Below the pieces are notes generated by a model. The model made no database searches. It was not told where the DNA came from and saw only the letters and a program-made list of their open reading frames with translations. Both the position numbers and the translations under genes were made by a program. A stretch of DNA of 64,000 nucleotides from Candidatus Anstonellales archaeon (lineage in GTDB: Archaea; Micrarchaeota; Micrarchaeia; Anstonellales; J096), in assembly GCA_038890615.1 (NCBI GenBank), contig JAWAFI010000001.1, positions 465,536 through 529,535 of the forward strand, read 5' to 3'. Positions 1-64,000 of this stretch are shown in pieces. The stretch's first letter is position 1; every line of letters begins with the position of its first letter.

Positions 1-756
1 CACCTCTTTTTTGTCCCTCCTCTCAATATCCTCCTGCTTCCCATATTTTGTTATAGGGTCAAACTTCAGTAGCTCAGCAGCAGAGTAAAAAGGCACCTCA
101 AAGCGCTCTGCTATTAGCGCTATTGGGTAGGTGCCAATCTTGTTGACTAAAGACCCTGCTGAATTTATGGCATCAGCCCCTACAAGCACAAGGTCTGCCT
201 TGCGAAGGTAAAGGTGGGCTGCGTTGTCAACAACAAGGGTTGTATGTATGCCTTCTGCTGTAAGCTCCTTGGCTGTAATCCTTCCCTGGAACTTCGGCCT
301 TGTTTCTGTTGCAACAACCCTGAAGTTTTTACCCTGCCTGTATGCTTCCTTGAATATTGAAGTAACTGTTGAGGAATGGCAATGGGTAAGCACACGGTAG
401 TCCTCTTCTATCAACGATGCGCCATACTGTGCTATGAGCTCTTTTGAGCGAGCCATGCCCTTTTTCACTTCTTCGTAGTAGCTTGAAACTACAACTTTTG
501 CCCTCTCTACATTTGCACTCCTCTTCGCGCGCTCAAGAGCATTCCGGAGCACATTCCTTAGCATTGGCTCTGTTGGCCTTAGCTCTGCAACAGCATTGGC
601 AAATTCAATTAGCTCGCCAACAAACTGCTCCTTGCCCTTTTTTGAAGATTTTTTGGCAACAATTGAGAGCGCCCTAAGTCCCTCCATAGCCACATTCCTT
701 GCCCCCTGTATCTCCAAGTCTTTTATCTTCCTAAGTATAAGTTGCTCCTCTTCCAT
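1..756 (-). CDS. eIF-2B alpha/beta/delta (e2b2) family protein; candidate ribose-1,5-bisphosphate isomerase. The gene runs off the window start on its 3' side.
   Basis: Own minus-strand translation from ATG (rc of 754-756): MEEEQLILRKIKDLEIQGARNVAMEGL...VLTHCHSSTV...LVGADAINSAGSLVNKIGTYPIALIAERFEVPFYSAAE. The conserved Cys and GADAI..NKIGT core are typical of the family. It is absent from the ORF track because no stop lies inside the window. Confidence 0.7.
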   Translation of the reverse strand, partial: MEEEQLILRKIKDLEIQGARNVAMEGLRALSIVAKKSSKKGKEQFVGELIEFANAVAELRPTEPMLRNVLRNALERAKRSANVERAKVVVSSYYEEVKKGMARSKELIAQYGASLIEEDYRVLTHCHSSTVTSIFKEAYRQGKNFRVVATETRPKFQGRITAKELTAEGIHTTLVVDNAAHLYLRKADLVLVGADAINSAGSLVNKIGTYPIALIAERFEVPFYSAAELLKFDPITKYGKQEDIERRDKKEV

Positions 757-789
757 GCCCTTATAAAGAAACCTAATTTTTAAAAGGCA

Positions 790-1335
790 TTGTGTAACTC
801 ATTTATGCTTTTTATTACAGGGAACCCAGGAAAAGCAAAGGAAGCGCGCGAGATACTGGGCATAAGAATAGTACAGAAAGACATCGGGTTGCAAGAGATA
901 AGGGCTGATAGGGTAGAGGATGTTGCGCAAAGGAAGGCAGAGGATGCCTATTCTATCCTGAAGAAGCCTCTCATAGTGGAGGATTCAGGGCTTTTCATAA
1001 AGGCCCTGAACGGCTTCCCAGGCACTTGCTCTTCATATGTGTTCAAAACTATTGGGATAAAGGGAATACTCAAGCTTATGGAGGGGGTGAAGGACAGGAA
1101 GGCTGAGTTTAGGTGCGCTGTTGGCTATGCAAGCTCAAAGGGGATTAAGGTTTTTGTTGGCACTACAGAAGGCTCTATTGCTCTCCATCCAAAAGGGAAA
1201 AATGGGTTTGGCTTTGACCCTATTTTCATACCTGAAGGCTCCAAAAAAACCTATGCTGAAAGCATAGTTTTAAAAAACCTGAGTTCTCATAGGCATAACG
1301 CACTAAAGCAGCTCGCTTTATATATGAGGGATTAA
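790..1335 (+). CDS. Ham1/ITPase-family non-canonical purine NTP pyrophosphatase (likely true start MLFITGNPGKAKEA at 805)
   Basis: The FITGNPGKAKE N-terminus, the internal EDSGL and the GFGFDP motif are Ham1/RdgB hallmarks. Confidence 0.8.
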   Translation: MCNSFMLFITGNPGKAKEAREILGIRIVQKDIGLQEIRADRVEDVAQRKAEDAYSILKKPLIVEDSGLFIKALNGFPGTCSSYVFKTIGIKGILKLMEGVKDRKAEFRCAVGYASSKGIKVFVGTTEGSIALHPKGKNGFGFDPIFIPEGSKKTYAESIVLKNLSSHRHNALKQLALYMRD

Positions 1336-1788
1336 ATGGCAAGAATGCATAGCAAGAAGAAAGGCAAGAGCAGCAGGGGAGTTCCCAAAAGGGCTGTACC
1401 TGCAGAGTGGGCTTTGCCCAAGAAAGAAGTAGAAGCCATAATATTGAAGTTAGCAAAGCAGGGGAAGAGCGCAACCCAAATAGGGCTTGAGCTTAGGGAC
1501 AAGCATGGAATCCCTGATGTAAGGACAATCATAGGGATGCGCCTTAGGGCTTTCCTGCAAAAGGAAAATGCAGCGCACCAGATACCTGATGACCTTCTCA
1601 AGCTCATAGAGAAGGCAGTGAAGATGAGGAAGCACCTTAAGGCGCACAAAGGGGATGTGCACAACAAGTCAAAGCTGATCCGCGCTGAATCAAAGATAAG
1701 AAGGCTGGTTAAATATTACGTAAGGGAGGGAAAGCTCCCTGCAGGATGGAAGTACATTCCTGAAGAGGCAGCACTGCTGGTGAGATAA
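1336..1788 (+). CDS. rps15: 30S ribosomal protein S15 (uS15, S13e type)
   Basis: MARMHSKKKGKSSRG... is the archaeal/eukaryotic S13e-type N-terminus. It is 150 aa and forms an rps15-rps3ae pair. Confidence 0.9.
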   Translation: MARMHSKKKGKSSRGVPKRAVPAEWALPKKEVEAIILKLAKQGKSATQIGLELRDKHGIPDVRTIIGMRLRAFLQKENAAHQIPDDLLKLIEKAVKMRKHLKAHKGDVHNKSKLIRAESKIRRLVKYYVREGKLPAGWKYIPEEAALLVR

Positions 1789-2384
1789 TGGCAAAGATGG
1801 TTGACAAATGGAAGGCAAAGAAGTGGTATTCAGTACATGCGCCAAAATGGTTTTTTGATGGCAAGGAATTCGCTGAATTAATTTCCTCTGACGAGTCAAA
1901 CATAATTGGCAGGAAAATAGAGGCAAAGCTTTCTGATTTCATAGGCATGAAGGATGTTTCTGCTGTGTACAAGAGCCTTGTTTTCAGGGTTTCGGAGGTG
2001 TCTGCAAAGGCAGTTGGCACAGAGCTTATAGAGTACTCACTTTCCCCTGCCTATGTAAGGACTCTGGCAAGGAGGAGAAGGAGCCTTTTCTACGAGACAG
2101 TTGACGCTGAAACAAAGGATGGAGTAAAAGTAAGGGTGAAGGTAGTGGCAGTAGGGGGGAGCAGGCTAAGCCAGAACACCAAGAAAAACTTCAGGAACGA
2201 GATGCAGAAGATTATAAAGCAAGAGGTAGCCAAGTTCAGCCTACCTGATTTCGTTGATGAGTTCATAACGGGAAGGTTTTCAGGTGGCATCTACAACCAG
2301 CTCAAGAAGATAGCGCCTATTTTCGCATTTGAGCTCAGGAAGGTAGTTTTCAGCTACAACAAAGCCGAGGAAGGAAAGGATTAG
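1788..2384 (+). CDS. rps3ae: 30S ribosomal protein S3Ae (eS1)
   Basis: MAKMVDKWKAKKWYSVHAPKWF is the S3Ae signature. It is 198 aa and overlaps the rps15 stop. Confidence 0.9.
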   Translation: MAKMVDKWKAKKWYSVHAPKWFFDGKEFAELISSDESNIIGRKIEAKLSDFIGMKDVSAVYKSLVFRVSEVSAKAVGTELIEYSLSPAYVRTLARRRRSLFYETVDAETKDGVKVRVKVVAVGGSRLSQNTKKNFRNEMQKIIKQEVAKFSLPDFVDEFITGRFSGGIYNQLKKIAPIFAFELRKVVFSYNKAEEGKD

Positions 2385-2699
2385 ATGTTCGACCCCCGCT
2401 CAATGCAGAAGATGATGAAGCAAATGGGCATAAAGTCAGAACAGGTAGAAGCAGAGAGGGTAGTAATAGAGTGCAAGGATGAGAATATAGTAATAGAAAA
2501 GCCCTCAGTGGTGCAGATTAGCGCCCAGGGCCAGGAATTCTTCCAGGTAAGCGGGTCTATTAAGAAAGAAGCAAAGGTGAACGAAGAGGATGTAAAGCTG
2601 GTAATGGAAAAGGCAGGTGTTGATAGGGAAAAGGCAATCGAGGCGCTTTCAAACTCAGGAAGCATAGCAGAAGCCATAATCCTTTTAAAGCAATCCTGA
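2385..2699 (+). CDS. nac: Nascent polypeptide-associated complex alpha subunit (NAC domain plus C-terminal UBA)
   Basis: MMKQMG...VVIE...PSVVQISAQGQEFFQVSG is a NAC fold. The C-terminal EKAIEALSNSGSIAEAIILL is a UBA domain. Confidence 0.8.
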   Translation: MFDPRSMQKMMKQMGIKSEQVEAERVVIECKDENIVIEKPSVVQISAQGQEFFQVSGSIKKEAKVNEEDVKLVMEKAGVDREKAIEALSNSGSIAEAIILLKQS

Positions 2700-2710
2700 A
2701 TAAGCCATTC

Positions 2711-5056
2711 ATGACAATAAAATGGTTTTCTGAACTGAGAAAAGAGGATGTAGGCATAGTAGGGGGCAAGGGGGCGAACCTCGGAGAAATGAGCGCAGCA
2801 GGATTCCCAATACCTCTTGGGTTTGTGGTGACAGCTGAAGCCTACAGGCAATTCCTTGAGCACAACAAAATAGTACAGCCAATAAAGGGAATTCTGGACA
2901 TGCTTGATGTCAACAGTGCTAGCGACCTAAGCAGGGCTTCTGAAACAATAAAGAAGATGATAATTTCAGGTGAGATACCTAAGGAGATAGAAAGATCAAT
3001 ATTGCAGGCATACGAGAAGCTTTGCAGGGCAAGGAATGAGGAGGTGTTCGTTGCTGTAAGGAGCTCTGCGACTGCAGAGGACATACCTCAGGCGAGCTTT
3101 GCAGGCCAGCAGGCGTCATTTCTCAATGTAAGAGGGCCTGAGAATGTTGTTGCAGCTGTGAAGGAATGCTGGGCATCGTTATTTGAGCCAAGGGCAATAT
3201 TCTACAGGGTGCAGCATGGCTTCAAGCATATGGATGTGGCAATCGCAGTTGTTGTGCAGGAGATGGTAAACGCAGATAGGTCAGGAGTTGCTTTCACCGT
3301 AGACCCCCTAACTGGCGATGAAGATGTCATTGTGATAGAGGCAGCTTTTGGGCTTGGGGAGGTTGTTGTTGGAGGGCTTATAACGCCCGATACTTACAAA
3401 GTAAGGAAGAGCACGCTTTCGCTAATTGAGAAAAGGGCAGGTGTGCAGGATTTCATGATTGTGTGCAACGATCAGGGGAGGAACGAGAAGGAATACCTCT
3501 CAAAGGAAAGCGGTGGGAGGCAGAAGCTTAGGGATGAGGAGATACTGGCGCTTGCTGCAATAGTAAAGGATATAGAGGAGCACTACAAGTTTCCGCAGGA
3601 TATAGAGTGGGCCACTGAAAAAGGAAACATATTCATAGTGCAGTCAAGGCCAATAACCACACTTGCAAAGAAGGCAGATTACAAGCCTGCTGTTGAGGCA
3701 ACTGCTAAAAAGGAGGAAAAGGTAGAAGTGGAGTTTGAAGGCCCTTCCAAAAAAGAGGCGAAAAAAGAAGAGGTTTCATCTCAAGAGATAGTGCTTAAAG
3801 GGCTTGGTGCATCCCCTGGCTTCGCTACAGGTCCAGCAAAGGTGCTTAAGTCACAGCAAGAAATAGGCAAGATAGTGAGTGGGGATATACTTGTTGCAAA
3901 GATGACTAGCCCTGACTATGTACCTGCAATGAAAAAGGCGTGCGCCATTATCACTGATGAAGGTGGGATGACATCGCATGCAGCCATAGTAAGCAGGGAG
4001 CTTGGGATACCATGCGTGGTTGGCACAGGCAACGCAACTAGCTCCCTTAAAGAAGGGGAGATATTTACTGTTGATGGGACAAAAGGGCTTGTTTATATAG
4101 GGAAGAGGGTAGAGGTGAAAGAAGAGAAGGCAGTTAGCACAGGTAAGGTCATAACAGGGACTAAAATATATGTCAATGTGACAGACCCTGAAATTGCAGA
4201 AAGGGTTGCAAAGATGGATGTTGATGGGGTAGGGCTCTTAAGGGCTGAGTTCATGATCGCTTCTATGGGCAAGCATCCGCAGAAGTTTGTGGAAGAAGGG
4301 AAGCAGGATGAATTCATAGATAACCTTGCTTCCAACCTTAGGAGGATAGCAGCTGCTTTCTACCCAAGGCCTGTTGTTTACAGGGCAAATGACTTCAAAT
4401 CCAATGAGTACAGGAACCTTGAGGGAGGGAGCAAGTACGAGCAGGAAGAGGAGAACCCAATGATGGGGTACAGGGGGGCATTCAGGTACATTGATGATCC
4501 TTCTGTCTTCAGCATGGAGCTTAAGGCAATAAAAAAAGTAAGGGACGAATACAAGCTAAAGAACCTTTGGCTCATGATTCCTTTTGTAAGGACGGTCAAC
4601 GAGCTCAGGGTAATAAAGGAGATGATAGCCCAGCATGGGCTGAAAAGGGACAACGATTTCAAGCTCTGGATAATGGTTGAGGTGCCTAGCACTGTGTTCC
4701 TTATAGACAGGTTTTGCGAAGAGGGCATAGATGGCATTTCAATAGGCACCAATGATCTTACTCAGCTTGTGCTTGGCATAAGCAGGGACAACGCAAGGCT
4801 TGCGCGCGACTTTGATGAGAGGAACGAAGCAGTGCTCAGGGCAGTGGAGCAGGTTGTAAAGATCACAAGGAAGTATGGGGTCACTTCTTCGCTCTGCGGC
4901 CAGGCGCCATCAGTTTACCCTGAATTTGCAGCGCAGCTTGTCAACTTCGGCATAACAAGCGTTTCTGTCAATCCTGATGCTGCTGAAAGGACAAGAGCCA
5001 TAGTTGCCTCTGCTGAGATGAAACTGCTGCTTGAAAGGGCGAGAGATAATCAATGA
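2711..5056 (+). CDS. ppsA: Phosphoenolpyruvate synthase (pyruvate, water dikinase)
   Basis: It has an N-terminal PPDK_N ATP-grasp (GGKGANLGEM), a central phospho-His domain (GGMTSHAAIVSRELGIPCVVG) and a C-terminal PEP-utilising TIM barrel. A K/E-rich linker separates the domains. Confidence 0.9.
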   Translation: MTIKWFSELRKEDVGIVGGKGANLGEMSAAGFPIPLGFVVTAEAYRQFLEHNKIVQPIKGILDMLDVNSASDLSRASETIKKMIISGEIPKEIERSILQAYEKLCRARNEEVFVAVRSSATAEDIPQASFAGQQASFLNVRGPENVVAAVKECWASLFEPRAIFYRVQHGFKHMDVAIAVVVQEMVNADRSGVAFTVDPLTGDEDVIVIEAAFGLGEVVVGGLITPDTYKVRKSTLSLIEKRAGVQDFMIVCNDQGRNEKEYLSKESGGRQKLRDEEILALAAIVKDIEEHYKFPQDIEWATEKGNIFIVQSRPITTLAKKADYKPAVEATAKKEEKVEVEFEGPSKKEAKKEEVSSQEIVLKGLGASPGFATGPAKVLKSQQEIGKIVSGDILVAKMTSPDYVPAMKKACAIITDEGGMTSHAAIVSRELGIPCVVGTGNATSSLKEGEIFTVDGTKGLVYIGKRVEVKEEKAVSTGKVITGTKIYVNVTDPEIAERVAKMDVDGVGLLRAEFMIASMGKHPQKFVEEGKQDEFIDNLASNLRRIAAAFYPRPVVYRANDFKSNEYRNLEGGSKYEQEEENPMMGYRGAFRYIDDPSVFSMELKAIKKVRDEYKLKNLWLMIPFVRTVNELRVIKEMIAQHGLKRDNDFKLWIMVEVPSTVFLIDRFCEEGIDGISIGTNDLTQLVLGISRDNARLARDFDERNEAVLRAVEQVVKITRKYGVTSSLCGQAPSVYPEFAAQLVNFGITSVSVNPDAAERTRAIVASAEMKLLLERARDNQ

Positions 5057-5943
5057 GGATCCTGCTTCAGTTCCCTGAAGGCCTGAAGCCAGAGGCAAAG
5101 AAATATGCTGATGAGCTTGAGGCGCAGGGGCACATTGTAATCCTCCACTCATCCCCTTCTTACGGTGCATGCGATATCCCAATCGATGACGCGAAAAAGC
5201 TAGGGGCAGATAAGATAATCCATTTTGGGCATACAAGATACATAAAAGGTGATATTGGCATTGAGGTGGAGTATGTGCCAATAACAAAAGAGATGGATAT
5301 AGCACTGGTTGACAAGAGCATCCCTTTTCTTGAAGGGCACAAGGAATTCTCTCTGATTGCTACCTCTTCTTACCTAGGGCACTTGGAAAAAGTGAAGAAC
5401 AGGTACAATGAGCTCGGTAAAAAGGCAAACGTGCATAATGCCGATGTTGCATCACCTGGGCAGGTGCTTGGATGCGATGGAAGTGCTGCAAAGGACGCGT
5501 TGGTCGTATTCATAGGGGAAGGGCTTTTCCACCTAAAGGCTCTTGCAGGTAAGAAGGTTCTTTACATCCATCCTCCTTCTGGGAATATTGGCTGGGCAGA
5601 AGAAGAGCTTGAAAGGCATGCCAAAAGGAGGAAAGGGGCTCTTGCCAAAGCGCTTGAGGCAAAGACATTCGGCATTCTGGTGAGCACAAAGCCGGGCCAG
5701 TTTTCAATAGCAGCTGCTGAGCAGATTAAAGCAGAGCTTGGCGCGCTTGGCAGGGAAGCATACATAATAGCAGGGAATGAGCTTCTCCATTCATCAGTTT
5801 CAAACTATACATTCATAGATGCTTTCATAACAACTGCGTGCCCCCGCATGGCTGATGATGCAGAGGCTTTTGGCAAGCCAGTGCTTGACATAACCCTATG
5901 CAATGAGCTTATTGACCAGCTAAGGAATCACTTTGGAAAGTAG
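5053..5943 (+). CDS. dph2: Diphthamide biosynthesis protein Dph2 (2-(3-amino-3-carboxypropyl)histidine synthase)
   Basis: It shows the archaeal Dph2 three-domain pattern with conserved Cys (SSPSYGACD, TTACPRM). It overlaps ppsA by ATGA. Confidence 0.8.
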   Translation: MRILLQFPEGLKPEAKKYADELEAQGHIVILHSSPSYGACDIPIDDAKKLGADKIIHFGHTRYIKGDIGIEVEYVPITKEMDIALVDKSIPFLEGHKEFSLIATSSYLGHLEKVKNRYNELGKKANVHNADVASPGQVLGCDGSAAKDALVVFIGEGLFHLKALAGKKVLYIHPPSGNIGWAEEELERHAKRRKGALAKALEAKTFGILVSTKPGQFSIAAAEQIKAELGALGREAYIIAGNELLHSSVSNYTFIDAFITTACPRMADDAEAFGKPVLDITLCNELIDQLRNHFGK

Positions 5944-6560
5944 GTTTCAACCTTACTTCTGTCTATAAAGCTTGATATGTATCTTTCCTCTTCTTCAGTT
6001 TTTATTACAGGCTTGTCCGTCTTTTCAAAAGGAAGCATGTGCATATGGGTTATCTCTGGCTTCAACTCCTTGCAGTGGGAGATGTATTCTTGAGGGCTTT
6101 CACTCCAGAATCCTTGCGAAGGGTCGTAAAGTATCCTCTTTCCGTTGAGGTAAACTAAGAGTACTGCATGCTTTAGGTATTCAGTCCTACTTTCATGGCT
6201 CAACCCAAACACGACTATTGCTGGAAGGGCCTCAACACCCATGTCCCTTATCACTTGGAGGGCAACTGTTGCCTTTTCCATGCACTGCCCTGTGCCTGTT
6301 GTGAGCACCTCAAAAGAGCTGATAACTTGGTCATACTCGTAAGCATGCTCGCCGTTTATTGACCTAACCTTTATTGTAACTTTTTTTGCAATCTCCTCCA
6401 TTGTAATGTTCCTGTTTTCTGATTTGACATTTTTTGAGACCCATATGCGTATGTTGTTAGGCTGCCTCCCATTGTATATTTTAGTGTAGTAATTTTCGCT
6501 GATTGCGCAGGCAGCCAGCAGGATGATCGGCACAACACGCATGATCTTATGGAGCTTCAT
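5928..6560 (-). CDS. Secreted or membrane-anchored transglutaminase-like (Cys-His-Asp) domain protein. Start chosen at MKLHKIM.
   Basis: It has a signal/anchor MKLHKIMRVVPIILLAACA and a core GQCMEKATVALQVIRDMGVEA...HAVLLVY...YDPSQ resembling the transglutaminase-like cysteine protease triad. The upstream 30 aa of the listed ORF are Cys-rich noise. Confidence 0.45.
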   Translation of the reverse strand: MKLHKIMRVVPIILLAACAISENYYTKIYNGRQPNNIRIWVSKNVKSENRNITMEEIAKKVTIKVRSINGEHAYEYDQVISSFEVLTTGTGQCMEKATVALQVIRDMGVEALPAIVVFGLSHESRTEYLKHAVLLVYLNGKRILYDPSQGFWSESPQEYISHCKELKPEITHMHMLPFEKTDKPVIKTEEEERYISSFIDRSKVETYFPK

Positions 6561-6714
6561 ATTGCCACCCCATTCTGAATTCAGACAGCCCAAACAAACT
6601 CTTGCTCCAAGGGCTTTTTCCTGCCATGCTCGCCTATATATTATATGCATCCTTTTTTAATTATAACCTTTCTCAAACACAAAGCCTTTTAATACCCTAT
6701 CAGCAAAGCTTTTC

Positions 6715-7668
6715 ATGGGCAGCTCAGAGGCACTTAACTATTGTTGGTCATCACTGCCTAATGTTTCGCGCTCTTTTGCGCTTACCATCCCTTACATAGA
6801 TGAGAGCATAAGGGACAAGGTGATGCTCGGCTACCTTGAAGCAAGGATCCTTGACACAATAGAGGATTCAGACATAGAAAAGGGCATGAAGCTCAGGCTC
6901 ATGGACCTATGGCTTTCAGTGCTAGCTGTTGAAAGGTGGAACGACAATGTTGTAAGGGCAATTGAAAAGAACCTTGATGAGCTTTCATGCGTTTGCAAGT
7001 TCATAGGGAATGAATACTACAAAGGTCTGATGCAGAATGCAAAGAAGGTAATAGAGGTGCACAAGGAGATGGGTGCTGGATTCTGGAAGATATGCTACAG
7101 GTGGTTCAACGAGATGAAGGAAGGGATGAAGGAGTTCCTTTCAAGGAGGATAGAGACATTTGAAGACCTTGACAGATATACTTACTATGTTGCAGGAACA
7201 GTAGGCGGTTTTCTAACAGATTTGGTTGCCCTTGAGATAAAAGACAGCTCGGTTGTTGAGAGGCTTAAGGAGGATGCAGAGGATGTTGGCATGTTCCTGC
7301 AAAAGGTGAATGTTATAAGGGACTACAGGGTTGACACGCTTGAAGGAAGGCACTTCTGGCCTGCAAAGCTGCTTGGCAACTACAGCTACGATGACTTGCT
7401 AAAGGAGGAGAACATGAGGGATTCCCTCAGGATACTCTCTGCAATGGTCAAGGAGGCAAGGAGGCATGTGCAAAGGTGCGAGAGATACATAAGCTCAATC
7501 CCAGAGAGGCTCAAAGGTTACCGCTCCTTTGTTGCTATCAATTATCTTATGGCGCTCCGCACCCTTGAAAAGGTTGAAGGAAACCCTGCGCTCTTCCTTT
7601 CTCAAGAGCCAGTGAAGATAGGCAGGGATGAGGTAAGCAGGATAATAAAGGAAGTAACAAAGTCTTGA
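6715..7668 (+). CDS. Squalene/phytoene synthase family (head-to-head trans-isoprenyl diphosphate synthase)
   Basis: VSRSFALTI, YCxxVAGTVG (YTYYVAGTVGGF) and DxxED-like motifs are characteristic of SQS/CrtB/HpnD. Confidence 0.75.
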   Translation: MGSSEALNYCWSSLPNVSRSFALTIPYIDESIRDKVMLGYLEARILDTIEDSDIEKGMKLRLMDLWLSVLAVERWNDNVVRAIEKNLDELSCVCKFIGNEYYKGLMQNAKKVIEVHKEMGAGFWKICYRWFNEMKEGMKEFLSRRIETFEDLDRYTYYVAGTVGGFLTDLVALEIKDSSVVERLKEDAEDVGMFLQKVNVIRDYRVDTLEGRHFWPAKLLGNYSYDDLLKEENMRDSLRILSAMVKEARRHVQRCERYISSIPERLKGYRSFVAINYLMALRTLEKVEGNPALFLSQEPVKIGRDEVSRIIKEVTKS

Positions 7669-7810
7669 AAGCTAGGATGAGAAAAGCCTGCTCACAAATA
7701 AATTTAAAAATCTTTTTGCAGTTAATTAATCCTTATGGGAAGAATGGTCGCTAAGGAAAAAACCATTCATGCATCCACTATCCTTAGCACCAGCTTTTTC
7801 TTTTGCTTTA

Positions 7811-7830
7811 GCGGCTAGCCCCCTAGCCGC
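7811..7830 (+). terminator. Perfect palindromic hairpin GCGGCTAG-CCCC-CTAGCCGC followed by a T-rich tract; possible terminator for the upstream gene or part of a small structured RNA
   Basis: It has an 8-bp stem and a 4-nt loop. A downstream tccctctcttttct tract follows, and it lies in an ORF-free 245-nt intergenic region. Confidence 0.3.
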
Positions 7831-7913
7831 TGTACGTCCCTCTCTTTTCTAAATATGTTCTTGTGGTTTTTATCCACCTAATTTCCTAACTAGAAAAGCA
7901 AGAAGGTGATGCT

Positions 7914-8186
7914 GTGAATAAGGTTGTTGCAAACAAGAAAGACGAAGCTCCTGCGAAAAAGGCAGGCGCTGCTAGGTGGGACCAAAGGTCCTTGGACAAG
8001 TGGCACGAGAGGCTGAAAGCGATGAGCTTGGATGAGATTATAGAAGAGAAAAAGCAGCTCGAGAATGATCTGGGCTCAGGCTCAGCAAAGGAAAAGAAAA
8101 ATACAGAAGAAAAGCTTAAAGTTTTGGAGGATGTTGCATATGAAAAGATAGAAGAGATTACAGGCACTCACGGCTGGGGATGCTAA
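7914..8186 (+). CDS. Small K/E-rich hypothetical protein
   Basis: It is a 90-aa ORF with a charged coiled-coil-like sequence and no recognisable domain. Confidence 0.35.
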   Translation: MNKVVANKKDEAPAKKAGAARWDQRSLDKWHERLKAMSLDEIIEEKKQLENDLGSGSAKEKKNTEEKLKVLEDVAYEKIEEITGTHGWGC

Positions 8187-8198
8187 CCCTTTTCATCT

Positions 8199-8732
8199 CT
8201 AGCTGACGAGTGCCTTCAGCACATCATGTGCAACTTCAACTGGAATTGCAAGGAAGAATTCGGCATTCCCTGGGCTTTTTTCTGTTGCTGGAACCAGCAC
8301 TTTGCTTGGGTCGCACTTTACTAATTCATTTCCATTTACTGGGTCATGGCTTAATTCGTACATGGGCAGCCTCATATAAAGGTTTTCTGATATCTTCTTT
8401 TTGTATATATGCATAGGGTTAAGGGGTACATATACTTCTTCGTTCTTGACCTCTACCATCAGTGCTGCGTACTGATTTAAGAGGAATGGGCTTCTAGAAA
8501 GCAAATAAGCCTCTGCTTCACCCAACTCCATCACTGCATGTACTCCATTCTCATCGCATTTGCACACTCCCAATACCTTTCTTTCCAGCTTTTGTGGTGG
8601 CTGTTCAGGTTCAACCTTGTAGTACTTGAACACCGCGCTTGGAGAAAGAAAACGCATGTTCTTCACCTGCTCAGCCAGCTTAACTACCTCAAGCTTAGGT
8701 CCTTTAACTGCATTTTCCTTCATTATTTTCAC
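8199..8732 (-). CDS. Hypothetical protein; possible C-terminal part of a degraded IS630/Tc1-like transposase
   Basis: It is a 177-aa ORF overlapping the upstream HTH ORF by 29 nt in another frame. No clean DDE triad is visible. Confidence 0.35.
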   Translation of the reverse strand: MKIMKENAVKGPKLEVVKLAEQVKNMRFLSPSAVFKYYKVEPEQPPQKLERKVLGVCKCDENGVHAVMELGEAEAYLLSRSPFLLNQYAALMVEVKNEEVYVPLNPMHIYKKKISENLYMRLPMYELSHDPVNGNELVKCDPSKVLVPATEKSPGNAEFFLAIPVEVAHDVLKALVS

Positions 8733-8943
8733 CTCTAAGCATCCTTTTGTAGAGCCAATATTTTTGCACAGCCCTCCAAACAGTCATTCTGGATAAGCCA
8801 AACATGGATGAGAGCTGCCTGAATGAATAAGGCCTTGAGCAATAGGCATCAAGCAGGTTTTCCAAAACCTCAGGGGTTATTGAGCATTTCCTCCCCCGCC
8901 TGTGCCCAGCATTAAAAAGAGTTTTTATTTTTTCGTGAGCCAA
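8704..8943 (-). CDS. Helix-turn-helix protein resembling the N-terminal HTH of IS630-family transposases
   Basis: ITPEVLENLLDAYCSRPYSFRQLSSMFGLSRMTVWRAVQKY matches the HTH_Tnp/winged-helix transposase pattern. It is 79 aa only. Confidence 0.4.
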   Translation of the reverse strand: MAHEKIKTLFNAGHRRGRKCSITPEVLENLLDAYCSRPYSFRQLSSMFGLSRMTVWRAVQKYWLYKRMLRGENNEGKCS

Positions 8944-9115
8944 ACCTCTGCCATCAGCGGATTTCTAACCACCTTTTTGAAAGGTTTTTTTCTTCCATCA
9001 AGCTCACCTACTTTTATTATTAGTAGGGGATATCTTTTTAAATATGTGTCCCATTATTGGCCAAGCTAAGGATCTTTAGCCATTTCCCTAACAAAAGCCA
9101 AATCGTTTAAATATC

Positions 9116-10438
9116 TTGCATAGTGCATTAGCCATGAAAAGGTATTTGCCGTTTCTTATATTGGCGGTGGCAATATCTGCAATGGTTTTTTCAGCAGTGC
9201 AGATGGGCCATGAGCAGCCAATGGTGATTTACTACGATGGAGCGCATGTTGTGCAGAAAGAACAGCTTGCCATAAAAGACGGGAAAGCAGAAGCGCTTTT
9301 TTCCTACAACCCTGTAGCAAACACCGTTGTGGTGCTTTCGCCAACCGACTTCCTTTCCTACACCATCAAAACTGCCTCACAAAGAGTTGAGGGATTGGAA
9401 AGGGAAGTGGTTGCATACGATTCCAATGGCAAGGCATATGAGGGCACTATGATATCCAGCTCACCGCTCACTATAAGGACAAAGGAAGGTGTTGTGGTTG
9501 TGAGCGATATAGTGAGCCTGCTCTACAAGGGAATAGAGAGCCTTGATGATGAGAAGAAGCAGGCGCTTTTGCTTTTCTTCCAGCAGCAGAGCGGTTCTAT
9601 CGATGCTCTTTTCTCCTACATAACCCCAGACATAAGCTGGAAGCCGGTGCTTACCCTTGATGAAGGTGCAAAGATGGGGGTAAAGCTCTCTGCATCAGTG
9701 AGCAATTCAGGCGACCCTCTTAGCGGAAGGGTAAGGTTTGTTACCCAGCAGGTGCTCCCTTACAGCTCCTATTATAGGTATGCAAAGGCATACTCTGCCT
9801 ATAATTACGAAACAGGGGTGGCTTATGAATCTGCCTCTGCAATCTCGGCATTTGGGGAAAGGTATTCCTATGAGCCTAGCCATGATGTTCTGCTTGATGA
9901 AGGGACTACTTTAGTGCCACTGAAAGAAGGCACACAGGATTTCTATACATACTACAAGTTCGTAGTGCCTTCATACTCAAGCGAAATATTGCATCCAGGC
10001 AAGCATGTTGCGTTTAGGAACACTTTTGCCCCATTGCCTGCTGGATCAGAAGTGCAGTACCTTGTTGGCTCTGCATACATGAATACGCTTTCTCTTTCCA
10101 AAGACATACCAGTTGGGGAAGAGGTTGACTTGGAAGTGGCTTCTGCATTTGACATAACCGCAAACACTACTATTATTACTGATGAGCAGTCCTACAGCGG
10201 AAGGAGGACTAGATACCATGTTGTAATAACCAACTACAAGGACAGCAGAGTGCCTATCAGGGCTGCCTACCAGGGCTATGGGGATTGGAAAGTGCTTGCT
10301 GAAACCGCAGACCATGTAAAGGTAAACGCCAACGAGATATACTGGGAGTACACGCTTGGGAAAGGCGAGAAGGCTGAGCTTGATTTCACTATTGAGTATA
10401 TATACAACACAAAGCCTTACATACTACCAAGCCAATAG
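9116..10438 (+). CDS. Secreted or signal-anchored hypothetical protein, 440 aa
   Basis: It has an N-terminal TM/signal LPFLILAVAISAMVFSA and a Tyr/Ser-rich beta-type sequence. The likely true start is MKRYL at 9134, 25-30 nt after TATA cgtttaaatat. Confidence 0.5.
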   Translation: MHSALAMKRYLPFLILAVAISAMVFSAVQMGHEQPMVIYYDGAHVVQKEQLAIKDGKAEALFSYNPVANTVVVLSPTDFLSYTIKTASQRVEGLEREVVAYDSNGKAYEGTMISSSPLTIRTKEGVVVVSDIVSLLYKGIESLDDEKKQALLLFFQQQSGSIDALFSYITPDISWKPVLTLDEGAKMGVKLSASVSNSGDPLSGRVRFVTQQVLPYSSYYRYAKAYSAYNYETGVAYESASAISAFGERYSYEPSHDVLLDEGTTLVPLKEGTQDFYTYYKFVVPSYSSEILHPGKHVAFRNTFAPLPAGSEVQYLVGSAYMNTLSLSKDIPVGEEVDLEVASAFDITANTTIITDEQSYSGRRTRYHVVITNYKDSRVPIRAAYQGYGDWKVLAETADHVKVNANEIYWEYTLGKGEKAELDFTIEYIYNTKPYILPSQ

Positions 10439-10489
10439 ATTAAACCAATAATTTTCTTAACTTCCTTAATTTTTAGGAAAACCTAAATC

Positions 10490-11290
10490 CTAAATGGCAA
10501 GCAGGATTGCTTGGTATATCATGGCTGCAGCCATCCCTGGAATCAAGAGATAAGGGAGCGCAGGGGCGAATTCCCCCTTCTCAATCCTGCTGAACATAAC
10601 AACAATGCCTGACATGCAGCCTAATATGAAAATAAAGGAGTGGGGCATAGAAAGTTGGAGGAAAGAGCAGGCAATGGCAGTTGGCAAGGCTATATCGCCT
10701 GTCCCTAATGATATTGTAGATTCTTCACCCTTTATTTTCTCAGTGCTTGTTACCATCATAGACATCTCATGCTTTGCTATTGTCTGCGCCAGCTCTATCA
10801 TATGGCCTGTTTTCCTTACTGCTACATAGTCGTAGACAATAAGGGCTGCGCCAAGCCCTATGGCAAGCCAGTAGCTTATGCTTGAGCCGATAAGGGCGCC
10901 TATTCCTGCGCTAGCTAGCAGGGCTGTTGCATTTTTTAGCCTGAAGTCCCTTGCAAAGCTTACAGAGCTTGCCACTATCCCTGAGAAAAAGAGCGAAAAT
11001 AAGTAGTTAAGGCCCAAAGCGCTGAATAATGGGAAGAATGTTATGCTCATGCCTGCTGTGCTTGCCCCAATGTCAATAGCCCCATATATGAAAGAGAATT
11101 TCATCCTGTTTAAAATAATGAAGAAGAGAGTCCCAAACAGGAACGAGCCCCCTATTATCGCTGCCATTTCCCATTCATTGAATCCTTTTAAGGGATCTAT
11201 GTCTTCCGGAAGGGGCTTCAATGCAAAATAAAGGGTTATAAGGATGCCGAGCATTGCTGCAAGCGCATACTTAAGCAGCATTGAAAGCAT
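10490..11290 (-). CDS. Presenilin / signal-peptide-peptidase-like intramembrane aspartyl protease (peptidase A22 family)
   Basis: It is polytopic with YD (VYDYVAV), GxGD (LGTGDIALP) and PAL (APALPYL) motifs in the canonical order. Confidence 0.7.
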   Translation of the reverse strand: MLSMLLKYALAAMLGILITLYFALKPLPEDIDPLKGFNEWEMAAIIGGSFLFGTLFFIILNRMKFSFIYGAIDIGASTAGMSITFFPLFSALGLNYLFSLFFSGIVASSVSFARDFRLKNATALLASAGIGALIGSSISYWLAIGLGAALIVYDYVAVRKTGHMIELAQTIAKHEMSMMVTSTEKIKGEESTISLGTGDIALPTAIACSFLQLSMPHSFIFILGCMSGIVVMFSRIEKGEFAPALPYLLIPGMAAAMIYQAILLAI

Positions 11291-13311
11291 TAGCCGCCCT
11301 CTGTTATTGCGAAAAAGCCAGGGCTTTTCTCATATATTACTCCTTTCCTAGAAAGCTCAGAGATGAACCTTTCTACCTCCCTAGGTGTTATGCCCTGCCT
11401 TTCACCTTCCTGGACAATTTCCTCCCTTTTAGCCCCTCCTTTCTCCTTAGAAAGCTTTTCTATTATATCCTCTACTTTTTCTATCTTTTCGATGAAGCTC
11501 CTTGGAGCACCTGTTGCTATTATGTCTGAGTCTATCCTCCCTGTTGCCTGGTCAGTCATCACCTTTTTCATTACATCGTGCACAAGCCTTATTGCCACTT
11601 CTGCATCCCTTTCCTCCACTTCCTCGCTGAGCCTCATTTTCGCATTTGCTTCTGCCAGCCTTATGAGGCCCTCTATGTACCTTGGTGTTATTGGCACAGA
11701 GCCGCTTGACATCCCCATCTTCCTGAGCTCTATGTAGAAATCCTTTATCTTGTTCGCAGCAGCTTCAGTAAGCCGGGGCGAAATAGATTTCCTTGCATAA
11801 GCTATGTATTTCCTTAGCAATTCAGGGTCTATTGCACCTGCTGCCTGCTGCTCCTCTCCCTTAAGCGAGCGCATGTGTGTGCCAAGTATGTGATCTGCGA
11901 GCCTTGCGTCCTTCTCCTCATCCAGCACATCAAAAATTGGGAATATCAAGTCAAACCTTGAGAGAAGGGATGGAGGTATGTTGAACTGGTCTGCTATGTT
12001 CTTTGTCTGGTCAAACCTCCCATATTTTGGGTTTGCTGCAGCGAGAATGCCTGTCTTTGCTCCAAACCTGGTTACCATGCCTGCTTTTGCCACTGAGACT
12101 GTTTGCGTCTCCATGACCTCATGCAGGGCAGCCCTTTCATTCTCGTCTATCTTGTCAAACTCGTCTATTGTCACTATGCCTCCGCTCGCAAGCACAAGAG
12201 CCCCTGCTTTAAGCGTCCATCCGCCTTCGCTTAGCTCATCCCTTTCTGCGCTTGCTGTAAGCCCAACTCCGCTAACGCTCTTTCCGCTTACATAGATGCT
12301 CTTTGGGGCTATCTTGTTAACGCTTTCAAGAAACCTTGTTTTTGCGATGCCTGGGTCGCCAATAAGGAGTATATGCACATCGTCCCTTGCCTTCATGCCT
12401 CCAGGAAGCAGCTTTCCTTTTGTGCCTCCGAAAAGCATTAGCGCTATTGCATACTTTACTTCATCATGGCCGAATATCACAGGGGCAATTGATTGGGCTA
12501 TCCTGCTTTCTATGTTTGGCACCTTTGAGAGCTCCCTTATCCTTTTCTCATCCTCTTTTGTAAGCTCTATCTCTTCAAATTCCCTCTTTGTGCTAGTAAC
12601 TGAGCTTACCTCAACATATTTTGTGTAGGTGAGGGTTGGGCCTTTTGCCAATGGCTTCAACCTAAGCACCCCATTTACTATTATGTTTTCCCCTGGCACA
12701 ACCTTGTTCACCAAATCATCTATTAGCTGAAGCTCAATCTTTGCAGACGGCGTGCCACCCCTTACCCTTTCCACGAGCTCCTGCACCTCTGCCCTCTGTA
12801 TGTCTGTATAGGTGCTCTTCTCCTCCACAGGCTCAAGCGCCATCTTGTGGCAGGAGGGGCATTTCTTCGGCTGCACAAAGCTTTTTGTAACCTCAAGCCT
12901 AATTTCATTGTCGCAGAGCTTGCACTGGAAGGTTGCAAGCTTTATCCTATAAAGAACCTCCCCCCTCCTAGTCACTACTCCTTTGAATGCTATCATCTCT
13001 CCAATGTTCTTTGCCTTTATGCCCTCTATGAGCATGTCTTCCCCTGGGGCGTTCCTAAACCTGAGGTGGAGCTTCACCTCTTTCACAACAGGGCTTATGA
13101 AGGTAAGGCGCTGGAGCACTGCTTCTCCTGCCTCAATGACCTTGTCTGGGTTTTTTATGAGAAGGTCTGCAAGCTCTGGCTCAAACCTTTCAAGCTTCTT
13201 GTAATCAACATAGATGCTCTTCTCGTTTGGATAGGATGAGACAGCAGTGTCTATGTCCTGCTGGTAGTGCGTGCGCAGGAATTCTTCCAATTTTTGCTCA
13301 AGCTCCTCCAT
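11290..13311 (-). CDS. mcm: Minichromosome maintenance (MCM) replicative helicase
   Basis: It has a C4 zinc finger (CKLCDN...CPSCHK), Walker A GDPGIAKTRFL, Walker B DEFDKI and an arginine finger SRFDL. It is 673 aa. Confidence 0.95.
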   Translation of the reverse strand: MEELEQKLEEFLRTHYQQDIDTAVSSYPNEKSIYVDYKKLERFEPELADLLIKNPDKVIEAGEAVLQRLTFISPVVKEVKLHLRFRNAPGEDMLIEGIKAKNIGEMIAFKGVVTRRGEVLYRIKLATFQCKLCDNEIRLEVTKSFVQPKKCPSCHKMALEPVEEKSTYTDIQRAEVQELVERVRGGTPSAKIELQLIDDLVNKVVPGENIIVNGVLRLKPLAKGPTLTYTKYVEVSSVTSTKREFEEIELTKEDEKRIRELSKVPNIESRIAQSIAPVIFGHDEVKYAIALMLFGGTKGKLLPGGMKARDDVHILLIGDPGIAKTRFLESVNKIAPKSIYVSGKSVSGVGLTASAERDELSEGGWTLKAGALVLASGGIVTIDEFDKIDENERAALHEVMETQTVSVAKAGMVTRFGAKTGILAAANPKYGRFDQTKNIADQFNIPPSLLSRFDLIFPIFDVLDEEKDARLADHILGTHMRSLKGEEQQAAGAIDPELLRKYIAYARKSISPRLTEAAANKIKDFYIELRKMGMSSGSVPITPRYIEGLIRLAEANAKMRLSEEVEERDAEVAIRLVHDVMKKVMTDQATGRIDSDIIATGAPRSFIEKIEKVEDIIEKLSKEKGGAKREEIVQEGERQGITPREVERFISELSRKGVIYEKSPGFFAITEGG

Positions 13312-13498
13312 GCCACCATCTCAAAAATTTGTCAGCGTCAAGTCAACTCATCATTGCTCAGAGTCGTAACTTTCATCATCCTTTACCTATATGCACCAAG
13401 CACTTTAAAATCCTTTCCCAGCCCAATGGCCATTCTTCTTTCTTTGCATTAGCAGGGCTTTCCAAAATGCTTTAAAATACATACATTATATACTAAGC

Positions 13499-14071
13499 AT
13501 GGCATTAGAACTACTATTAGGAATTATTGCCCTTGTTATTGTTGGCTTGGCGCTTGTGCTCGTCCTTTGGGGTATATGGACATACAACAAGATAGTATCC
13601 CTGAAGAAAAAAGTAGAGGAAACATGGTCTATCATTGAAGTTCAGCTAAAAAGGAGGTACGATTTGATACCAAACCTTGTTGAAACAGTCAAGGGCTATA
13701 TGAAGCACGAGAGGGAAACCCTTACTAAAGTTACAGAGCTTAGGAGCGCAATAATGGCTGCTCCAACAAAGGAAGAAAGGATGAAGGCAGACAACATGCT
13801 TACTGCTACTCTCAAATCGCTTTTTGCTGTTGCTGAGAACTACCCTGCGCTTAGGGCAAACGAGAACTTCCTGAAGCTCCAGGAGTCGCTTGAAGACACA
13901 GAGAACAGGATTTCATACGCAAGGATGTCGTACAACTCAGTGGTAAGGGATTACAATACTTTCATAGCGCTCATCCCGAACAACATTGTAGCTTCTTTCC
14001 TTAATGCAAAACCAGAGCCTTTCTTTGAGGCAGGGGAAGAGGCAAAGAAAGCCCCAAAGGTTCAATTCTGA
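13499..14071 (+). CDS. lemA: LemA family membrane protein
   Basis: An N-terminal TM is followed by the LemA signature WSIIEVQLKRRYDLIPNLVETVKGY. Confidence 0.85.
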   Translation: MALELLLGIIALVIVGLALVLVLWGIWTYNKIVSLKKKVEETWSIIEVQLKRRYDLIPNLVETVKGYMKHERETLTKVTELRSAIMAAPTKEERMKADNMLTATLKSLFAVAENYPALRANENFLKLQESLEDTENRISYARMSYNSVVRDYNTFIALIPNNIVASFLNAKPEPFFEAGEEAKKAPKVQF

Positions 14072-14074
14072 TCC

Positions 14075-14506
14075 ATGCTGAGGTTTCCCACAAAAGAGGA
14101 GCAGAAAGAGCTTGCTAGGAAGGTTAAGGAATATTACGCCTCACTTTACCCTAGCGAGGAGATTTCAATTGAGGAAGAGGTGTTTACTCCTGAAGAGATA
14201 GGGGAGATGGAATACTTATATTCAGGTGAGCAGGTTATGGAAAGCATTGCTGGCAAGATAGAGGACTTAAAAGAGCTTGCAAAGAAGGGAATAACTCCTC
14301 ATATGGTGCTCATAAGCCAAAAGAGGAAGGGCAAGGAGGCAAGGATGGTGCTTGACGGCCATTTGAGGAGCATTTTTGCCTATTCATATGGAATAGCTTG
14401 GCCTGCATTCCTAGTAGTGCTTCCTCCAAAGGCAAGATCAGGCATTTCCTACCTGAAGCTAGGAAAGGTAAAAGAGGTCGTACAATTATTTAATCAGCGT
14501 ATATAA
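14075..14506 (+). CDS. Hypothetical protein; LemA-associated partner with C-terminal hydrophobic segment
   Basis: It is a 143-aa ORF 4 nt after lemA. It is acidic, with GIAWPAFLVVLPP near the C-terminus. Confidence 0.45.
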   Translation: MLRFPTKEEQKELARKVKEYYASLYPSEEISIEEEVFTPEEIGEMEYLYSGEQVMESIAGKIEDLKELAKKGITPHMVLISQKRKGKEARMVLDGHLRSIFAYSYGIAWPAFLVVLPPKARSGISYLKLGKVKEVVQLFNQRI

Positions 14507-14529
14507 TTATGGCTTTTGACGTTGAGTGT

Positions 14530-14707
14530 TATATTATTTATAAATATTTGTTACAAAATAAGGAAAAGGTTTAAAAAGAGCCCATTAATTTTGTGTATAG
14601 CCCTCCCCCTGAGGGTTGTTCTCCCAAAGAGAACTTTTGCGGGGCGTAAATGGCCGCCAAATAATGTTTTTGTGACGCCCCAAGTGGCGGCCGATTGAGG
14701 TGAATAG
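14530..14707 (+). promoter_or_regulatory. Promoter (TATA tttataaatatt about 14536-14548) and long structured 5' leader of the surface-protein gene, with hairpins, interleaved repeats and an SD
   Basis: Hairpin 1 is CCCTC/GAGGG at 14601-14615. Hairpin 2 is GTTCTC-CCAAA-GAGAAC at 14618-14634. Interleaved complementary 7-mers are GGGGCGT (14641-47), GGCCGCC (14652-58), ACGCCCC (14675-81) and GGCGGCC (14686-92). The SD GAGGTGA at 14695-14701 lies 7 nt before the ATG at 14708. Confidence 0.45.
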
Positions 14708-17344
14708 ATGAAAGGAATACAAAAGATTGGAGCGATAGTAGGAGGAACAGCCTTATTGGCTGGAGCAGCCTTTGCTGGGCTTGCCTTTGAGGATATGGAA
14801 TTGGTTAATCCCAATGGCCAGCCGACAGTGAAGGTAGTCGCAGGCGCAAAAGCCGCCATTAGCGACGGAATAGTGGCAGCAAACATAGCAACGAAGATAG
14901 CAAACTCTGCATACGGCAAGAAGACATACACAGCAACAGTGACAGGCCTTAGCTCAGTCACATGCACGGGAGGCGGAGCAGGAGGAACAGGCACATGCAC
15001 TGTGAAAGAGGGAAGCGAGAGCGTGACCCTTGACATAACAGTGCCTGGCTTGACAGGCTCAGCCCACAACTTCCAGATCCTCATAGGCGACTATGTGGAC
15101 AGGGAGCTGGAAAACAGGGAAAACTACAACACTGCAGACTGGTATGACACAACAACTTCAGAAACAAGCATAAATGCCCACCCATACTCTGATGGGAATG
15201 GAGGAACAGTGGCAGGGGCTTACTCAGATGTAGCTCTCTACAGGATTGATGGAGGCAAGTTCTCTGCATTTGCAGACAAGACAATAGTAGACCCAAGGAC
15301 TGCATCATCCTACACTGAATCGCAAGCAGTGTATGTTGCAGGCCAGGGGCAATACGATGAGGCAGAAGAAGACCTCACTGCATCAATGCAGGGCCTTATC
15401 TACCAGGTGAAGTTTGACGAGAACACTGACAACGGAATCCCAGTGTGCGACCCAAAAGACTCCAAATCAGCAAAGGACTACACAATGTGCGAGGACCACG
15501 ACAGGGTTGACAACCACAGGATGAAAGTTTGGTTCCTAGGCTCTGAGTGGGTAATAGTTGAGATGGAGCCAGCAACAGACACAATTGATGGGAGTGGTGT
15601 TAAAGTAGTTGCAGGAGGCTCTGTAACCCTTGCAAAAGAGAGCGTCTATGGATTCGTGAATGTTGGGGAATACCTTGATGCAGGGGAGATAAAGGTGAGG
15701 CTTGACGACATTACAGCAGGCGATGCAGCAGAGAACCAGAGGGCAGTCATTTCAGTGCTTGATGCAAACGGCCAGCCAACAGGAGTGCAGGACACAATAA
15801 CACCAGGAAGCACAAAGAAAGTTCTTGTTGGAGGCAAAGAGTACAGGATAAGGGTCTACCAGACAGCACCAGGTTACACATTTGGTGCGAAGTGGGCAGA
15901 AATGGCCTTGATAAGCGAGGAATTCACAATAACTGACCAGGAGTACATGGACGAGCCGAACGACCTCTGGAAGGCATCAGTGCTCTGGAAGAACAGGGAT
16001 GCTACAACAGACGATGGAAACAACAACAACGGATACGAAGAGCAGCCAGACTACTTGAGGGCAATCCTCTTGCAGAGGACTGACTTCAACGATGTGCTCT
16101 TCAAGGGCGATGTTGTAAACATCGTTGAGGACCCAGTTGCATTCAAGTTCGCCTTCAATGGATTGGACCTTACCTCAAGCGACTATGACAGGCTTCAGTT
16201 TAAGCTGAAGAAGACGCCGTTCTCAATAACCCTTACTGATAACTCAGTTGTTCCCTTGACAAATGTGGTTGAGATTACAACCTCAGAGAAAACAGCATTG
16301 GAAATGAAGAACGATGGATGCCCAGCAGGAACACCAACACCAGCAGGCCCAAGCGACAAGGCATACCTTGACCTTGACAACTCCATGCTCTACTTGAAGG
16401 AGTCATCCTCAAGCAGCAAGTATGTGCTAGCATGCGATAATACAGCTAACGCAAGTGACTACGCCTATCTTGTCTACTATTCTGCAGGAGACTACTACGA
16501 TCCAGGCGATCTTTGGACTTCTGATGACAGCGGGGGAATAATGGAATTGTTTGCAGATAACGACGAAATCTGGATTTATGTGCACGAGGACGCAGGAGGA
16601 GTTGCATCTGACGACCATGTTGCAGACGTGTGGGAAATAGATGGCTACTACGATGGCTCTAGCTGGAGCTTCCAGAATACACCCTGGACAGCAAATGACA
16701 AGGTATATTATTACAGCACTGGAGACACATACTATGGCTCTGACCTGATAGCAACAACTGGCGAAAAGGAAGAGGGCTATGTTTCCGAGAGGGGCTCTGT
16801 GTTTGTGTCTGAGACAGGCACAGCAATGGAGTTCAAGATTGCAAAGAAGCTCGGCCACTTGCTCTTCTCCTTGATGCCGAACGTTGAGGCAGGATCTGCA
16901 GAGTCAACAAGGGTTGTCCTCCACGAGGGAGAGCAGACCACAATAGGAGGAGTTACTGTAAAGGTCGTTTCAATTGATGAGCAGTTGAACCCATGCACTG
17001 TTGCAGGGGGCTCTGCAAGCTGCACTGTTGCAGGAACAGACGGCGTCTCTGCGGTCATAAGCCCAGAGAACAAGCACTCTGTTGATGTTGCAGTGCCGTA
17101 TGCAGTGAGCAACTTAGTGCTCCTTGACTCTGAGGCAGGAAGCGTGGGCGCAGTGATTTCAGTTGGAGGGCCTGCAGTAAACACAGTGACAGCAAACGCC
17201 TTGACAGGCAGCGATGTAACCCTCAGCAAGCCAGGCGACAAGGTTGTGAAGAAGATCGGCAGCACAATAGTTGTTGCTGGCTACACAGCCGAGGACACCA
17301 TGGAAGCAGGAAGGGACTTCTTGGCTGCACTCAAGAGCAACTGA
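14708..17344 (+). CDS. Large secreted acidic cell-surface protein, candidate S-layer protein (878 aa)
   Basis: It has a signal peptide MKGIQKIGAIVGGTALLAGAAFAGLA and a Thr/Gly/Asp/Val-rich beta-rich sequence. It also has a strong promoter, a long leader and an oligo-T terminator, consistent with a highly expressed surface protein. Confidence 0.55.
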   Translation: MKGIQKIGAIVGGTALLAGAAFAGLAFEDMELVNPNGQPTVKVVAGAKAAISDGIVAANIATKIANSAYGKKTYTATVTGLSSVTCTGGGAGGTGTCTVKEGSESVTLDITVPGLTGSAHNFQILIGDYVDRELENRENYNTADWYDTTTSETSINAHPYSDGNGGTVAGAYSDVALYRIDGGKFSAFADKTIVDPRTASSYTESQAVYVAGQGQYDEAEEDLTASMQGLIYQVKFDENTDNGIPVCDPKDSKSAKDYTMCEDHDRVDNHRMKVWFLGSEWVIVEMEPATDTIDGSGVKVVAGGSVTLAKESVYGFVNVGEYLDAGEIKVRLDDITAGDAAENQRAVISVLDANGQPTGVQDTITPGSTKKVLVGGKEYRIRVYQTAPGYTFGAKWAEMALISEEFTITDQEYMDEPNDLWKASVLWKNRDATTDDGNNNNGYEEQPDYLRAILLQRTDFNDVLFKGDVVNIVEDPVAFKFAFNGLDLTSSDYDRLQFKLKKTPFSITLTDNSVVPLTNVVEITTSEKTALEMKNDGCPAGTPTPAGPSDKAYLDLDNSMLYLKESSSSSKYVLACDNTANASDYAYLVYYSAGDYYDPGDLWTSDDSGGIMELFADNDEIWIYVHEDAGGVASDDHVADVWEIDGYYDGSSWSFQNTPWTANDKVYYYSTGDTYYGSDLIATTGEKEEGYVSERGSVFVSETGTAMEFKIAKKLGHLLFSLMPNVEAGSAESTRVVLHEGEQTTIGGVTVKVVSIDEQLNPCTVAGGSASCTVAGTDGVSAVISPENKHSVDVAVPYAVSNLVLLDSEAGSVGAVISVGGPAVNTVTANALTGSDVTLSKPGDKVVKKIGSTIVVAGYTAEDTMEAGRDFLAALKSN

Positions 17345-17345
17345 A

Positions 17346-17400
17346 GGCAAATCACCTAACCTTTTAATTTCCTTTTTCTTTTTCCCTTAAGCAAATTCTT
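17346..17400 (+). terminator. T-rich archaeal-type terminator region after the surface-protein gene
   Basis: ccttttaatttcctttttctttttccc lies immediately after the stop codon. Confidence 0.4.
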
Positions 17401-17411
17401 TTAAACCTTTA

Positions 17412-17960
17412 TTGCTTCCCTTATCCATGAATCTCTTAAAAGGCATATCCTCTGGCTCAGGGGATGTTGTAAATGCTGTGATAGAAGTGCCAAGGGGCTC
17501 AAGGAACAAGTACGAGTATGACAAGGAAGCTGGAGTTGTAAGGCTTGACAGGGTGCTCCATTCGCCGTTCTTCTACCCAACTGACTATGGCTTTATACCG
17601 CAAACTTGGTACGACGATGAAGACCCCCTTGACATAATGGTTTATACAAGGGACCCAACCTTCCCAGGATGCGTAGTAGAAGCAAGGGTTATAGGGATGA
17701 TGCGCATGGAGGACGAAAAAGGCACCGATGACAAGCTTATAGCTGTGCCTACTGGCGACCCTCTTTATGCAGACATACAGGACATAACAGACCTTCCTTC
17801 CTCACTGCTTGAGGAGATAGCCCACTTCTTTGAGAGATACAAGGACCTTGAGAAAGGCAAGAGCTCAAAGGTAAAGGGATGGTTTGACAAAAAGGATGCG
17901 CTGAAAGTGCTAGAGAAGGGAAGAAGGCTTTTTAAGAAGAAATATGCTGGTAGCGATTGA
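17412..17960 (+). CDS. ppa: Inorganic pyrophosphatase
   Basis: It has EVPRGSRNKYEYD and DEDPLDIMV, the family I PPase signature. Confidence 0.9.
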   Translation: MLPLSMNLLKGISSGSGDVVNAVIEVPRGSRNKYEYDKEAGVVRLDRVLHSPFFYPTDYGFIPQTWYDDEDPLDIMVYTRDPTFPGCVVEARVIGMMRMEDEKGTDDKLIAVPTGDPLYADIQDITDLPSSLLEEIAHFFERYKDLEKGKSSKVKGWFDKKDALKVLEKGRRLFKKKYAGSD

Positions 17961-18513
17961 AGGCATTGATGGGGCAGGCAAGGGAGTGCAGTGCTCCTTT
18001 TTCCACAGCCCATTCAAAAGGCTGTCATTCCCTTCAAGGAAATACGACCTTATAAGGAAATACCTCAACAAAGAGATTGAGATAAGGCCAGAAGCGATAT
18101 TCCTCCTTTATGCTTCAGACATAATTGACAGCATACTCAGCATTAACTTGAAAGAGAAATGGGTGTTAGACCGCTATGTCCAATCCACAGCTGCCTACGA
18201 GGTAAGCGGAGTGGGCTTCAAGAGGCAGAAGGAGATACTTAAGATGCTCCCCTACCCAAAGGCAGACATAGTGTTCCTCCTTGACATTGACCCAGAGATT
18301 TCAGTGGAAAGGATGTCAAGGGCAAACAAGAAGGCAGACCGCTACGAAAGGATAGAATACCTTTCCAAGGTGAGAGCCAACTACCTTGAGCTTGCAAAAG
18401 AGAGCTTTTTTGCAAAGCGCTGGGTTACAATCAATGCTGCGCAGTCCATTGAGAAGGTTCGTGATGAAATAAGGGGCCACATGCAAAGGCTTTTTAAGGA
18501 TTCAGAAGGTTAA
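17944..18513 (+). CDS. tmk: Thymidylate kinase-like protein with atypical P-loop
   Basis: It has the LVAIEGIDGAGKG N-terminal P-loop region and a DRY-like DRYV. Its length is typical of Tmk. The P-loop reads G-x4-G-K-G instead of GK[ST]. Confidence 0.65.
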   Translation: MLVAIEGIDGAGKGVQCSFFHSPFKRLSFPSRKYDLIRKYLNKEIEIRPEAIFLLYASDIIDSILSINLKEKWVLDRYVQSTAAYEVSGVGFKRQKEILKMLPYPKADIVFLLDIDPEISVERMSRANKKADRYERIEYLSKVRANYLELAKESFFAKRWVTINAAQSIEKVRDEIRGHMQRLFKDSEG

Positions 18514-18522
18514 ATTAGCACT

Positions 18523-18597
18523 GCTCCTGTAGTCTAGCCCGGACAAGGATACTGGCCTCTCGAGCCAGAGACCCGGGTTCAAATCCCGGCAGGAGCA
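18523..18597 (+). tRNA. tRNA-Glu (anticodon CUC)
   Basis: Hand fold: acceptor GCTCCTG/CAGGAGC, anticodon stem CTGGC/GCCAG with loop CTCTCGA, and T-arm CCGGG-TTCAAAT-CCCGG with discriminator A. The architecture matches archaeal tRNA-Glu. It is 75 nt with no encoded CCA. Confidence 0.85.
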
Positions 18598-18599
18598 CT

Positions 18600-19040
18600 C
18601 TACTTCTTCTGGAGCAATTTCACGTTCTTCAGCTTGAGCTTTATTGGGATTGGCACAGCCACCTCTATTGGCTCAACAGTGATGTCCTCCTTGGCAGCAT
18701 CTATCTTTATCACCTTGCCCTTCTCCCCTTTCATGCCCCCGCTCTTTATCTCTACAATGTCGCCTACCTCTATCTTCTCCTCCTTTGCTGGCTCAAGCAT
18801 AACCATCTTGAACAGCTCATCCTTGGAAATGCCCTTCCTGAGCAGGCCCTTCACATGCCTTACCTTGTTTATGAGCTTTATGACATTGTCTTCATCCTTT
18901 GCTTCAACGAATAGGTAACCCTTTACCCTGTCTATATAGGTAATTGAGTATATCTCTGCCCCAGTTGTCTTTACTCTTCCTTCAAGGGTGCTTGCAACAA
19001 TCTTCTCCTGCCCATAAGTTACTCTTATTGGGAATATCAT
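18600..19040 (-). CDS. spt5: Transcription elongation factor Spt5 (NusG homolog) with NGN and KOW domains
   Basis: IFPIRVTYGQEKIVA...GYLFVEA is the NGN domain and GDIVEIKSGGMKGEKGKV is the KOW motif. The conserved secE-nusG neighbourhood supports it. Confidence 0.85.
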   Translation of the reverse strand: MIFPIRVTYGQEKIVASTLEGRVKTTGAEIYSITYIDRVKGYLFVEAKDEDNVIKLINKVRHVKGLLRKGISKDELFKMVMLEPAKEEKIEVGDIVEIKSGGMKGEKGKVIKIDAAKEDITVEPIEVAVPIPIKLKLKNVKLLQKK

Positions 19041-19041
19041 G

Positions 19042-19224
19042 CTATCCTCCTGCGCTTGCTATTACTGAAATGAGAAGCCCGAGGAGCCCTATTGCTATCA
19101 TGCCAAGCCCTGAAACTTTTATCACAAGCCTTAGTTGGGTTGGAGTTGGCTTTGTTGATACGATAAGCACTCTCCTGACTCCAGCAATTGTCTTCTTTAT
19201 GCTTTCAATCCAGCTGCCGATCAT
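19042..19224 (-). CDS. secE: Preprotein translocase subunit SecE (Sec61 gamma)
   Basis: It is 60 aa with a basic N-terminus, KPT motif and a single C-terminal TM (GLGMIAIGLLGLLISVI). It lies directly upstream of spt5. Confidence 0.7.
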   Translation of the reverse strand: MIGSWIESIKKTIAGVRRVLIVSTKPTPTQLRLVIKVSGLGMIAIGLLGLLISVIASAGG

Positions 19225-20300
19225 CCTACCACATCTATATCTATATCCCCTACTTCCCTTATGCTGTCAACAGTGTATTCAGGGAACTTTACGCCTGCAA
19301 GCACTACAAGTACCCTCAAAGAATTCTTTTTCAGGTTTTCCTCTATTCTCGCTCCCCATATTATATGGGAGTTCTCCCTTATCCTATCTCCAACGCTTGC
19401 AACTATTGTTTCTGCCTCTTTCAAGCTCATGTCTTGCCCGCCTATTACATTTATGAGTGCCCTGCTTGATGTGCTTATGTCAGCGTCTAGCATTGGTGAA
19501 TTGAGAGCTGTCTCAACTGCAACCATTGCCCTTTCCTCCCCTTTTCCTTCCATTGATGCTTCACCAAGCCCTATCACAGCGTAGCCAGCGCTGCTGAGCA
19601 CAGTGGTCAAATCAGCGAAGTCAACATTAACAAGCCCTGCTTTTGTTATCATCTCAGTTATCCCTTTCACAGAGCCTGCAAGCACTTCATCTGAAACCTT
19701 GAAGGCAGTGTTCAAAGGCAAATCAGGCGCAATGGTTAGCAGCTTGTCGTTCCTTACTACTATGGTAGTATCAGAGCATTTCTTCAGCTCCTGCAATCCC
19801 TCCAATGCATTCTCCATTCTTACCTTCCCTTCTGCAGTAAAAGGAAGCGTAACTACTGAAACCACTAAAGCCCCTGCTTCCTTTGCCTTTTTCGCAATTA
19901 TAGGTGCGCTTCCTGTCCCAGTGCCTCCTCCCATCCCGCATGTTACGAAAACAAGGTTTGCGCCTGCTATTGCTTCCTTTATCTCATTTTCGCTCTCTTC
20001 AGCAGCCTGCTTCCCTACCTCTGGGTTGCTGCCTGCGCCCCTGCCTTTTGTAAGCTGCTTGCCAAGCAGTATCTTCTTGCTTGCCTTTATCTTAAGGAGG
20101 TGCTTTGCATCAGTGTTCATTGCAACTAGCTTTACTCCGTCAATCCCAAGCTCAAAAAGCCTGTTAAGCGTGTTGCAGCCGCTCCCTCCTGCGCCTACAA
20201 CCACCAAATTCGGCTTGCTTTCCTCTATGAACTTTAAAAGCTCCTCATCCTCTTTTGTAGAGGGGCTTATGCTTTCTACGATTTCATGCTCCATGGTCAC
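19221..20300 (-). CDS. ftsZ: Cell division GTPase FtsZ
   Basis: It has the tubulin signature GGGTGTG (GMGGGTGTGSAPIIA), the T7 loop and NLVVVGAGGSGCN. Confidence 0.95.
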   Translation of the reverse strand: MTMEHEIVESISPSTKEDEELLKFIEESKPNLVVVGAGGSGCNTLNRLFELGIDGVKLVAMNTDAKHLLKIKASKKILLGKQLTKGRGAGSNPEVGKQAAEESENEIKEAIAGANLVFVTCGMGGGTGTGSAPIIAKKAKEAGALVVSVVTLPFTAEGKVRMENALEGLQELKKCSDTTIVVRNDKLLTIAPDLPLNTAFKVSDEVLAGSVKGITEMITKAGLVNVDFADLTTVLSSAGYAVIGLGEASMEGKGEERAMVAVETALNSPMLDADISTSSRALINVIGGQDMSLKEAETIVASVGDRIRENSHIIWGARIEENLKKNSLRVLVVLAGVKFPEYTVDSIREVGDIDIDVVG

Positions 20301-20360
20301 ACCTGCTCTATGACTATGAACTACGCTATTAATTTAAATACTATCTTTTTTAAATTTATC

Positions 20361-21023
20361 ATGACGGAGGAAATGGAGCAGCAGGACAGGTTTAAGGAGC
20401 TAAGGGATGCTTTCAACGCCTTGGCAGCTTATCCCTCCATTACTGCAAGGAAGCAGGCAAAGGCAGCCATAAAGGCAATAAAGAAGGAGTACAACGAGGG
20501 CGATGCGCTTAAGAGGAACTTCATAATATACACAATACACCACAATCTTGCGCGCATTTCTGAGATAAAAGACATGAAGAGCGCAGAGTGGGCAAGGAAT
20601 GTGAAGAAGCTTGAAGGAGAGCAGGTTGCGCCTTACGTTTTCAGCTCTGTAACCTCCCATTTCAGCTCAGTTGAAGGGGCTATGGCCCTAATTGACTTGC
20701 TTTCAGAGCTTAAAGGCCCACTCCCGTCAAAGGTCCTTGCCTACCACCTTTCCTACTATTTAATGTTCCAATCCCTGCTTTTCAAGCTTCTCAGGAACCG
20801 CTGCCTTAAGGCATTGGGGGAAGCAAGGTCAACATACGCTTTGAGCGTGCTCCTCTCGCTAGCAGAGGCAGGGGTTGATGAGATTGAGAGGCCCCTTGCA
20901 GAGGCAATTTCGAGATGGAAGGAGCGCCTTGAGGGATCAAAGAGCAATGCAGCAAAAAGATGGCTAAGCTTGATTGAGGGATCATTCGGGGCTCAAGAAA
21001 AAAAGGAGGGGCCTTATTTTTAG
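20361..21023 (+). CDS. Alpha-helical hypothetical protein (start moved to MTEEMEQQ; the listed ORF start overlaps the ftsZ start)
   Basis: It is an ORF with no recognisable domain. TATA-like taatttaaatac lies about 25 nt upstream of the ATG at 20361, so it is probably leaderless. Confidence 0.4.
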   Translation: MTEEMEQQDRFKELRDAFNALAAYPSITARKQAKAAIKAIKKEYNEGDALKRNFIIYTIHHNLARISEIKDMKSAEWARNVKKLEGEQVAPYVFSSVTSHFSSVEGAMALIDLLSELKGPLPSKVLAYHLSYYLMFQSLLFKLLRNRCLKALGEARSTYALSVLLSLAEAGVDEIERPLAEAISRWKERLEGSKSNAAKRWLSLIEGSFGAQEKKEGPYF

Positions 21024-21532
21024 CGCTCGAACTCTATCTCCTCATCTATGTTTTCGTTCTGGTATTTGCCTTCGTAAGCCTTTGCCTCGCTGCTTAGCTT
21101 GATGAAAACAATCTGGGCAACCCTTGCGCTTCTTTTTAGAGTTATGCCCTTGTCGTTGTGCACTATTAGCATCATCTCGCTCCTTCCCTTGTAGCCAGGG
21201 TCCCAAAGGGCGCTGCTTATTGTTGCCCCTGACCTTACAAGTGATGACCTAGGCAAGGCCATTGCAGCGCAATCAGTAGGTATTGAAACAACCTCGTTCA
21301 CAACTATTTTGTATGCCCCCTTCTTCAGGTAGAGCTCCCCTGTTTCTGAGAAGTTAAGGGGTATGCAGTCGCTTATCTTCCTTTCGCTGTTGTCATAGTC
21401 TATTTTTCCAGGCGTGTCGTAAGAATACACCTCTTTAAGCGTGAGGTCAACCCCTGCTGGCTGGAACTGCTCATCCCCAATATGGCCGCTTATTATCCTT
21501 TTGCTCCTTATCTCCTTTTCAGTGAGTATCAT
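21020..21532 (-). CDS. dcd: dCTP deaminase (dUTPase superfamily)
   Basis: It has MILTEKEI and the dUTPase-fold motifs GxxDxGY-like (DPGYKGRSE). It is 170 aa. Confidence 0.8.
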   Translation of the reverse strand: MILTEKEIRSKRIISGHIGDEQFQPAGVDLTLKEVYSYDTPGKIDYDNSERKISDCIPLNFSETGELYLKKGAYKIVVNEVVSIPTDCAAMALPRSSLVRSGATISSALWDPGYKGRSEMMLIVHNDKGITLKRSARVAQIVFIKLSSEAKAYEGKYQNENIDEEIEFER

Positions 21533-22002
21533 CTTTCGTCCTCTGCTTCCCTAAACCATTCCCATGAGAATTCATAATCGAAGAGCTCCTCCTTTTTGAA
21601 GAACCTCTTTATTTCCTTCTCTGCTGTTTCCCTACTGTCGCTTGCGTGTATCAGGTTGGTTGAGGTGCTTATGGAAAAATCGCCCCTGATGGTGCCTGGC
21701 TCTGCCTTCCTTCCATTCGTTGCCCCTACTATTTTCCTCACAACCTCAACAGCCTCAGGCCCTTCAACTGCCATTGCCACTATGGGCCTTGAGGTTATGA
21801 ATTTTTCCAATGCCTTGTAGAATGGCTTGTTTAGGTGGTGGGCATAGTGCTCCTTGCTGATCTCAGGGCTTATCCTCATCATCTTGATTCCAACTATTTT
21901 AAGCGCCTTTGCCTCGAACCTGCTTATTATTCTCCCAATAAGCCCCCTCTCAACAGCATCCGGCTTCAGCAATACAAGGGTCCTTTCCATCATCTCGCCC
22001 AT
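21529..22002 (-). CDS. ndk: Nucleoside diphosphate kinase
   Basis: It has ERTLVLLKPDAVERGLIGRIISRFE and NLIHASDS with the active-site His. Confidence 0.95.
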   Translation of the reverse strand: MGEMMERTLVLLKPDAVERGLIGRIISRFEAKALKIVGIKMMRISPEISKEHYAHHLNKPFYKALEKFITSRPIVAMAVEGPEAVEVVRKIVGATNGRKAEPGTIRGDFSISTSTNLIHASDSRETAEKEIKRFFKKEELFDYEFSWEWFREAEDER

Positions 22003-22145
22003 TTCAAATACCTTCTCTGCCTCTTAAGCTTGAGCATATTCTTCTTGCACTTTGATGAGCAGAAGTAGAAAACTTCGCCTGTTTTTTGGCCGTAGAGGTA
22101 GCCGCTCCCTTTTCTGATCACTTTTCCACAAAGGCTGCACTTCAT
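21990..22145 (-). CDS. rpl24e: 50S ribosomal protein L24e (not in ORF track, 51 aa)
   Basis: Own translation of the minus strand from ATG (rc 22143-22145): MKCSLCGKVIRKGSGYLYGQKTGEVFYFCSSKCKKNMLKLKRQRRYLKWAR. It has the L24e zinc ribbon and overlaps the ndk start by 13 nt. It fits the canonical L7Ae-S28e-L24e-ndk operon. Confidence 0.8.
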   Translation of the reverse strand: MKCSLCGKVIRKGSGYLYGQKTGEVFYFCSSKCKKNMLKLKRQRRYLKWAR

Positions 22146-22146
22146 C

Positions 22147-22344
22147 TTACCTCGCCTTTATCTCCTTCGCTTCCCTTTCTGTGTCAGAAAGCACTATTAT
22201 CATGCCCTTCCTTACTGGGCCTTTTATGTTCCTTAGTATTACCCTGCCAGCGTTTTCGCCGTCAAGGATCTTGCATAGCGCCTGGTAAATCTCCCCGTAT
22301 ATGCCTGTCTTTCCCTTTATCTCAACTATCTCTGCGTAATTCAT
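22147..22344 (-). CDS. rps28e: 30S ribosomal protein S28e
   Basis: AEIVEIKGKTGIYGEIYQALCKILDGENAGRVILRNIKGPVRKGMIIVLSDTEREAK is the S28e signature. Confidence 0.9.
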   Translation of the reverse strand: MNYAEIVEIKGKTGIYGEIYQALCKILDGENAGRVILRNIKGPVRKGMIIVLSDTEREAKEIKAR

Positions 22345-22817
22345 TCTTTAGCCTCTTTTGACTCTTCTTCCTTCTTTTTTCTTGGGGTCCTTGGCTTCTT
22401 CTCTTTCTTCTCTTCCTTCTTTTCCTCTGCTGGCTGGGCTTCTTTCTTCTCCTCCTTCTTCTCCGGCTGGCTGAACCTCTTCATGATGTCAGTGAAAAGC
22501 TCCTTTGCCTCCCCTGGGTCATCAACAGATACAGATGAAGAGCCAACCTTCAGTCCTGCTGCTTGCCCTAGCTGGAGCTTCTCAGGGACATATACGCATG
22601 GTATGTTCCTCTCCTCGCACATTGAAGGGAGGTGCATTACTATCTCAGGCGGGCTTACATCCTCTGCGATAATCACTAGCTTTGCGCTTTTCCTCTCTAC
22701 GCTCTTTGTAACCTCATTTACTCCTTTCTTTACCCTTCCTGCCCTTTTTGCCACGCTCAGCATCTCCATGAGCTTTGGCAAAAGGTCTTCTGGCACCTTA
22801 TGCTTTACATTGGTCAT
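22341..22817 (-). CDS. rpl7ae: 50S ribosomal protein L7Ae (kink-turn binding) with an unusually long K/E-rich C-terminal tail
   Basis: KKGVNEVTKSVERKSAKLVIIAEDVSPPEIVMHLPSMCEERNIPCVYVPEKLQLGQAAG is the L7Ae core. The 158 aa exceed the usual ~120 because of a C-terminal KKEEKK repeat tail. Confidence 0.9.
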   Translation of the reverse strand: MTNVKHKVPEDLLPKLMEMLSVAKRAGRVKKGVNEVTKSVERKSAKLVIIAEDVSPPEIVMHLPSMCEERNIPCVYVPEKLQLGQAAGLKVGSSSVSVDDPGEAKELFTDIMKRFSQPEKKEEKKEAQPAEEKKEEKKEKKPRTPRKKKEEESKEAKE

Positions 22818-22888
22818 ATTTGATCCCTCATCTGTGTTCCTCTATACAAGAGCGGTGTTTTTAATCCTTTCGCCACCCTTGTTTTTTA

Positions 22889-22961
22889 GGGCCCGTGGTC
22901 CAACGGCTATGACGTCACCCTTACACGGTGAAGATTCCCGGTTCGAATCCGGGCGGGCCCA
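22889..22961 (+). tRNA. tRNA-Val (anticodon UAC)
   Basis: Hand fold: acceptor GGGCCCG/CGGGCCC, anticodon stem TCACC/GGTGA with loop CTTACAC, and T-arm CCCGG-TTCGAAT-CCGGG with discriminator A. It is 73 nt. Confidence 0.85.
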
Positions 22962-22962
22962 T

Positions 22963-23166
22963 ATGGAAATAGAAAGGGTAAAGAGAGACATAGCAAAGTT
23001 CTATGCTAACTTGGCGAAGGTGAAGCGCAGGGCAAAGGCGGTTGAGATGGCAGAGCGCTATGCAAAGGACGCAGAATACTTTTTGGAGAAAGGCGAGATT
23101 GAAAGCGCCTTTGGGGCAATAGAGTATGCCCATGGCCTACTTGACGGCTTTCTGCTTTCTTCCTAG
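22963..23166 (+). CDS. Small helical hypothetical protein (67 aa), the only plausible coding part of listed ORF 22483..23166
   Basis: ATG lies 2 nt after tRNA-Val: MEIERVKRDIAKFYANLAKVKRRAKAVEMAERYAKDAEYFLEKGEIESAFGAIEYAHGLLDGFL. Confidence 0.35.
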   Translation: MEIERVKRDIAKFYANLAKVKRRAKAVEMAERYAKDAEYFLEKGEIESAFGAIEYAHGLLDGFLLSS

Positions 23167-23463
23167 CTTTGCTTCTTTCCTAACTTCCTTTAGCTTGTTC
23201 TTGCCATAAACCTCAATGCCTTTAACTAGCGATGCAAGCGCAAGCATGCTATCTTCCCCTTTCAGCTCAAGCATCCTTTTGACTGCAGCCGCCCTTTCCT
23301 TATCGCTCAGGCTCGCCCATACAGCGCCCATAAGCGTGTATTCTGGAAAACCGGTTTTGCCTTTGCAATTCCTGAGCTCCTTTTCAATCCTCTCATCTGC
23401 TTTCCCGCCTGTAATCAAGGCATTCAGAAAATTGCTTATTTCCTTTTCCCTATACATGTTCAC
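23137..23463 (-). CDS. Hypothetical protein, 108 aa
   Basis: It is an ORF with a basic C-terminus and no recognisable domain. Confidence 0.4.
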   Translation of the reverse strand: MNMYREKEISNFLNALITGGKADERIEKELRNCKGKTGFPEYTLMGAVWASLSDKERAAAVKRMLELKGEDSMLALASLVKGIEVYGKNKLKEVRKEAKLGRKQKAVK

Positions 23464-23534
23464 ATCCCCGCATAAAGCTGGCCTGTACTACTTATAGCCA
23501 AAACCATTTTAAACATATGCTCGCCTAGGTTTCC

Positions 23535-23801
23535 ATGGAGATAAACAAGCAGCATAAATGCAGCGCATGCGGAAAGGAATTGTTTGCTTCAGTCAGCACT
23601 GACATAGAGCTTACTGAGATTTCACTTGTAGGCAGATGCCCTTTCTGCAGCTCGAGCATTGTGCTCACTTTTGTTGCGATCCCTGACTCTACAAAACCGA
23701 AAGAAGAGAAGATCGAGCCCCTTTCAATAGACGAGAGCTTGGTAGAGGACCAAGTGGAGCCATCAGTAATTGGCGACATACTTGACGAAGACCAGATTTA
23801 G
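23535..23801 (+). CDS. Small zinc-ribbon protein (CxxC...CxxC) with an acidic tail
   Basis: It has CSACGKE...CPFCSSS as two Cys pairs and an acidic C-terminus. It is 88 aa. Confidence 0.4.
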   Translation: MEINKQHKCSACGKELFASVSTDIELTEISLVGRCPFCSSSIVLTFVAIPDSTKPKEEKIEPLSIDESLVEDQVEPSVIGDILDEDQI

Positions 23802-24288
23802 GCTTACCTCAAAAGGAAGGCAATGGCTTTCAGAGCCGCTTGGAAGGGCGATCAGCGAAGAGGAGCTCCAAACGCTAAAGGGGAGGGACATAATTGCAAT
23901 AGGGGACATATCTGCTTACCTCCTGATAAAAGCAGGAATAGCGCCTAAAGTTGCTGTCTTTGATTTTAAGAGCAGGAGGGATGAGGTTGAGCCAAAGGTT
24001 GCCCAGCTCCTACGGGAAAGATACCCGAACCCTATCTTGATTGAAAACCCCCCAGGAAGCTTTTCAGAAAACTTTTTCTTAGTTGCAAGGAAGGCAATAG
24101 CTGAGCAAAGGGGCATATTCGTAAAAGGGGAGGAAGACCTGCTAGGCATTGCTTTCTTCATTGAGGCCCCTGAAGGATGGGTTGTTGTGTATGGCCAAGA
24201 TAGGAAATTCGTTGTAATTGAGATAAGCCCTGAATTCAAGGCAGAGGTAGGAAGGCGGCTTTCAGAGGCATTTGAACCTGGGCTCTAA
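23770..24288 (+). CDS. DUF359-like protein; candidate GTP-dependent dephospho-CoA kinase (archaeal type)
   Basis: IIAIGDISAYLLIKAGIAPKVAVFDFKSRRDEV resembles the DUF359 core (GDxxs...vDgktkR). The start is uncertain, and the listed ORF overlaps the zinc-ribbon ORF. Confidence 0.45.
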   Translation: MATYLTKTRFRLTSKGRQWLSEPLGRAISEEELQTLKGRDIIAIGDISAYLLIKAGIAPKVAVFDFKSRRDEVEPKVAQLLRERYPNPILIENPPGSFSENFFLVARKAIAEQRGIFVKGEEDLLGIAFFIEAPEGWVVVYGQDRKFVVIEISPEFKAEVGRRLSEAFEPGL

Positions 24289-24409
24289 GAATGAAACACT
24301 TATAAACATCTCCTTAAATAGATAATCCATGAACGGGGGAAAGATGCTTCTACTTCTTTTAATATGAGTAGGGGTTTTATTTGCACAGGCAGAAGTCGCC
24401 TATTGGACT

Positions 24410-25384
24410 GTGGTTGTTGAGGGCTCCCAATTTCCTTGGATGTTTATGAGCCCTACTCCTACTTTTAGAGACAACAACCCATTGATGGAAACTAGAGGAT
24501 CAATAGAGGGTGATTTTTCTGAAATCTGGGCAGTTGGAAAACTGAACAACGAGCACGCTAAGACTACTGTTGAATCTGAAGAGCCATTTATAGTGAATAC
24601 CTACTACGGAAAGGGCGCAAGCACCTATGTTTCTGACATCATAGAAGATTACATAGAGCAACTTGACGATGAAGGTTCATTGCAAAAAGGCAACTTCTAC
24701 TTCTGCTATGGCTATTGCGGTGATTATCCTTACTACTATGTGCTTATAGTTGGCTACGAGTCTTATGGCAGAATGGTTGAATGGTACGACTATATAATCT
24801 ACAACGGCGGGGGGGTAGAGATAGCTTTGCCTGATAAAAAAGTTGTGCCAGGCATAGGCATGACCAAAACCTTCAGGGACCTTATACTAAAGGTTCAAAG
24901 CAGCGCAGGCCAAGTAGCAATGTCAAAGGGGCTTGGTTCTTTGAGCCTTCTGGGCAGGAACACTGTATATAGCATCAATGCAAGGGCAAAACAGAGGTTT
25001 TCTTCTACTGCAGGCACAACGCTTCCATGGTTTGCCTACTTAATATTCTTTGAAGACAGAGAAATGAGCGGCAGATACACAAGGCCATCATTTTTTAGCC
25101 CAATATCTTTGATTCTGGCAAGCCATGCAATGCAGAGCCCAGCAGGATTGGCTATAAAAAGAAGCTCATTCACGTGCGTGGGTGAGTTACTTGACGCCAA
25201 AGCAATACCTCCTGGATACTCTAGCTACGCTTCAACGAGGTTCTCAGGAAAAGGAGGTACAACAAATTATGTGATCTACTACAACTCTTTTGGGTTTAGC
25301 GATTGCATAATAATGTACGACCTTCCAGTATGGGCTTCCTTCCATACATGGATGCTGATGAATGAGATGTATCCTATGACCTGA
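24410..25384 (+). CDS. Tyr/Gly/Ser-rich hypothetical protein, 324 aa (start uncertain: GTG at 24410 or ATG at about 24440)
   Basis: It is a long ORF with unusual aromatic-rich composition (YYVLIVGYESYGRMVEWYDYIIYNGGG) and no recognisable domain. Confidence 0.4.
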   Translation: MVVEGSQFPWMFMSPTPTFRDNNPLMETRGSIEGDFSEIWAVGKLNNEHAKTTVESEEPFIVNTYYGKGASTYVSDIIEDYIEQLDDEGSLQKGNFYFCYGYCGDYPYYYVLIVGYESYGRMVEWYDYIIYNGGGVEIALPDKKVVPGIGMTKTFRDLILKVQSSAGQVAMSKGLGSLSLLGRNTVYSINARAKQRFSSTAGTTLPWFAYLIFFEDREMSGRYTRPSFFSPISLILASHAMQSPAGLAIKRSSFTCVGELLDAKAIPPGYSSYASTRFSGKGGTTNYVIYYNSFGFSDCIIMYDLPVWASFHTWMLMNEMYPMT

Positions 25385-25423
25385 CAATATAAACTCAACT
25401 ACTAACCTTTTAACTTGGCTTTT

Positions 25424-25600
25424 TTACCCGCTTCCTTTTCCGCTGAAGTAGAGCACTGCAGCAGCTGCTGCAGAAGCAACAACTGCCATGCCTGCTATTG
25501 TAAGCAGGTCTGTGTTTGGGTAATACTGATAATAAAAGTAGGTTATTGCAATGCCTAGAAGAATGCCCACAACTATCCTTAAATAATCAATGGCGTTCAT
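25424..25600 (-). CDS. Small membrane protein (58 aa), not in ORF track
   Basis: Own translation: MNAIDYLRIVVGILLGIAITYFYYQYYPNTDLLTIAGMAVVASAAAAAVLYFSGKGSG. It has two predicted TM helices. Its start codon abuts the stop of the PRC-barrel gene. Confidence 0.35.
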   Translation of the reverse strand: MNAIDYLRIVVGILLGIAITYFYYQYYPNTDLLTIAGMAVVASAAAAAVLYFSGKGSG

Positions 25601-25843
25601 CTATGGGTTCTGCCCTTTCGTAACAACAATTACGTCCTCAACTGACTTTACATTCTTGTAGATGACGCTCTTCTCCTTGATCACATCCCTTGCCTTCTCC
25701 TTTGATGTAGGGAGCTGCTCAAGGAGTATCCTTGTAACCTCACCTGATTCAATGTCAAGTATGAAATCCTGGGCTGTGCCCAAAAACTTCCCTCCGTCTG
25801 TAAAGACATCCATGCCATAAAGCTTTGACAATCGCACAGTCAT
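25601..25843 (-). CDS. PRC-barrel domain protein
   Basis: MTVRLSKLYGMDVFTDGGKFLGTAQDFILDIESGEVTRILL is a PRC-barrel pattern. It is 80 aa. Confidence 0.65.
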   Translation of the reverse strand: MTVRLSKLYGMDVFTDGGKFLGTAQDFILDIESGEVTRILLEQLPTSKEKARDVIKEKSVIYKNVKSVEDVIVVTKGQNP

Positions 25844-25934
25844 CTGCTCACCTGCTATTTATTGGCTATGCCCTTTTTAAATATTATGCTTTGCCTCCCA
25901 AAAGGATTAAAAATATGCTAGCGCTATTCTTTCC

Positions 25935-26966
25935 ATGAAAAAGAAGGACTACCTTTCAAGAGAGGTTAGGCACATTGACATAATGAAGTTCGATTCTGCT
26001 GAGATAATAAGGCAATATGAAAATACAGCATTCCAGGCAAGGAACCTTGCCAGGGCTGCCCACATCTATGACAGGATGCTTGCTGACAAGGACTGCAAGA
26101 TTATTCTCTGCTTAGCTGGTTCCCTTTTCAGCGCAGGGCTAAAAAAGGTAGTGCACACTATGGTAAAAAGCAACATGGTTGATGCAATAGTTTCAACAGG
26201 GGCAATAATTGTTGACCAGGACTTCTTTGAGGCCTTAGGGTTCAAGCATTACATAGGGAGCCCAAGGGTTGATGATGATGATCTCTATAAAAAACACATA
26301 GACAGGATCTATGACACATTCATAGATGAGGATGAGCTTAGGGTTTGCGACATGACTGTGGCAAGGATAGCAGACAGCCTAGAGCCAAAGCCCTACTCTT
26401 CAAGGGAGTTCATAAGGGAGATGGGAGCCTACCTTAAAAAAGAAGGAAAAGCAGATGGCTCTGTTGTTGGCGAGGCATACAAGCAAGGGGTGCCTATATT
26501 CGTTCCAGCCTTCTCTGACTGCAGCGCTGGCTTTGGTCTGGTTTACCATCAGCATAAGAGAGGCGATAAGCCAAAAGTGGCAATAGATTCTGCAAAGGAC
26601 TTTTTTGAGCTCACAAAGATAAAGGTTGCTTCAAAGGACACAGGGCTTCTTATGATAGGTGGAGGGGTTCCAAAGAACTTTGCGCAGGACATAACAGTTG
26701 CTGCTGACATATTGACAGGAAGCTCTAGGATGCATAAGTATGCTGTGCAGATAACAGTTGCTGATGAGAGAGACGGAGGCCTTTCTGGCTCCACCCTTAA
26801 GGAGGCGCACTCTTGGGGAAAGGTTGATGATGTTTATGAGCAGATGGTTTTTGCAGAGGCAACTCTTGCAATGCCTTTGCTTGTGAGCTATGCCTACCAC
26901 AGGGGCAACTGGAAGAAAAGGCCAAGGATGCGCTTCAGCTCATTACTTGATGAAGGGAAGATTTAA
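25935..26966 (+). CDS. dys: Deoxyhypusine synthase
   Basis: MVDAIVSTGAIIVDQDFFEALGF and the GGGVPKNF and SxGxxK regions match the DHS family. It is 343 aa. Confidence 0.9.
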   Translation: MKKKDYLSREVRHIDIMKFDSAEIIRQYENTAFQARNLARAAHIYDRMLADKDCKIILCLAGSLFSAGLKKVVHTMVKSNMVDAIVSTGAIIVDQDFFEALGFKHYIGSPRVDDDDLYKKHIDRIYDTFIDEDELRVCDMTVARIADSLEPKPYSSREFIREMGAYLKKEGKADGSVVGEAYKQGVPIFVPAFSDCSAGFGLVYHQHKRGDKPKVAIDSAKDFFELTKIKVASKDTGLLMIGGGVPKNFAQDITVAADILTGSSRMHKYAVQITVADERDGGLSGSTLKEAHSWGKVDDVYEQMVFAEATLAMPLLVSYAYHRGNWKKRPRMRFSSLLDEGKI

Positions 26967-28039
26967 GCTTTCCTTGCCTTTTCAGCTTCTTCAATCCTTT
27001 CAACTGCTATCCCTATTGCAGCATCCCTGGGGAAGCCACCCCTCTCTAGTATCTTATCAGTGTTCCTCCTTACCCTGTCCTTTACTAGCTCAAATGTCTC
27101 TTCAATCGTTTTGCCCTTAAGCTCAGCATAGGATGTTATTACCCCTCCTGCATTGGCTATTATGTCAGGGACAATCAGCACTCCTTTTTGGTGGAGCTTC
27201 TTCTCTATTTCGTAAGGCACAGGTATGTTCGCTGCCTCAACTATTATGCGTGCCCTTACCTTCTCATAATTATTTTCATTTATAACATTGGGCCTTGCGC
27301 CTGGTATGAGCACATCAACATCCAAGCCAAAGAGCTCTTCTGCAGGAAGCTTCTTGCCATCACAATAAACAACGCTCCCCTTTTCCCTCTTCGCCTTTTC
27401 AAGGTCATATGCATTTATCCCATTTTCATTGTATATTGCTCCTTGCGAATCGCTTACAGCAACAACTTTTGCCCCTAATTCGTTTGCCCTTCTTACAGCA
27501 GCCTTGCCAACAACCCCAAAGCCCTCAATGGCTACTGTTGAGCCGCTTGTTTCCATGCCCTTGAATTTAAGCGCAACATCCATTGCCTCTATAACCCCAA
27601 AACCTGTTGTGCCTATCTCGTGCGGGAGCCCCCCCATTGTAAACGGCTTCCCTGTTACATTTTCCAGCCCAACCTCATCAGCAACTATTGCCATATCCTT
27701 TTCGCTCATGTTCATGTCCGGCCCTGGTATGTAAAGCTCAGGCACAAATTCCTTTATCATCCTAGAAAAAGCCCTTATGAGCTTTGGCTTGCTGGCTCCT
27801 GCAGGGCTGCCTGCAATGCCTGCCTTTGCGCCACCAAAAGGAAGCTCTGCAAGGGCGTTCTTGTAGCTCATTGCCTCCGCAAGCCTCTGCACTTCATTAA
27901 GAGTTAGGTTCGGCACAAACCTTATCCCTCCTTTGCCAGGCCCTCTTGCTGTGCTGTGCACAACCAAAAACCCATGCATCCATGTGTTCTTGTCATGCAG
28001 CTCAACCTTGTATTCAGCTTCCATATTCCCACCTTTCAA
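26963..28039 (-). CDS. gdh: Glu/Leu/Phe/Val-family amino-acid dehydrogenase (glutamate dehydrogenase-like)
   Basis: It has GPGKGGIRF, the conserved Lys region, and the NAD-binding GFGVVG (AIEGFGVVGKAA). Confidence 0.85.
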   Translation of the reverse strand: MKGGNMEAEYKVELHDKNTWMHGFLVVHSTARGPGKGGIRFVPNLTLNEVQRLAEAMSYKNALAELPFGGAKAGIAGSPAGASKPKLIRAFSRMIKEFVPELYIPGPDMNMSEKDMAIVADEVGLENVTGKPFTMGGLPHEIGTTGFGVIEAMDVALKFKGMETSGSTVAIEGFGVVGKAAVRRANELGAKVVAVSDSQGAIYNENGINAYDLEKAKREKGSVVYCDGKKLPAEELFGLDVDVLIPGARPNVINENNYEKVRARIIVEAANIPVPYEIEKKLHQKGVLIVPDIIANAGGVITSYAELKGKTIEETFELVKDRVRRNTDKILERGGFPRDAAIGIAVERIEEAEKARKA

Positions 28040-28051
28040 ACTTCAACTATT

Positions 28052-29038
28052 CTATGCGCTTTGTTTATAAACATGCTTTTCCACAGTGCATTCAACGCAT
28101 ACCTTATTCTTGCTTGGGCTGTAGCTTTTCACTGGCCTCCACCTGCACTCTGCCTTTGCGCCGAGCTTTGCTATCCTGCCTTCCAGCATTTTGACCCTAT
28201 TGTTTTCTGTGCCTTTTTCCCAGAATGAATAAATAACCAGCTTGCCCTTTCTTTTTAGCATCTCTACCGCCTCCTCTATAAATTCCTCTGAATTTGCAGG
28301 AAGGGGCATAATAACATAACTGGCCCAGCCCTTCCATTCGTGCGCCTTTTCCCTGACATCCCCTTCAACTGCAACAGCATTGCATTTTGCCCTTTCAATC
28401 CCTTTGCGCATGCATTCCACTGCATCCTTGTTCAGCTCAATGCCTACTGCTTTTGCTTTCCTGTGCTTTGCAATCTCAATCACATAAGGCCCTGCTCCTG
28501 CGAACATAACCATAACGTTGCTACCTTTTCTTATTTTCTCAACAACCCTTTTTCTTTCTTCTGCCATCCTTGGCGAAAAATGGACTTTTGCAATGTCAAC
28601 ATAGATCCAGCAGCCATTCTCCTTGTGCCAGGTTGTTGTTCTCTTCTCGCCTGCAATGTGCTCAAGCTTCCTAACCCTATATTCCCCCTCAACAGCGCTT
28701 GCCTTCTTAAAGACACCCTTCACATTCTTATGGAACCTAAGTATGCCCTCAGCAACTTTTTTTGCGCTAACGCCTTTTGGCAACTCAACAACGCAGAGGT
28801 CGCCTATGATCTCATAGCGCACAGGAGCTCCTACTAGCTCCTTTACTGGGAGCCTCTTTTTTTTCTTCCTTCCATCCCTCTCAACATCCCCCTCTGCCCC
28901 TTTCACCAAAGGGAAATATACCCATTCAGAATCCCTTTCAACAAAGTAATCAGCATTTAGGATGCCCTTGCGCAAAAGCTCCCTCCTCACATTCTCTGCG
29001 TCCTTTGGCGCAGCTTTCCTGAAGCTTATTCTATCCAT
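28052..29038 (-). CDS. trm5: tRNA (guanine37-N1)-methyltransferase Trm5 (Met-10+ / TYW2 family)
   Basis: It has the SAM-binding VMVMFAGAGPYVIEIAK and NAV...D motifs, with the Trm5 length and domain order. Confidence 0.75.
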   Translation of the reverse strand: MDRISFRKAAPKDAENVRRELLRKGILNADYFVERDSEWVYFPLVKGAEGDVERDGRKKKKRLPVKELVGAPVRYEIIGDLCVVELPKGVSAKKVAEGILRFHKNVKGVFKKASAVEGEYRVRKLEHIAGEKRTTTWHKENGCWIYVDIAKVHFSPRMAEERKRVVEKIRKGSNVMVMFAGAGPYVIEIAKHRKAKAVGIELNKDAVECMRKGIERAKCNAVAVEGDVREKAHEWKGWASYVIMPLPANSEEFIEEAVEMLKRKGKLVIYSFWEKGTENNRVKMLEGRIAKLGAKAECRWRPVKSYSPSKNKVCVECTVEKHVYKQSA

Positions 29039-31653
29039 ATCTCTGGCTTCCCGGGTATTGCCTTGCCGCTGTCCTTCCCGAGCTTGACTTTGCAGCCGAA
29101 CTCCTTTTTCAGCAGAGGAATGGCGCTCTTTATCAGCTCTTCTTCCTCTTCTTTTGTTGCCCTTGTGGGGCTCCTTGCTATCCGTTGGGCGATTTTGGCA
29201 TCCTCAATCTTAACCTCCCCCATTGCCTTCATCCCCTTCTCAGCTGCAAGGTTGGCAAGCTGCCTTTTCCATCCCCCTGCAACTCCAAGCCTTATTAGCG
29301 CTGGCTTCTTCCCTGTTATCTCAATTACTTTCTGCACATCCTTTAAGAGCTCTTTTATTGCCTCTTCGTTTTCAATTGCCTTCTGGTCAACCTCTTCTGC
29401 ATTGGGCCAAGTTGCGGAGCAAACTGATGCCCCTTTCACAATACCTTTCTTGCGCAGGTTGGCCCATACAATCTCAGCAGTGAACGGCGCAAATGGGCTT
29501 ATGGCAACGCTCCATTTAGCCAGAAATTCTCCTAAGTTGGGCTTCTTCTTCCTCCTCTCATACCACCTCAGCTCGCTGTAAACCTCGTAGAAAAGCTTCT
29601 GGAGGGCATCCCTGTATTCAAAGGATTCCATGTTTTTCTCTGCCCCTGCAATAGCCCTGTTAAGCACGCTGTATATATACCTGTCAATGCTGTCCTTTTC
29701 TGAAACCCGCGCTTTTTTGCTTAGCTTTATGAAGTAAGAAAGCCTTTCCTTTATGCCTGCTGCATCAGGCCCGCTGAAGTTTGCGTCATCCTCAAGAGTT
29801 GCGCTGCCAACTGCAGCTATCCTTATGCTGTCAGCGCCGTATCCCTTTACAGCCTTCCTTAAAGGCAGTATGTTGCCTAAGCTCTTGCTCATCTTCTTGC
29901 CATCCATTAGCACAAAGCCATTGCTTACAATCTGCTTTGGCCAGTGCTCCTTCCCAAAGACTGCAACATGGTTGAATACAAAGAAAGGCAGGTGGTTCAT
30001 TAATAGGTCTGAGGCGCTGTGCCTTGAGTCAACAGGGTACCAATAAAGGAATTCCTTCCTCATCCCTTCCCACCCTGGCTTCCCTTCTCCCTTGCCTAGC
30101 ATTACATAGTCAAAAAGCTGGTCGTCCACTTCCTTAAGGTCAATATCTTTTATCAGATGGGCTATTGTGTAGTAAGCCATGTATATTGTTGAATCAGAAA
30201 GGGCGTCAATCATCTTCTTCCTGTCGAATATGAAGCGCGTTCCCAACCCGCTGCTCCTTGTTACTGGCTTTTCCCTAAGCCAATCTATTGCGTATTCCAT
30301 CCTTTTCCTTGCATTTTCAGGCACAACCCTCATCTCTGCAAAGCACTCCTTTGCTGCCTTTTTCCATTCAGGGTTGGCATAATCTATGAACCACTGGTCC
30401 TCAAATACCTTTACTATTGCCTTTTCCCCGCACCTGCATTGCACAGGAGAGGCAAGCACATACGCCTTGAGCGCCTTGCCTTCATTGAGAAGCTTATCCT
30501 TTACATAATCCCTTGCCTCCTCAACAGGCATACCTTCCATCCCTTTCACTAACATCTTTCCCTGCTTCAGCTCCTTCATATAAACCTCTTTTGTAAGTGC
30601 CTCAAGCCTTTCATCTGCGCTTGATGCTATCCCCTGCCTTCCCACTTCCTTTGCGCAGTCAATAGGGCTTTCTATTATCTTTATTGGCTCAATCCCAAGC
30701 CCTGCTTCCTTGAGCGCTGCATAGTCATATGGCGCATGGGCAGGCACGCTCATCACTGCTCCAGTGCCCCACTCAGGGTCTACAAAAGGCGCGCTGAAAG
30801 CCCTTACAATGTTGCCAAGAGGGCTCCTGAACTCCTGCTCTACAAGCTCCTTTCCGCTAACCTTCCCGACAACTTTAACCTCAAGCTGGCCCTCAAGGTT
30901 CTTCACTGCTTTCTCCGCAACTATATACTTCTTCCCATTGACCTCAACAACAGCGTAATCCTCTGCTTCCTTTACCCAGAGGTTTGTAACCCCGTAAATG
31001 GTTTCAGGCCTGTACGTTGATGCAAGCAAAGCCCCTTGCTTTGTTTCAAAGCTAATGAGCACAACCTCTTCCAGCTCTGGGTCAACATCCCCCTTTGTGT
31101 CATGTGCGCTTAGCACATTCCTGTCCTTTGGGCAGTAGGCAAGGGGGTATTTCCCTTTCTTAAGGTAGCCCTTCTCAGCAAGCTTCCTGAACTGCCATTC
31201 TATAAACCTGTTGAACCTCTTGTCAGATGTGTAGAACTTTCTCCTCCAGTCTATGCTGTATCCTATCTCATGCATTCCTTTCTCTATCTCCTTTGAGAAA
31301 TACTTGACAAGCTTCTTTGGGTCTGTAAGCTTGGGGAAAAGCGCTTCTTCAATCCCAAATATATCCTTGAATATCCTAAGAAGCTCATGGTCCTTTTCCT
31401 TAACCCTTTTTGCCATTGCCAATATTGGAGTGCCTGTTACATGGAAGCCCATAGGGAAAAGCACATTGTACCCCTTTGCCCTAAGATAGCGAGCATATAT
31501 GTCTGTTATGGTATAAGTCCTTCCATGCCCTATGTGCTGCGGTGAGTTTGGGTATGGAAATGCTGCAGTTATGAGCTTTTTTGGCCTGCTGTCTGGTATT
31601 GCCTCAAAAAGGCCCATTGATGCCCATGCGCGCATTACGCTTTTTTCATTCAT
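29026..31653 (-). CDS. leuS: Leucyl-tRNA synthetase
   Basis: It has HIGH (PHIGHGRTY) and KMSKS (KMSKSLGN) motifs, a class Ia editing domain, and the archaeal LeuRS pattern. It is 875 aa. Confidence 0.95.
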   Translation of the reverse strand: MNEKSVMRAWASMGLFEAIPDSRPKKLITAAFPYPNSPQHIGHGRTYTITDIYARYLRAKGYNVLFPMGFHVTGTPILAMAKRVKEKDHELLRIFKDIFGIEEALFPKLTDPKKLVKYFSKEIEKGMHEIGYSIDWRRKFYTSDKRFNRFIEWQFRKLAEKGYLKKGKYPLAYCPKDRNVLSAHDTKGDVDPELEEVVLISFETKQGALLASTYRPETIYGVTNLWVKEAEDYAVVEVNGKKYIVAEKAVKNLEGQLEVKVVGKVSGKELVEQEFRSPLGNIVRAFSAPFVDPEWGTGAVMSVPAHAPYDYAALKEAGLGIEPIKIIESPIDCAKEVGRQGIASSADERLEALTKEVYMKELKQGKMLVKGMEGMPVEEARDYVKDKLLNEGKALKAYVLASPVQCRCGEKAIVKVFEDQWFIDYANPEWKKAAKECFAEMRVVPENARKRMEYAIDWLREKPVTRSSGLGTRFIFDRKKMIDALSDSTIYMAYYTIAHLIKDIDLKEVDDQLFDYVMLGKGEGKPGWEGMRKEFLYWYPVDSRHSASDLLMNHLPFFVFNHVAVFGKEHWPKQIVSNGFVLMDGKKMSKSLGNILPLRKAVKGYGADSIRIAAVGSATLEDDANFSGPDAAGIKERLSYFIKLSKKARVSEKDSIDRYIYSVLNRAIAGAEKNMESFEYRDALQKLFYEVYSELRWYERRKKKPNLGEFLAKWSVAISPFAPFTAEIVWANLRKKGIVKGASVCSATWPNAEEVDQKAIENEEAIKELLKDVQKVIEITGKKPALIRLGVAGGWKRQLANLAAEKGMKAMGEVKIEDAKIAQRIARSPTRATKEEEEELIKSAIPLLKKEFGCKVKLGKDSGKAIPGKPEIWIE

Positions 31654-31705
31654 GGAAATTCCATAAGGGCTAACTTTAAATACTTTGCCTGTGCTTTCTC
31701 TATTG
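31654..31705. promoter_or_regulatory. Short divergent promoter region between leuS and the six-gene membrane operon (TATA-like ctttaaatac at about 31672-31681)
   Basis: The A/T box lies about 26 nt upstream of the ATG at 31706, consistent with a leaderless transcript. The listed ORF start at 31685 is a TTG inside this box. Confidence 0.35.
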
Positions 31706-32941
31706 ATGCCTTTGCTTATGCAGGCGCTTGCGCCTCCGATTAACGAAGTTACAATTGCAGCGTTCCTGCTATCTTTCTCAATAGTGGTCGCTTACTACCT
31801 TCTAGACAAGGCATGGGAGGCTTTAAGAGGGGGAGCAGGAGCTACCTCTCCATTTACTATACCTGCCAAGAGGGAGATGAATGAATTCTTCGTAACGGTG
31901 CTCATATTCGCATTCTTCAGCATCTTGGTCTTCCTGATGGATACTGTTGTTTCTGCTTTTGTATGCGGCTCAACCACCGGCTGCAATGTGATAGAGATTG
32001 CGCATTTCTATTTGATAAGGCTTCAGGCGCTCCTTGTTAGCCAGTTCACCATAACATACCTTACTGAAACTGTTTTCGGCTTCTTTGGCTACTTAGGAGT
32101 AGGCGGCAAGCCAGACATCCTTTCATTTGTGCCATTTGGCTACAACTTAGCCCCTTTTGCTCCTCTTGGGCTCCCAACAAGCCTCCTGCTTAGGATAATA
32201 GATTTAATAGAAATGGAGCTTGGGGCAACGGTTACTAAGGTTATACTGCTTTACATAATATCCTTTGCAGTTCCTTACCACTTGCTTCCTTTGGGGTTCT
32301 TCATGCGTGCAATACCCTTTACAAGGAAAACAGGGAGCATGGTAATAGCTCTTTGCATCTCTGCGTATTTCGTATACCCTTTCAGCGTAATATACGGAAC
32401 TTCGCTGGTTGTTGACTATATGAATGCAGAATCTCCATCAACGCTTTACCAAATATACGATGCTACTGCAAGCATGATGGGCAGCTTTCTCAATCTTTTC
32501 TCAGGATGGACTTATAATACAGAGTTCTTCACTTCGCTAAACACCAACATAAAAGCATGGGAAGGGGCGCTTCAGGATTATGGAAATGCAATAACTAACC
32601 CTGCTGACCCTGTTGGGAGCAGGGAAGGGGGGCTTGCAACAAAATACCAGCTTGAGTACGAAGACAAGCTTGGCGCTGCAGCAAGCGACCCTGCTTACTC
32701 AATAGGGATAGGGGTTTTAGGCCTTTTCCTTTCAATCCTCGCCAGGCCACTCTTAGTGGTTGAGCTTGTAACAGGGTTCTACAGGATGGTGGTGGTGCTG
32801 GGTATATACACCGCTCTCCAGTTTACAGGTGTGGTTGCGAGCACCTTTTTCGAGATTGTGCTTACAATAACTGCTTTCAGGGCAATCTCAGAGCTTCTCA
32901 GCGGAGAGATGGCGCTTTTTGGGATGGGGAGGCTGACTTGA
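31706..32941 (+). CDS. Paralogous polytopic membrane protein, member 1 of 6 (uncharacterised family)
   Basis: It is multi-TM. It has the shared loop motif LLPLGFFMRAIPFTRKTGSMVIALCISAYFVYPF and the C-terminal tail ...GMGRLT. Its stop is fused to the next start (TGAATG). Confidence 0.6.
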   Translation: MPLLMQALAPPINEVTIAAFLLSFSIVVAYYLLDKAWEALRGGAGATSPFTIPAKREMNEFFVTVLIFAFFSILVFLMDTVVSAFVCGSTTGCNVIEIAHFYLIRLQALLVSQFTITYLTETVFGFFGYLGVGGKPDILSFVPFGYNLAPFAPLGLPTSLLLRIIDLIEMELGATVTKVILLYIISFAVPYHLLPLGFFMRAIPFTRKTGSMVIALCISAYFVYPFSVIYGTSLVVDYMNAESPSTLYQIYDATASMMGSFLNLFSGWTYNTEFFTSLNTNIKAWEGALQDYGNAITNPADPVGSREGGLATKYQLEYEDKLGAAASDPAYSIGIGVLGLFLSILARPLLVVELVTGFYRMVVVLGIYTALQFTGVVASTFFEIVLTITAFRAISELLSGEMALFGMGRLT

Positions 32942-33925
32942 ATGTTCGAGGTTTTCATCGCAGCAGCAGCGCTCCTGATGGTTGCATACATAGCAGTGCT
33001 CTACATGGCTGGCTCCTTTATGCAGAAGCCAGAATGGCACGCAATGGCAAAGGACCAGCTAAGGGAGCTTTTCCTAGCCTGCCTAATAACTATGTCAGCA
33101 GGCGCCATGATATCAATATGCAACTACCTTGGGATAATATGGCTCCAAAGCTACTTCCCTAGCTACTCCATAGTGCAGAATGACCTTGGCAAGACAACCT
33201 CTGCCCAGCTTGAGCAAATAATATTCAAATCCCTCATACCTATGATAGCGCGCATAGGTAGCATAGACATGCTCACTACAACCGCATCAAGCTACTATGC
33301 AGCAGCAGGCCCGGGAAAGTGGAGGTTTGACTTCAAGGTTTTCAATGCAGCAGGGGACAGGTTCCTGCAGATAATAGGTATACTTGAGTTCACTCTTTCA
33401 ATAACGCTTGCAAGCCTTTTCATACAATCAGCAGTTCTTGACATGGCTTACCAGGTTTCAATGGAGATAATGCTCCCTTTGGGTGCTGTGCTGTTGTTCT
33501 TCCCAGTGCTAAGGAAGTCAGGGAAATTTATAGTAGCATTAGCAATAGCGTATGGCTTCTTTGCGCCATTCATATACAGCATGACGCTTGCATCCATAGG
33601 GGATTTTTTCGCAATGAAGTCAGCTTCGAGCCCTGCAATCAATATACCATTCATAGGAGCATATGACTTTTGGGACATCTACTCAACCCCATTTATAAGG
33701 ATAAGTGAGCCCTTCCTGATTTTTCTCCCAACAGGCCATGTTTTTGTGCTTGTATACTCAAACCTGTTCGCAGAAGCCGGAAAAGTGCTTTTCATAACAG
33801 TGCTTTGCCCTGCCTTGGTTTCAATAATAACAGTTTCAACAATAAGGCCGCTTGCTGATTTCATAGAGGCGCAGTCGTTTTTGATAGACACAAGGATGAT
33901 ATCTGGGCCAAGCATAGGTGGTTGA
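32942..33925 (+). CDS. Paralogous polytopic membrane protein, member 2 of 6
   Basis: It has the motif MLPLGAVLLFFPVLRKSGKFIVALAIAYGFFAPF and the tail ...SGPSIGG. It is translationally coupled on both sides. Confidence 0.6.
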   Translation: MFEVFIAAAALLMVAYIAVLYMAGSFMQKPEWHAMAKDQLRELFLACLITMSAGAMISICNYLGIIWLQSYFPSYSIVQNDLGKTTSAQLEQIIFKSLIPMIARIGSIDMLTTTASSYYAAAGPGKWRFDFKVFNAAGDRFLQIIGILEFTLSITLASLFIQSAVLDMAYQVSMEIMLPLGAVLLFFPVLRKSGKFIVALAIAYGFFAPFIYSMTLASIGDFFAMKSASSPAINIPFIGAYDFWDIYSTPFIRISEPFLIFLPTGHVFVLVYSNLFAEAGKVLFITVLCPALVSIITVSTIRPLADFIEAQSFLIDTRMISGPSIGG

Positions 33926-35185
33926 ATGCCAGCGCAGCCGTACATTGAATTTGTTTTGCAGGCATACCAGAACTACCTGCCTTTAGCCCCTCCTTTGATC
34001 CTCCTGTCGCTTGGGCTCATAGCGCTTACCCAAGCAGTAGGGAGGTTCTTGAACATGAACCAGCTCATTGTGTGGGGCAAGCTTGAGCTTTTTGAGCTTT
34101 TCTTCTCTGCTTTTATACTCCTCATATTCCCATTTGCCCTTGGCTCCATGAATGAGATAGCAGCTACGGTAATTACTTCTCTTCCATATGGGCCAGACAT
34201 ATGCCCAAATGCCCAGCAGGCAACAATACCCTGCCACATAGCTTATGCAAAGCAGTTCCTGAATTCAATGTTCATAGAGCTCGACTATGTAATTTTCAGG
34301 CAGCTTGCTTGGTATTCTGTTATAAGCTTGCTCACAAACACAGAGATTTCCTTGGAGGTTGGGATGATATCAAAGCCATGGGCGCCTTTCATGATTTTCC
34401 ATGCCAAAGAGCTAATAATAAGGGACACAGTGCAGCATATGTTTACATTCATGCTGGCTTTAAAGGTCATTGAGAACACCTTTGCTTTCATATCCCTTTT
34501 CTTTTTCCCGCTAATGCTCATAGGTGGGGTTTTGCTCAGGATACTAAAGTATACAAGGAGGCTTGGTGGCCTGCTAATAGCAATAGCGCTGGTGTCGCAT
34601 TACATAACCCCAATACCTTTCATAGTGGGCGGCATGCTTTACAACCAGTACAGGATAGACCAAGGCTTGCCGTACAGTGACTTAAAACCAGTGCTCTACA
34701 AAGCCAAAACAACCTCTTCCACAGGGGTGCCGGCAATACTTGACTTAAAAGACAATGACATTTATGATAGCTGGAAGAAAAGCTACGAGTCGCAATCGCA
34801 GGGCCAGGCGATTGATTACACAACAAGCAATATGCAATACCAGCTTAAAGATAATTTGGTCATAGAGCCATACGTTGACCCACATGATGCTTCTTCAGTG
34901 TCTTCAGGAATAGCATCATTTCTACTTGAAGCAATTTCATTCACAAAATACCTGAGCTTGTACGTTTTCACAGCAGGCTTCGGGCAGGGCGAATCTATAG
35001 TAGACTTCATATATGGGATTGACTTAGTTAAAAAAGGAGGCGCCCTTGATGTAAGCGGTACAGTGCTGGCGTATGTTTTCTTCTTTACATTCATTTCACT
35101 ACTCTCATCAATAGCTGCAGTAAGGAGCCTTTCAGAGACATTTGGCGGGGATTCAGAGATAGCAGGGCTTACGAGGCTGATATGA
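33926..35185 (+). CDS. Paralogous polytopic membrane protein, member 3 of 6
   Basis: It has the motif FFPLMLIGGVLLRILKYTRRLGGLLIAIALVSHYITPIPF and the tail ...GLTRLI. Its stop overlaps the next start (ATGA). Confidence 0.6.
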   Translation: MPAQPYIEFVLQAYQNYLPLAPPLILLSLGLIALTQAVGRFLNMNQLIVWGKLELFELFFSAFILLIFPFALGSMNEIAATVITSLPYGPDICPNAQQATIPCHIAYAKQFLNSMFIELDYVIFRQLAWYSVISLLTNTEISLEVGMISKPWAPFMIFHAKELIIRDTVQHMFTFMLALKVIENTFAFISLFFFPLMLIGGVLLRILKYTRRLGGLLIAIALVSHYITPIPFIVGGMLYNQYRIDQGLPYSDLKPVLYKAKTTSSTGVPAILDLKDNDIYDSWKKSYESQSQGQAIDYTTSNMQYQLKDNLVIEPYVDPHDASSVSSGIASFLLEAISFTKYLSLYVFTAGFGQGESIVDFIYGIDLVKKGGALDVSGTVLAYVFFFTFISLLSSIAAVRSLSETFGGDSEIAGLTRLI

Positions 35186-36369
35186 TGAGGCTAATGCACC
35201 TAATCCTCCTTCTTCTCTTGCCTGCCCTCTCAGCACAGCAGACAAACAACATACAAGAAATAACATCAAGCACCATTGATGAGAAGGCATGGAGCCAAAC
35301 AATAGAGAGCCACTTGCTTCTCCAGATAATAACAAACAACTGCCAGGCAGGGCCGAGCCTTGACATGCACAGCCAATTCTTGACGCTTTCAGCAGCTGTT
35401 TTGATCACTATGCTTTCGCTGCTAATATTCCTATACTTGCTCTCTTACATAACCGATTCTGTTACAATCAGGAGCGTTGTGCAGTACGAGTTTTACTCTG
35501 TGTTCATGACAACCTTCCTCCTTTTCGCCCTTCTTGAAGTCCTTTACCTTACAATCAACCCGGTTTATGAGAAGCTTGGCATACAGGAGAAGGCATTCAG
35601 CTACTCCAACAAGATAGTTGTGAGGCTTTTCACTACGCTTGGCGCTTTCAGCGGCACCTCTTTAGTGTTAAGCGCAATAGAATCCTTAAGGATAAGCATA
35701 AGCTTCAGGATTGTGCCTTTCTCTTTCTCAGCATCTTCATTCGTGAAGCCCATGACTGACTCTGTTGGCTTCATATCCCAGCTAACCAGCTTGGCAGTTA
35801 CAGAATGGCTTGTCAAGGCAGCGCTGCTGTGCCTGATGTTCAATTACTCTTTCCCTCTGCTCATACCCATTGGGCTCTTCCTTAGGGCCATACCAATATT
35901 CAGGGGGGCAGGCAACTCAATAATAGCAGCATCACTTGGGTTCTTCTTCATATTCCCGCTTCTTCTTGCAGTAAACGATGACATAGATGCCAAGATGTCG
36001 CTTATACTGCGCGAGAGGGAGACAATGGACAGGGCAGTGGCAGTAGTAAAGGATGTCGCAGGGGATTCTGCATTCTCAGTAAACAACGCAACAGGGGAGG
36101 AGCTTTCTGGCTGGCTGGAGAAACTCTACAACCTGCTTTTCAGGGCTATATTTTTCCCTTCGCAGCAAACTCCTATCGACCAAGGGGGCATATGGCTCTG
36201 GGAAAAGGTGTTCTACCCTCTTTTCATACTGCGCTTTGTGTATTACTTCTTTGTTCTCAGCGCCATATTCCCGTTTATAAACATTTCAGTGCTAATAGCT
36301 GCAATAAAGGAGATAGGCCAGTGGCTTGATGCTGATGTAAAGCTTGATGTTTTCATGAGGTTGATATAG
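35182..36369 (+). CDS. Paralogous polytopic membrane protein, member 4 of 6 (has cleavable-looking signal peptide)
   Basis: It has the N-terminus MMRLMHLILLLLLPALSAQQ, the motif LLIPIGLFLRAIPIFRGAGNSIIAASLGFFFIFPLL, and the tail ...VFMRLI. Confidence 0.6.
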   Translation: MMRLMHLILLLLLPALSAQQTNNIQEITSSTIDEKAWSQTIESHLLLQIITNNCQAGPSLDMHSQFLTLSAAVLITMLSLLIFLYLLSYITDSVTIRSVVQYEFYSVFMTTFLLFALLEVLYLTINPVYEKLGIQEKAFSYSNKIVVRLFTTLGAFSGTSLVLSAIESLRISISFRIVPFSFSASSFVKPMTDSVGFISQLTSLAVTEWLVKAALLCLMFNYSFPLLIPIGLFLRAIPIFRGAGNSIIAASLGFFFIFPLLLAVNDDIDAKMSLILRERETMDRAVAVVKDVAGDSAFSVNNATGEELSGWLEKLYNLLFRAIFFPSQQTPIDQGGIWLWEKVFYPLFILRFVYYFFVLSAIFPFINISVLIAAIKEIGQWLDADVKLDVFMRLI

Positions 36370-37593
36370 ATGGCATCGCTTGCAGAATTACAAGGCACTT
36401 TGCTTGCCCAGCTCATGCCTGCCTATGCAGCCCTCTACAATTACGAGCCGCTTGCTCAGTCGCAGGTATGCGGCGACCCTGCTGGCTTTGTGAATTCCCT
36501 TATGCCCCCTGTTGGGGAGGTCCTGCTCCTTTCAGTGGCTATAATTGTTTTCCTATACCTGCTTTCAAGGATCCTGGCAAACCCAATGCTGGAATCATAC
36601 GTGAAGCTTGAGCTCCAAGAGATTCTCATAACCTGCCTTATATTCATATTCTTTGGGCTGATGATACCTATCCCATGCGTTCCTGCATCTTTCCTTAGCG
36701 TGCCCCCGGCTTATTCATCGAACACAATGATTCTTGATGGAGCTGTCTACCTTTCAGAGGTAGGGTCAAACTACCTGCTGCTCGGCTACTTCTTCTCAAC
36801 GCTTATGTATTACATAATATCCTTTTACTCTGTAATAATAAACGCTGCGCCCCTTGTTGGGACAGTAGTTGCGCCATTGCAGGGGCTTTCAGCAGTAATA
36901 TCCCCTGTGTTCTCAACAGTTGCCACTACCTTAGGCACTGGCGTAGTAATAAACTTCGCCTACCTGCTATTCTATGATTTCATGACCTACTCTTTCTTGA
37001 AGGCAATGCTACCTATAGGGCTCTTGCTGAGGTGCTTCACGATCACAAAGAAGGCAGGGAGCGCAATAATAGCGCTCTGCCTTTCATTCTATGTGCTGTT
37101 CCCATTCCTGCTTACTTTGGAGCATTCCATTGTAATGAACTCAGGCTATGGAAATTCATTAAACATGATACTTAGGAACGTCTGGTCAACTACTAAATAT
37201 GTAAGTGATGCAATAATACCCGGCCCATCTAAGCTTGAGCCAGGAGAGGAGCTTAAAGAATGGATAGAAAAAGGCGCCAATCCAATAATCTATGGCCTTG
37301 GGACCGCTCCTTTCCTTGCGACATTTGTTTTCCAGTTTGTTGCTGCCCTTGGCTTTATGCCAATAACAAAGCTGATAGCCCCTGCAGTGCTTGGCCAATG
37401 GATGGCATCAATAGTTGCAATACCTGCGCACATGATTGCTGCGGAGATGCTTATAACCACTTCAGTGTACGTTTTCATCAACTCAGTGATATTCCCTGCA
37501 CTAAACACGCTCGTGCTCGTTGGCGCTGCGGCATCCTTTGCCCAGCTGCTAGGAGTTCAGCTTGATGTTTCAAACCTTACGAGGCTGATATGA
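36370..37593 (+). CDS. Paralogous polytopic membrane protein, member 5 of 6
   Basis: It has the motif MLPIGLLLRCFTITKKAGSAIIALCLSFYVLFPFL and the tail ...SNLTRLI. It overlaps the next start by ATGA. Confidence 0.6.
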   Translation: MASLAELQGTLLAQLMPAYAALYNYEPLAQSQVCGDPAGFVNSLMPPVGEVLLLSVAIIVFLYLLSRILANPMLESYVKLELQEILITCLIFIFFGLMIPIPCVPASFLSVPPAYSSNTMILDGAVYLSEVGSNYLLLGYFFSTLMYYIISFYSVIINAAPLVGTVVAPLQGLSAVISPVFSTVATTLGTGVVINFAYLLFYDFMTYSFLKAMLPIGLLLRCFTITKKAGSAIIALCLSFYVLFPFLLTLEHSIVMNSGYGNSLNMILRNVWSTTKYVSDAIIPGPSKLEPGEELKEWIEKGANPIIYGLGTAPFLATFVFQFVAALGFMPITKLIAPAVLGQWMASIVAIPAHMIAAEMLITTSVYVFINSVIFPALNTLVLVGAAASFAQLLGVQLDVSNLTRLI

Positions 37594-38573
37594 TGCTGAT
37601 GATCTGGCTCAACATTTCGATTGCAATAATAGCGACGATTTTCATAGCCTCCCTCTTAGTATATATGATAGGGAAGGGGTTTATGATCCCCCAGCTGGAG
37701 TCCATTGCAAAGAAGGAAATGATATATGTGGTCTCCACTGTGCTCCTGCTCATATTCATAGAGTTGCTAGTGGTAGAGCTTGAAGGAATGCTAGTGGCAA
37801 TAATGGAGCCATACATAACACAGCTTCTTGCTGTATACGGCCAGCCAGCCCCTTCAGGCCAGCTTACGCTCATAGACATGAGCATAATGTTTATGGGAGG
37901 CCCATACAACTGCCTTGTGACTAAAATACTTCCGCCAGTGGCAGCGCTTGCATCCGACTTAAGCACAATATTCAAGGCAAAGGTTGAGGTTCCAATGCCC
38001 AACCCAAGCGGCTTTGGCGGGGTGGGGAACATCCTTGACCTCCTAAATTACTTCATAGGTGCATCTGTTGTTTTTGTTCTTGCTTATTTCTTCCTTACAA
38101 ACCTATTGCTGCTTTTCAAGCACCTTTCACTTCCATTGTTCATCCCGCTTGGCATAATATTAAGGGCATTTTCACCTACAAGGGGAGCAGGTGCATACAT
38201 ACTTGCCTTTTCAATAGTAGGTTACTTTGTAATGCCTCTTACGTACTCCATAATTTCCCTTATATTGGGGATTTCTTTTGGCGCAGCAGGGATTTGCCAG
38301 CCAATAGACATACCACCCTACCTCCTTATGACGCTGAATTCAGGCAGCCCGCAGACAGAAGCAGAGCAGATGGCCATAAGGACTCTCCAGTCATCAGGGG
38401 TGATGAGCAATGTGGCAGATTCAATAGATAAGATAATAATGGGGCTCTTCATGTACCTCTGCTCAATACCTTTCATAACCCTTACCGTAGGTCTTACAAC
38501 AGTCCTTTTCCTTTCTGCTGTGTTTGGGATAAACCTGCCTGAGGTAGGAAGGGGGCTAGTGAAGCTTATTTGA
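37590..38573 (+). CDS. Paralogous polytopic membrane protein, member 6 of 6
   Basis: It has the motif FIPLGIILRAFSPTRGAGAYILAFSIVGYFVMPL and the tail ...RGLVKLI. It ends 59 nt before the tuf start. Confidence 0.6.
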   Translation: MMLMIWLNISIAIIATIFIASLLVYMIGKGFMIPQLESIAKKEMIYVVSTVLLLIFIELLVVELEGMLVAIMEPYITQLLAVYGQPAPSGQLTLIDMSIMFMGGPYNCLVTKILPPVAALASDLSTIFKAKVEVPMPNPSGFGGVGNILDLLNYFIGASVVFVLAYFFLTNLLLLFKHLSLPLFIPLGIILRAFSPTRGAGAYILAFSIVGYFVMPLTYSIISLILGISFGAAGICQPIDIPPYLLMTLNSGSPQTEAEQMAIRTLQSSGVMSNVADSIDKIIMGLFMYLCSIPFITLTVGLTTVLFLSAVFGINLPEVGRGLVKLI

Positions 38574-38632
38574 GCCCAGCGAAACATTTAAAAATATTGG
38601 CGACTATGCTTTTCCAGCTAAAGGTGTTTTCT
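38574..38632 (+). promoter_or_regulatory. tuf promoter and RBS (TATA-like catttaaaaatatt at 38584-38597; SD aggtg at 38622-38626)
   Basis: An A/T box and SD lie immediately upstream of the MAKKEH ATG at 38633. Confidence 0.4.
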
Positions 38633-39904
38633 ATGGCGAAAAAGGAGCACTTAAATGTAGTGTTCATTGGACATGTTGATGCAGGCAAGTCAACAACAGT
38701 GGGAAGGATGCTGCTTGACACAGGTAAGATAAGCCAGCAGGTTATAGACAAGCTGAGGGAAGAGGCAGAGAGGCTCGGAAAAGCAACATTTGAATTTGCT
38801 TTCTTGATGGACACCCTTAAGGAGGAGAGGGAAAGGGGTGTTACCATTGATGTTTCTCACCAAGAGTTTGAGACAGACAAGTTTTACATAACCATTATAG
38901 ATGCCCCTGGCCACAGGGACTTCGTAAAGAATATGATAACAGGCACTAGCCAAGCAGATGCTGCAGTGCTAGTGGTTTCTGCAAAAGACGGGGTGCAGCC
39001 CCAGACAAAGGAGCACGCCTTCTTGGCGAAAGTTCTTGGGGTAAACCAGCTCATAGTGCTTATGAACAAGATGGACGCAGTTGATTACAAAGAAGATGTG
39101 TACAAGAAGGTTAAGGCAGAGGTAGAGGCGCTCCTAAAGTCTATAGGGTATGACCCAAGCAAGGTGCCTTTTGTTGCAGGCTCCTCTTTTGCAGGGGAGA
39201 ACATAGGAAAGCCAGGCACCAAGATGCCATGGTACAAGGGGCCAACGCTTTATCAGGCGCTTGATTCACTTTCAGTTCCTGTTGCACCGGTTGACAAGCC
39301 CCTTAGGATACCAGTGGAGGATGTCCTTACCATTACTGGCCATGGAACTGTAATTGTAGGAAGGGTTGAGACAGGCAGGCTCAAGCCAGGCGACAACATA
39401 GTAATAAACCCAGGAGGGATTAAAACAGACGTAAAGAGAATAGAGATGCACCACCAGGAGCTAAAGGAAGCAGTTGCAGGAGACAATATAGGGTTTAATG
39501 TGAAAGGGGTTGATAAGGGTGCAATAAAAAGAGGGTTTGTGGTAGGAGCTCCAGGGGCAGAGCCTACAGTTGCAGAGGAATTCACAGCCCAGATAGTTGT
39601 GCTTAACCACCCAACTGCCATAAGCGTTGGCTACACCCCTGTATTCCATGTCAGGACAGCACAGTTCCCTGCAACAATAGTTGAGATACTGGAAAAGAAG
39701 GATCCTAAGTCAGGCGAAGTGCTGCAGAAGAACCCAGACCACATAAAAACAGGGGATGCAGCTGTAATAAGGGTGAAGCCTCTTAAGAGCGTAGTTGTTG
39801 AAAAGTTCCAGCAGTTCCCTGGGCTAGGAAGGTTTGCCATAAGGGATATGGGCCAGACTGTTGCAGCAGGCATAGTTTTGGATGTAAAGCCAAAGCAACA
39901 GTGA
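38633..39904 (+). CDS. tuf: Translation elongation factor 1-alpha (EF-1alpha / aEF-Tu)
   Basis: It has MAKKEHLNVVFIGHVDAGKST, DAPGHRDF and NKMD GTPase motifs. The true start is the internal ATG of the listed ORF 38570. Confidence 0.95.
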   Translation: MAKKEHLNVVFIGHVDAGKSTTVGRMLLDTGKISQQVIDKLREEAERLGKATFEFAFLMDTLKEERERGVTIDVSHQEFETDKFYITIIDAPGHRDFVKNMITGTSQADAAVLVVSAKDGVQPQTKEHAFLAKVLGVNQLIVLMNKMDAVDYKEDVYKKVKAEVEALLKSIGYDPSKVPFVAGSSFAGENIGKPGTKMPWYKGPTLYQALDSLSVPVAPVDKPLRIPVEDVLTITGHGTVIVGRVETGRLKPGDNIVINPGGIKTDVKRIEMHHQELKEAVAGDNIGFNVKGVDKGAIKRGFVVGAPGAEPTVAEEFTAQIVVLNHPTAISVGYTPVFHVRTAQFPATIVEILEKKDPKSGEVLQKNPDHIKTGDAAVIRVKPLKSVVVEKFQQFPGLGRFAIRDMGQTVAAGIVLDVKPKQQ

Positions 39905-39908
39905 TGGG

Positions 39909-40214
39909 ATGAGCCAGGCAAGGATACTCCTTACAGGAGAGAGCCCAAAAGACATTGAGAGCGTAATATCCCAGATAGTTGAGATAGCAAAGGCCCTTGA
40001 CATGAAAGTCAAGGGCCCTGTCGCGCTTCCAAGGAAGAAGCTTAAAATTGTGACAAGGAGGACTCCTTGCGGTGACGGCTCAGACACCTACGAGACATGG
40101 GAGAAGAGGCTTTCCAAAAGGTTCATAGATGTAGAAGGAAGCGAGAAGGTAATAAAGCAGATACTCAGGGTTAAGGTGCCAGAGGGCGTTTTCGTAAAGA
40201 TACTGCTTAAATAA
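39909..40214 (+). CDS. rps10: 30S ribosomal protein S10 (uS10)
   Basis: RILLTGESPKDIESVISQIVEIAKALDMKVKGPVALPRKKLKIVTRRTPCGDG is the S10 signature. tuf-rps10 gene order is conserved. Confidence 0.9.
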   Translation: MSQARILLTGESPKDIESVISQIVEIAKALDMKVKGPVALPRKKLKIVTRRTPCGDGSDTYETWEKRLSKRFIDVEGSEKVIKQILRVKVPEGVFVKILLK

Positions 40215-40423
40215 ATTGCTCTCTTCTTGTTTTCTCCCAGGTTTTCAAGAAGTCCTTAAATCGCTTTTTGTCAGTTTCTTTCCAAGGAGCCAGATCAACT
40301 GCATCATATAAGCTCACACCTTTTTCTTCAGCTATTTCTGTTAGCTTTGCAAATGCCTGGCCTGGGGGATTGCACAATATACCGACAACATAGATTTATT
40401 AATATTAAGCTTTAATCAAATAT

Positions 40424-41215
40424 ATGGGTATTTTTTGGAAAAAAAATAAGAAAGAGGAAAATCAAAAGCCAAGAAGGAAACCTTTCAATACCTTTCAGGT
40501 TTCAGAGAAAATCCCTACAGAAGAAGAACTCAAAGAGGAATTTAGGGGGCTTTACAGCTTTATACTACTAGAAAGAGTTAGGGCTAGAAATTTGTCAGAT
40601 CCAGCTGTAACAAAGGAAGCAATTGAGAGGGCAAGGGAAGGAATAGAAAACTTCCCTTCTTCAGAATCATCCGCTAAGCACATCTCATCTTCATTCAAGC
40701 TGCTTTATGAATATACTGAGAAACTCCCTCACTATCTTTCCAATGCTGATTTGCTTGCCATCTTAAGCTGCATCTTGGCTTACAAAAAACACCTATTATC
40801 CTCAGATAATGGCGAAGAGCACAAAAAAGTTATTTCTTTGATAGAGCTTATTCTCAAAAGGATGGGCAAATTGTTTTTAGAAAGAAGCAAAGATTGGAAG
40901 CTAACAAGGAGGATAGGGCAAAATCCTGACATAGAAAAGGTGAATAAATTGCTTTCTTGCCAACTTGAGCTTATTCCTCAGAAAAGCATGCCTACTGACT
41001 TTAATGTAAGCAAACAAAACTTAGAGAAGGTTTTTGGTGCGCTTGAGCGCTCAGCAGAGATATCAGCTCAGCTGCTAAGCATGCCAGAAGAAGAGCTAAG
41101 CAAGGACAGCAAAGGATATGGGGAATCATTAGGCCTTATTTCAGAAATATTTTTAAGGGCCTCCAATGCCTTTTCTCGGTATAAAATATCTGAGGTAATC
41201 CAAAAGCATTTTTAA
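40424..41215 (+). CDS. Hypothetical alpha-helical protein, 263 aa, in a visibly AT-richer block
   Basis: It is a long ORF with no recognisable domain. A sharp drop in GC is visible from about 40230 to about 41230. Confidence 0.4.
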   Translation: MGIFWKKNKKEENQKPRRKPFNTFQVSEKIPTEEELKEEFRGLYSFILLERVRARNLSDPAVTKEAIERAREGIENFPSSESSAKHISSSFKLLYEYTEKLPHYLSNADLLAILSCILAYKKHLLSSDNGEEHKKVISLIELILKRMGKLFLERSKDWKLTRRIGQNPDIEKVNKLLSCQLELIPQKSMPTDFNVSKQNLEKVFGALERSAEISAQLLSMPEEELSKDSKGYGESLGLISEIFLRASNAFSRYKISEVIQKHF

Positions 41216-41246
41216 CCTTGCTTTCTTAACTAAAACGGGTGGTTTT

Positions 41247-41408
41247 ATGGAGAAGGTGTATGGAAAGCTAATCTTCAACGATGGCAACAATATCTCTATG
41301 CGCGAAGGGGAGATATCCTTTGGCAACGAAGCCTTCGTTAAAGTAGAATCCAACGGAAAGGTTGAGTGGATAAACACCCGCTCTGTTGTAAGGATAGAAA
41401 AGCTCTAA
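41247..41408 (+). CDS. Small hypothetical protein (53 aa), not in ORF track
   Basis: Own translation: MEKVYGKLIFNDGNNISMREGEISFGNEAFVKVESNGKVEWINTRSVVRIEKL. An SD-like gggtgg sits 5 nt upstream. Confidence 0.3.
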   Translation: MEKVYGKLIFNDGNNISMREGEISFGNEAFVKVESNGKVEWINTRSVVRIEKL

Positions 41409-41426
41409 ATAGGAGGAAAGGGAAAA

Positions 41427-42026
41427 ATGAGGTACAGCGCAACGCTCTTAGGGCTAATAGCATTCTGCTTCCTGCTCCAGCTCTTGATTCCAGGGCTTAC
41501 AGAGGCGCTTTATTTTGAGCCATCCAAGGTCTTCTCAGAACCGTGGAGATGGATAAGCAGCATGTTCCTCCATGGGGGGTTCATGCACATATTCTTAAAT
41601 GGTTTTGCTCTGCTCATGTTCGGGCCCATAGTAGAAAGGAAGCTTTCAGCCAGCCAGTTCTTGGCTCTTTATTTTGCCTCAGGCATAGCTGGCTCCCTCT
41701 TTTATTACCTAAGCATAGTTGCAGGGATAATCCCTCCTATCCCTGCGTTGGGGGCAAGCGGAGCAATATATGGCATTCTCGGCGCAGCAGCAGTCCTTTT
41801 TCCAGATATGGTAGTGTATACATACTTTGTCCCATTAAGGATGAGATATGCAGCAATCCTATGGGCTTTCTTAGCCCTAATAGGCTCTTTTGATGCAGGC
41901 TCTGGAATTGCCAGCGCAGCCCATCTTGGGGGCCTTGTAGTAGGCTACCTTATGGCTAAGCACTACAAAAGTAAGGAGGATGACCTCATTTATTTTTACC
42001 AAGAAATTCCGCCAGAAGTGCTTTAG
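41427..42026 (+). CDS. Rhomboid-family intramembrane serine protease
   Basis: It has the catalytic GASGAIYG serine motif, the AHLGG histidine, 6 TM helices, and the rhomboid FLHGGFMH motif. Confidence 0.8.
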   Translation: MRYSATLLGLIAFCFLLQLLIPGLTEALYFEPSKVFSEPWRWISSMFLHGGFMHIFLNGFALLMFGPIVERKLSASQFLALYFASGIAGSLFYYLSIVAGIIPPIPALGASGAIYGILGAAAVLFPDMVVYTYFVPLRMRYAAILWAFLALIGSFDAGSGIASAAHLGGLVVGYLMAKHYKSKEDDLIYFYQEIPPEVL

Positions 42027-42477
42027 CTTTTTTGCTCATCCTCTTTTTTGCGTATTCCTCAAATTCTCTCTCAACCCTGTATTCGTGTGCTTGGAGCACC
42101 ATGTCCAAAAGGTTCATGTCCCTTACAAACTTGGCAAGCTTTGTCTTGCCTTCCCTATATTCTTTCATCAGCTTAACCCCATCCTTGCCAATCAGGGGCT
42201 CAATCTCCTTTTCTGCCTTCCTTTCAAGCGAGTCCTTCTCCTTGCTTTTTGCGTCAAAAGGTGTTATGTCGCCTGTGATTGCCTCTGCCAAGTCATGCAG
42301 AAGGGCCATTTCCACTGCCTTCTCTCTGTTTGCCTTAAACTCCTTTGCAAATGCATAGCAGAGGACTGCAGTGCTGAAAGAGTGGTCTGCAATGCTCTCA
42401 ACCTCTGCCTTTATGTGCCTGGTCCACCCTCTTCTCTCTGTTTTCTTAAGGGCTAAGATTATTTTCCAGATGCTCAT
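41986..42477 (-). CDS. YfbR-like HD-domain 5'-(deoxy)nucleotidase (start moved to MSIWKII, overlapping the rbcL stop by ATGA)
   Basis: RRGWTRHIKAEVESIADHSFSTAVLCYAFA...ALLHDLAEAITGDITPFD matches the H...HD...D metal site of the YfbR/HDDC2 family. Confidence 0.75.
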   Translation of the reverse strand: MSIWKIILALKKTERRGWTRHIKAEVESIADHSFSTAVLCYAFAKEFKANREKAVEMALLHDLAEAITGDITPFDAKSKEKDSLERKAEKEIEPLIGKDGVKLMKEYREGKTKLAKFVRDMNLLDMVLQAHEYRVEREFEEYAKKRMSKKAKALLAEFLGKNK

Positions 42478-43739
42478 ATTTTCTTGTGCCAAAGGTAGTA
42501 CACCTGCTTCCCTCCCCATTTTTCGAGTGCAACTGCAAGCTCCTTGCATTCCTTTGCCTTTTCCTTAAGTGTTATGCCTTCTGCCACTGCATCTACTGCT
42601 GCCCTCATTGCTTTAGCCCCTGCTTCTGTGCCTTGCGGATGGCCATGCACCCCTCCCCCTCCTTGGAAAACAAAATCAGTTGAGTTGAAGGCATTCACAA
42701 CATCATAAACCTTGGTTGGATATAGGCCTCCTGAGGCAACAGGGAAAACTGGCTTTATGCCATTCTTCCTTTCAACCAAAGAGGAGTATTGTTTCCTTAC
42801 TTCTTCTTTATTAGCATGCATCTTTCCTGCACCATGGTCTATATGGAGCTGGTCAACCCCCATTAGCCTGAATATCTTCGCCCAAACATGCATCTTTACC
42901 ATATTGCCCCCTCCTTCTGTGAATACACCATGCATAGCCCTGTGAGCATGGATTGGCAGTATGTTTTGGTCCCTTACCATCTGCACTGCAGAGAAGCCGC
43001 AGGTGAAGAGGTCAAGCATAATCATGTTGCCTCCATGCTCCTTAACGAAATCTGCCCTTTTCAGCATCACATCTGCATTTGCTGTTATGTTAGGGGAGTA
43101 AAGCTTTTTCTCCCCTGTTTCTTCCTCTGCCCTGTCAAGCGCCTCCAATGTCTTCACAACCCTTTCCTCAAACTTGCAGAACTTCTGGTCTGTAAGGTTC
43201 TCATCATCCTTTACGAAGTCAATGCCTCCTCTCCATGCCATCTCTGCCACTTCTGCGAATTTCTTTGCGCTAAGCCCAAGCTTTGGCTTTATTATAGTGC
43301 CAACATGGGGCCTCCTGCTCTTCGTTGTCCCAAGATACCTTCTAATCCCTTCCATCCCTTCCTTTGGGCCAGGGAACTTTTTTTCGTACTTTTGGGGCAA
43401 ATAGATGTCATCAAGCACAAGCCAATCTGCCTCTTTAACCCCAAAGACATTGCCAGAAATAGATGATAGCAGCTGAGGGATGCTTCTTTTCTCAAAGAGC
43501 CCAATAGGATATGCTATAGCCATGCTCACTACGCCCTTTTCCTTCCTCAGCTTGAAGACCTTTGCTCCAAACTTTTCTACAATCTGCCTTGAAGATGTCC
43601 ATACCTCTGTCCATGTCCCCACTGAGCTTTCTGCTGCTATAATCTCTGCTATCTTTTCAGCAGGCTGGGAGCTCTTAGCCCTGAAGAAAACCACCAGATG
43701 CTCATCATCCGGCTCAAAACCAAGCTTTATGTAGCCCAT
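42474..43739 (-). CDS. rbcL: Ribulose-1,5-bisphosphate carboxylase large subunit, form III (archaeal type)
   Basis: It has GGIDFVKDDENL (carbamylated Lys in KDDE), IHAHRAMHG and GGGVHGHP loop 6. It is 421 aa, and no small subunit is present. Confidence 0.95.
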   Translation of the reverse strand: MGYIKLGFEPDDEHLVVFFRAKSSQPAEKIAEIIAAESSVGTWTEVWTSSRQIVEKFGAKVFKLRKEKGVVSMAIAYPIGLFEKRSIPQLLSSISGNVFGVKEADWLVLDDIYLPQKYEKKFPGPKEGMEGIRRYLGTTKSRRPHVGTIIKPKLGLSAKKFAEVAEMAWRGGIDFVKDDENLTDQKFCKFEERVVKTLEALDRAEEETGEKKLYSPNITANADVMLKRADFVKEHGGNMIMLDLFTCGFSAVQMVRDQNILPIHAHRAMHGVFTEGGGNMVKMHVWAKIFRLMGVDQLHIDHGAGKMHANKEEVRKQYSSLVERKNGIKPVFPVASGGLYPTKVYDVVNAFNSTDFVFQGGGGVHGHPQGTEAGAKAMRAAVDAVAEGITLKEKAKECKELAVALEKWGGKQVYYLWHKKI

Positions 43740-43789
43740 AATTACCCCTATTGCTTTTGAACTTCAATTATTAAAAAGATTATTAAGCA

Positions 43790-44998
43790 CTAGCCAGTTA
43801 TTAAAGGCTTAAGGAGCCTTAATATCTGGGGCCTTCCAGCCACAACCTTGGCAACTACTGGCGCATAGTCCCCTTTCATAACCAAGTCAAGCTCAGGGGC
43901 TCCAATCTCTCCTATTATGTGGTTAAGGTCATCATCGCTTATGTGCTCAAGCACCTTTCTCAGCCTTAGCCTCTTCTCATACTTCTTACCTGCTGTTTCT
44001 TTCCACGCCCTCTCATATTCTCTGAGGAGGTTGGCAGAGAAGTCCTTCTTTTCAAATGCTTTTGCAGCAGTAGAGGCAGCAAGAACCCCTGCCTCCATTG
44101 CCATTGCTATCCCCCCGCCATGTATTGGGTCCACCTGCCTTGCAGCAGTGCCTATCACCATAAAGTTGTCCTTTACAAATTCATCAAGCAAACCCCCTAC
44201 GCTTATCACACCTCCAAAATCTTCCAATGTTGAAGCATCCCTTAGCTGGGGATGGTTTTCTATGAACCTGTCAAGCAAGGGCTTTGGAGCAGCCCCAGGA
44301 ATGCCACCTAGCTTTTTCCACTTGTCAAGCATAGCCCCTATGCCTATGCCAACGTTTGCCTTCCTGCTTGCCTTAGGGAATATCCAAACATAGCCTCTCG
44401 GTGCTATTTCATTGCCAAAGTATAACTCTATTAAATTCTCGTGGTCATATGGCTTCATCTCGTATTCATAGCAGGTGTCAACATCATATAGCCTTGCCAC
44501 TGCCTTAAACCCTGCTTTCCTTGCTAGCCATGCCTCCATTCCTTCAGCAGAAACAATGAGCTTGGCCCTTATCTCATCTTCTTTTTCATTGTGCCTTATC
44601 TTTACCCCTGCAATCTTTCCATTTTCTTTTATCAATTCATAAGCCTCTGTATACATCCTTACCTTTGCGCCAGCATCTATTGCAAGCTCTGCTAGCCACT
44701 TGTCAAAGAAGCGCCTCTCCAAAACCCATCCTTTGGTGTCTTTTCCTTTCCATACAATTGATTTCCCATTAGGTGCGACAACTTTCGCCCCTACTATTTC
44801 AGTGGAGTAGACCTGCTTTGGCAAATCAAGCCCTTCTTTTATCACCTCCCTTTCGCCCAGCCCTTCACCGCACCTTACAGGTATGCCGACATCTTTCCTC
44901 TTGTCAACCACTATTACCCCAAGCCCGCTCTTTGCAGCAACCCTTGCAAAAGTGGAGCCAGCAGGCCCTGCCCCTATTACTACTATGTCAGCCTCCAT
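43790..44998 (-). CDS. ggr: Digeranylgeranylglycerophospholipid (geranylgeranyl) reductase (start moved to MEADIVVIGAG)
   Basis: It has the FAD-binding VVIGAGPAGS, a GGR-family C-terminal domain, and is about 400 aa. Confidence 0.9.
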   Translation of the reverse strand: MEADIVVIGAGPAGSTFARVAAKSGLGVIVVDKRKDVGIPVRCGEGLGEREVIKEGLDLPKQVYSTEIVGAKVVAPNGKSIVWKGKDTKGWVLERRFFDKWLAELAIDAGAKVRMYTEAYELIKENGKIAGVKIRHNEKEDEIRAKLIVSAEGMEAWLARKAGFKAVARLYDVDTCYEYEMKPYDHENLIELYFGNEIAPRGYVWIFPKASRKANVGIGIGAMLDKWKKLGGIPGAAPKPLLDRFIENHPQLRDASTLEDFGGVISVGGLLDEFVKDNFMVIGTAARQVDPIHGGGIAMAMEAGVLAASTAAKAFEKKDFSANLLREYERAWKETAGKKYEKRLRLRKVLEHISDDDLNHIIGEIGAPELDLVMKGDYAPVVAKVVAGRPQILRLLKPLITG

Positions 44999-45000
44999 AA

Positions 45001-45219
45001 TCACACCTGCAAGTCCTTTTCCCCTAGCTCCTTGATGCTCTTTACCCCTTTGTGCATTGTTATTACATTGGCAGGGCAGGCCTTTACGCAAAGCCCGCAG
45101 TCAGTGCATTTTTCAGGGATTATTTTCATCCTGTTGCCTGAATAGACTATTGCCTGCGTTGGGCATACTGCTGAGCATCCAACACACACTATGCAAGCAT
45201 CATGCTTAATAGTTATCAT
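45001..45219 (-). CDS. fdx: 2x[4Fe-4S] ferredoxin, co-transcribed upstream of ggr
   Basis: It has CIVCVGCSAVCP and CTDCGLCVKACP cluster motifs. It is 72 aa, and its stop lies 2 nt before the ggr start. Confidence 0.85.
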   Translation of the reverse strand: MITIKHDACIVCVGCSAVCPTQAIVYSGNRMKIIPEKCTDCGLCVKACPANVITMHKGVKSIKELGEKDLQV

Positions 45220-45267
45220 GAGGTAGATTCTGCCAAATGTTTTTAAATGGTTTGCCTATTCCCTTCT

Positions 45268-47577
45268 ATGGCAGAAAAGGGCCTAACACTTAAGCAGGTT
45301 GAGCAGAGCAGGGAAAGGCACGGAAGGAATATAATTGAGGAGAGGCAGAAGACGCTGCTCCACTTCATTGCAGACCAGTTCAGGAATACTGTGCTCTATC
45401 TGCTCATTGCAGCAGTTGCCATCTCGTTCTTTATAGGCGAGGAGCTTGAGGCAATAGGGATAGGTGCTGCAATAGTTCTTACCATTGCCTTTGGAACTTA
45501 CCTTGAGTACACAGCAGACAGGAGCGTTAGGGAGCTAAAAAAGTACATGGCAGAAGAGGTTGTTGTGATTAGGGATGGCAAGAGGCAGCTCATAAAGGCA
45601 GAGGAGCTGGTAGTTGGGGATGCAGTGCTTATGGAGGAAGGGCAGAGGGTAGCAGCTGACATGAAGCTCATTAGCGGCTTTGTTGAGGCTGATGAATCAC
45701 TGCTTACCGGGGAATCAAAGCCAGTTGAGAAGAAGAAAGGCGACCTTCTTTTTTCTGGGAGCAGGATAGTAGAGGGCTCAGGCACAGCTCTTGTAACTGC
45801 TGTAGGCCCTAAGAGCTCTGCAGGAAGGATTGCAGGTAGCTTAGGCAGCCTTGAGAAAGAGAAGACAAACATAGAGGCAATGCTAGAGGATTTGGGCAGG
45901 AAGATAAGCTATTTTGGCATAGCAGTGATGCTTTTTACAATATTTATATCACTGCTTGCTGGGAAGCCAATTGAGCAGGCTTTTTTATTCTCTATAGCTC
46001 TTGCAGTCGCGGTAGTTCCAGAAGGGCTCGTTACAGTTCTAACAATTGTGCTTGCCTTAGGCGTTAGGGAGATGGCAAACCACATGGCCCTTGTGAAAAA
46101 GATGAGGGCAGTTGAGGAGATAGGGCACATCACAGCGCTTGTTACTGACAAGACAGGTACGCTCACCTATGGAAAGATGAAGCTTGCTGCATTCATAGCG
46201 AATGGGAAAAGGTATCCCCCTGCTGAAATCCCGCAGGAATGGAAAGAAGCAATTGCTGCATGCACACAGGTAGAGGAGACAGACAAGGGCCTTGTTGGCA
46301 ATGAGACAGACAGGGCAATAGTAGAAGGACTGGGAATAAGCCTTAAGGGGATAAAGAAAAGCGTTGTCCTATTGCGACCTTTCAGCAGCACAACCCGCTC
46401 AATGTCAGTCAAGTATAAAGGCAGGGTAATCACAAAAGGGGCCCCAGAGTCAGTTGGGATAAATGCCTCTGATTATGAATCATTAGGCAGGGTGCTTGGG
46501 ATAAAATACGGCAGAAAGGAAGGCATAATAATACTTGAGGATCCAATAAGGGAGCAGGCCCCAGAAGCAGTGCGCAAGCTCCAGCAGGGAGGGGTAAAGG
46601 TAATAGTAGTGACAGGTGACGCATTAGGGACCGCCTCTGCTGTTGCAGACAAGGTAGGCATTTCGGGTAAGGCCGTGCTTTGGGAGGATATAAGAAGGAT
46701 GGATGATGAAAAGCTTGCTGAGCGCTTGGGCTCAATAGGCGTTATTGCAAGGTGCCCCCCAGAAGGGAAGCTAAGGGTAGTTGAGGCACTGCTTAGGGCA
46801 GGTGAGAGGGTGGCTGTATCTGGAGATGGAGTTAATGATGCGCTTGCTCTTAAGAGGGCAAATGTTTCGCTTGTGATGGGAAGCACAGGGACTGCAGTGA
46901 GCAAAGAGATAGCGGACATAGTCCTCCTTGATGACAACATGAGCACCATAGAGGGAGCAGTGAATTATGGCAAGCTCGTTTACAGGAATGTGCTTAATTT
47001 CATAAGGTTCCAACTAACCACCAATGTTGCGCTTGTGGCTTTCATACTGCTTTCATTCTTCTTTTCCCAGAATTACCCCCTTACTGCTCTCCAGTTGCTT
47101 TTCATAAACATAATAGTTGACGGCCCTCCTGCACTTGCGCTTGGGTTTGAAAGGTCAGAGGCAATAACAGAGAAGCCTAAGCTTGACAGGAAGCTAGCAA
47201 GGAGCATAATCCTAGCCGGCCTCTTCATGGCCATCCTTTCTTTCATATGGCACGCCATCGCCCCTTATGAAAAGAAGATTACCTACGCATTCTTGAGCAT
47301 TGCCTCTCTCCAGCTTTTCCATGCATTCAATTGCAGGTCAATGAAGAAAAGCTTTTATGAGGGCTCCAACAATGTGCTGCTAACCACATTTGTTGTTATA
47401 ATGGTTGTTTTAGTGCTTACCTTGTTCGATCCTATTGCTCCTTTCTTCTCCACAGTTCAGCTTTCTCTGCAGGAGATTGCGCTTATATTCATTTCCTCAA
47501 CTGCAGTGCTCGGCTATGGCGAGATAGAGAAGCTTTTCCTTAACAAAAATCAAGGAAGCAGCGAAGCCAGCGGGTAG
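45268..47577 (+). CDS. P-type cation-transporting ATPase (type II-like)
   Basis: It has DKTGTLT phosphorylation, TGES, GDGVNDA and PEGL motifs. The listed ATG at 45247 lies inside the TATA-like ttttaaatgg, so the ATG at 45268 (MAEKGLTLKQ) is the likely leaderless start. Confidence 0.9.
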   Translation: MAEKGLTLKQVEQSRERHGRNIIEERQKTLLHFIADQFRNTVLYLLIAAVAISFFIGEELEAIGIGAAIVLTIAFGTYLEYTADRSVRELKKYMAEEVVVIRDGKRQLIKAEELVVGDAVLMEEGQRVAADMKLISGFVEADESLLTGESKPVEKKKGDLLFSGSRIVEGSGTALVTAVGPKSSAGRIAGSLGSLEKEKTNIEAMLEDLGRKISYFGIAVMLFTIFISLLAGKPIEQAFLFSIALAVAVVPEGLVTVLTIVLALGVREMANHMALVKKMRAVEEIGHITALVTDKTGTLTYGKMKLAAFIANGKRYPPAEIPQEWKEAIAACTQVEETDKGLVGNETDRAIVEGLGISLKGIKKSVVLLRPFSSTTRSMSVKYKGRVITKGAPESVGINASDYESLGRVLGIKYGRKEGIIILEDPIREQAPEAVRKLQQGGVKVIVVTGDALGTASAVADKVGISGKAVLWEDIRRMDDEKLAERLGSIGVIARCPPEGKLRVVEALLRAGERVAVSGDGVNDALALKRANVSLVMGSTGTAVSKEIADIVLLDDNMSTIEGAVNYGKLVYRNVLNFIRFQLTTNVALVAFILLSFFFSQNYPLTALQLLFINIIVDGPPALALGFERSEAITEKPKLDRKLARSIILAGLFMAILSFIWHAIAPYEKKITYAFLSIASLQLFHAFNCRSMKKSFYEGSNNVLLTTFVVIMVVLVLTLFDPIAPFFSTVQLSLQEIALIFISSTAVLGYGEIEKLFLNKNQGSSEASG

Positions 47578-48641
47578 CCTTCTAATTTCCACCGTTTTTC
47601 CTTGAGCCATTCCTTACCGAGCCTTACTATCAGCGCGTGGAATTCCTTGTAGAGCTTAGCATTGCGCGGCAGGGCAGATACGAAGAGCCATGCGTAGTCA
47701 TCATAGGTTTTTCTCTTTATGCCATGCACCTCAAGCATCCTCCTTGTATAAGCATCAACAACAAAGTACGGCTTTCCATAAGCATACAAGAGGATGGAGT
47801 CAGCAGTCTCAGGCCCAACCCCTTCCAGGGCAAGGAGCTCTTCCCTTCCTGCGCTTCTCCTATGCGCTAGGAAAAACCTTGCTATCTTTTTTATCCGCTT
47901 TGCTTTCTGCCTGTAGTAGCCAGAGCTTCTTATTGCTTCCTCTACTGCTTTTAGCTTAGCATTTGCAAGCTTTTCAGGCCTCAGCAGGTCAACTCTTTTT
48001 AGCTCTGCTATCGCCTTTTCTACATTGGACCATGCAGTATTCTGTGTTAGAATTGCCCCAACCATCACCTCAAACCTTGTTTTTGCAGGCCACCATCCCT
48101 GAGGGCCATAATAGGAAAAAAGAACCTTGTAAGCATTCCTAACAAAGGCCTTTTCTCGCACGCTTTCTTTCAGCTCTTTGCTCCAATCAACCTTTTCGCC
48201 CCTGCCTGCCTTGAACATTTTAATCACTTTTTTTGCTGCTTCCTTTGCGCTTATTCCTGTAGTGTCAACCTCAATCGCTTTTGCATAATTCTGCTTTGCT
48301 TTAAGAAAGCAGTAGTCAAGCATCTCTGCTTCAACGTTGATCTCAACCTTTTTAACGCTGTAGCCCCTTTCCCTAAGCCTTCTCCTGAGTTCATCAGGAT
48401 GGCACCTCAATACAACAGCTGTTTTTTCCCCAAAGTTGGCTTCGCACAAAACATGCCCTTCCTTGACACCTTCAAGCCTCTTCATTGATTTCCTAAGGGC
48501 TTCTACGCTAACCTCCCCTTTTTTGATAAGCCCTGCTTTTTTTGCAACATCTGCGCTGCTTATGTAACTTTGCCCAAGGGCCTTTGCAACCTCTTTTGTC
48601 ACTGAGGTTTTACCTGTCCCAACTGAGCCGGTTATTATCAT
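47550..48641 (-). CDS. Fusion protein: N-terminal Fap7/adenylate-kinase-like P-loop NTPase plus C-terminal endonuclease-III-like HhH-GPD domain (start moved to MIITGSVGTGKTS)
   Basis: The N-terminus has the Walker A GSVGTGKTS and a short AK-like core. The C-terminus has LLALEGVGPETADSILLYAYGKPYFVVDAYTRRML, the HhH-GPD hallmark. Confidence 0.6.
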   Translation of the reverse strand: MIITGSVGTGKTSVTKEVAKALGQSYISSADVAKKAGLIKKGEVSVEALRKSMKRLEGVKEGHVLCEANFGEKTAVVLRCHPDELRRRLRERGYSVKKVEINVEAEMLDYCFLKAKQNYAKAIEVDTTGISAKEAAKKVIKMFKAGRGEKVDWSKELKESVREKAFVRNAYKVLFSYYGPQGWWPAKTRFEVMVGAILTQNTAWSNVEKAIAELKRVDLLRPEKLANAKLKAVEEAIRSSGYYRQKAKRIKKIARFFLAHRRSAGREELLALEGVGPETADSILLYAYGKPYFVVDAYTRRMLEVHGIKRKTYDDYAWLFVSALPRNAKLYKEFHALIVRLGKEWLKEKRWKLEGYPLASLLP

Positions 48642-48958
48642 ATGAACCTTGTCCCGCAAGAAGGGCATTGGGTTAGGTAGGCCTCGCTCCTGTAGCCGCA
48701 GATAGGGCATACATAAATGCTCCTTGTCTTGTACCTTTCTGCTGCGAAATCATACTTGCACTTCTTGCACCTTTCTGCATCAAGCTCATTCAGCTCCTTG
48801 CAGTTTGGGCACCTCAATTTGAACATAGTGCTTATATGCGTTCCGCACTTTGGGCACCTTTTCATGTCCAATGTTATTGCTGTGCCGCAATCAGGGCATT
48901 TGTAGGTCTTGCCCTTTTTTGGCAGAATAAAATCAAATAGACCTTCTAAAAGCCCCAT
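48638..48958 (-). CDS. Multi-zinc-ribbon protein (six CxxC pairs), 106 aa
   Basis: It has CPDCG, CPKCG, CPNC, CKKC, CPICG and CPSCG pairs. Its stop lies 3 nt before the downstream kinase/HhH start. Confidence 0.5.
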   Translation of the reverse strand: MGLLEGLFDFILPKKGKTYKCPDCGTAITLDMKRCPKCGTHISTMFKLRCPNCKELNELDAERCKKCKYDFAAERYKTRSIYVCPICGYRSEAYLTQCPSCGTRFI

Positions 48959-49949
48959 AAAGCGCTCCTAAAAGTATGAATGCAGCCCCGCAGGCAGGCG
49001 ATGTGCCTTCAGTAGAGCTTGTTCCCCCACTAGTACCTGTTCCGCTACCCCCTCCACTGCCTCCTGTGCTTCCTGTGCCCCCATTGCCTGTGCCTCCTCC
49101 TATTATGCCACCAATCCCTTGGCACTTTTCATTATAAGAAGCAACTGCATTGCTTAGTGTTGAAAAATCAGACTCCTGCACTGTGCCTGCCTTTATCCTT
49201 GTCCTTATCTCGCTTTCCAAAGAGGAATCGAATTGATTGTTGCAATCCTGCTGCTTTGTCTGCATTATGCTCTCAAAGCGCTGCCAGTTGCCAACGCAGG
49301 CATCAACTTCACTGCTGTAAGTGGCAAGCCTACCTTCTATGTTGGTAACTGCAGAGAATCCCTCTTGAAGCTTGCATTGGGCAACCATGTCTTCTATGTT
49401 TATAAGCTCTGCCTTTATGCCATCAAGGTGGTCGAGTGCATTGCATTCTTTGTTTTTGCCCTTCTGCTCTATCTTTGAGATCTCACCCCTTGCTTTTGCA
49501 ACCTTCTGGAGTATCTGCTGCTCAAGCGCTGTTGCCCAGTGCTCAAAACTTAAGGAGAATGTTTTTAGATACTGATACTGCCCTTCCTCAACTTTAAGCT
49601 GTATCAAGTCTGAGCTGTAAGTGCCATTGCCTTTCCCTCCAAGCTTCAGTGGAAGAACTAGGTTGCATGTTTTTCCTGAAGCCCCTACTGTGCAGAGGAG
49701 CTTGTATTCCCCCCATTCTTCCAAGTAAGTATCGTATAGCCGGTAATACACAGGAGTTGACTTCCCAGGAGAGCTGAACTGGAGCCCAACATCTATTGTT
49801 GCAGGCCCTCCGTTGTCAGCGCAGTTGTTCACCAATGCATTTCCAGTGCCGCCGCTTGTCCCAAGTATTTTCAAAGTTACCTCCATTGGGAACCCTGTTT
49901 GGGAATAAGCCAAAGAGAACAAAAGAACCAAGGCAAGCATTTTTTTCAT
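48933..49949 (-). CDS. Secreted cell-surface protein with Gly/Thr-rich linker and C-terminal TM anchor (sortase-like sorting signal candidate)
   Basis: It has the signal MKKMLALVLLFSLAYSQTG. The C-terminus is GGGTGNGGTGSTGGSGGGSGTGTSGGTSSTEGTSPACGAAFILLGALYGAFRRSI, in the order linker, hydrophobic stretch, then RR. Confidence 0.5.
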   Translation of the reverse strand: MKKMLALVLLFSLAYSQTGFPMEVTLKILGTSGGTGNALVNNCADNGGPATIDVGLQFSSPGKSTPVYYRLYDTYLEEWGEYKLLCTVGASGKTCNLVLPLKLGGKGNGTYSSDLIQLKVEEGQYQYLKTFSLSFEHWATALEQQILQKVAKARGEISKIEQKGKNKECNALDHLDGIKAELINIEDMVAQCKLQEGFSAVTNIEGRLATYSSEVDACVGNWQRFESIMQTKQQDCNNQFDSSLESEIRTRIKAGTVQESDFSTLSNAVASYNEKCQGIGGIIGGGTGNGGTGSTGGSGGGSGTGTSGGTSSTEGTSPACGAAFILLGALYGAFRRSI

Positions 49950-49982
49950 GCGTATTATTAAAAAAAGAGTATTAAATAGCTT

Positions 49983-50591
49983 ATGCTTGCAGCGCTTTTT
50001 TCAGGAGGCAAGGACAGCACGCTTGCAGCGATATGGGCAACAATGCAGGGCTTTGATGTCACGCTAATTACTATAAAGCCAAAGCCTTACTCAATGCTTT
50101 TCCACCATCCAAACCTCCATCTAACTCCTATCCAGGCGAAACTCATGGGGCTTAAGCACAAGTTTGTTGCTTCCAAAGGGAAGGATGAAGAAGCCCTTAA
50201 GAAAGCACTGAAAGGCTTTGAAGGGGTTGTTTCAGGAGCAATAGAAAGCGAGTACCAGCGCAGGATAATAGAGGAAATTGCAGAAGGGCTTGGAATTCCT
50301 TCCTATGCTCCTCTCTGGCACAAGGGCGTCCTTGAAGACGTGAGTAGCCACATGGAGGCTTATGTTTCTGCAGTAAGCGCAGATGGCTTAGGCAAGGAAT
50401 GCCTAGCAAAAAAGTTTCCAGTGAATAGCCTTCCCAAAGGGGTCCACCCTGCGTTTGAAGGAGGGGAAGGGGAAACCTTAGTATGCTATGCGCCCTTGTT
50501 TTCAAAGCGCATAGTGGTTGGCAAGTGGAGGATAGAGTGGGATGGCATAAGGGGGGTTGCCTCTGCTGAAAAGTGGCATCTTCTGCCTTAG
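49983..50591 (+). CDS. dph6: Diphthine-ammonia ligase (Dph6-type PP-loop ATP pyrophosphatase, MJ0570 family)
   Basis: It has MLAALFSGGKDST PP-loop, E..Y and GEGGE motifs. It is 202 aa. Confidence 0.75.
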   Translation: MLAALFSGGKDSTLAAIWATMQGFDVTLITIKPKPYSMLFHHPNLHLTPIQAKLMGLKHKFVASKGKDEEALKKALKGFEGVVSGAIESEYQRRIIEEIAEGLGIPSYAPLWHKGVLEDVSSHMEAYVSAVSADGLGKECLAKKFPVNSLPKGVHPAFEGGEGETLVCYAPLFSKRIVVGKWRIEWDGIRGVASAEKWHLLP

Positions 50592-52128
50592 CCAGAAAAA
50601 TCTTTTGTGGAAAAAGTTAAAAGATATGTTTTTAAAAAGAAGGAACGAGTTTATACACATGGAGCAAGCTAGCAAGGATGAGAAAAGGCAAACCACAAAG
50701 CCCTCAGCCAAGAGCTTTTTTAAAAAGGCGAAGAAGGTTGCTGCGGTTGCCATGTTTTCCTCGTTTATTTTGAGCTTTGCTTCCTTTAGTTGCTTAAATT
50801 ATTTATTGCATGAGGACAGGGCCGGGAAAAAAAGGTACGAAAGGATAGTCGCTGAAAGAGAGAAAAGATTGGACGAAAAATGGTTTGCAGAGATCAGCGA
50901 AGGCAGGATTCCAAAAGAGCTTGCAAAGGCAAGCATAGAGATTGATGAAGTTGGGCAAAGGTACCAGCTTGAGGGCATAATAAAGTCCTACACAAGCTCT
51001 GTTGACCTGAAAAATGCTGAGTCGCCGGAGATCTTTATAGAGCTAAAAGAAAAAGGGGAAACAAAGCTTGTTACGCTTAAGGATGCCAAAGAGATGGAGG
51101 GCTCCATTAACGCAAGGTTGGAAGCACAGATAGAGGAAACCCGCTCATTGTTGGGCTACATTAAAAAATTAAAGGAAGAAGGGAAATACAAAGAAGCAGA
51201 AGAGGCCTTTGTAAGGCTTTCAGATTACCAGAAGGAGATCGACAAAAATGTTGAGGAATTAAAAAAATTTGAATATATATACAACCAATTCCTGAAGGTC
51301 TTTGACGCTTTGGATTTGCTTTTCTCCACTCCGTGCAGCTTTATGGATGGGTTATCATGGGGGCATTTTGTTATCGCAAGGTCTCCGAAGTTTGTGCTAA
51401 GCTTTGATGAAGAAAAAGATGAGCTTACAGGAAAGTTTAGGACTGCCTCTGCGCATGAAAACGAGGTTATAAGGATAAACATAAAATTCTTTGAGGAGAA
51501 GTCGGATGAGCCCTTTAATCTTGCATCTGTAATCGTTCACGAAGCAGCCCACCTATATTTCGACTACGGCCAAATAAATGAGAAGAAGCACCCTTATTCA
51601 GCGCTTGCAAAAACAAAGCTGAAAATATTAGAATGGGACCTAAACCTTTTCGGAGGGCTATACAATCTTTTTGGAAATAAGGAAATCTCAGATAGAACCG
51701 AAGAAGCTTATTCAAGCATCCTTTCTGAGTCAAAAAGGATTGATGAGGACAGCTCTGTTTTGGTAAGCGCCAGGTACATGGAGATGCGTACAACCTACAT
51801 AGAAAAGCTTTTCTTCAGGGATTTTACAAAGAACTATGAAATTCCTCCTGAAAAGCTTGATTGCCTGTTTGCTTACGAAAAAATTCGCTATCCTGTGCAC
51901 AAGAAGAAGGAAGCAGATTTTCTGATTTTCCTGAATTCATTGGAAGAAATTAGGGGTCTTTCTTTTTTGGCTGCTCTGAATTTTTGCTTCCTATGGATTT
52001 TCATTTTAGCGGCTGAGCGCGTAAACAGCTTCTACCAATTAATAAAAGAGCTTATGGGCGCTGGAAAATCTGGGATTAAGCAGAGTGGCAACTCTCTTGA
52101 AGAGAAGTCAAAGGAGCAAGGGCCATAA
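50557..52128 (+). CDS. Membrane-anchored hypothetical protein with HExxH zinc-metallopeptidase-like motif (start possibly MEQASKDE at about 50659)
   Basis: VIVHEAAHLYF (HEAAH at 51538-51552), an N-terminal TM (VAAVAMFSSFILSFASF), a long coiled-coil region, and a visibly AT-rich sequence. Confidence 0.45.
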   Translation: MPLLKSGIFCLSQKNLLWKKLKDMFLKRRNEFIHMEQASKDEKRQTTKPSAKSFFKKAKKVAAVAMFSSFILSFASFSCLNYLLHEDRAGKKRYERIVAEREKRLDEKWFAEISEGRIPKELAKASIEIDEVGQRYQLEGIIKSYTSSVDLKNAESPEIFIELKEKGETKLVTLKDAKEMEGSINARLEAQIEETRSLLGYIKKLKEEGKYKEAEEAFVRLSDYQKEIDKNVEELKKFEYIYNQFLKVFDALDLLFSTPCSFMDGLSWGHFVIARSPKFVLSFDEEKDELTGKFRTASAHENEVIRINIKFFEEKSDEPFNLASVIVHEAAHLYFDYGQINEKKHPYSALAKTKLKILEWDLNLFGGLYNLFGNKEISDRTEEAYSSILSESKRIDEDSSVLVSARYMEMRTTYIEKLFFRDFTKNYEIPPEKLDCLFAYEKIRYPVHKKKEADFLIFLNSLEEIRGLSFLAALNFCFLWIFILAAERVNSFYQLIKELMGAGKSGIKQSGNSLEEKSKEQGP

Positions 52129-52165
52129 GGGAGGTAAAGCAATAAATCCCTTTGCATAGTATATT

Positions 52166-52717
52166 ATGGCGCTCAGGTTCCTTGCTGATGAGATGCTCAA
52201 GAAATTGGCCAAGTGGCTTAGGGTTTTTGGGGTTAATATAGAATATGATTTTGTAGTTGGAAAAACTGATAGGGAGATCATAGAATACGCTAGGAAGAAA
52301 AGATTAATATTTCTTACAAAGGACATGAGGCTGGAGCCCTCTCTTAGGAAAAGAAAGATAAGGCATTTTCTAGTCCACTTCAATGATATAGATGACCAGA
52401 TTGCAGATGTGCTCAGTGCCTTTGGCATAAAGCCTGACTTAAATAAGACAAGGTGCCCGTTCTGCAATGGCATTTTGTACATTACCAAAAAAGCAAGGGA
52501 ATCAGAGGCGCCAGCAGGTGTTAGAAAGAAGAGGAGAAAGTTTTGGAGATGCAGGAAATGCAAAAAGGTTTATTGGAAAGGGGGGCACTGGAAAAACATA
52601 GAAAGGAGGATAAGGAAGGTGCGCACAAGATTAGCCACCAACAGCCTCAAACCTTCTGAGCCCAAAGTTCCACATGAGCGCAAGGAGCAAGGTGCTAAGC
52701 AGGGCCATCACAGCTGA
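52166..52717 (+). CDS. Mut7-C RNase domain (DUF82, PIN-like) protein with C-terminal zinc ribbon
   Basis: MALRFLADEMLKKLAKWLRVFGVNIEYD is the DUF82/Mut7-C N-terminal signature. CPFCNG...CRKCKK is a zinc ribbon. The tail is basic. Confidence 0.75.
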   Translation: MALRFLADEMLKKLAKWLRVFGVNIEYDFVVGKTDREIIEYARKKRLIFLTKDMRLEPSLRKRKIRHFLVHFNDIDDQIADVLSAFGIKPDLNKTRCPFCNGILYITKKARESEAPAGVRKKRRKFWRCRKCKKVYWKGGHWKNIERRIRKVRTRLATNSLKPSEPKVPHERKEQGAKQGHHS

Positions 52718-53401
52718 TGGAAGAAGGGGGCCGCAGTCATTGCTTATGAGCGCTTCAACAGGCAGCGCAGCAACAAAGGCAATCGGTATTATGAAAGAGA
52801 AGAGCACCTGGAATGCTCCCTTGAGGTCGCCAAGGGGCATGTTGCCATACCTAACGAGCGCCCATCCAACCCTCATCAGCGGCTTTGCGACCTTGTCAAA
52901 TACAAGGTAAGTGGCAAGCATTATATTTAGCAGGTTGAACATTATTAAAGCGCCAAGGAGTATCATTACTAAAAAGCAGGCAGTAATCTCCACTCCTGTG
53001 TAGGCGGCGAATGAAAATAGCGCAATCGCGTTAAGCATAAACTGTATTATTCCATAAGGAAACAGGTTCAGGCCGTACATGTAGAAAAGCGGGTGCAGTG
53101 GCTTTGTAAGAATGTTTGAAAGCAGCTTCCTACCTTCCTTCTCAAACCATATCCATATGTCCCAGTATCCCAGCGCATCCATAAATGCAAACATCATGCT
53201 GTAGGACATTGAAAGAATGGTCAGGTATTCAAAGCTCCACCCTGAAAGAAGGTTTTTTCCCCCTCCTGTGACAACATACCACATCGCAGGTGTTATGAAA
53301 ACCCCTATAAGAAGGGTCATTACAGAGTAAACAAGCTCTATGCGGTACTGTTCATACCTTTTCAGGGAATTCAAAAGGAAACGGTAGGCTATTTTAATCA
53401 T
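52631..53401 (-). CDS. ABC-2 family transporter permease (paralog B)
   Basis: It has 6 TM and the C-terminal ...FGLRRFEAVGG, paralogous to the upstream permease (...FEAQGG). The operon includes an ABC ATPase. Confidence 0.6.
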   Translation of the reverse strand: MIKIAYRFLLNSLKRYEQYRIELVYSVMTLLIGVFITPAMWYVVTGGGKNLLSGWSFEYLTILSMSYSMMFAFMDALGYWDIWIWFEKEGRKLLSNILTKPLHPLFYMYGLNLFPYGIIQFMLNAIALFSFAAYTGVEITACFLVMILLGALIMFNLLNIMLATYLVFDKVAKPLMRVGWALVRYGNMPLGDLKGAFQVLFSFIIPIAFVAALPVEALISNDCGPLLPSAVMALLSTLLLALMWNFGLRRFEAVGG

Positions 53402-54139
53402 TTATCCACCCTGCGCCTCAAACACTTTCCATCCTTTATTGTGGAGCACAAAGCCTGCAGAGCCTATAACTAAGCTCCATGCCGCCAGGGCAACGTAGGA
53501 CTCTACCGGGAGATACCCATGGAGAACTGCCTCAACCAAAAAGAAGCCCTTGTGCACAAAAGGGGTTAGTGAAAGGATGCCAAGCATTGCAGGGGCTGCG
53601 AGATATAGCGGGAACATCCTCCCTCCAGTGAGGAGGTCGCTGAACCAGACAACGACCCTTATGCCCCATGTTGTGTGCGTGAAGAAGGTAAAACCGCTTA
53701 TGAGATATGCCAACGAAGCCTCAAGCATCAATGCAAAAGGCACTGAGACAATAAGCACAGGTATACTTACCCATATGCCTAGCATGTGGAGCGCTAAAAT
53801 TCCAACTGCAGCTCCGCTCAGGTAGGGGAGTGCCATTTCACCCAAATCATAGGAAAGCCTGAAAAGGAAAGCGTCAACAGGCTTGGCAAACTGCACATCC
53901 CAACCTTTCCTAATTGCTGTCTGATAGTTGGAGCTTATGGTGTTGTATATGTCCCCTGTAGGGAGAAGCAGGTTGACCACTATGAAGTATGGAAGGAAGT
54001 CGCTACTCGTAAGAAGCCTCCATATTGCGTAAAGAACAACTATGCTTATTAAATAGTAAAGCAGGTCACCCACTATACCTTCTCTGTACTCAAGGTTTTC
54101 CTTAACACCCGCTATGAAAGCCCCTATATACCTTCTCAT
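53402..54139 (-). CDS. ABC-2 family transporter permease (paralog A)
   Basis: It has 6 TM with the same family tail, abuts the next permease, and overlaps the ATPase stop by 4 nt. Confidence 0.6.
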   Translation of the reverse strand: MRRYIGAFIAGVKENLEYREGIVGDLLYYLISIVVLYAIWRLLTSSDFLPYFIVVNLLLPTGDIYNTISSNYQTAIRKGWDVQFAKPVDAFLFRLSYDLGEMALPYLSGAAVGILALHMLGIWVSIPVLIVSVPFALMLEASLAYLISGFTFFTHTTWGIRVVVWFSDLLTGGRMFPLYLAAPAMLGILSLTPFVHKGFFLVEAVLHGYLPVESYVALAAWSLVIGSAGFVLHNKGWKVFEAQGG

Positions 54140-55110
54140 CTGTTACCCTTGTATATCTTTTTCACAATCTCCTCAAGCTCTGGCTCCCTTACGCTTAACG
54201 ACTTCAGCTCATATGCTTTCATTAGCATGTTTAAAGCATCAATCTCCCTTGTTTTTTGCACCTTCCCTGCCACAACATGCCCATTTAGCCTCAGTCCATA
54301 CTTTTTTCCAAGCTTAAGTGCTGCCTTGCTGTCTTTTTGCGAGAGCGTTACTGCCTCTATGTCAACGGTGTTCTCAAATTTTCTCTTCAGTTCTTTTGTT
54401 GGCCCATCCCAAACAATTGAGCCTTCCTTTAGCACTATGCTCCTTTTGCACATGAGCTCTATCTCGCTAAGGTTGTGGGTGGTCATGATTATGGTAACCC
54501 CTTCCCTTCTGTTTATGCTTAAGAGGAAGTCCTGCACAGACTCCTTGACAACTGCATCAAGCCCTATTGTTGGCTCATCAAGGAAAACTACCTTGGGCTT
54601 GTGGAGGAAAATACACCCAATCTCTGCCCTCATCCTCTGCCCGAGCGAAAGCTTTCTTACTGGAACTTCATAGAGCTCATCAAGCCCGAGCATCTTGCCG
54701 AAGAACTTTACCCTTTGGTCAAATAAAGAGTCGCTCAACCCGTAGATGTCCTTCATAAGCAGGTACGAATCAATTACTTTTATGTCAAAAACAAGGTTTG
54801 AGCGGTTGCCGAAGAGGACCCCTATGCGCCTCAGGTATTCTGCCTTTCTCTTCCAAGGTATTTCACCAAGCACCTTTGCTTCCCCTGCATCAGCAACAAG
54901 AACCCCTGAAAGGATTTTGACAAGCGTTGTTTTTCCAGAGCCGTTGGCGCCTATGAGGCCCACGAACTCCCCCTTTTCAACAGAGAAGCTTATGCCCTTG
55001 AGCGCCTCCATCTTCTTCCATCTGTTGAACAAGCCCAACAATCCTTGCTTGCCTGATGGGACGTTGTAGTATTTTCTTAGCCCTCTTATGTTAATTACTT
55101 GCATTAACAT
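54136..55110 (-). CDS. ABC transporter ATP-binding protein
   Basis: It has Walker A GANGSGKTT, the signature LSLGQRMR, Walker B VVFLDEPT and an H-loop. Confidence 0.9.
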   Translation of the reverse strand: MLMQVINIRGLRKYYNVPSGKQGLLGLFNRWKKMEALKGISFSVEKGEFVGLIGANGSGKTTLVKILSGVLVADAGEAKVLGEIPWKRKAEYLRRIGVLFGNRSNLVFDIKVIDSYLLMKDIYGLSDSLFDQRVKFFGKMLGLDELYEVPVRKLSLGQRMRAEIGCIFLHKPKVVFLDEPTIGLDAVVKESVQDFLLSINRREGVTIIMTTHNLSEIELMCKRSIVLKEGSIVWDGPTKELKRKFENTVDIEAVTLSQKDSKAALKLGKKYGLRLNGHVVAGKVQKTREIDALNMLMKAYELKSLSVREPELEEIVKKIYKGNR

Positions 55111-55135
55111 ACTTCATAGCAAATATTAATATTCT

Positions 55136-55459
55136 TTGCCACTTAGTTTTATGAAGCATTCTATTGTTTATATAACCACGGATTCTGAAAAGGAGGCAGA
55201 GAAAATAGCAAAGCTCCTTTTGCGCAGAAGGCTTATTGCGTGCGCCAACATCTTCCCTTGCAAGAGCTTCTTCTGGTGGAACAATAGGATCGCCAAGCAG
55301 AAGGAGTTTATTTTGATATGCAAAACAGAGAATTCCAAGCTTAGTCGAATAAGGGAAGAGGTTAAGAAGGCCCACAACTATGAAATACCTTGCATCTCAG
55401 CAATAGGTTTTTATCCAAACAAAGAGTATGGGCAGTGGCTTGAAAAGCAGCTCAAATAA
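55136..55459 (+). CDS. cutA: CutA1 divalent-cation tolerance protein
   Basis: It has the HSIVYITTDSEKEAEKIAKLLLRRRLIACANI CutA fold signature. It is about 100 aa. Confidence 0.8.
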   Translation: MPLSFMKHSIVYITTDSEKEAEKIAKLLLRRRLIACANIFPCKSFFWWNNRIAKQKEFILICKTENSKLSRIREEVKKAHNYEIPCISAIGFYPNKEYGQWLEKQLK

Positions 55460-56387
55460 GCTTTCTTTCTAAAGTGCTGTCCTTCCTTTGCAGAAGCACA
55501 ACCCTTGAGGGCTCGTGCTCATCAACAACCCTGTAACTGCTTAGCATCTCAAGCTTCTGCGCCCATTCCCTTACTTCGCTGTGCTCCGGGGAATTATCCC
55601 TTCTTAGCCTTTCCCTTGATTGGCCCAAGACCATGTAGGATTTTACTTCAACAAAATCAGCCCTGCTCATATCCACCAGCTTTGCGAATTCATCTATGTA
55701 AGCATCATTCCATCCTTTTATCAATGTTATCCTTATCACCCTGCGCACAGGAAGCTCAATTGAAAGGGTTTTAAGCAGCCTCTGCCAGCCATCAGGGTAT
55801 ACAGAGCGGTTTATAAGCTTGAAAAGTTTTTCATTTGGTGCGCTTAGCGATATGTAAAGCTGGGAAGGCATCTCCTCAAGCTTTGCAAGCTTTTCCGGCT
55901 CCATTCCGTTTGTAACTACAAAGATTGTTTTTGCCCCCCTTCGCTTGAGCTCCTTTATCAGCGCCCCGAGCTTTGAGTAGAGAAGGGGCTCTCCAGAAAG
56001 GCTTATTGCCCAGTGCTCAGGGAACTCACAGTAAGCTTCTTTGAAAATTTTTTCATTCGTATCTTTGTTGCCACCATACCCAGAAAGAAGGTTCTTCCTT
56101 CCTGCAAGGGCTCCTTCTATAATGACATCCGGCTCATCCTCCTCAAACTCGCTTAGCTTCATCCACTCCATTGGCCGCCAGCAGTAGATGCAGTTGTTTT
56201 GGCAATATGCAACAGCAGGGCTAATCTCAGCGCACCTATGGCTTTTTATATTATAGAATTTCTGCTTGTAGCAATAGCCTTTCCCTGTTATGGCTTTCTT
56301 TGTCCAGAGGCACACGCTTACCCCGCTGCTTTTCCCTATTAGCCTGTATATGCTTTGGAATTTCTTCCTTGTTCGCTCATCCATCAT
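55452..56387 (-). CDS. taw1: tRNA 4-demethylwyosine synthase Taw1/TYW1 (radical SAM). Start moved to MMDERTRKKF.
   Basis: It has the radical-SAM CQNNCIYCWR (Cx3Cx2C) and the TYW1 architecture. The listed ORF's first 28 aa overlap the upstream phosphoesterase gene. Confidence 0.8.
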   Translation of the reverse strand: MMDERTRKKFQSIYRLIGKSSGVSVCLWTKKAITGKGYCYKQKFYNIKSHRCAEISPAVAYCQNNCIYCWRPMEWMKLSEFEEDEPDVIIEGALAGRKNLLSGYGGNKDTNEKIFKEAYCEFPEHWAISLSGEPLLYSKLGALIKELKRRGAKTIFVVTNGMEPEKLAKLEEMPSQLYISLSAPNEKLFKLINRSVYPDGWQRLLKTLSIELPVRRVIRITLIKGWNDAYIDEFAKLVDMSRADFVEVKSYMVLGQSRERLRRDNSPEHSEVREWAQKLEMLSSYRVVDEHEPSRVVLLQRKDSTLERKLI

Positions 56388-57013
56388 AGCTTCCTGAATT
56401 TCACTTCTATCTTGCTTCCAACATCTATTATTGCGCACCTTAGCTTCATTGCAGGGGGTAGGTTCACGCAAAGCGTTTCGCCGACCTTTTTCTTTCCCTC
56501 AATCTCGTGCACGTGGCCGAAGAGCGCAAGGCTGGGCTTCCTTAGGTCTATTATCTTGCGCACGCTCCTGCTGCCAGCATGAATGTCATCTACCTCATCA
56601 AGCACCCCAAATGGAGGGCTGTGGAGCACTAGGATGCTTTCCTCGCTTATGGGCAGGTTCTTCATCTGCCTGTATATCTCCTCTTCACTTAGCTCCCCTA
56701 CGGTGTTGTAAGGCGTTGGGCTTGAATAGCCGAACCCAACGAAGCTTAAGCCCTTAATCTTCATTTCCTTGTTGTGGAGCAGTGCATTATGGCGCTTTGC
56801 GATCTCAAGTATTGCAGGAGGGTCGTTGTTGCCAGGCACGAATAAGCAGTTTTCTGCTGTTTCAAAGAACTCCTCCGCGAAATCAGGAGGCCCGTTGTTT
56901 GTTAAGTCACCGCATACTACAGCGTAATCGTAGTCTTTTCCTGCCTTCCATCTGCCAATTCTCTTTATGACTTGCTCCTCTGCATGTATGTCTGCAAGGG
57001 CAAGTAGCTTCAT
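56384..57013 (-). CDS. Calcineurin-like metallophosphoesterase
   Basis: It has the LALADIHA, GDLTNNG, GNND and LHSPP/GHVH metal-ligand motifs. Confidence 0.8.
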   Translation of the reverse strand: MKLLALADIHAEEQVIKRIGRWKAGKDYDYAVVCGDLTNNGPPDFAEEFFETAENCLFVPGNNDPPAILEIAKRHNALLHNKEMKIKGLSFVGFGYSSPTPYNTVGELSEEEIYRQMKNLPISEESILVLHSPPFGVLDEVDDIHAGSRSVRKIIDLRKPSLALFGHVHEIEGKKKVGETLCVNLPPAMKLRCAIIDVGSKIEVKFRKL

Positions 57014-57858
57014 TCCCTCAGCTCCTTGAACCTTTCCTGCAGAGCAGCATTAAGCTTGTCTGCAATATAAGCTCCTTTGTATGCGTCTGCCTTTGCTGCT
57101 ATTGCTATCTTGGCAGCAACTGCCCTTGCCATCTTTCCTTTGTTGCTCCTTTTAACCATGCTTACAAAGGGGTGGTTGAAAATGACACCGTGCTTCGGCG
57201 GGTTGCCCCTTTTATTGTTCCTAAGGAAAGTGAAAAGCGCGTTCTCTGCGCCAAGAAGCTGGATAGTGCTTGCAGGCATCACCGCAAGCTTTTCCAGGGA
57301 GCCTGCTATGCTTATGAGCTGGGCTGCGATTGCTGGAGTAGCAACCTCTGAAACGTTCGGCGCCAATGCCTTCATTAGTTTTTCCATGTAAGCCTGAAGC
57401 TCCTGCTTTTTCTGCTTTATAAACAAAGTAGTATTCGCAACGCTCCTTATTGCTTCAAGGTCCTCAGGGCTTAGGTCTATGCCCATGCTGCTCTTCCTTT
57501 CCTTTCCATCGAGAACGAACTCAAGGTATTTGTCCTTGTCAAGCTTGAGCTCAGGGTAATAGAGCGAATACATTTCGGTGAGGCGCTCAAAAAGCATCGT
57601 CTCAATCTGGTTGTGCTCACCCACTGCCCTGCTAAGGTAGTTTATAAGGAAGCTCCTTGTCCTTATCTCTTCCTTTGCCTTTTCCTTTGCCTTCTTTATC
57701 CACTGCTGCCTCTTGTCCCTTCCTTCTTTATTATGTTTCCACGCTAGTCTTTCATCTGCCCAAGAAGGCCTGCTGCCCCTTTCCCTAAATCTTTTATTTC
57801 TTCCTTTTTTCCATCGGTCTTTCTTCCCCATTGAAAACACCTTAATTGAGCCTGCCAA
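57010..57858 (-). CDS. nop5: Nop5/Nop56-family C/D box sRNP protein consisting only of NOSIC and Nop domains (no fibrillarin-binding N-domain)
   Basis: It has LFERLTEMYSLYYPEL (NOSIC) and the Nop domain ...AAQLISIAGSLEKLAVMPASTIQLLGAENALF...KHGVIFNHP. The N-terminal 60 aa are K/R-rich instead of the usual NTD. Confidence 0.8.
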   Translation of the reverse strand: MAGSIKVFSMGKKDRWKKGRNKRFRERGSRPSWADERLAWKHNKEGRDKRQQWIKKAKEKAKEEIRTRSFLINYLSRAVGEHNQIETMLFERLTEMYSLYYPELKLDKDKYLEFVLDGKERKSSMGIDLSPEDLEAIRSVANTTLFIKQKKQELQAYMEKLMKALAPNVSEVATPAIAAQLISIAGSLEKLAVMPASTIQLLGAENALFTFLRNNKRGNPPKHGVIFNHPFVSMVKRSNKGKMARAVAAKIAIAAKADAYKGAYIADKLNAALQERFKELRE

Positions 57859-57930
57859 AAAGGCACTATAAGGTATGGTGCATTTATTTTAAATAGCTTG
57901 CCATAGGACTTATGGTAAAGAGGTGGTTTA

Positions 57931-58941
57931 TTGGAGGGCTCAGGGAAAGCTGGCTATAAAATATGCGAGAGGCTTTATGGGGATAAAGCTGAATTTATAT
58001 GCGGAGGGCTCTTTTCAGGTGTTGAGCAAAAATTGGATGCTTTGCTAAGAAGCATTGATTTTGAATGGAGCTCCTTCAACTTTGAGACCATAATACCTAA
58101 CTCAGTAATGATTAAAGAGGAGGAATTCTTGCATATTTCAAAAAAGAGCATAAAGGCTGAGCTCAACGAATACATCTCTTCGCTTATAGAGGAAAAAGCA
58201 GGGAAGGAAAGGAGTATAGAGATGCCTGATGTCTTCCTATCCCTCAATTTTAGGAATGGCAGGTTTAAGGCAAGGCCTGCGCCTCTTTACATCTTTGGCA
58301 GGTATAAAAAAGAGGCAGGGATTGCTCAAAGCAGATGGATTTCCCCTGATGGGAGCTATAAACACCCTTCTGTAGAAGAATTAGTAGGGGAAAGGGCTAA
58401 GGTGCTATTCAATGGCAAGGGATACAAGCTCCATGCTTCTGGAAGGGAGGACATAGATGCTAGGAACACAGCAGGTAGGCCTTTTGTGCTTGAGTTGAGT
58501 GAAGCACGCAAAAGGAAGAATCCAGAGATGCTTAATGGGGTGTTTGGTGGGGTTGAAATATCTGACGCAAAGTTCCTGCCGTTCAGCGCAGTAACCCTTG
58601 TTTCTGATTCCCACTTTGACAAAACATACAAGGCAAAGCTAGACCAGAGCGTTGAGCCATTTTCCTTTGAGAACATAGCCATAGCCCAAAAGACTCCAGA
58701 AAGGGTGAAGCATAGGAGGGCTGACATCATAAGGGAGAGGGTTGTGTTCAATGCCCGCTCGGTTGGGCCTGATGAGGTTGAGATAACAGCAGAGGCAGGC
58801 ACTTACATAAAAGAATTCATAAGCGGGGACGGGGGGCGCACAACACCCTCCCTATCCGAGCTTCTCGGCAGGCAGCTAAGGTGCACTGCGCTTGAGGTTG
58901 TGCGCATAGAAGATGATTTCCTAAGGCACTTGGGGCTTTGA
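57931..58941 (+). CDS. pus10: tRNA pseudouridine synthase Pus10 (archaeal Psi54/55)
   Basis: It has an N-terminal Cys pair (CERLYGDKAEFIC) THUMP-like region and a catalytic core GREDIDARNTAGRPFVLEL typical of Pus10. Confidence 0.7.
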   Translation: MEGSGKAGYKICERLYGDKAEFICGGLFSGVEQKLDALLRSIDFEWSSFNFETIIPNSVMIKEEEFLHISKKSIKAELNEYISSLIEEKAGKERSIEMPDVFLSLNFRNGRFKARPAPLYIFGRYKKEAGIAQSRWISPDGSYKHPSVEELVGERAKVLFNGKGYKLHASGREDIDARNTAGRPFVLELSEARKRKNPEMLNGVFGGVEISDAKFLPFSAVTLVSDSHFDKTYKAKLDQSVEPFSFENIAIAQKTPERVKHRRADIIRERVVFNARSVGPDEVEITAEAGTYIKEFISGDGGRTTPSLSELLGRQLRCTALEVVRIEDDFLRHLGL

Positions 58942-58983
58942 TTCCTGCGAAGCTATTTAAACACCCTCTAACAAAATCCTAAC

Positions 58984-59802
58984 ATGCTTGACATACTTAT
59001 ACAACATGTGGCGATGCCTTTCGAGGAGGTAAGAATAGTGCTTTCCCTGCTCATGATAGGGGCAGGGGCCTACTTTGACATAAAGCAGGATAGGGAGATA
59101 CCTGACATGCTTGTGTACGGCTCGTTGGCTGTTTCAGCCCTAATGGCCTTGCTCCTTCCTTTTGAGCTTCTTTTATATGCAGCAGTTGTTGCCTTGCTGG
59201 TTGGGGTTTTTGGCTACATGGCTTATAAATCAGGGCAGCTTGGAAGCGCTGATGTCTTGATGTTTGTTGCGCTCTGCCTTATGCTTCCAATACATCCTTC
59301 ATTCCTAAGCATGCCTGTCAACGTGCCATTCTTTTTCAGCGCATACATTTTCGCAAGCGTGCTTTTCATACTTTATCAGTTAATTTCAATAGTCCCAGTA
59401 ATATTAGAAGATCCTTCTAATGCAAAAAAGGAGGCTCTTATAATCCTAGTACCATACCTAATCTTCGTTTATTTCTACTTCACGACCCCAATATTCTCAT
59501 TTGCCTACTTCATGCTTTTTACCTTGGTAGTGCTCTTTGCAGTGTTCTTCTATGCCTACAAGGACCAGATAATGAAATCCTTTGTTGTTGAAATACCGCT
59601 GAGTAAGGCAGAGGAAGAGGTTGCTGCAGCAGAATACCTAAGCGTAAAGGTGAACAGGGTGATAACAAAGGATGATATAGAGCTCCTGAAGAAGAAAAGG
59701 ATAAAGAAAGTGAAGATATACAAGTATGCGCCTTTCCTTCCCTTCCTTTTTGCAGGCGTGGTGCTTGGCCTCCTAATAAGTCCTCTTTCCTTCATGTATT
59801 AA
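58984..59802 (+). CDS. Type IV prepilin / preflagellin peptidase (A24 family) with C-terminal soluble extension
   Basis: The first catalytic Asp is in GAGAYFDIKQDREIPD and the second in GQLGSADVLMF (G-x-G-D-V/A-K/L-like). It is polytopic and has a C-terminal lysine-rich domain. Confidence 0.65.
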   Translation: MLDILIQHVAMPFEEVRIVLSLLMIGAGAYFDIKQDREIPDMLVYGSLAVSALMALLLPFELLLYAAVVALLVGVFGYMAYKSGQLGSADVLMFVALCLMLPIHPSFLSMPVNVPFFFSAYIFASVLFILYQLISIVPVILEDPSNAKKEALIILVPYLIFVYFYFTTPIFSFAYFMLFTLVVLFAVFFYAYKDQIMKSFVVEIPLSKAEEEVAAAEYLSVKVNRVITKDDIELLKKKRIKKVKIYKYAPFLPFLFAGVVLGLLISPLSFMY

Positions 59803-59857
59803 GCAAGCTTACCCACCCTGCTATGCACCACATTTTTAACCTTTTCCTTATAAAATT

Positions 59858-62119
59858 ATGGCAGCTTTGTTTAAGATGGGGTGGTTGGCAATCTCATTAT
59901 TGCTCCTCATAGGCTCTGCGAACAGCAGCGGCTGTACTATAAGCCCAAGCTCTGCATCTCTCTTTTATGGAGAAACCAAAGAATTTAGCATAACGTGCTC
60001 AGCAGGTGATTGCAGCAGCGTGCTTTCTGAGCCCTTCACAATAGAAACACCCCATTCATTTTCCGCTCGCCTTATCATACCATACGGTAAGTTCTCCCTT
60101 ACAACCTCTCCAACAGGCCAAGGAGAGGATTCTGGCATAGTGAAAGCAAAAGCAACTGCCGAGAACGGCTCAGCAGTGGAATGCACTGCCAACGTTTCAA
60201 TAACCGACACAAAAAACATAACGTGCAGCCTATACGATTTATGGCTCAGCAAAGGAGTAACTACAACAGAAGAGGTTCAATGTTTTGAGTGCATTGCTGG
60301 CCAATGCCGCCCTGTTTTTGGCGGCTGCCAAGAGGCAGTTTCAAAGCCTTTTGCATGGGTCATTAAGCCCAACTCTAATGGAATATCATTAACACCACTC
60401 GACAACTACAATACAGAGGTTGAGATTACTGCAACAGAGGACGTAGGGGAGGATAGGATAATTGAGGCGAGCAGCAGGGACATAGACAACAACTTAGTGT
60501 CATGCTCAGCAACGATACACCAGTACAGGGAGAGAGTTGAGAAGTGCATGGTTATGCCCATCTCCTACTCCTTGCTTTCCCAAACCCCTTCTGTAACCTA
60601 TGGAACAAGATGCGTTGATCCCTCTGGGCTTATAAAAGAGTGCGATAAAGGCCACAGCATAAGGGCAATAGGCCTTTCTTCCCAAAGCTCCCAGCAGATA
60701 ACGCTGCCGTTGGTTGAGCTGAACAAAAGGCCGATAGGGGGCTATCTTATAGTTGCAGAAGATGGAGAATGCTCCTCTTACTTCCATCCTATAATAGCTG
60801 CACCTTTGCCCAACCTAAAGTTCAAGCCGCAATGCACAAAGGACGAGGATTGCAGCAAAGGCAAATGCATTGACGGACTCTGCAGGTTTGAGCAGTGCAG
60901 CATCAAGCCAATAGAAAGGGGCTCTGTAAAATTCTGCTACGAGCAAGAAGGATGCACTCCTACAATCCATTCTTCAACCATGGATAAATTTCTCATGGTT
61001 CCTCTATTTTACACAATAAAGGGCGACAAAGTTTACATCTTAGAAGTTGGTGGTGGTCCACAATCGCGCATAGGTGTTATGGACATATCAGACCCAGCCA
61101 ACCCTAAGCTCCTTTATCAAACCTCACTGCTTAGCTGCGGGGATAGTAAAACGATGGTTGGAATGAGTAGTGTCTCAAATGATAATAAGATAGCTTTTTT
61201 CAATAGGTGTGGCAATCATATAATGATTTATGATACAAGCTCATTTAGAGAATGTGCAGGGGCTCTTCTTGGTCTAATAGTTAGGCCTGAGATCGTAAAA
61301 CTTCAATCAGGAAGATACATATTTGGAGACCTTTTTTACCTTTCAGCTAATGATGAGGCTATACAAGATATGGAGAAGATAGGTATAGATTATGATTATT
61401 GTAGGCCTACATCAATATTTTCAAGCTCAGGCGGTCCAACTAGTTCATCACCAAAGACAGAATCACCAGGGGCTATTGATATAAAGCGGCCACCATATGG
61501 CATGGTAAGAGCATTTGAATATAATGGGCGCACTTACCTCCTTGCACTTGCTTATTCTAATTCTCGTAATGATCCAGATGCAGATGGAGCTATAGGGCTT
61601 TACGATATAACAGATTTTTCCCCATTTTCTAACTCACCGCATCTAGGAATAATAAAAATTTTTGACAAAAAAGAATTCAAGATGGTTGCTACTACTGCAT
61701 CAGCTGTGCGTGATGGAAAGATTTATGTAATGGCCCAAAAACAGCAAGGTGATTATGGTTATAGGCTTTATGTGTTTGACATGAATGGCAATGAATTGGC
61801 TGGCTCCTTAGATTATTGGGATAGCATTCCGTATCTGTTAAGTGTAGATAGCAAATATGCTTATGTATCTTTTATAAGTTCAATACCCATAAAAATAATT
61901 GAATTGGAAACTATGAAGACCATTCCTCTTCCAGATAGATTTGCTCAACACGCTGTACAGGAAGGCTATACTCCCTCTATTACTTATTACCTTATAGGTA
62001 GAGAAAAGAACAACAAGCACTATTTCTTAGTGCCTATATTTTATAAAAATAATGATGGCACACTCTTCTCTACTGTATACACCTCTTTTGAGCTGGTTGA
62101 GGAATGCATTTACATTTAA
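59858..62119 (+). CDS. Large Cys-rich secreted protein (753 aa) with C-terminal beta-propeller-like (LVIVD-like) repeats
   Basis: It has the signal MAALFKMGWLAISLLLLIGSANSSG, 40+ Cys, and repeats such as GGGPQSRIGVMDISDPANPKLLY. The 3' half is visibly AT-rich. Confidence 0.5.
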   Translation: MAALFKMGWLAISLLLLIGSANSSGCTISPSSASLFYGETKEFSITCSAGDCSSVLSEPFTIETPHSFSARLIIPYGKFSLTTSPTGQGEDSGIVKAKATAENGSAVECTANVSITDTKNITCSLYDLWLSKGVTTTEEVQCFECIAGQCRPVFGGCQEAVSKPFAWVIKPNSNGISLTPLDNYNTEVEITATEDVGEDRIIEASSRDIDNNLVSCSATIHQYRERVEKCMVMPISYSLLSQTPSVTYGTRCVDPSGLIKECDKGHSIRAIGLSSQSSQQITLPLVELNKRPIGGYLIVAEDGECSSYFHPIIAAPLPNLKFKPQCTKDEDCSKGKCIDGLCRFEQCSIKPIERGSVKFCYEQEGCTPTIHSSTMDKFLMVPLFYTIKGDKVYILEVGGGPQSRIGVMDISDPANPKLLYQTSLLSCGDSKTMVGMSSVSNDNKIAFFNRCGNHIMIYDTSSFRECAGALLGLIVRPEIVKLQSGRYIFGDLFYLSANDEAIQDMEKIGIDYDYCRPTSIFSSSGGPTSSSPKTESPGAIDIKRPPYGMVRAFEYNGRTYLLALAYSNSRNDPDADGAIGLYDITDFSPFSNSPHLGIIKIFDKKEFKMVATTASAVRDGKIYVMAQKQQGDYGYRLYVFDMNGNELAGSLDYWDSIPYLLSVDSKYAYVSFISSIPIKIIELETMKTIPLPDRFAQHAVQEGYTPSITYYLIGREKNNKHYFLVPIFYKNNDGTLFSTVYTSFELVEECIYI

Positions 62120-62451
62120 GTGAGCACTGGCATCAACCCCTTCAGCCCTTTTTAAACAAAGCAATTCAAAAGATTAAGGCGATCAGCATGATAGAGGACG
62201 AGCTTGTTCATTGGTGGAAGGACGAGCAGGGAGGATACAAGAAAACCTTTGTTAGGATAGAGAGCGACCCCCCACGGGAAGAGAATGGGTTTCCTAGGGA
62301 TGGATTCATCTACTTAAAAGTTGTCAATGGTGAGCAATCAGCATTCATAAAGCTCAGCGTCGGCGAAGCCCTGTACCTTTCAGCCCAGCTTGAGCACATT
62401 TCGAAGATGATGCTCTACCAGAAGAGGCAGCTTTGGAATTCAAAGTTTTAG
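62104..62451 (+). CDS. Hypothetical protein (weak; overlaps convergent ncsA 3' end)
   Basis: It is a 115-aa ORF with no recognisable domain. Confidence 0.25.
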   Translation: MHLHLSEHWHQPLQPFLNKAIQKIKAISMIEDELVHWWKDEQGGYKKTFVRIESDPPREENGFPRDGFIYLKVVNGEQSAFIKLSVGEALYLSAQLEHISKMMLYQKRQLWNSKF

Positions 62452-63325
62452 TCATTTTGCAGAACATACAGAGCTCATTGTTGGTCGGCTCGCCGCATTT
62501 TTTGCATTTTGAGATGCTTGAATGCTCAGTTGGCTTCATCCGTTCAGCTATGCTCTCAAATGATCGTGCCATCCTTAGCTTTGTGCCAGGGAATTTTTCC
62601 TCAAGCCTGTTTAGCTCCTCCCTTATGTACTTTCGCATCCCCAAATATGAGTATGGGCATTCTGCAAGGTGGCACTCAATGCCCTTGACCAAGGCGTATA
62701 TTGCTACCTCCCTTTCAGGAATGTTCATTAATGGCCTTATGCGCGGTATGAAGCCTTCATCACTTACTGAAGGGTAAAAGAAGCGCACTGCCCTGTCTGG
62801 CTCGTTCCTCGTAAGGTTTAGCATCAGCGTCTGCACAACATCATCAAGGTTGTGGCCTATTGCTATCTTCGTTGCCCCAATTTCCTTTGCTCCTTTGTTT
62901 AAGAGATATCTCCTCACAACCCCGCAGTAGGAACACGCTTCCTTGTACCTCTGGTCCACTGTCTCTGCAAAGCTGCTTGCCTTTATTATTTTCAGCGTGA
63001 CCCCTATCCTCCTGCATAGCTTCCTAAGCTCTGCAATGCTCTTGTCTCTATAGCCCTTTATACCTTCGTCAATGCATAGCGCAACAACCTCAAAAGGCAT
63101 TTTTTTGGTGAGCTTCTTAAGGATGTAAAGCATTACTGAGCTGTCCTTCCCTCCAGAAACGCCTACAGCTACTATATCACCTTTCCTTATCATTGAATGC
63201 TCCCGGATAGTGCTGAAAACCCTTTTTTCAAAATAACCAGTAAAATGCCTCTCGCAAAGGCTTTGCCCTGTGTAAAGAAGGTTTATTATTGCCCTTTTCC
63301 CGCACCTTGAGCACTCAGCCACCAT
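62354..63325 (-). CDS. ncsA: tRNA 2-thiolation protein NcsA/TtuA (PP-loop ATPase with zinc fingers)
   Basis: It has N-terminal CSRCGK...C..H, PP-loop GVSGGKDSS, the internal CSYCG and C-terminal CKKCGE...CMFC zinc fingers. Confidence 0.85.
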   Translation of the reverse strand: MVAECSRCGKRAIINLLYTGQSLCERHFTGYFEKRVFSTIREHSMIRKGDIVAVGVSGGKDSSVMLYILKKLTKKMPFEVVALCIDEGIKGYRDKSIAELRKLCRRIGVTLKIIKASSFAETVDQRYKEACSYCGVVRRYLLNKGAKEIGATKIAIGHNLDDVVQTLMLNLTRNEPDRAVRFFYPSVSDEGFIPRIRPLMNIPEREVAIYALVKGIECHLAECPYSYLGMRKYIREELNRLEEKFPGTKLRMARSFESIAERMKPTEHSSISKCKKCGEPTNNELCMFCKMTKTLNSKAASSGRASSSKCAQAGLKGTGLRRR

Positions 63326-63503
63326 AAACCACCTTGATTATCTCAACCTTATCCCCTTCACCAACCTTCTCATCATCTGTGGCTAATTTTCCATTGACCT
63401 TGACTATGTGCTCCTCCCTACTAAGCCCTAACTTCTGCATCAGCTGGAGCACGCTTCCCCTGAACCTCAGCTTCCTTTTCTTTCCGTCAACACTGGCAAT
63501 CAT
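63315..63503 (-). CDS. ThiS/MoaD-like ubiquitin-fold sulfur-carrier protein (SAMP/TtuB-like) ending in Gly-Gly
   Basis: It is 62 aa with the beta-grasp pattern and C-terminal ...KVVYGG. It lies immediately upstream of ncsA and is translationally overlapped with it. Confidence 0.7.
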   Translation of the reverse strand: MIASVDGKKRKLRFRGSVLQLMQKLGLSREEHIVKVNGKLATDDEKVGEGDKVEIIKVVYGG

Positions 63504-63537
63504 AACCCTTTTATTCCTATCAGTGTTTTAAATCCTT

Positions 63538-64000
63538 ATGAAAATTCTTGGAATTGCAGGAAGGGAGATAATCAATTCGAGGGGGAAAGCTGCTTTTGAG
63601 GCAGAGATAATTACAGATGAAGGCATTTTCAGGGGCGCAGCCCCAAGCGGGGCTTCAACAGGTAGGAATGAAGCAGTTGAGAAAAGGGATGGTGGCAGAA
63701 GATGGGCAGGCAGCGGCTTCATGGGCTCGCTTTCAAGGCTTAAGCAAATTGGCAAAAAGCTAGTTGGCAAGGAATTCAGGACTTTAAATGAGTTTGACAG
63801 CGCCCTCATAAAAATTGATGGCACAAAGGGCAAGTCAAGGCTGGGCTCTGAATTGACAACTGCGCTGTCAGCTGCATTCTTCAAGGCGCAATGCCCAAAG
63901 CCAAAAAAGATGCCGATACCTATGTTCAACATAATAAATGGAGGGGTGCATGGGGGGAGTGGGTTGGCAATACAGGAGTTCATGGCAGTGCCTCAGGAGA
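63538..64000 (+). CDS. eno: Enolase, 5' part (gene runs off window end)
   Basis: Own translation: MKILGIAGREIINSRGKAAFEAEIITDEGIFRGAAPSGASTGRNEAVEKRDGG... is the enolase N-terminal signature. It is absent from the ORF track because there is no in-window stop. Confidence 0.85.
   Translation, partial: MKILGIAGREIINSRGKAAFEAEIITDEGIFRGAAPSGASTGRNEAVEKRDGGRRWAGSGFMGSLSRLKQIGKKLVGKEFRTLNEFDSALIKIDGTKGKSRLGSELTTALSAAFFKAQCPKPKKMPIPMFNIINGGVHGGSGLAIQEFMAVPQE

Follow-up and report, generated by a model that had tools for sequence, protein, structure and literature searches.

Within a 64,000-nt stretch of a contig from a Candidatus Anstonellales archaeon (Micrarchaeota, DPANN), here called the window, a gene encoding a membrane protein with a single HExxH motif is followed, on the same strand and after 37 nt, by a gene encoding a stand-alone Mut7-C protein. 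A first-pass annotation had read the two genes as an accessory, possibly defence or toxin-like, island, which raises the question of whether they form a functional and evolutionary unit. The analysis presented here indicates that they are very probably two unrelated genes, neighbours only in the lineage of the window, with Mut7-C representing a core gene, the HExxH gene encoding an orphan membrane protein, and the AT-richness of the region arising from composition.

The genomic surroundings were compared with those in the closest relative, represented by a 5.5 kb contig (L001), which shares with the window the gene order dph6, Mut7-C, CutA1, TYW1, Metallophos and Nop. The diphthamide synthase gene dph6 (49983..50591, forward strand; PF01902, E 3e-40), whose product is 81% identical to that of the L001 gene at the amino acid level, forms the upstream syntenic anchor. 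CutA1 (55136..55459, forward strand; PF03091, E 6e-29), which is followed by genes for TYW1, Metallophos, Nop and Pus10, forms the downstream one. In blastn comparisons, window positions 49651-50590 are colinear with L001 positions 6-945 (80.7% DNA identity) and window positions 55119-57902 with L001 positions 1618-4413 (76.2% DNA identity), and the colinearity between the two sequences (76-81% DNA identity) is broken only by two indels. At the first of these (50591..52135), where colinearity stops at 50590 and restarts at 52136, the window contains 1.5 kb in place of about 104 bp in L001, and the HExxH gene is the sole gene inside this segment. The second (52671..55118, reverse strand), delimited by the blastn colinearity break and the L001 gene list, corresponds to a three-gene ABC-2 transporter operon (52631-53401, 53402-54139 and 54136-55110, all on the reverse strand; Pfam ABC2_membrane_6 and ABC_tran), in place of which L001 has 31 bp. 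Presence/absence polymorphism relative to L001 is found for the HExxH gene and the ABC-2 operon and not for Mut7-C. A second member of the sequence cluster (P0011/L085) is 100% identical and belongs to the same population as the window, and an independent Logan assembly is 100% identical to the window over 17.5 kb.

The HExxH gene (50659..52128, forward strand), annotated by NCBI as 'hypothetical protein' (MEM4367065.1), most likely encodes 489 aa from the start codon ATG 50659. The first-pass annotation had given 523 aa; the underlying open frame (50557..52128, forward strand) indeed extends upstream to TTG 50557, a start that overlaps dph6 by 35 nt, and it is the length that had to be revised. 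An A/T box, TTTTTAAAAA (50629..50638, forward strand), read from the sequence 21-30 nt upstream of ATG 50659, may be an archaeal TATA box that serves a leaderless transcript, and similar boxes also precede other first genes in the window. The GC content of the gene (0.41) lies below the mean of the window genes (0.459 +/- 0.023, z -2.3), which agrees with the AT-richer stretch noticed by the earlier reader, but a foreign appearance does not follow from it. The AT excess is restricted to codon positions 1 and 2 (GC1/2/3 of 0.451/0.312/0.465), and GC3 is normal for both the HExxH gene and Mut7-C (0.50) when set against the window value of 0.497 +/- 0.045. The codon-usage comparison that had been proposed as a check on the island likewise returned native usage, with a z-score of -1.0 for the HExxH gene as opposed to -3.4 and -4.4 for spurious ORFs. 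The low GC content of the gene is explained by a protein rich in Glu, Lys, Leu, Ser, Phe and Ile and not by foreign DNA, so that the 'AT-rich island' signal represents an amino acid composition artefact.

The encoded protein begins with a Lys-rich N-terminus and a first TM helix (residues 27-46; 50737..50796, forward strand; Kyte-Doolittle maximum of 1.87 in a 19-residue window), and ends with a second TM helix (approximately residues 431-455; 51949..52023, forward strand; Kyte-Doolittle maximum of 2.30) and a short Lys-rich tail. Between them lie an E/K-rich helical hairpin or coiled-coil region (residues 140-223; 51076..51327, forward strand), modelled by AF2 as two helices at residues 140-173 and 177-223, and a region of about 200 aa carrying the HEAAH motif. 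The N-terminal TM helix of the first-pass annotation was recovered, as was its long coiled-coil region in the form of an E/K-rich helical stretch, and the C-terminal TM helix had been overlooked. The hairpin is the only segment of the protein with a pLDDT of 63-75, the single-sequence AF2 models as a whole being unusable (pLDDT 43.2 for the full length and 40.2 for the domain only), and weak coiled-coil-type matches to ATG17-like and TSG101 profiles were obtained. Membrane topology is ambiguous under the positive-inside rule. Our committed guess is that the orphan is a lineage-specific, membrane-tethered surface protein with N- and C-terminal TM anchors.

Whether this protein is also an enzyme depends on the HEAAH motif (residues 294-298; 51538..51552, forward strand; context ASVIVHEAAHLYF), which is, as the earlier reader had seen, a single occurrence, and moreover the sole HExxH in the window proteome of about 19,200 aa, where 0.30 would be expected by chance. 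The best zincin match is to the Pfam SprT-like family (PF10263), which covers the motif with 15.4-16.9 bits (E 0.006-0.017) against a cut-off of 25.6. Point mutants locate the origin of this score almost wholly in H294, E295 and H298: H294A and H298A abolish the match and E295A costs 4.9 bits. His311 (51589..51591, forward strand), located 13 residues after the motif at the point where the SprT-like alignment ends (column 84), is a weak candidate for a third metal ligand, and its replacement (H311A) costs 1.2 bits and shortens the alignment, which then stops at column 74. The metal ligands of human SPRTN are H111, H115 and H130, with a spacing of 15. An assignment of the orphan to the SprT-like family was considered and rejected because the match stays below the gathering score and draws its bits from the motif alone. 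A search of PDB sequences with the orphan returned no matches at E<=10.

Two readings of the motif have to be weighed, and we regard it as roughly an even call that the orphan lacks catalytic activity and serves as a membrane or surface protein, for example with a structural, adhesion or host-contact role in this episymbiotic archaeon, and that HEAAH occurs in it by chance. The chance expectation for the window proteome, the dependence of the SprT-like score on three motif residues and the dominance of TM and charged helical segments in the protein all favour this, as does the lack of homologues that could show conservation of the motif. Pfam matches of equal strength to unrelated families point the same way: DNA_pol_B_exo1, which overlaps the region, is matched at E 0.004 by the wild type and the motif-less mutant alike, and CSN8 is matched at E 0.005 by a shuffled sequence. 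On the other side, the context of HEAAH is zincin-like: the motif comes after predicted strands and directly after a hydrophobic run, and it is itself followed by an aromatic residue and, 13 residues on, by the His. In both low-confidence AF2 models beta-strands precede the motif (residues 245-260), and in the domain-only one HEAAH lies inside a helix. Furthermore, the SprT-like match disappears on ablation of the motif, and all 13 global shuffles that keep it are devoid of this or any other zincin match. With rather less than even confidence, the orphan may be viewed as a putative minimal zinc metallopeptidase, in which H294, H298 and perhaps H311 or E325 would act as ligands and E295 as the catalytic base. 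The more specific proposal that it founds a hitherto unknown family of membrane-tethered minimal zincins, with two TM anchors and a helical stalk besides a catalytic HExxH...H/E module, that it became fixed only recently in a single Anstonellales lineage and that it acts at the cell surface, appears improbable. If true, such a protein could act, for example, where this DPANN episymbiont meets its host.

Searches for relatives of the orphan returned only self-matches, both in a word-indexed search of 5.8 billion sequences and in an exhaustive phmmer search of 1.84 billion cluster representatives, and the same outcome was obtained for the HEAAH domain alone in the word-indexed search at E<=10. 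No homologue was detected in JGI metagenomes and IMG/VR, in phages and plasmids (tblastn) or in 84 related loci (tblastn), no paralogue is present in the window, and comparison with NCBIfam, PADLOC and PHROGs yielded nothing significant. Across the collections searched, the HExxH gene stands alone as a strict singleton, a lineage-specific orphan. It fills a 1.5 kb segment that runs from the stop codon of dph6 to the promoter-like box of Mut7-C and is missing in the closest relative. A gain in the window lineage appears more parsimonious than a loss, since two other lineages (L001 and L076) have dph6 next to Mut7-C, a comparison that draws on one close and three distant relatives.

The converse history, in which the orphan was ancestral at the slot between dph6 and Mut7-C and the L001 lineage lost it, its homologues escaping notice through extreme divergence or poor sampling, is unlikely. 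It gains some weight from the availability of a single close relative, from the native-like GC3 expected of a long-resident gene, and from two loci (L041 and L052) in which the slot is occupied by an unrelated protein of 221-232 aa with 4-6 TM helices. Against it stand the direct adjacency of dph6 and Mut7-C in L001 and L076, the failure of exhaustive phmmer to detect even a divergent homologue, and the L001 spacer between the two genes, which contains neither a match to the HExxH ORF nor a gene remnant. Because the L001 contig is short, only the database-wide search excludes a divergent copy at another site in the genome of that organism.

The downstream gene (52166..52717, forward strand; MEM4367066.1) encodes a stand-alone Mut7-C protein of the COG1656 type with 183 aa, in which residues 4-148 match profile positions 2-145 of 146 in PF01927 (E 2.3e-37; 128.8 bits, cut-off 23.3). 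Among nine homologues aligned, D8, the first acidic residue past strand 1, and T51 and D53 of the T-x-D motif are invariant, as is the CxxC...CxxC pattern of a four-Cys zinc ribbon (C97, C100, C129 and C132; 52454..52561, forward strand), and the identification of a Mut7-C domain with a C-terminal zinc ribbon by the earlier reader is thereby confirmed. The protein is 73% identical to its counterpart in L001 (P0003), with 75.6% DNA identity in the coding region. Its C-terminal tail of about 20 aa is non-conserved and reads into the convergent ABC-2 permease gene, which the last 87 nt of the Mut7-C gene overlap. A promoter-like box, AAAGCAATAAATCCCTTTGCAT (52136..52157, forward strand), located upstream of the gene and identical at 21 of 22 nt to L001 positions 1050-1071, appears to be the gene's own promoter.

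A Mut7-C scan matched 303 archaeal genomes even with two strict peptide patterns. Of 84 archaeal loci, 38, each from Micrarchaeota, have ribosomal gene S10 immediately upstream of Mut7-C, and four have dph6 in this position. Judged by gene order, Mut7-C at this locus is a syntenic core gene in a housekeeping block and not an island gene. The 183-aa gene is best read as the orthologue, within Micrarchaeota, of the stand-alone MUT7-C protein found across archaea, in which a four-Cys zinc ribbon is inserted into a reduced PIN/TOPRIM-like domain. In the window it forms part of a translation/RNA-modification block (dph6, Mut7-C, CutA1, TYW1, Metallophos, Nop and Pus10); in most Micrarchaeota it comes immediately after EF-1alpha and S10. 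On the basis of gene context and the domain literature, the protein is most likely an RNA-binding, possibly RNA-cleaving factor tied to the translation apparatus. To our knowledge, nuclease activity has never been demonstrated for any prokaryotic Mut7-C.

Across the Micrarchaeota, stand-alone Mut7-C is tightly linked either to EF-1alpha-S10 or to dph6. This linkage provides a testable hint that the protein works with the translation apparatus.

In light of these observations, a horizontally acquired two-gene unit of an HExxH protease and a Mut7-C RNase with a defence or toxin-like role is highly improbable and largely refuted. Such a unit would account for the adjacency of the genes on one strand with 37 nt between them, the reduced GC content of the region and the sister genome without the HExxH gene, and some bacterial Mut7-C-like clusters are predicted TA toxins (PMC5499597). 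The same sister genome, however, carries Mut7-C at the same place, with a conserved upstream box and without the HExxH gene, the protein belongs to PF01927/COG1656 and not to the TA-type clusters, and its gene is S10-linked in 38 of the 84 loci. Nor does the pair recur: a homologue of the HExxH protein is found beside none of the 84 Mut7-C genes, a search for similar gene pairs in other genomes having been suggested as a check on the island. PADLOC at E<=0.1 gave no match for either protein, and GC3 and codon usage are native. The borders show no hallmarks of mobile elements, that is, no flanking repeats above chance, no tRNA or RNA genes and no integrase or transposase, the nearest tRNA gene being 27 kb away. 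A 12-nt pair, CATAAGGG(G/A)GGT, at 50546 and 52124 was examined as a candidate target-site duplication and discarded as chance level, about five such pairs being expected in 2.1 kb. The accessory character proposed by the first-pass annotation holds for the HExxH gene, which is missing from L001 and from all collections searched, and fails for Mut7-C; conversely, its alternative that the pair might be syntenic core genes applies to Mut7-C and not to the HExxH gene, and its defence or toxin-like unit of both genes is not upheld. Mut7-C at this locus should not be annotated as a toxin or defence gene. That the 489-aa frame arose by chance or through faulty assembly, as the lack of homologues and of a Pfam domain might suggest, is scarcely credible given 1.47 kb of open frame in 41% GC DNA, a coding-type GC1>GC2 pattern, a codon-usage score well apart from those of spurious ORFs, uniformly short antisense ORFs over the gene and two identical independent assemblies.

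In comparison with known systems, the window Mut7-C shows no essential difference from stand-alone archaeal MUT7-C proteins (PF01927, COG1656), with which it shares a length of about 150-180 aa, a full-length Pfam match without fused domains, the N-terminal Asp, the T-x-D motif and the C-terminal CxxC...CxxC zinc ribbon, and to which it adds only the non-conserved tail of about 20 aa. Its position behind dph6 differs from that of most Micrarchaeota Mut7-C genes, which follow S10. Archaeal MUT7-C has been described as a module that stands alone and has no known function (PMC5499597), and the stand-alone MUT7-C of Thermococcus eurythermalis as a minimal fold, with prokaryotic MUT7-C considered of unknown function and RNA binding proposed (PMC11347159). 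The bacterial Mut7-C-like toxins (COG4634, PIN_10 and PIN_16) share a distantly related reduced PIN-like fold and form separate clusters that are paired with antitoxins, e.g. DUF433 (PMC5499597). Unlike these, the window protein is a true member of PF01927 with a zinc ribbon, lacks an antitoxin-like partner and is encoded in a housekeeping context.

The orphan resembles SprT-like/Spartan/Wss1-type zincins (PF10263) in the HExxH motif after a hydrophobic stretch and predicted short strands, and has a His 13 residues past the motif. It differs from them in lacking a zinc-ribbon or DNA-binding module and in its score below the family cut-off, and its two TM helices and coiled-coil-like hairpin are atypical of SprT proteins. 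The orphan also shares features with the orphan membrane proteins that are confined to particular DPANN lineages, which are likewise singleton, membrane-anchored, highly charged and encoded between core genes. The locus provides a clean example of such a gene, with an apparent promoter of its own, between two core genes of a DPANN genome, and the orphan differs from other proteins of this type in its one HExxH in a zincin-like context, a hint of an enzymatic role.

The Mut7-C gene of the window (52166..52717, + strand) encodes a 183-aa protein whose residues 4-148 align with positions 2-145 of the 146-position profile PF01927 (128.8 bits, E 2.3e-37). D8, T51, D53 and the four zinc-ribbon Cys are invariant across nine Mut7-C homologues, which bears out the first-pass annotation of a Mut7-C protein with zinc ribbon. 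The nearest relative (P0003, 73% identity) is encoded on a 5.5 kb contig, L001, with the gene order dph6, Mut7-C, CutA1, TYW1, Metallophos, Nop, and the window, in which the neighbours were confirmed by Pfam, matches this order. Family membership and synteny are thus plain. At the DNA level the two loci are colinear with 76-81% identity, interrupted by two indels. Indel 1 (50591-52135) holds the HExxH gene and is represented by about 104 bp in L001, and indel 2 (52671-55118) contains a three-gene ABC-2 transporter operon, replaced by 31 bp. Just 3' of indel 1, the 22-nt stretch preceding Mut7-C, AAAGCAATAAATCCCTTTGCAT (52136-52157), matches L001 at 21/22 positions, far above the 75.6% of the coding region. 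This box may represent a conserved BRE/TATA-type promoter of a near-leaderless transcript, in which case Mut7-C would be transcribed from its own promoter. As L001 keeps Mut7-C and the upstream box without the HExxH gene, Mut7-C retains its place and upstream element with or without that gene, and the two genes can no longer be treated as one unit.

Both flanks of Mut7-C have changed relative to L001 while the gene itself stayed in place. The ABC-2-type operon (ATPase and two permeases, 52631-55110) follows immediately downstream with native-like GC3 (0.52-0.55), and its convergent permease gene overlaps the Mut7-C ORF by 87 nt (52631-52717). The last ~20 Mut7-C residues are not conserved (183 aa versus 163 aa in the L001 orthologue), and the frame appears to run beyond the edge of indel 2, with L001 colinearity stopping at about 52670.

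GTDB species representatives were scanned with two strict peptide patterns, by which 303 archaeal Mut7-C loci were confirmed and 80 retrieved; neighbourhood counts cover 84 loci (L001-L084). The gene directly 5' of Mut7-C, in the same orientation, encodes ribosomal protein S10 in 38 of the 84 (L002, L004-L020, L022, L024, L026, L028-L032, L034, L036, L038, L040, L043, L044, L051, L058, L061, L064, L066 and L077), all Micrarchaeota when two unlabelled Logan contigs are included on the basis of close Mut7-C similarity, and in none of the non-Micrarchaeota loci. The gap is mostly <150 bp, and EF-1alpha is detectable before S10 in 15 of these loci (EF-1alpha-S10-Mut7-C). Furthermore, dph6, the enzyme for EF2 diphthamide modification, precedes Mut7-C in 4/84 loci, being directly adjacent in L076, while in L041 and L052 an unrelated protein of 221-232 aa with 4-6 TM helices lies between them. 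The first-pass annotation had proposed an accessory, possibly defence- or toxin-like island. Against this stand the S10/dph6 linkage, the absence of PADLOC matches for either protein, and the absence of a homologue of the HExxH protein from all 84 loci; the linkage instead marks Mut7-C as a core gene tied to the translation machinery. It points to a function of stand-alone Mut7-C in translation, where the protein would assist the related RNA metabolism as an accessory factor that binds, and possibly cleaves, RNA. The linkage, a useful side lead, is not mentioned in PMC11347159 or PMC5499597.

In three Micrarchaeota loci, a fusion protein of 650-700 aa has dph6 as its C-terminal part (L041 4334-6277, L052 4309-6276, L076 2342-4438); its N-terminal part, starting MCGI…, looks like an asparagine-synthase/Ntn-amidotransferase domain. 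Alanyl-tRNA synthetase follows convergently in L041 and L076. In the window, the stretch that corresponds to this linkage is 38570-40214, and S10 itself (39909-40214) is followed by a 263-aa ORF (40424-41215) that is not Mut7-C, lacks a Pfam match and occupies the Mut7-C slot of most relatives.

The lower GC of both genes noted previously is real (HExxH gene 0.41, Mut7-C 0.435; window gene mean 0.459 +/- 0.023). Only codon positions 1 and 2 carry the deficit, with GC3 of 0.465 and 0.50 (63 window ORFs, 0.497 +/- 0.045) and a codon-usage score inside one standard deviation; low GC therefore reflects protein composition (Glu 12.5%, Lys 11% and abundant Leu, Ser, Phe and Ile in the HExxH protein), not foreign DNA. 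Low GC3 belongs instead to the 263-aa ORF, which has the lowest GC of the window (0.381; GC3 0.376, z -2.7) and is the better candidate for recently acquired DNA. A 753-aa ORF (59858-62119; GC 0.423, GC3 0.392, z -2.3), also without Pfam match, is another orphan-like, compositionally deviant gene.

The HExxH gene, located on a 558,628-bp MAG contig of Candidatus Anstonellales (class Micrarchaeia, DPANN), occupies an open frame at 50557..52128 (+). Its single HEAAH motif (51538-51552) was confirmed; the 523-aa length originally assigned depends on a TTG start overlapping dph6, whereas the NCBI start, ATG 50659, yields 489 aa and the Logan gene call, ATG 50626, 500 aa. An A/T box lies 21-30 nt 5' of ATG 50659. 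The ORF is coding-like (1.47 kb open, GC1>GC2), with a codon-usage z of -1.0 compared with -3.4 and -4.4 for spurious ORFs. Mis-assembly is ruled out by the only other record, P0011 on the independently assembled contig L085, which is 100% identical over 17.5 kb, stems from the same population and carries no evolutionary signal.

Only the protein itself was recovered from 5.8 billion sequences by a word-indexed search, and from 1.84 billion representatives clustered at 50% identity by exhaustive phmmer with residues 235-523 (523-aa numbering). No match was obtained with the domain alone (E<=10), in JGI metagenomes, IMG/VR or phage and plasmid collections, and the window contains no paralogue; by sequence, the HExxH protein is a strict singleton. 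Its gene is accompanied neither by an integrase nor by tRNA or other RNA genes, and repeats at its borders do not exceed chance level. With dph6 directly next to Mut7-C in both L001 and L076, parsimony favours acquisition of the gene in this lineage. Loss from the L001 lineage is the less likely alternative in this comparison with one close relative.

The protein is a membrane protein that combines a helical hairpin with a module bearing HExxH. The N-terminal anchor recognised earlier stands (hydrophobic helix, residues 27-46 of the 489-aa form), and a C-terminal helix at about 431-455 had been overlooked. The protein is tethered at both ends, presenting hairpin and module; its topology is uncertain, the positive-inside rule giving an ambiguous answer. 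It might serve as a minimal zinc peptidase, but activity is likewise uncertain, and we regard a catalytic role as less likely than not, a non-enzymatic membrane or surface protein being the alternative. The only zincin lead is a sub-cut-off Pfam SprT-like match over residues 255-311, HEAAH included (15.4-16.9 bits, E 0.006-0.017; cut-off 25.6). It is lost upon motif ablation and in the in silico mutants H294A and H298A, and drops by 4.9 bits in E295A and by <=0.5 bits in the controls H266A and H236A; the score is thus essentially that of the motif itself. Zincin-family matches occurred in 0/13 global shuffles retaining HEAAH or the surrounding 13-mer, and a Peptidase_M91 match (E 0.062) in 1/5 block shuffles. 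Equally strong unrelated matches were DNA_pol_B_exo1 (E 0.004), in both wild type and motif-less mutant, and CSN8 (E 0.005), in one shuffle; about 0.30 HExxH motifs are expected by chance in the window proteome. H311A lowers the score by 1.2 bits and shortens the alignment, which then stops at profile column 74 in place of 84, making His311 a faint candidate third ligand, at a spacing resembling that of SPRTN H115-H130. PDB sequence searches were empty. AF2 models without alignment (pLDDT 43.2 full length, 40.2 domain) both contain strands N-terminal to HEAAH, at residues 245-260, and only helices C-terminal to it, with HEAAH helical in the domain-only model; this low-confidence layout is compatible with a zincin without counting as evidence.

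Two further minus-strand genes lie upstream. A 338-aa protein without Pfam match (48933-49949) begins with a signal-like segment, continues through a linker rich in Gly, Ser and Thr, and ends in a hydrophobic anchor (…SPACGAAFILLGALYGAFRRSI) that resembles the C-terminal sorting signals of archaea; where L001 covers the protein, identity is 93%, far above neighbouring genes. A 386-aa ORF (47550-48710) fuses an AAA_18/adenylate-kinase-like P-loop domain to HhH-GPD, an endonuclease III-like base-excision domain.

Lineage-specific orphans of this sort are common in DPANN genomes, and the HExxH protein is lineage-specific without departing from known kinds; that it founds a new membrane-tethered zincin family is quite improbable. 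The window Mut7-C is an ordinary orthologue of a known kind. Prokaryotic stand-alone MUT7-C proteins, which combine a reduced PIN- or TOPRIM-like domain with a zinc finger, have no assigned function, RNA binding being proposed as the ancestral role (PMC11347159; PMC5499597). The predicted TA-toxin clusters COG4634, PIN_10 and PIN_16 (PMC5499597) are families different from the window Mut7-C.

Follow-up and report, generated by a model that had tools for sequence, protein, structure and literature searches.

Archaeal prepilin and preflagellin peptidases of the FlaK/PibD type, among them FlaK of Methanococcus maripaludis (3S0X), PibD and EppA (MEROPS A24B), are polytopic membrane proteins, and FlaK carries a soluble domain inserted ahead of its last transmembrane helix. 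In the cultured micrarchaeon Mia14 (‘Ca. Mancarchaeum acidiphilum’), the single FlaK-like peptidase MIA14_0570 is unlinked to the two type IV pilus loci (PMC5498576). Two further groups of described proteins are relevant to the gene that follows such a peptidase in the locus considered here: the LVIVD-repeat proteins, which are cell-surface or secreted (PF08309; Adindla et al. 2004, PMC2447325), and the tandem-Ig adhesins and their like, including the Big arrays of Leptospira LigA, CARDB proteins and the S-layer protein EA1, which combine a signal peptide with a stalk-and-head layout.

The locus lies in a stretch of 64,000 nt (the window) on a 558,628-bp contig of a metagenome-assembled genome of Candidatus Anstonellales (Micrarchaeota, DPANN). 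Its two ORFs, identical to NCBI proteins QW035_03010 and QW035_03015, are separated by 55 nt on the same strand and have the coordinates and lengths given in the first-pass annotation (Table 1); all four peptide strings quoted there were recovered, FDIKQDREIPD at residues 31-41 and GSADVLMF at 87-94 of the peptidase, and CTKDEDCSKGKCIDGLCRFEQC at 326-347 and GGGPQSRIGVMDISDPANPKLLY at 398-420 of the 753-aa protein. The peptidase is of a known kind, and its neighbour is a rare, mosaic and probably adhesin-like surface protein. That the two are functionally unrelated and adjacent by chance, the second being an accessory mosaic gene, is the explanation that we consider likely, with some reserve. 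As an example the large protein matters more than the peptidase: its family is rare, its gene is accessory between related species, and the two halves of that gene differ sharply at synonymous sites.

Table 1. Features of the peptidase locus and its flanks (positions in the window).
Feature	Position	Strand	Remarks
Pus10 tRNA pseudouridine synthase	57931..58941	+	Pfam Pus10_C E=2.3e-42; TIGR01213 211.9 bits; conserved upstream neighbour
Peptidase ORF	58984-59802	+	272 aa; QW035_03010
Asp32 codon, predicted first catalytic aspartate (YFD motif)	59077..59079	+	invariant in 40 sequences; FlaK chain D25, native D18
Asp90 codon, predicted second catalytic aspartate (G-S-A-D, GxGD variant)	59251..59253	+	invariant in 40 sequences; FlaK chain D86, native D79
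Lysine-rich soluble domain, ~residues 196-246	59569..59721	+	homologous to Arc_PepC_II (PF06847)
Terminal hydrophobic helix, residues 247-272 (PFLPF motif)	59722..59799	+	follows soluble domain; P250, F251 and P253 nearly invariant
Block absent from closest relative L001 (2.3 kb)	59805..62122	.	holds the 753-aa gene with the region ahead of it and nothing else
TATA-like motif (CATTTTTAACC)	59832..59842	+	~20-25 nt upstream of ATG; read from sequence
753-aa protein gene	59858-62119	+	QW035_03015; predicted secreted, disulfide-rich surface protein
Predicted Sec-type signal peptide, ~residues 1-24	59858..59929	+	N-terminal, sole hydrophobic segment; cleavage site inferred
Three tandem Ig-like beta-sandwich modules (predicted), ~residues 25-322	59930..60823	+	12 invariant cysteines; AF2, Foldseek
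Small cysteine-knot-like segment, ~residues 323-367 (CTKDEDCSKGKCIDGLCRFEQC)	60824..60958	+	seven Cys in ~41 residues (326-366); conserved in P0014
GC3 change-point support interval, codons 350-457	60908..61228	+	best after codon 433, ~61157
Beta-rich C-terminal half, residues 368-753	60959..62116	+	putative degenerate LVIVD-type propeller; GC3 0.292
LVIVD-like blade, residues 397-419 (GGGPQSRIGVMDISDPANPKLLY)	61046..61114	+	23-residue unit fits the repeat consensus
Conserved 87-aa gene	62188..62451	+	no Pfam match; 89.5% identical to L001 1443-1700
TtuA-like tRNA 2-thiolation enzyme	62354-63325	-	Pfam ATP_bind_3, TtuA_LIM_N; syntenic in L001
ThiS/SAMP-like sulfur carrier	63315-63503	-	Pfam ThiS; with the TtuA-like gene forms the downstream flank common to L001 (62354..63503)

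Taken alone, the peptidase scores 26.4 bits against Pfam PF01478 (E=9.8e-6), 0.1 bit short of the gathering cutoff of 26.5; the family as a whole is nevertheless a member of A24, since 11 of 12 clear homologs match the model (best E=8.7e-14). A profile built from 40 family sequences had a single match in the PDB, FlaK 3S0X (E=7.2e-7), at a very low similarity of 32 bits, and a transitive route through the protein P0013 agreed with this alignment. The catalytic aspartates coincide in this alignment, D32 falling on D18 and D90, within a G-x-G/A-D motif, on D79, and each lies within one of the two Asp motifs pointed out at first pass; G84 and G87 are likewise invariant among the 40 sequences. The proposed prepilin/preflagellin peptidase identity is thus borne out on the very point on which it had been made to depend. 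As judged from these alignments, the 272-aa protein is an A24/GxGD aspartyl protease of the FlaK/PibD type, with D32 and D90 as its predicted active site. The second motif, G-S-A-D in this peptidase and GGGD in P0013, is GSAD or GGAD in most members of the subfamily, unlike the GGGD form.

The peptidase is probably polytopic; a Kyte-Doolittle scan counts about seven hydrophobic segments in it. Its lysine-rich soluble part is real, although it is not the C-terminal extension first described: it is an internal domain, followed by the last hydrophobic helix. The Arc_PepC_II model PF06847 matches six of 12 family members (best E=3.5e-5); this peptidase does not itself reach E<=0.01, but aligns with the family throughout the region save for a short deletion, and the conserved columns of the domain include E211, D212 and L235. 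A small lysine-rich Arc_PepC_II domain would sit between the membrane core and the last transmembrane helix, in the place that the soluble domain of FlaK occupies, the domain being of ‘type II’ here and PF06819 in FlaK. The profile alignment of the terminal helix with the last helix of FlaK is weak and non-significant. As the probable class III signal peptidase of this micrarchaeon, it presumably trims short leader peptides off type IV pilin-like proteins whose genes lie in other parts of the genome.

Relatives of the peptidase subfamily occur in at least 96 GTDB species-representative genomes, and the 80 loci listed for them are essentially all from Micrarchaeota. A Pus10 homolog lies directly upstream in 28 related loci, and the downstream genes are unrelated housekeeping genes. 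In the loci inspected, unlike FlaK, the peptidase has no archaellum or pilus genes beside it, and its partners are often Pus10, or a flippase with a GT2 glycosyltransferase. The statement that the window holds no pilin, ATPase or platform genes likewise stands: a FlaFind-style scan of the window found no pilin-like class III signal peptide, and no pilus ATPase or platform family was found among the approximately 27 window ORFs scanned against Pfam, the remainder being judged by eye. The missing pilus genes are not remarkable, as the single peptidase of Mia14, from the same phylum and compared here by description rather than by sequence, is also situated apart from its pilus loci (PMC5498576). 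The subfamily is a Micrarchaeota-wide, FlaK-like one, marked by the GSAD/GGAD motif and by a C-terminal domain of type II, a tidy but expected result. Its frequent pairing with Pus10 or glycosylation genes, and not with pilus genes, is useful for annotating DPANN genomes.

The 753-aa protein (P0001) is matched by no Pfam or NCBIfam model. Only four relatives were retrieved from 1.84 billion representatives and only two true homologs from about 15 billion proteins, so that the family has three known members in the latter set. The only full-length homolog, P0014, comes from an unrelated sample and is colinear over residues 14-724 (E=1e-70), with about 36% identity in the first half and 30-34% in the second; it has the same architecture from end to end, including a C-terminal Glu-Cys, and its gene adjoins RFC and XPF-type genes, not a peptidase. 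The suspicion that the large protein might be a fragmentary mis-assembly falls away, because this independent full-length homolog is colinear with it. Hydrophobic N-terminal stretches ending in small residues, of the kind expected of Sec-type leaders, are also found in P0014 and in the relative P0015. The N-terminus of the 753-aa protein, MAALFKMGWLAISLLLLIGSANSS, has no [KR][GA] junction and its ORF is not flagged by a FlaFind-like scan; the protein was considered as a type IV pilin or other class III substrate and rejected, since it lacks a [KR][GA] pair leading into a hydrophobic stretch. No anchor (transmembrane segment, lipobox or PGF-CTERM-like signal) was found, and the protein may simply be released. 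Its cysteines number 26 (3.5%), not the more than 40 initially reported, and 24 of these fall within residues 1-515. The protein would be exported by the Sec pathway and stabilised by disulfides.

An AF2 model built with three sequences is all beta in the N-terminal region, with confident beta-sandwiches for residues 25-222 (pLDDT 65-88) and a pLDDT of 50-74 for residues 229-310. Foldseek aligned this region, over about 300-350 columns, with tandem Ig, cadherin and Big arrays (E=1e-7 to 1e-9 against titin, NCAM, protocadherin and LigA) and also with S-layer arrays, at TM-scores kept low by interdomain geometry and the unmodelled C-terminal half. These results support a beta-sandwich fold and bear on fold class only. 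Unlike the known tandem-Ig adhesins, the 753-aa protein has no sequence membership in the Big, CARDB, PKD or cadherin families, its conserved intradomain cysteines are unusual, and it lacks a recognisable anchoring signal. The N-terminal module is also found on its own in P0015, where it follows two CARDB domains, and such modules can evidently be shuffled. For the cysteine-knot-like segment that follows, P0014 gives sub-threshold matches to DUF7107, Dickkopf_N and Squash.

The C-terminal half is probably a degenerate LVIVD-type beta-propeller. Over residues 368-463, phmmer gave significant matches to genuine LVIVD proteins that carry five to six Pfam LVIVD repeats, P0016 (E=6.8e-6) and P0017 (E=1.5e-4). 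A home-built LVIVD HMM gave the blade at residues 397-419 a score of 19.2 bits, whereas none of 200 shuffled sequences exceeded 5.0. Elsewhere in the protein the same HMM yielded three sub-threshold fragments, hhalign aligned only the one unit, and Pfam LVIVD does not match residues 365-753 even at E<=1. The LVIVD-like repeats noticed at first pass are thus partly borne out, a single unit being clear, and the LVIVD idea is weakly supported. A series of tandem 42-residue repeats was not found; the protein is not counted as a member of the LVIVD family and shows a one-blade resemblance to it. Unlike the LVIVD proteins, to whose Pfam model it is invisible, it has one recognisable blade of a presumed six to seven, and its putative propeller domain is joined to a Cys knot and to an Ig-like array peculiar to the family. 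Both AF2 models have pLDDT <50 across this half; the predicted strands fall, at low confidence, into groups of about four, which is suggestive of an arrangement compatible with a propeller.

The layout could thus be one of a stalk of three Ig-like modules, a Cys-knot linker and a C-terminal head. Since a stalk with a binding head is the arrangement seen in adhesins, the most likely role, by analogy of architecture, would be binding to the surface of a host or partner. DPANN archaea live as episymbionts, and such a role would suit that way of life.

The 753-aa gene is an accessory one and forms a clean 2.3-kb indel, since the nearest sequenced relative, L001, lacks it at the corresponding site. 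BLASTN aligns positions 1-1372 of the L001 contig with 58432-59804 of the window, and 1432-2830 with 62177-63575, and the same intergenic sequence follows the peptidase stop codon in L001 and the stop codon of the 753-aa gene in the window. DNA identity between L001 and the window is no higher than about 75-78%, so the event may be an old one, and it could be either a gain here or a loss in the L001 lineage. No homolog of the 753-aa protein stands next to the peptidase in any of the 80 other species-representative loci (essentially all from Micrarchaeota). By the general pattern of archaeal promoters, the TATA-like motif ahead of the ATG is a probable promoter of the gene's own, which would give a near-leaderless mRNA.

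The AT-rich second half of the gene had been seen at first pass, and it is real; what had not been recognised is that it forms the most informative feature of the locus, a sharp break at synonymous sites. GC3 drops from 0.497 in the first half to 0.292 in the second (background 0.499 +/- 0.039), while GC1 is unchanged (0.448 vs 0.450) and GC2 falls from 0.473 to 0.385. The logLR of the change-point is 18.0, compared with maxima of 9.8 in 2000 permutations and 5.3 in the 13 other long genes of the window, and positions 61101-62100 are the lowest-GC kilobase of the window (0.371 vs 0.457 +/- 0.022). The P0014 gene is AT-shifted throughout, with a GC3 of 0.371 vs 0.455-0.627 in its neighbours. 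The 5' half of the gene in the window has host-like codon composition, and the 3' half, encoding the putative binding head, shares the AT-rich composition of the whole P0014 gene.

Recombination near the domain boundary with a donor allele of lower GC, which would have introduced the 3' half or taken the place of an older one, is the most likely history of this break. No donor for the AT-rich half was found in the searches, and divergence gives no independent support for separate histories, because identity to P0014 is similar in both halves. A more specific form of the same idea, a domain-cassette exchange in a DPANN host-interaction protein, is a possibility that we hold tentatively: a resident Ig-like stalk with host-like codon usage would have recombined at the domain boundary and so gained a new distal propeller head of lower-GC origin. 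If true, it would resemble the way in which phage tail fibres exchange their receptor-binding domains, it would imply that Micrarchaeota retarget surface adhesins by horizontal exchange of binding modules, and P0015, with the same stalk module joined to CARDB domains, would be another product of such shuffling. To our knowledge, the host specificity of episymbiotic archaea is poorly understood, and the mosaic reading, if correct, would supply a concrete case, open to test, in which these organisms exchange surface-recognition domains as modules; if it is false, the protein is one more lineage-specific DPANN surface protein.

It is unlikely that the AT-richness is instead intrinsic to the 3' half, whether through its amino-acid content, through codon selection that is relaxed or of another kind, or through a mutational bias local to a fast-evolving domain, the gene as a whole being old, vertically inherited and lost in the L001 lineage. 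The fall in GC2 does mean that amino-acid content contributes, the identity to P0014 is similar in both halves, and the polarity of the indel allows gain or loss; however, the main drop is at third positions with GC1 unchanged, and no other long gene in the window has a comparable break. The AT shift of P0014 could be a family trait, but such a trait should extend to the N-terminal half, as it does in P0014, and here that half matches the host exactly.

A still weaker case can be made for an assembly artefact, in which reads of two populations were joined inside the gene, making the 753-aa ORF a chimera with no counterpart in any living cell. The sequence does come from a metagenome-assembled genome, and an assembler could pass from one allele to another in the most conserved, LVIVD-like stretch, with which the break overlaps. 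Both flanks of the gene are nonetheless syntenic with a single contig, L001, so that the assembly would have to switch twice within 2.3 kb; moreover, the ORF is intact, the contig has a length of 558 kb, and P0014, from its unrelated sample, repeats the architecture to the last Glu-Cys. We regard the artefact as very unlikely.

That the peptidase and the 753-aa gene form a functional unit through processing or co-expression, for example with a dedicated maturation protease for a non-pilin substrate, is extremely improbable and largely refuted by the comparative data, and the significance implied for their adjacency at first pass is not supported: the shared strand and the short gap speak for a unit, as do the large Cys-rich secreted proteins whose genes directly precede the peptidase in two further Micrarchaeota (L011, 1234 aa, 42 Cys; L087, 1048 aa, 32 Cys), but those proteins are not homologous to P0001, the closest relative L001 has the peptidase without the gene, none of the 80 related loci has a homolog, the P0014 gene is not near a peptidase, the signal peptide is Sec-type and not class III, and the 753-aa gene has its own TATA-like motif. 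On the downstream side of the indel, the listed 115-aa ORF that begins at 62104 extends too far upstream of the true 87-aa gene, whose start and upstream TTTTTAAA motif are conserved in L001.

The A24 peptidase gene and the 753-aa gene that follows it are not partners; their proximity is a chance result of gene gain or loss. Both ORFs lie exactly where the first-pass annotation had placed them, all the peptide strings quoted there are present, and their NCBI counterparts sit on one 558,628-bp contig of a Candidatus Anstonellales archaeon MAG (Micrarchaeota, DPANN). Archaeal housekeeping genes surround the pair: upstream are TYW1, a metallophosphoesterase, Nop5 and Pus10, and downstream are a small gene of 87 aa, TtuA and one for a ThiS/SAMP-like protein. 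In the closest available relative, a 2.8-kb Logan contig (L001) whose peptidase is 82% identical, the order is Pus10, peptidase, 87-aa gene, TtuA and ThiS, and the large gene is absent. Since BLASTN aligns both flanks and the junction alignment brings the L001 sequence after the peptidase stop onto the window sequence after the stop of the 753-aa gene, the extra block consists of exactly this gene and ~50 nt of upstream DNA with a TATA-like motif. Relatives of the 753-aa protein are found beside the peptidase in none of the 80 related loci, and the gene of its full-length homolog P0014 adjoins RFC and an XPF-type nuclease. No outgroup among the related loci shares the downstream context, and the difference may reflect either a gain in the window or a loss in L001; the event may be old, because L001 and the window share only 74-78% DNA identity.

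Coordinates of the features discussed, in window positions
Feature	Position	Strand	Length	Remark
S_layer_C-matching protein	14708-17344	+	878 aa	
Membrane-protein array	31685-38573	+	418, 327, 419, 395, 407, 327 aa	six consecutive, tightly packed ORFs
Third ORF of array	33926-35185	+	419 aa	
Second-lowest GC tract	40001-41400			GC ~0.38
Gene in this tract	40424-41215	+	263 aa	GC3 0.375
Pus10-peptidase pair	57931-59802	same strand		
Left flank shared with L001	58432-59804			L001 1-1372
Peptidase ORF	58984-59802	+	272 aa	identical to NCBI QW035_03010
Extra block	~59805-62122			
Large-protein ORF	59858-62119	+	753 aa	identical to NCBI QW035_03015
Inverted repeat arms	59864-59883 and 62143-62162		20 nt	85% complementary
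Over-extended ORF	from 62104		115 aa	
Right flank shared with L001	62177-63575			L001 1432-2830
Small downstream gene	62188-62451	+	87 aa	

The inverted repeat is imperfect, and a T-TAAG is common to both junctions. These boundary repeats were not taken as evidence for a mobile element, being short and with one inverted-repeat arm lying in sequence that the empty site has too; no tRNA or Rfam element was found at the junctions. Scans for sigma-70 promoters and terminators were set aside, their counts being near expectation and the models not meaningful for an archaeon. The 87-aa gene is conserved (89.5% identity in L001, ~45% identical copies in the related loci L068 and L074), has no Pfam match or assigned function and runs ~98 nt into the 3' end of TtuA, which is convergent with it; the mechanically listed 115-aa ORF is its over-extension into the 753-aa gene.

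Analysed alone, the peptidase reaches 26.4 bits against Pfam Peptidase_A24 (E=9.8e-6), 0.1 bit short of the gathering score of 26.5. Its membership of A24 is settled by its homologs, 11 of 12 of which match PF01478 (best E=8.7e-14) and 6 of 12 PF06847, "Archaeal Peptidase A24 C-terminus Type II". Relatives occur in at least 96 species-representative genomes in a genome scan, and the 80 listed loci are essentially all annotated as Micrarchaeota. Only six columns are invariant in the 40-sequence alignment, namely D32, P40, G84, G87, D90 and P115. The profile built from it has a single match in the whole PDB, the Methanococcus maripaludis preflagellin peptidase FlaK (3S0X, E=7.2e-7), in which YyD-lf pairs with VQDF and GqlGGADV with G-IGGGDG, so that the FlaK motif reads GGGD whereas the family profile has GGAD. 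The peptidase aspartates fall on FlaK D25 and D86 as counted in the deposited chain, which, less a 7-residue tag offset, we take to be the native catalytic D18 and D79 (Hu et al. 2011). The same correspondence is reached independently through the family member P0013 (E=2e-5), while a 12-sequence profile missed FlaK and single-sequence PDB searches with either protein gave nothing useful. A failure of the motifs to align with the FlaK/PibD aspartates, named at first pass as grounds for abandoning the assignment, is not observed, since D32 and D90 align with those of FlaK. Placement in A24 is supported by HMM and catalytic motif alike, and what is new here is a further member of an already known kind. 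The C-terminal extension described in the first-pass annotation is indeed lysine-rich; it is not a free tail, being a soluble domain followed by the last hydrophobic helix. The enzyme most likely acts like FlaK, PibD and EppA, its D32/D90 pair cleaving the short leaders of pilin-like proteins, and this cleavage would take place at the cytoplasmic membrane face.

In agreement with the initial reading, no gene for a pilin, a pilus ATPase or a platform protein was recovered from the window by a FlaFind-like scan and Pfam scans of ~27 ORFs, and no pilus genes were recognised among the inspected genes flanking the peptidase elsewhere. The cultured Micrarchaeon Mia14 is reported to carry a single FlaK-like peptidase gene, unlinked to its two type IV pilus loci (PMC5498576). 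Because the related loci and Mia14 are alike in this respect, the lack of pilus genes in the window is the norm for the phylum. As in the window, 28 related loci have Pus10 directly before the peptidase, on the same strand and with gaps of ~30-45 nt; this pair is conserved across many Micrarchaeota, although the two enzymes, one a tRNA pseudouridine synthase and the other a membrane protease, have no obvious functional link. In ~35 other loci (many within L009-L061, e.g., L009 4281-8081) the peptidase is flanked, on the same strand, by a Wzx-like polysaccharide flippase (~540 aa) on one side and a GT2 glycosyltransferase (~395 aa) on the other, a recurrent tie to surface-glycan genes in ~35 Micrarchaeota species that is absent from the window. 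Elsewhere the genes after the peptidase are, among others, those for CTP synthase, Hsp20, a CBS-domain protein or DNA polymerase B, and the neighbours of distant peptidase homologs show no similarity to window ORFs. In two Micrarchaeota, giant secreted proteins are encoded immediately upstream of the peptidase, at L011 2250-5954 (1234 aa, 42 Cys) and in L087/L002 (L087 2806-5952; 1048 aa, 32 Cys); they are mutually homologous, with repeated "C...W..(I/L/T)PSNW" modules and no Pfam match on record. Kinship of these Cys-rich proteins to the 753-aa protein was rejected, as no similarity was found.

Known fold types are joined in the 753-aa protein into a rare, sequence-novel combination, and its mosaic composition is unusual. 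Neither whole nor in pieces does it match Pfam or NCBIfam, and a word-indexed protein search returned the query itself only, whether run with the single sequence or with alignment A3. Only four relatives came out when 1.84 billion cluster representatives were searched exhaustively with HMMER, and no further members appear at the DNA level in GTDB representatives, JGI metagenomes or IMG/VR. P0014 (757 aa) is colinear over residues 14-724 (E=1e-70). In P0015 (563 aa) the counterpart of residues 23-317 comes after two CARDB domains; no contig bearing P0015 was located, and it may be incomplete at the C-terminus. P0016 and P0017, genuine LVIVD-repeat proteins, match residues 368-463 only (E=6.8e-6 and 1.5e-4).

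The 753-aa protein, P0014 and P0015 all begin with a Sec-type signal peptide, and none of them has a class III motif. Against the more than 40 cysteines claimed at first pass, 26 were counted (3.5%); 12 are invariant among the three proteins, which fits structural disulfides in an exported protein. AlphaFold2 with the three-sequence alignment predicts beta-sandwiches over residues 25-222 (pLDDT 65-88) and is less confident for residues 229-310 (pLDDT 50-74); the single-sequence model was of no use (pLDDT 36). Foldseek against the PDB likens these predicted N-terminal modules, over ~300-350 columns, to tandem Ig-like, cadherin and Big-domain arrays, including titin, NCAM Ig1-3, protocadherin EC1-4, LigA and the EA1 S-layer protein. 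Residues 323-367 form a Cys-knot-like segment with seven cysteines, whose P0014 equivalent has sub-threshold matches only, to small disulfide-rich domains. For the C-terminal half the models give a beta-rich prediction in which strands cluster by about four (pLDDT <50). With an LVIVD repeat HMM derived from P0016 and P0017, one unit there stands out clearly, residues 397-419 (19.2 bits; the best of 200 shuffles reached 5.0), and three further fragments in the protein stay below threshold; in profile comparison this unit alone aligns to LVIVD. The half is probably a strongly diverged LVIVD-type propeller, and it is described as such and the protein not filed under PF08309 because a single unit was found and the models are of low confidence. 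BLAST self-comparison gave no significant sequence repeats, whether between the three N-terminal modules or inside the C-terminal half. A PDB match to the "Pizza" designer propeller (E ~1e-3) was rejected, as residues 240-290, in the third Ig-like module, match each identical blade (per-domain E 24-44). The protein is most likely a Sec-exported, disulfide-stabilised binding protein, at the surface or released, pairing an Ig-like stalk with a propeller-like head, and attachment to a host or partner is plausible; direct support covers the stalk fold and export signal only.

The AT-rich second half noted earlier in the large gene is real and more pronounced than it looks. Codons 367-753 have GC1, GC2 and GC3 of 0.450, 0.385 and 0.292, versus 0.448, 0.473 and 0.497 in codons 1-366; the GC3 background of 55 window genes is 0.499 +/- 0.039, and the lowest value in equal-sized segments of other genes is 0.448. 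In a likelihood change-point test the break falls after codon 433 (support interval, codons 350-457), at or just past the boundary between Cys knot and C-terminal domain, with a logLR of 18.0 versus maxima of 9.8 in 2000 permutations and 5.3 in 13 other long genes. No other kilobase of the window has a GC content as low as the AT-rich tract, which stops where the indel has its right edge. The P0014 gene is AT-shifted over its whole length (GC3 0.371 versus 0.455-0.627 in eight neighbours of its own genome). The composition is most simply read as that of a mosaic gene, with a 3' half that came from a lower-GC donor. An intrinsic cause, by which the 3' half would be AT-rich of itself, is a less likely possibility. 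That the large protein is a fragmentary mis-assembly, a doubt raised at first pass, is unlikely, because both flanks are syntenic with one relative contig (L001), the ORF is intact and the colinear P0014 has the same end-to-end architecture. Elsewhere in the window, the 263-aa gene in the second-lowest GC tract, which has no Pfam match, is a further candidate for foreign composition.

The six-ORF array, immediately before EF-1alpha and S10, represents an uncharacterised family of polytopic membrane proteins arranged in tandem. Each ORF has 5-8 TM-like segments and no Pfam match even at E<=1; five are mutually paralogous (BLASTP E 1e-3 to 3e-12), and the third has no BLASTP match to the other five. 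The 878-aa protein, which matches the S_layer_C "outer domain" at its N-terminus (E=2e-7), is probably the S-layer protein of this Micrarchaeon.
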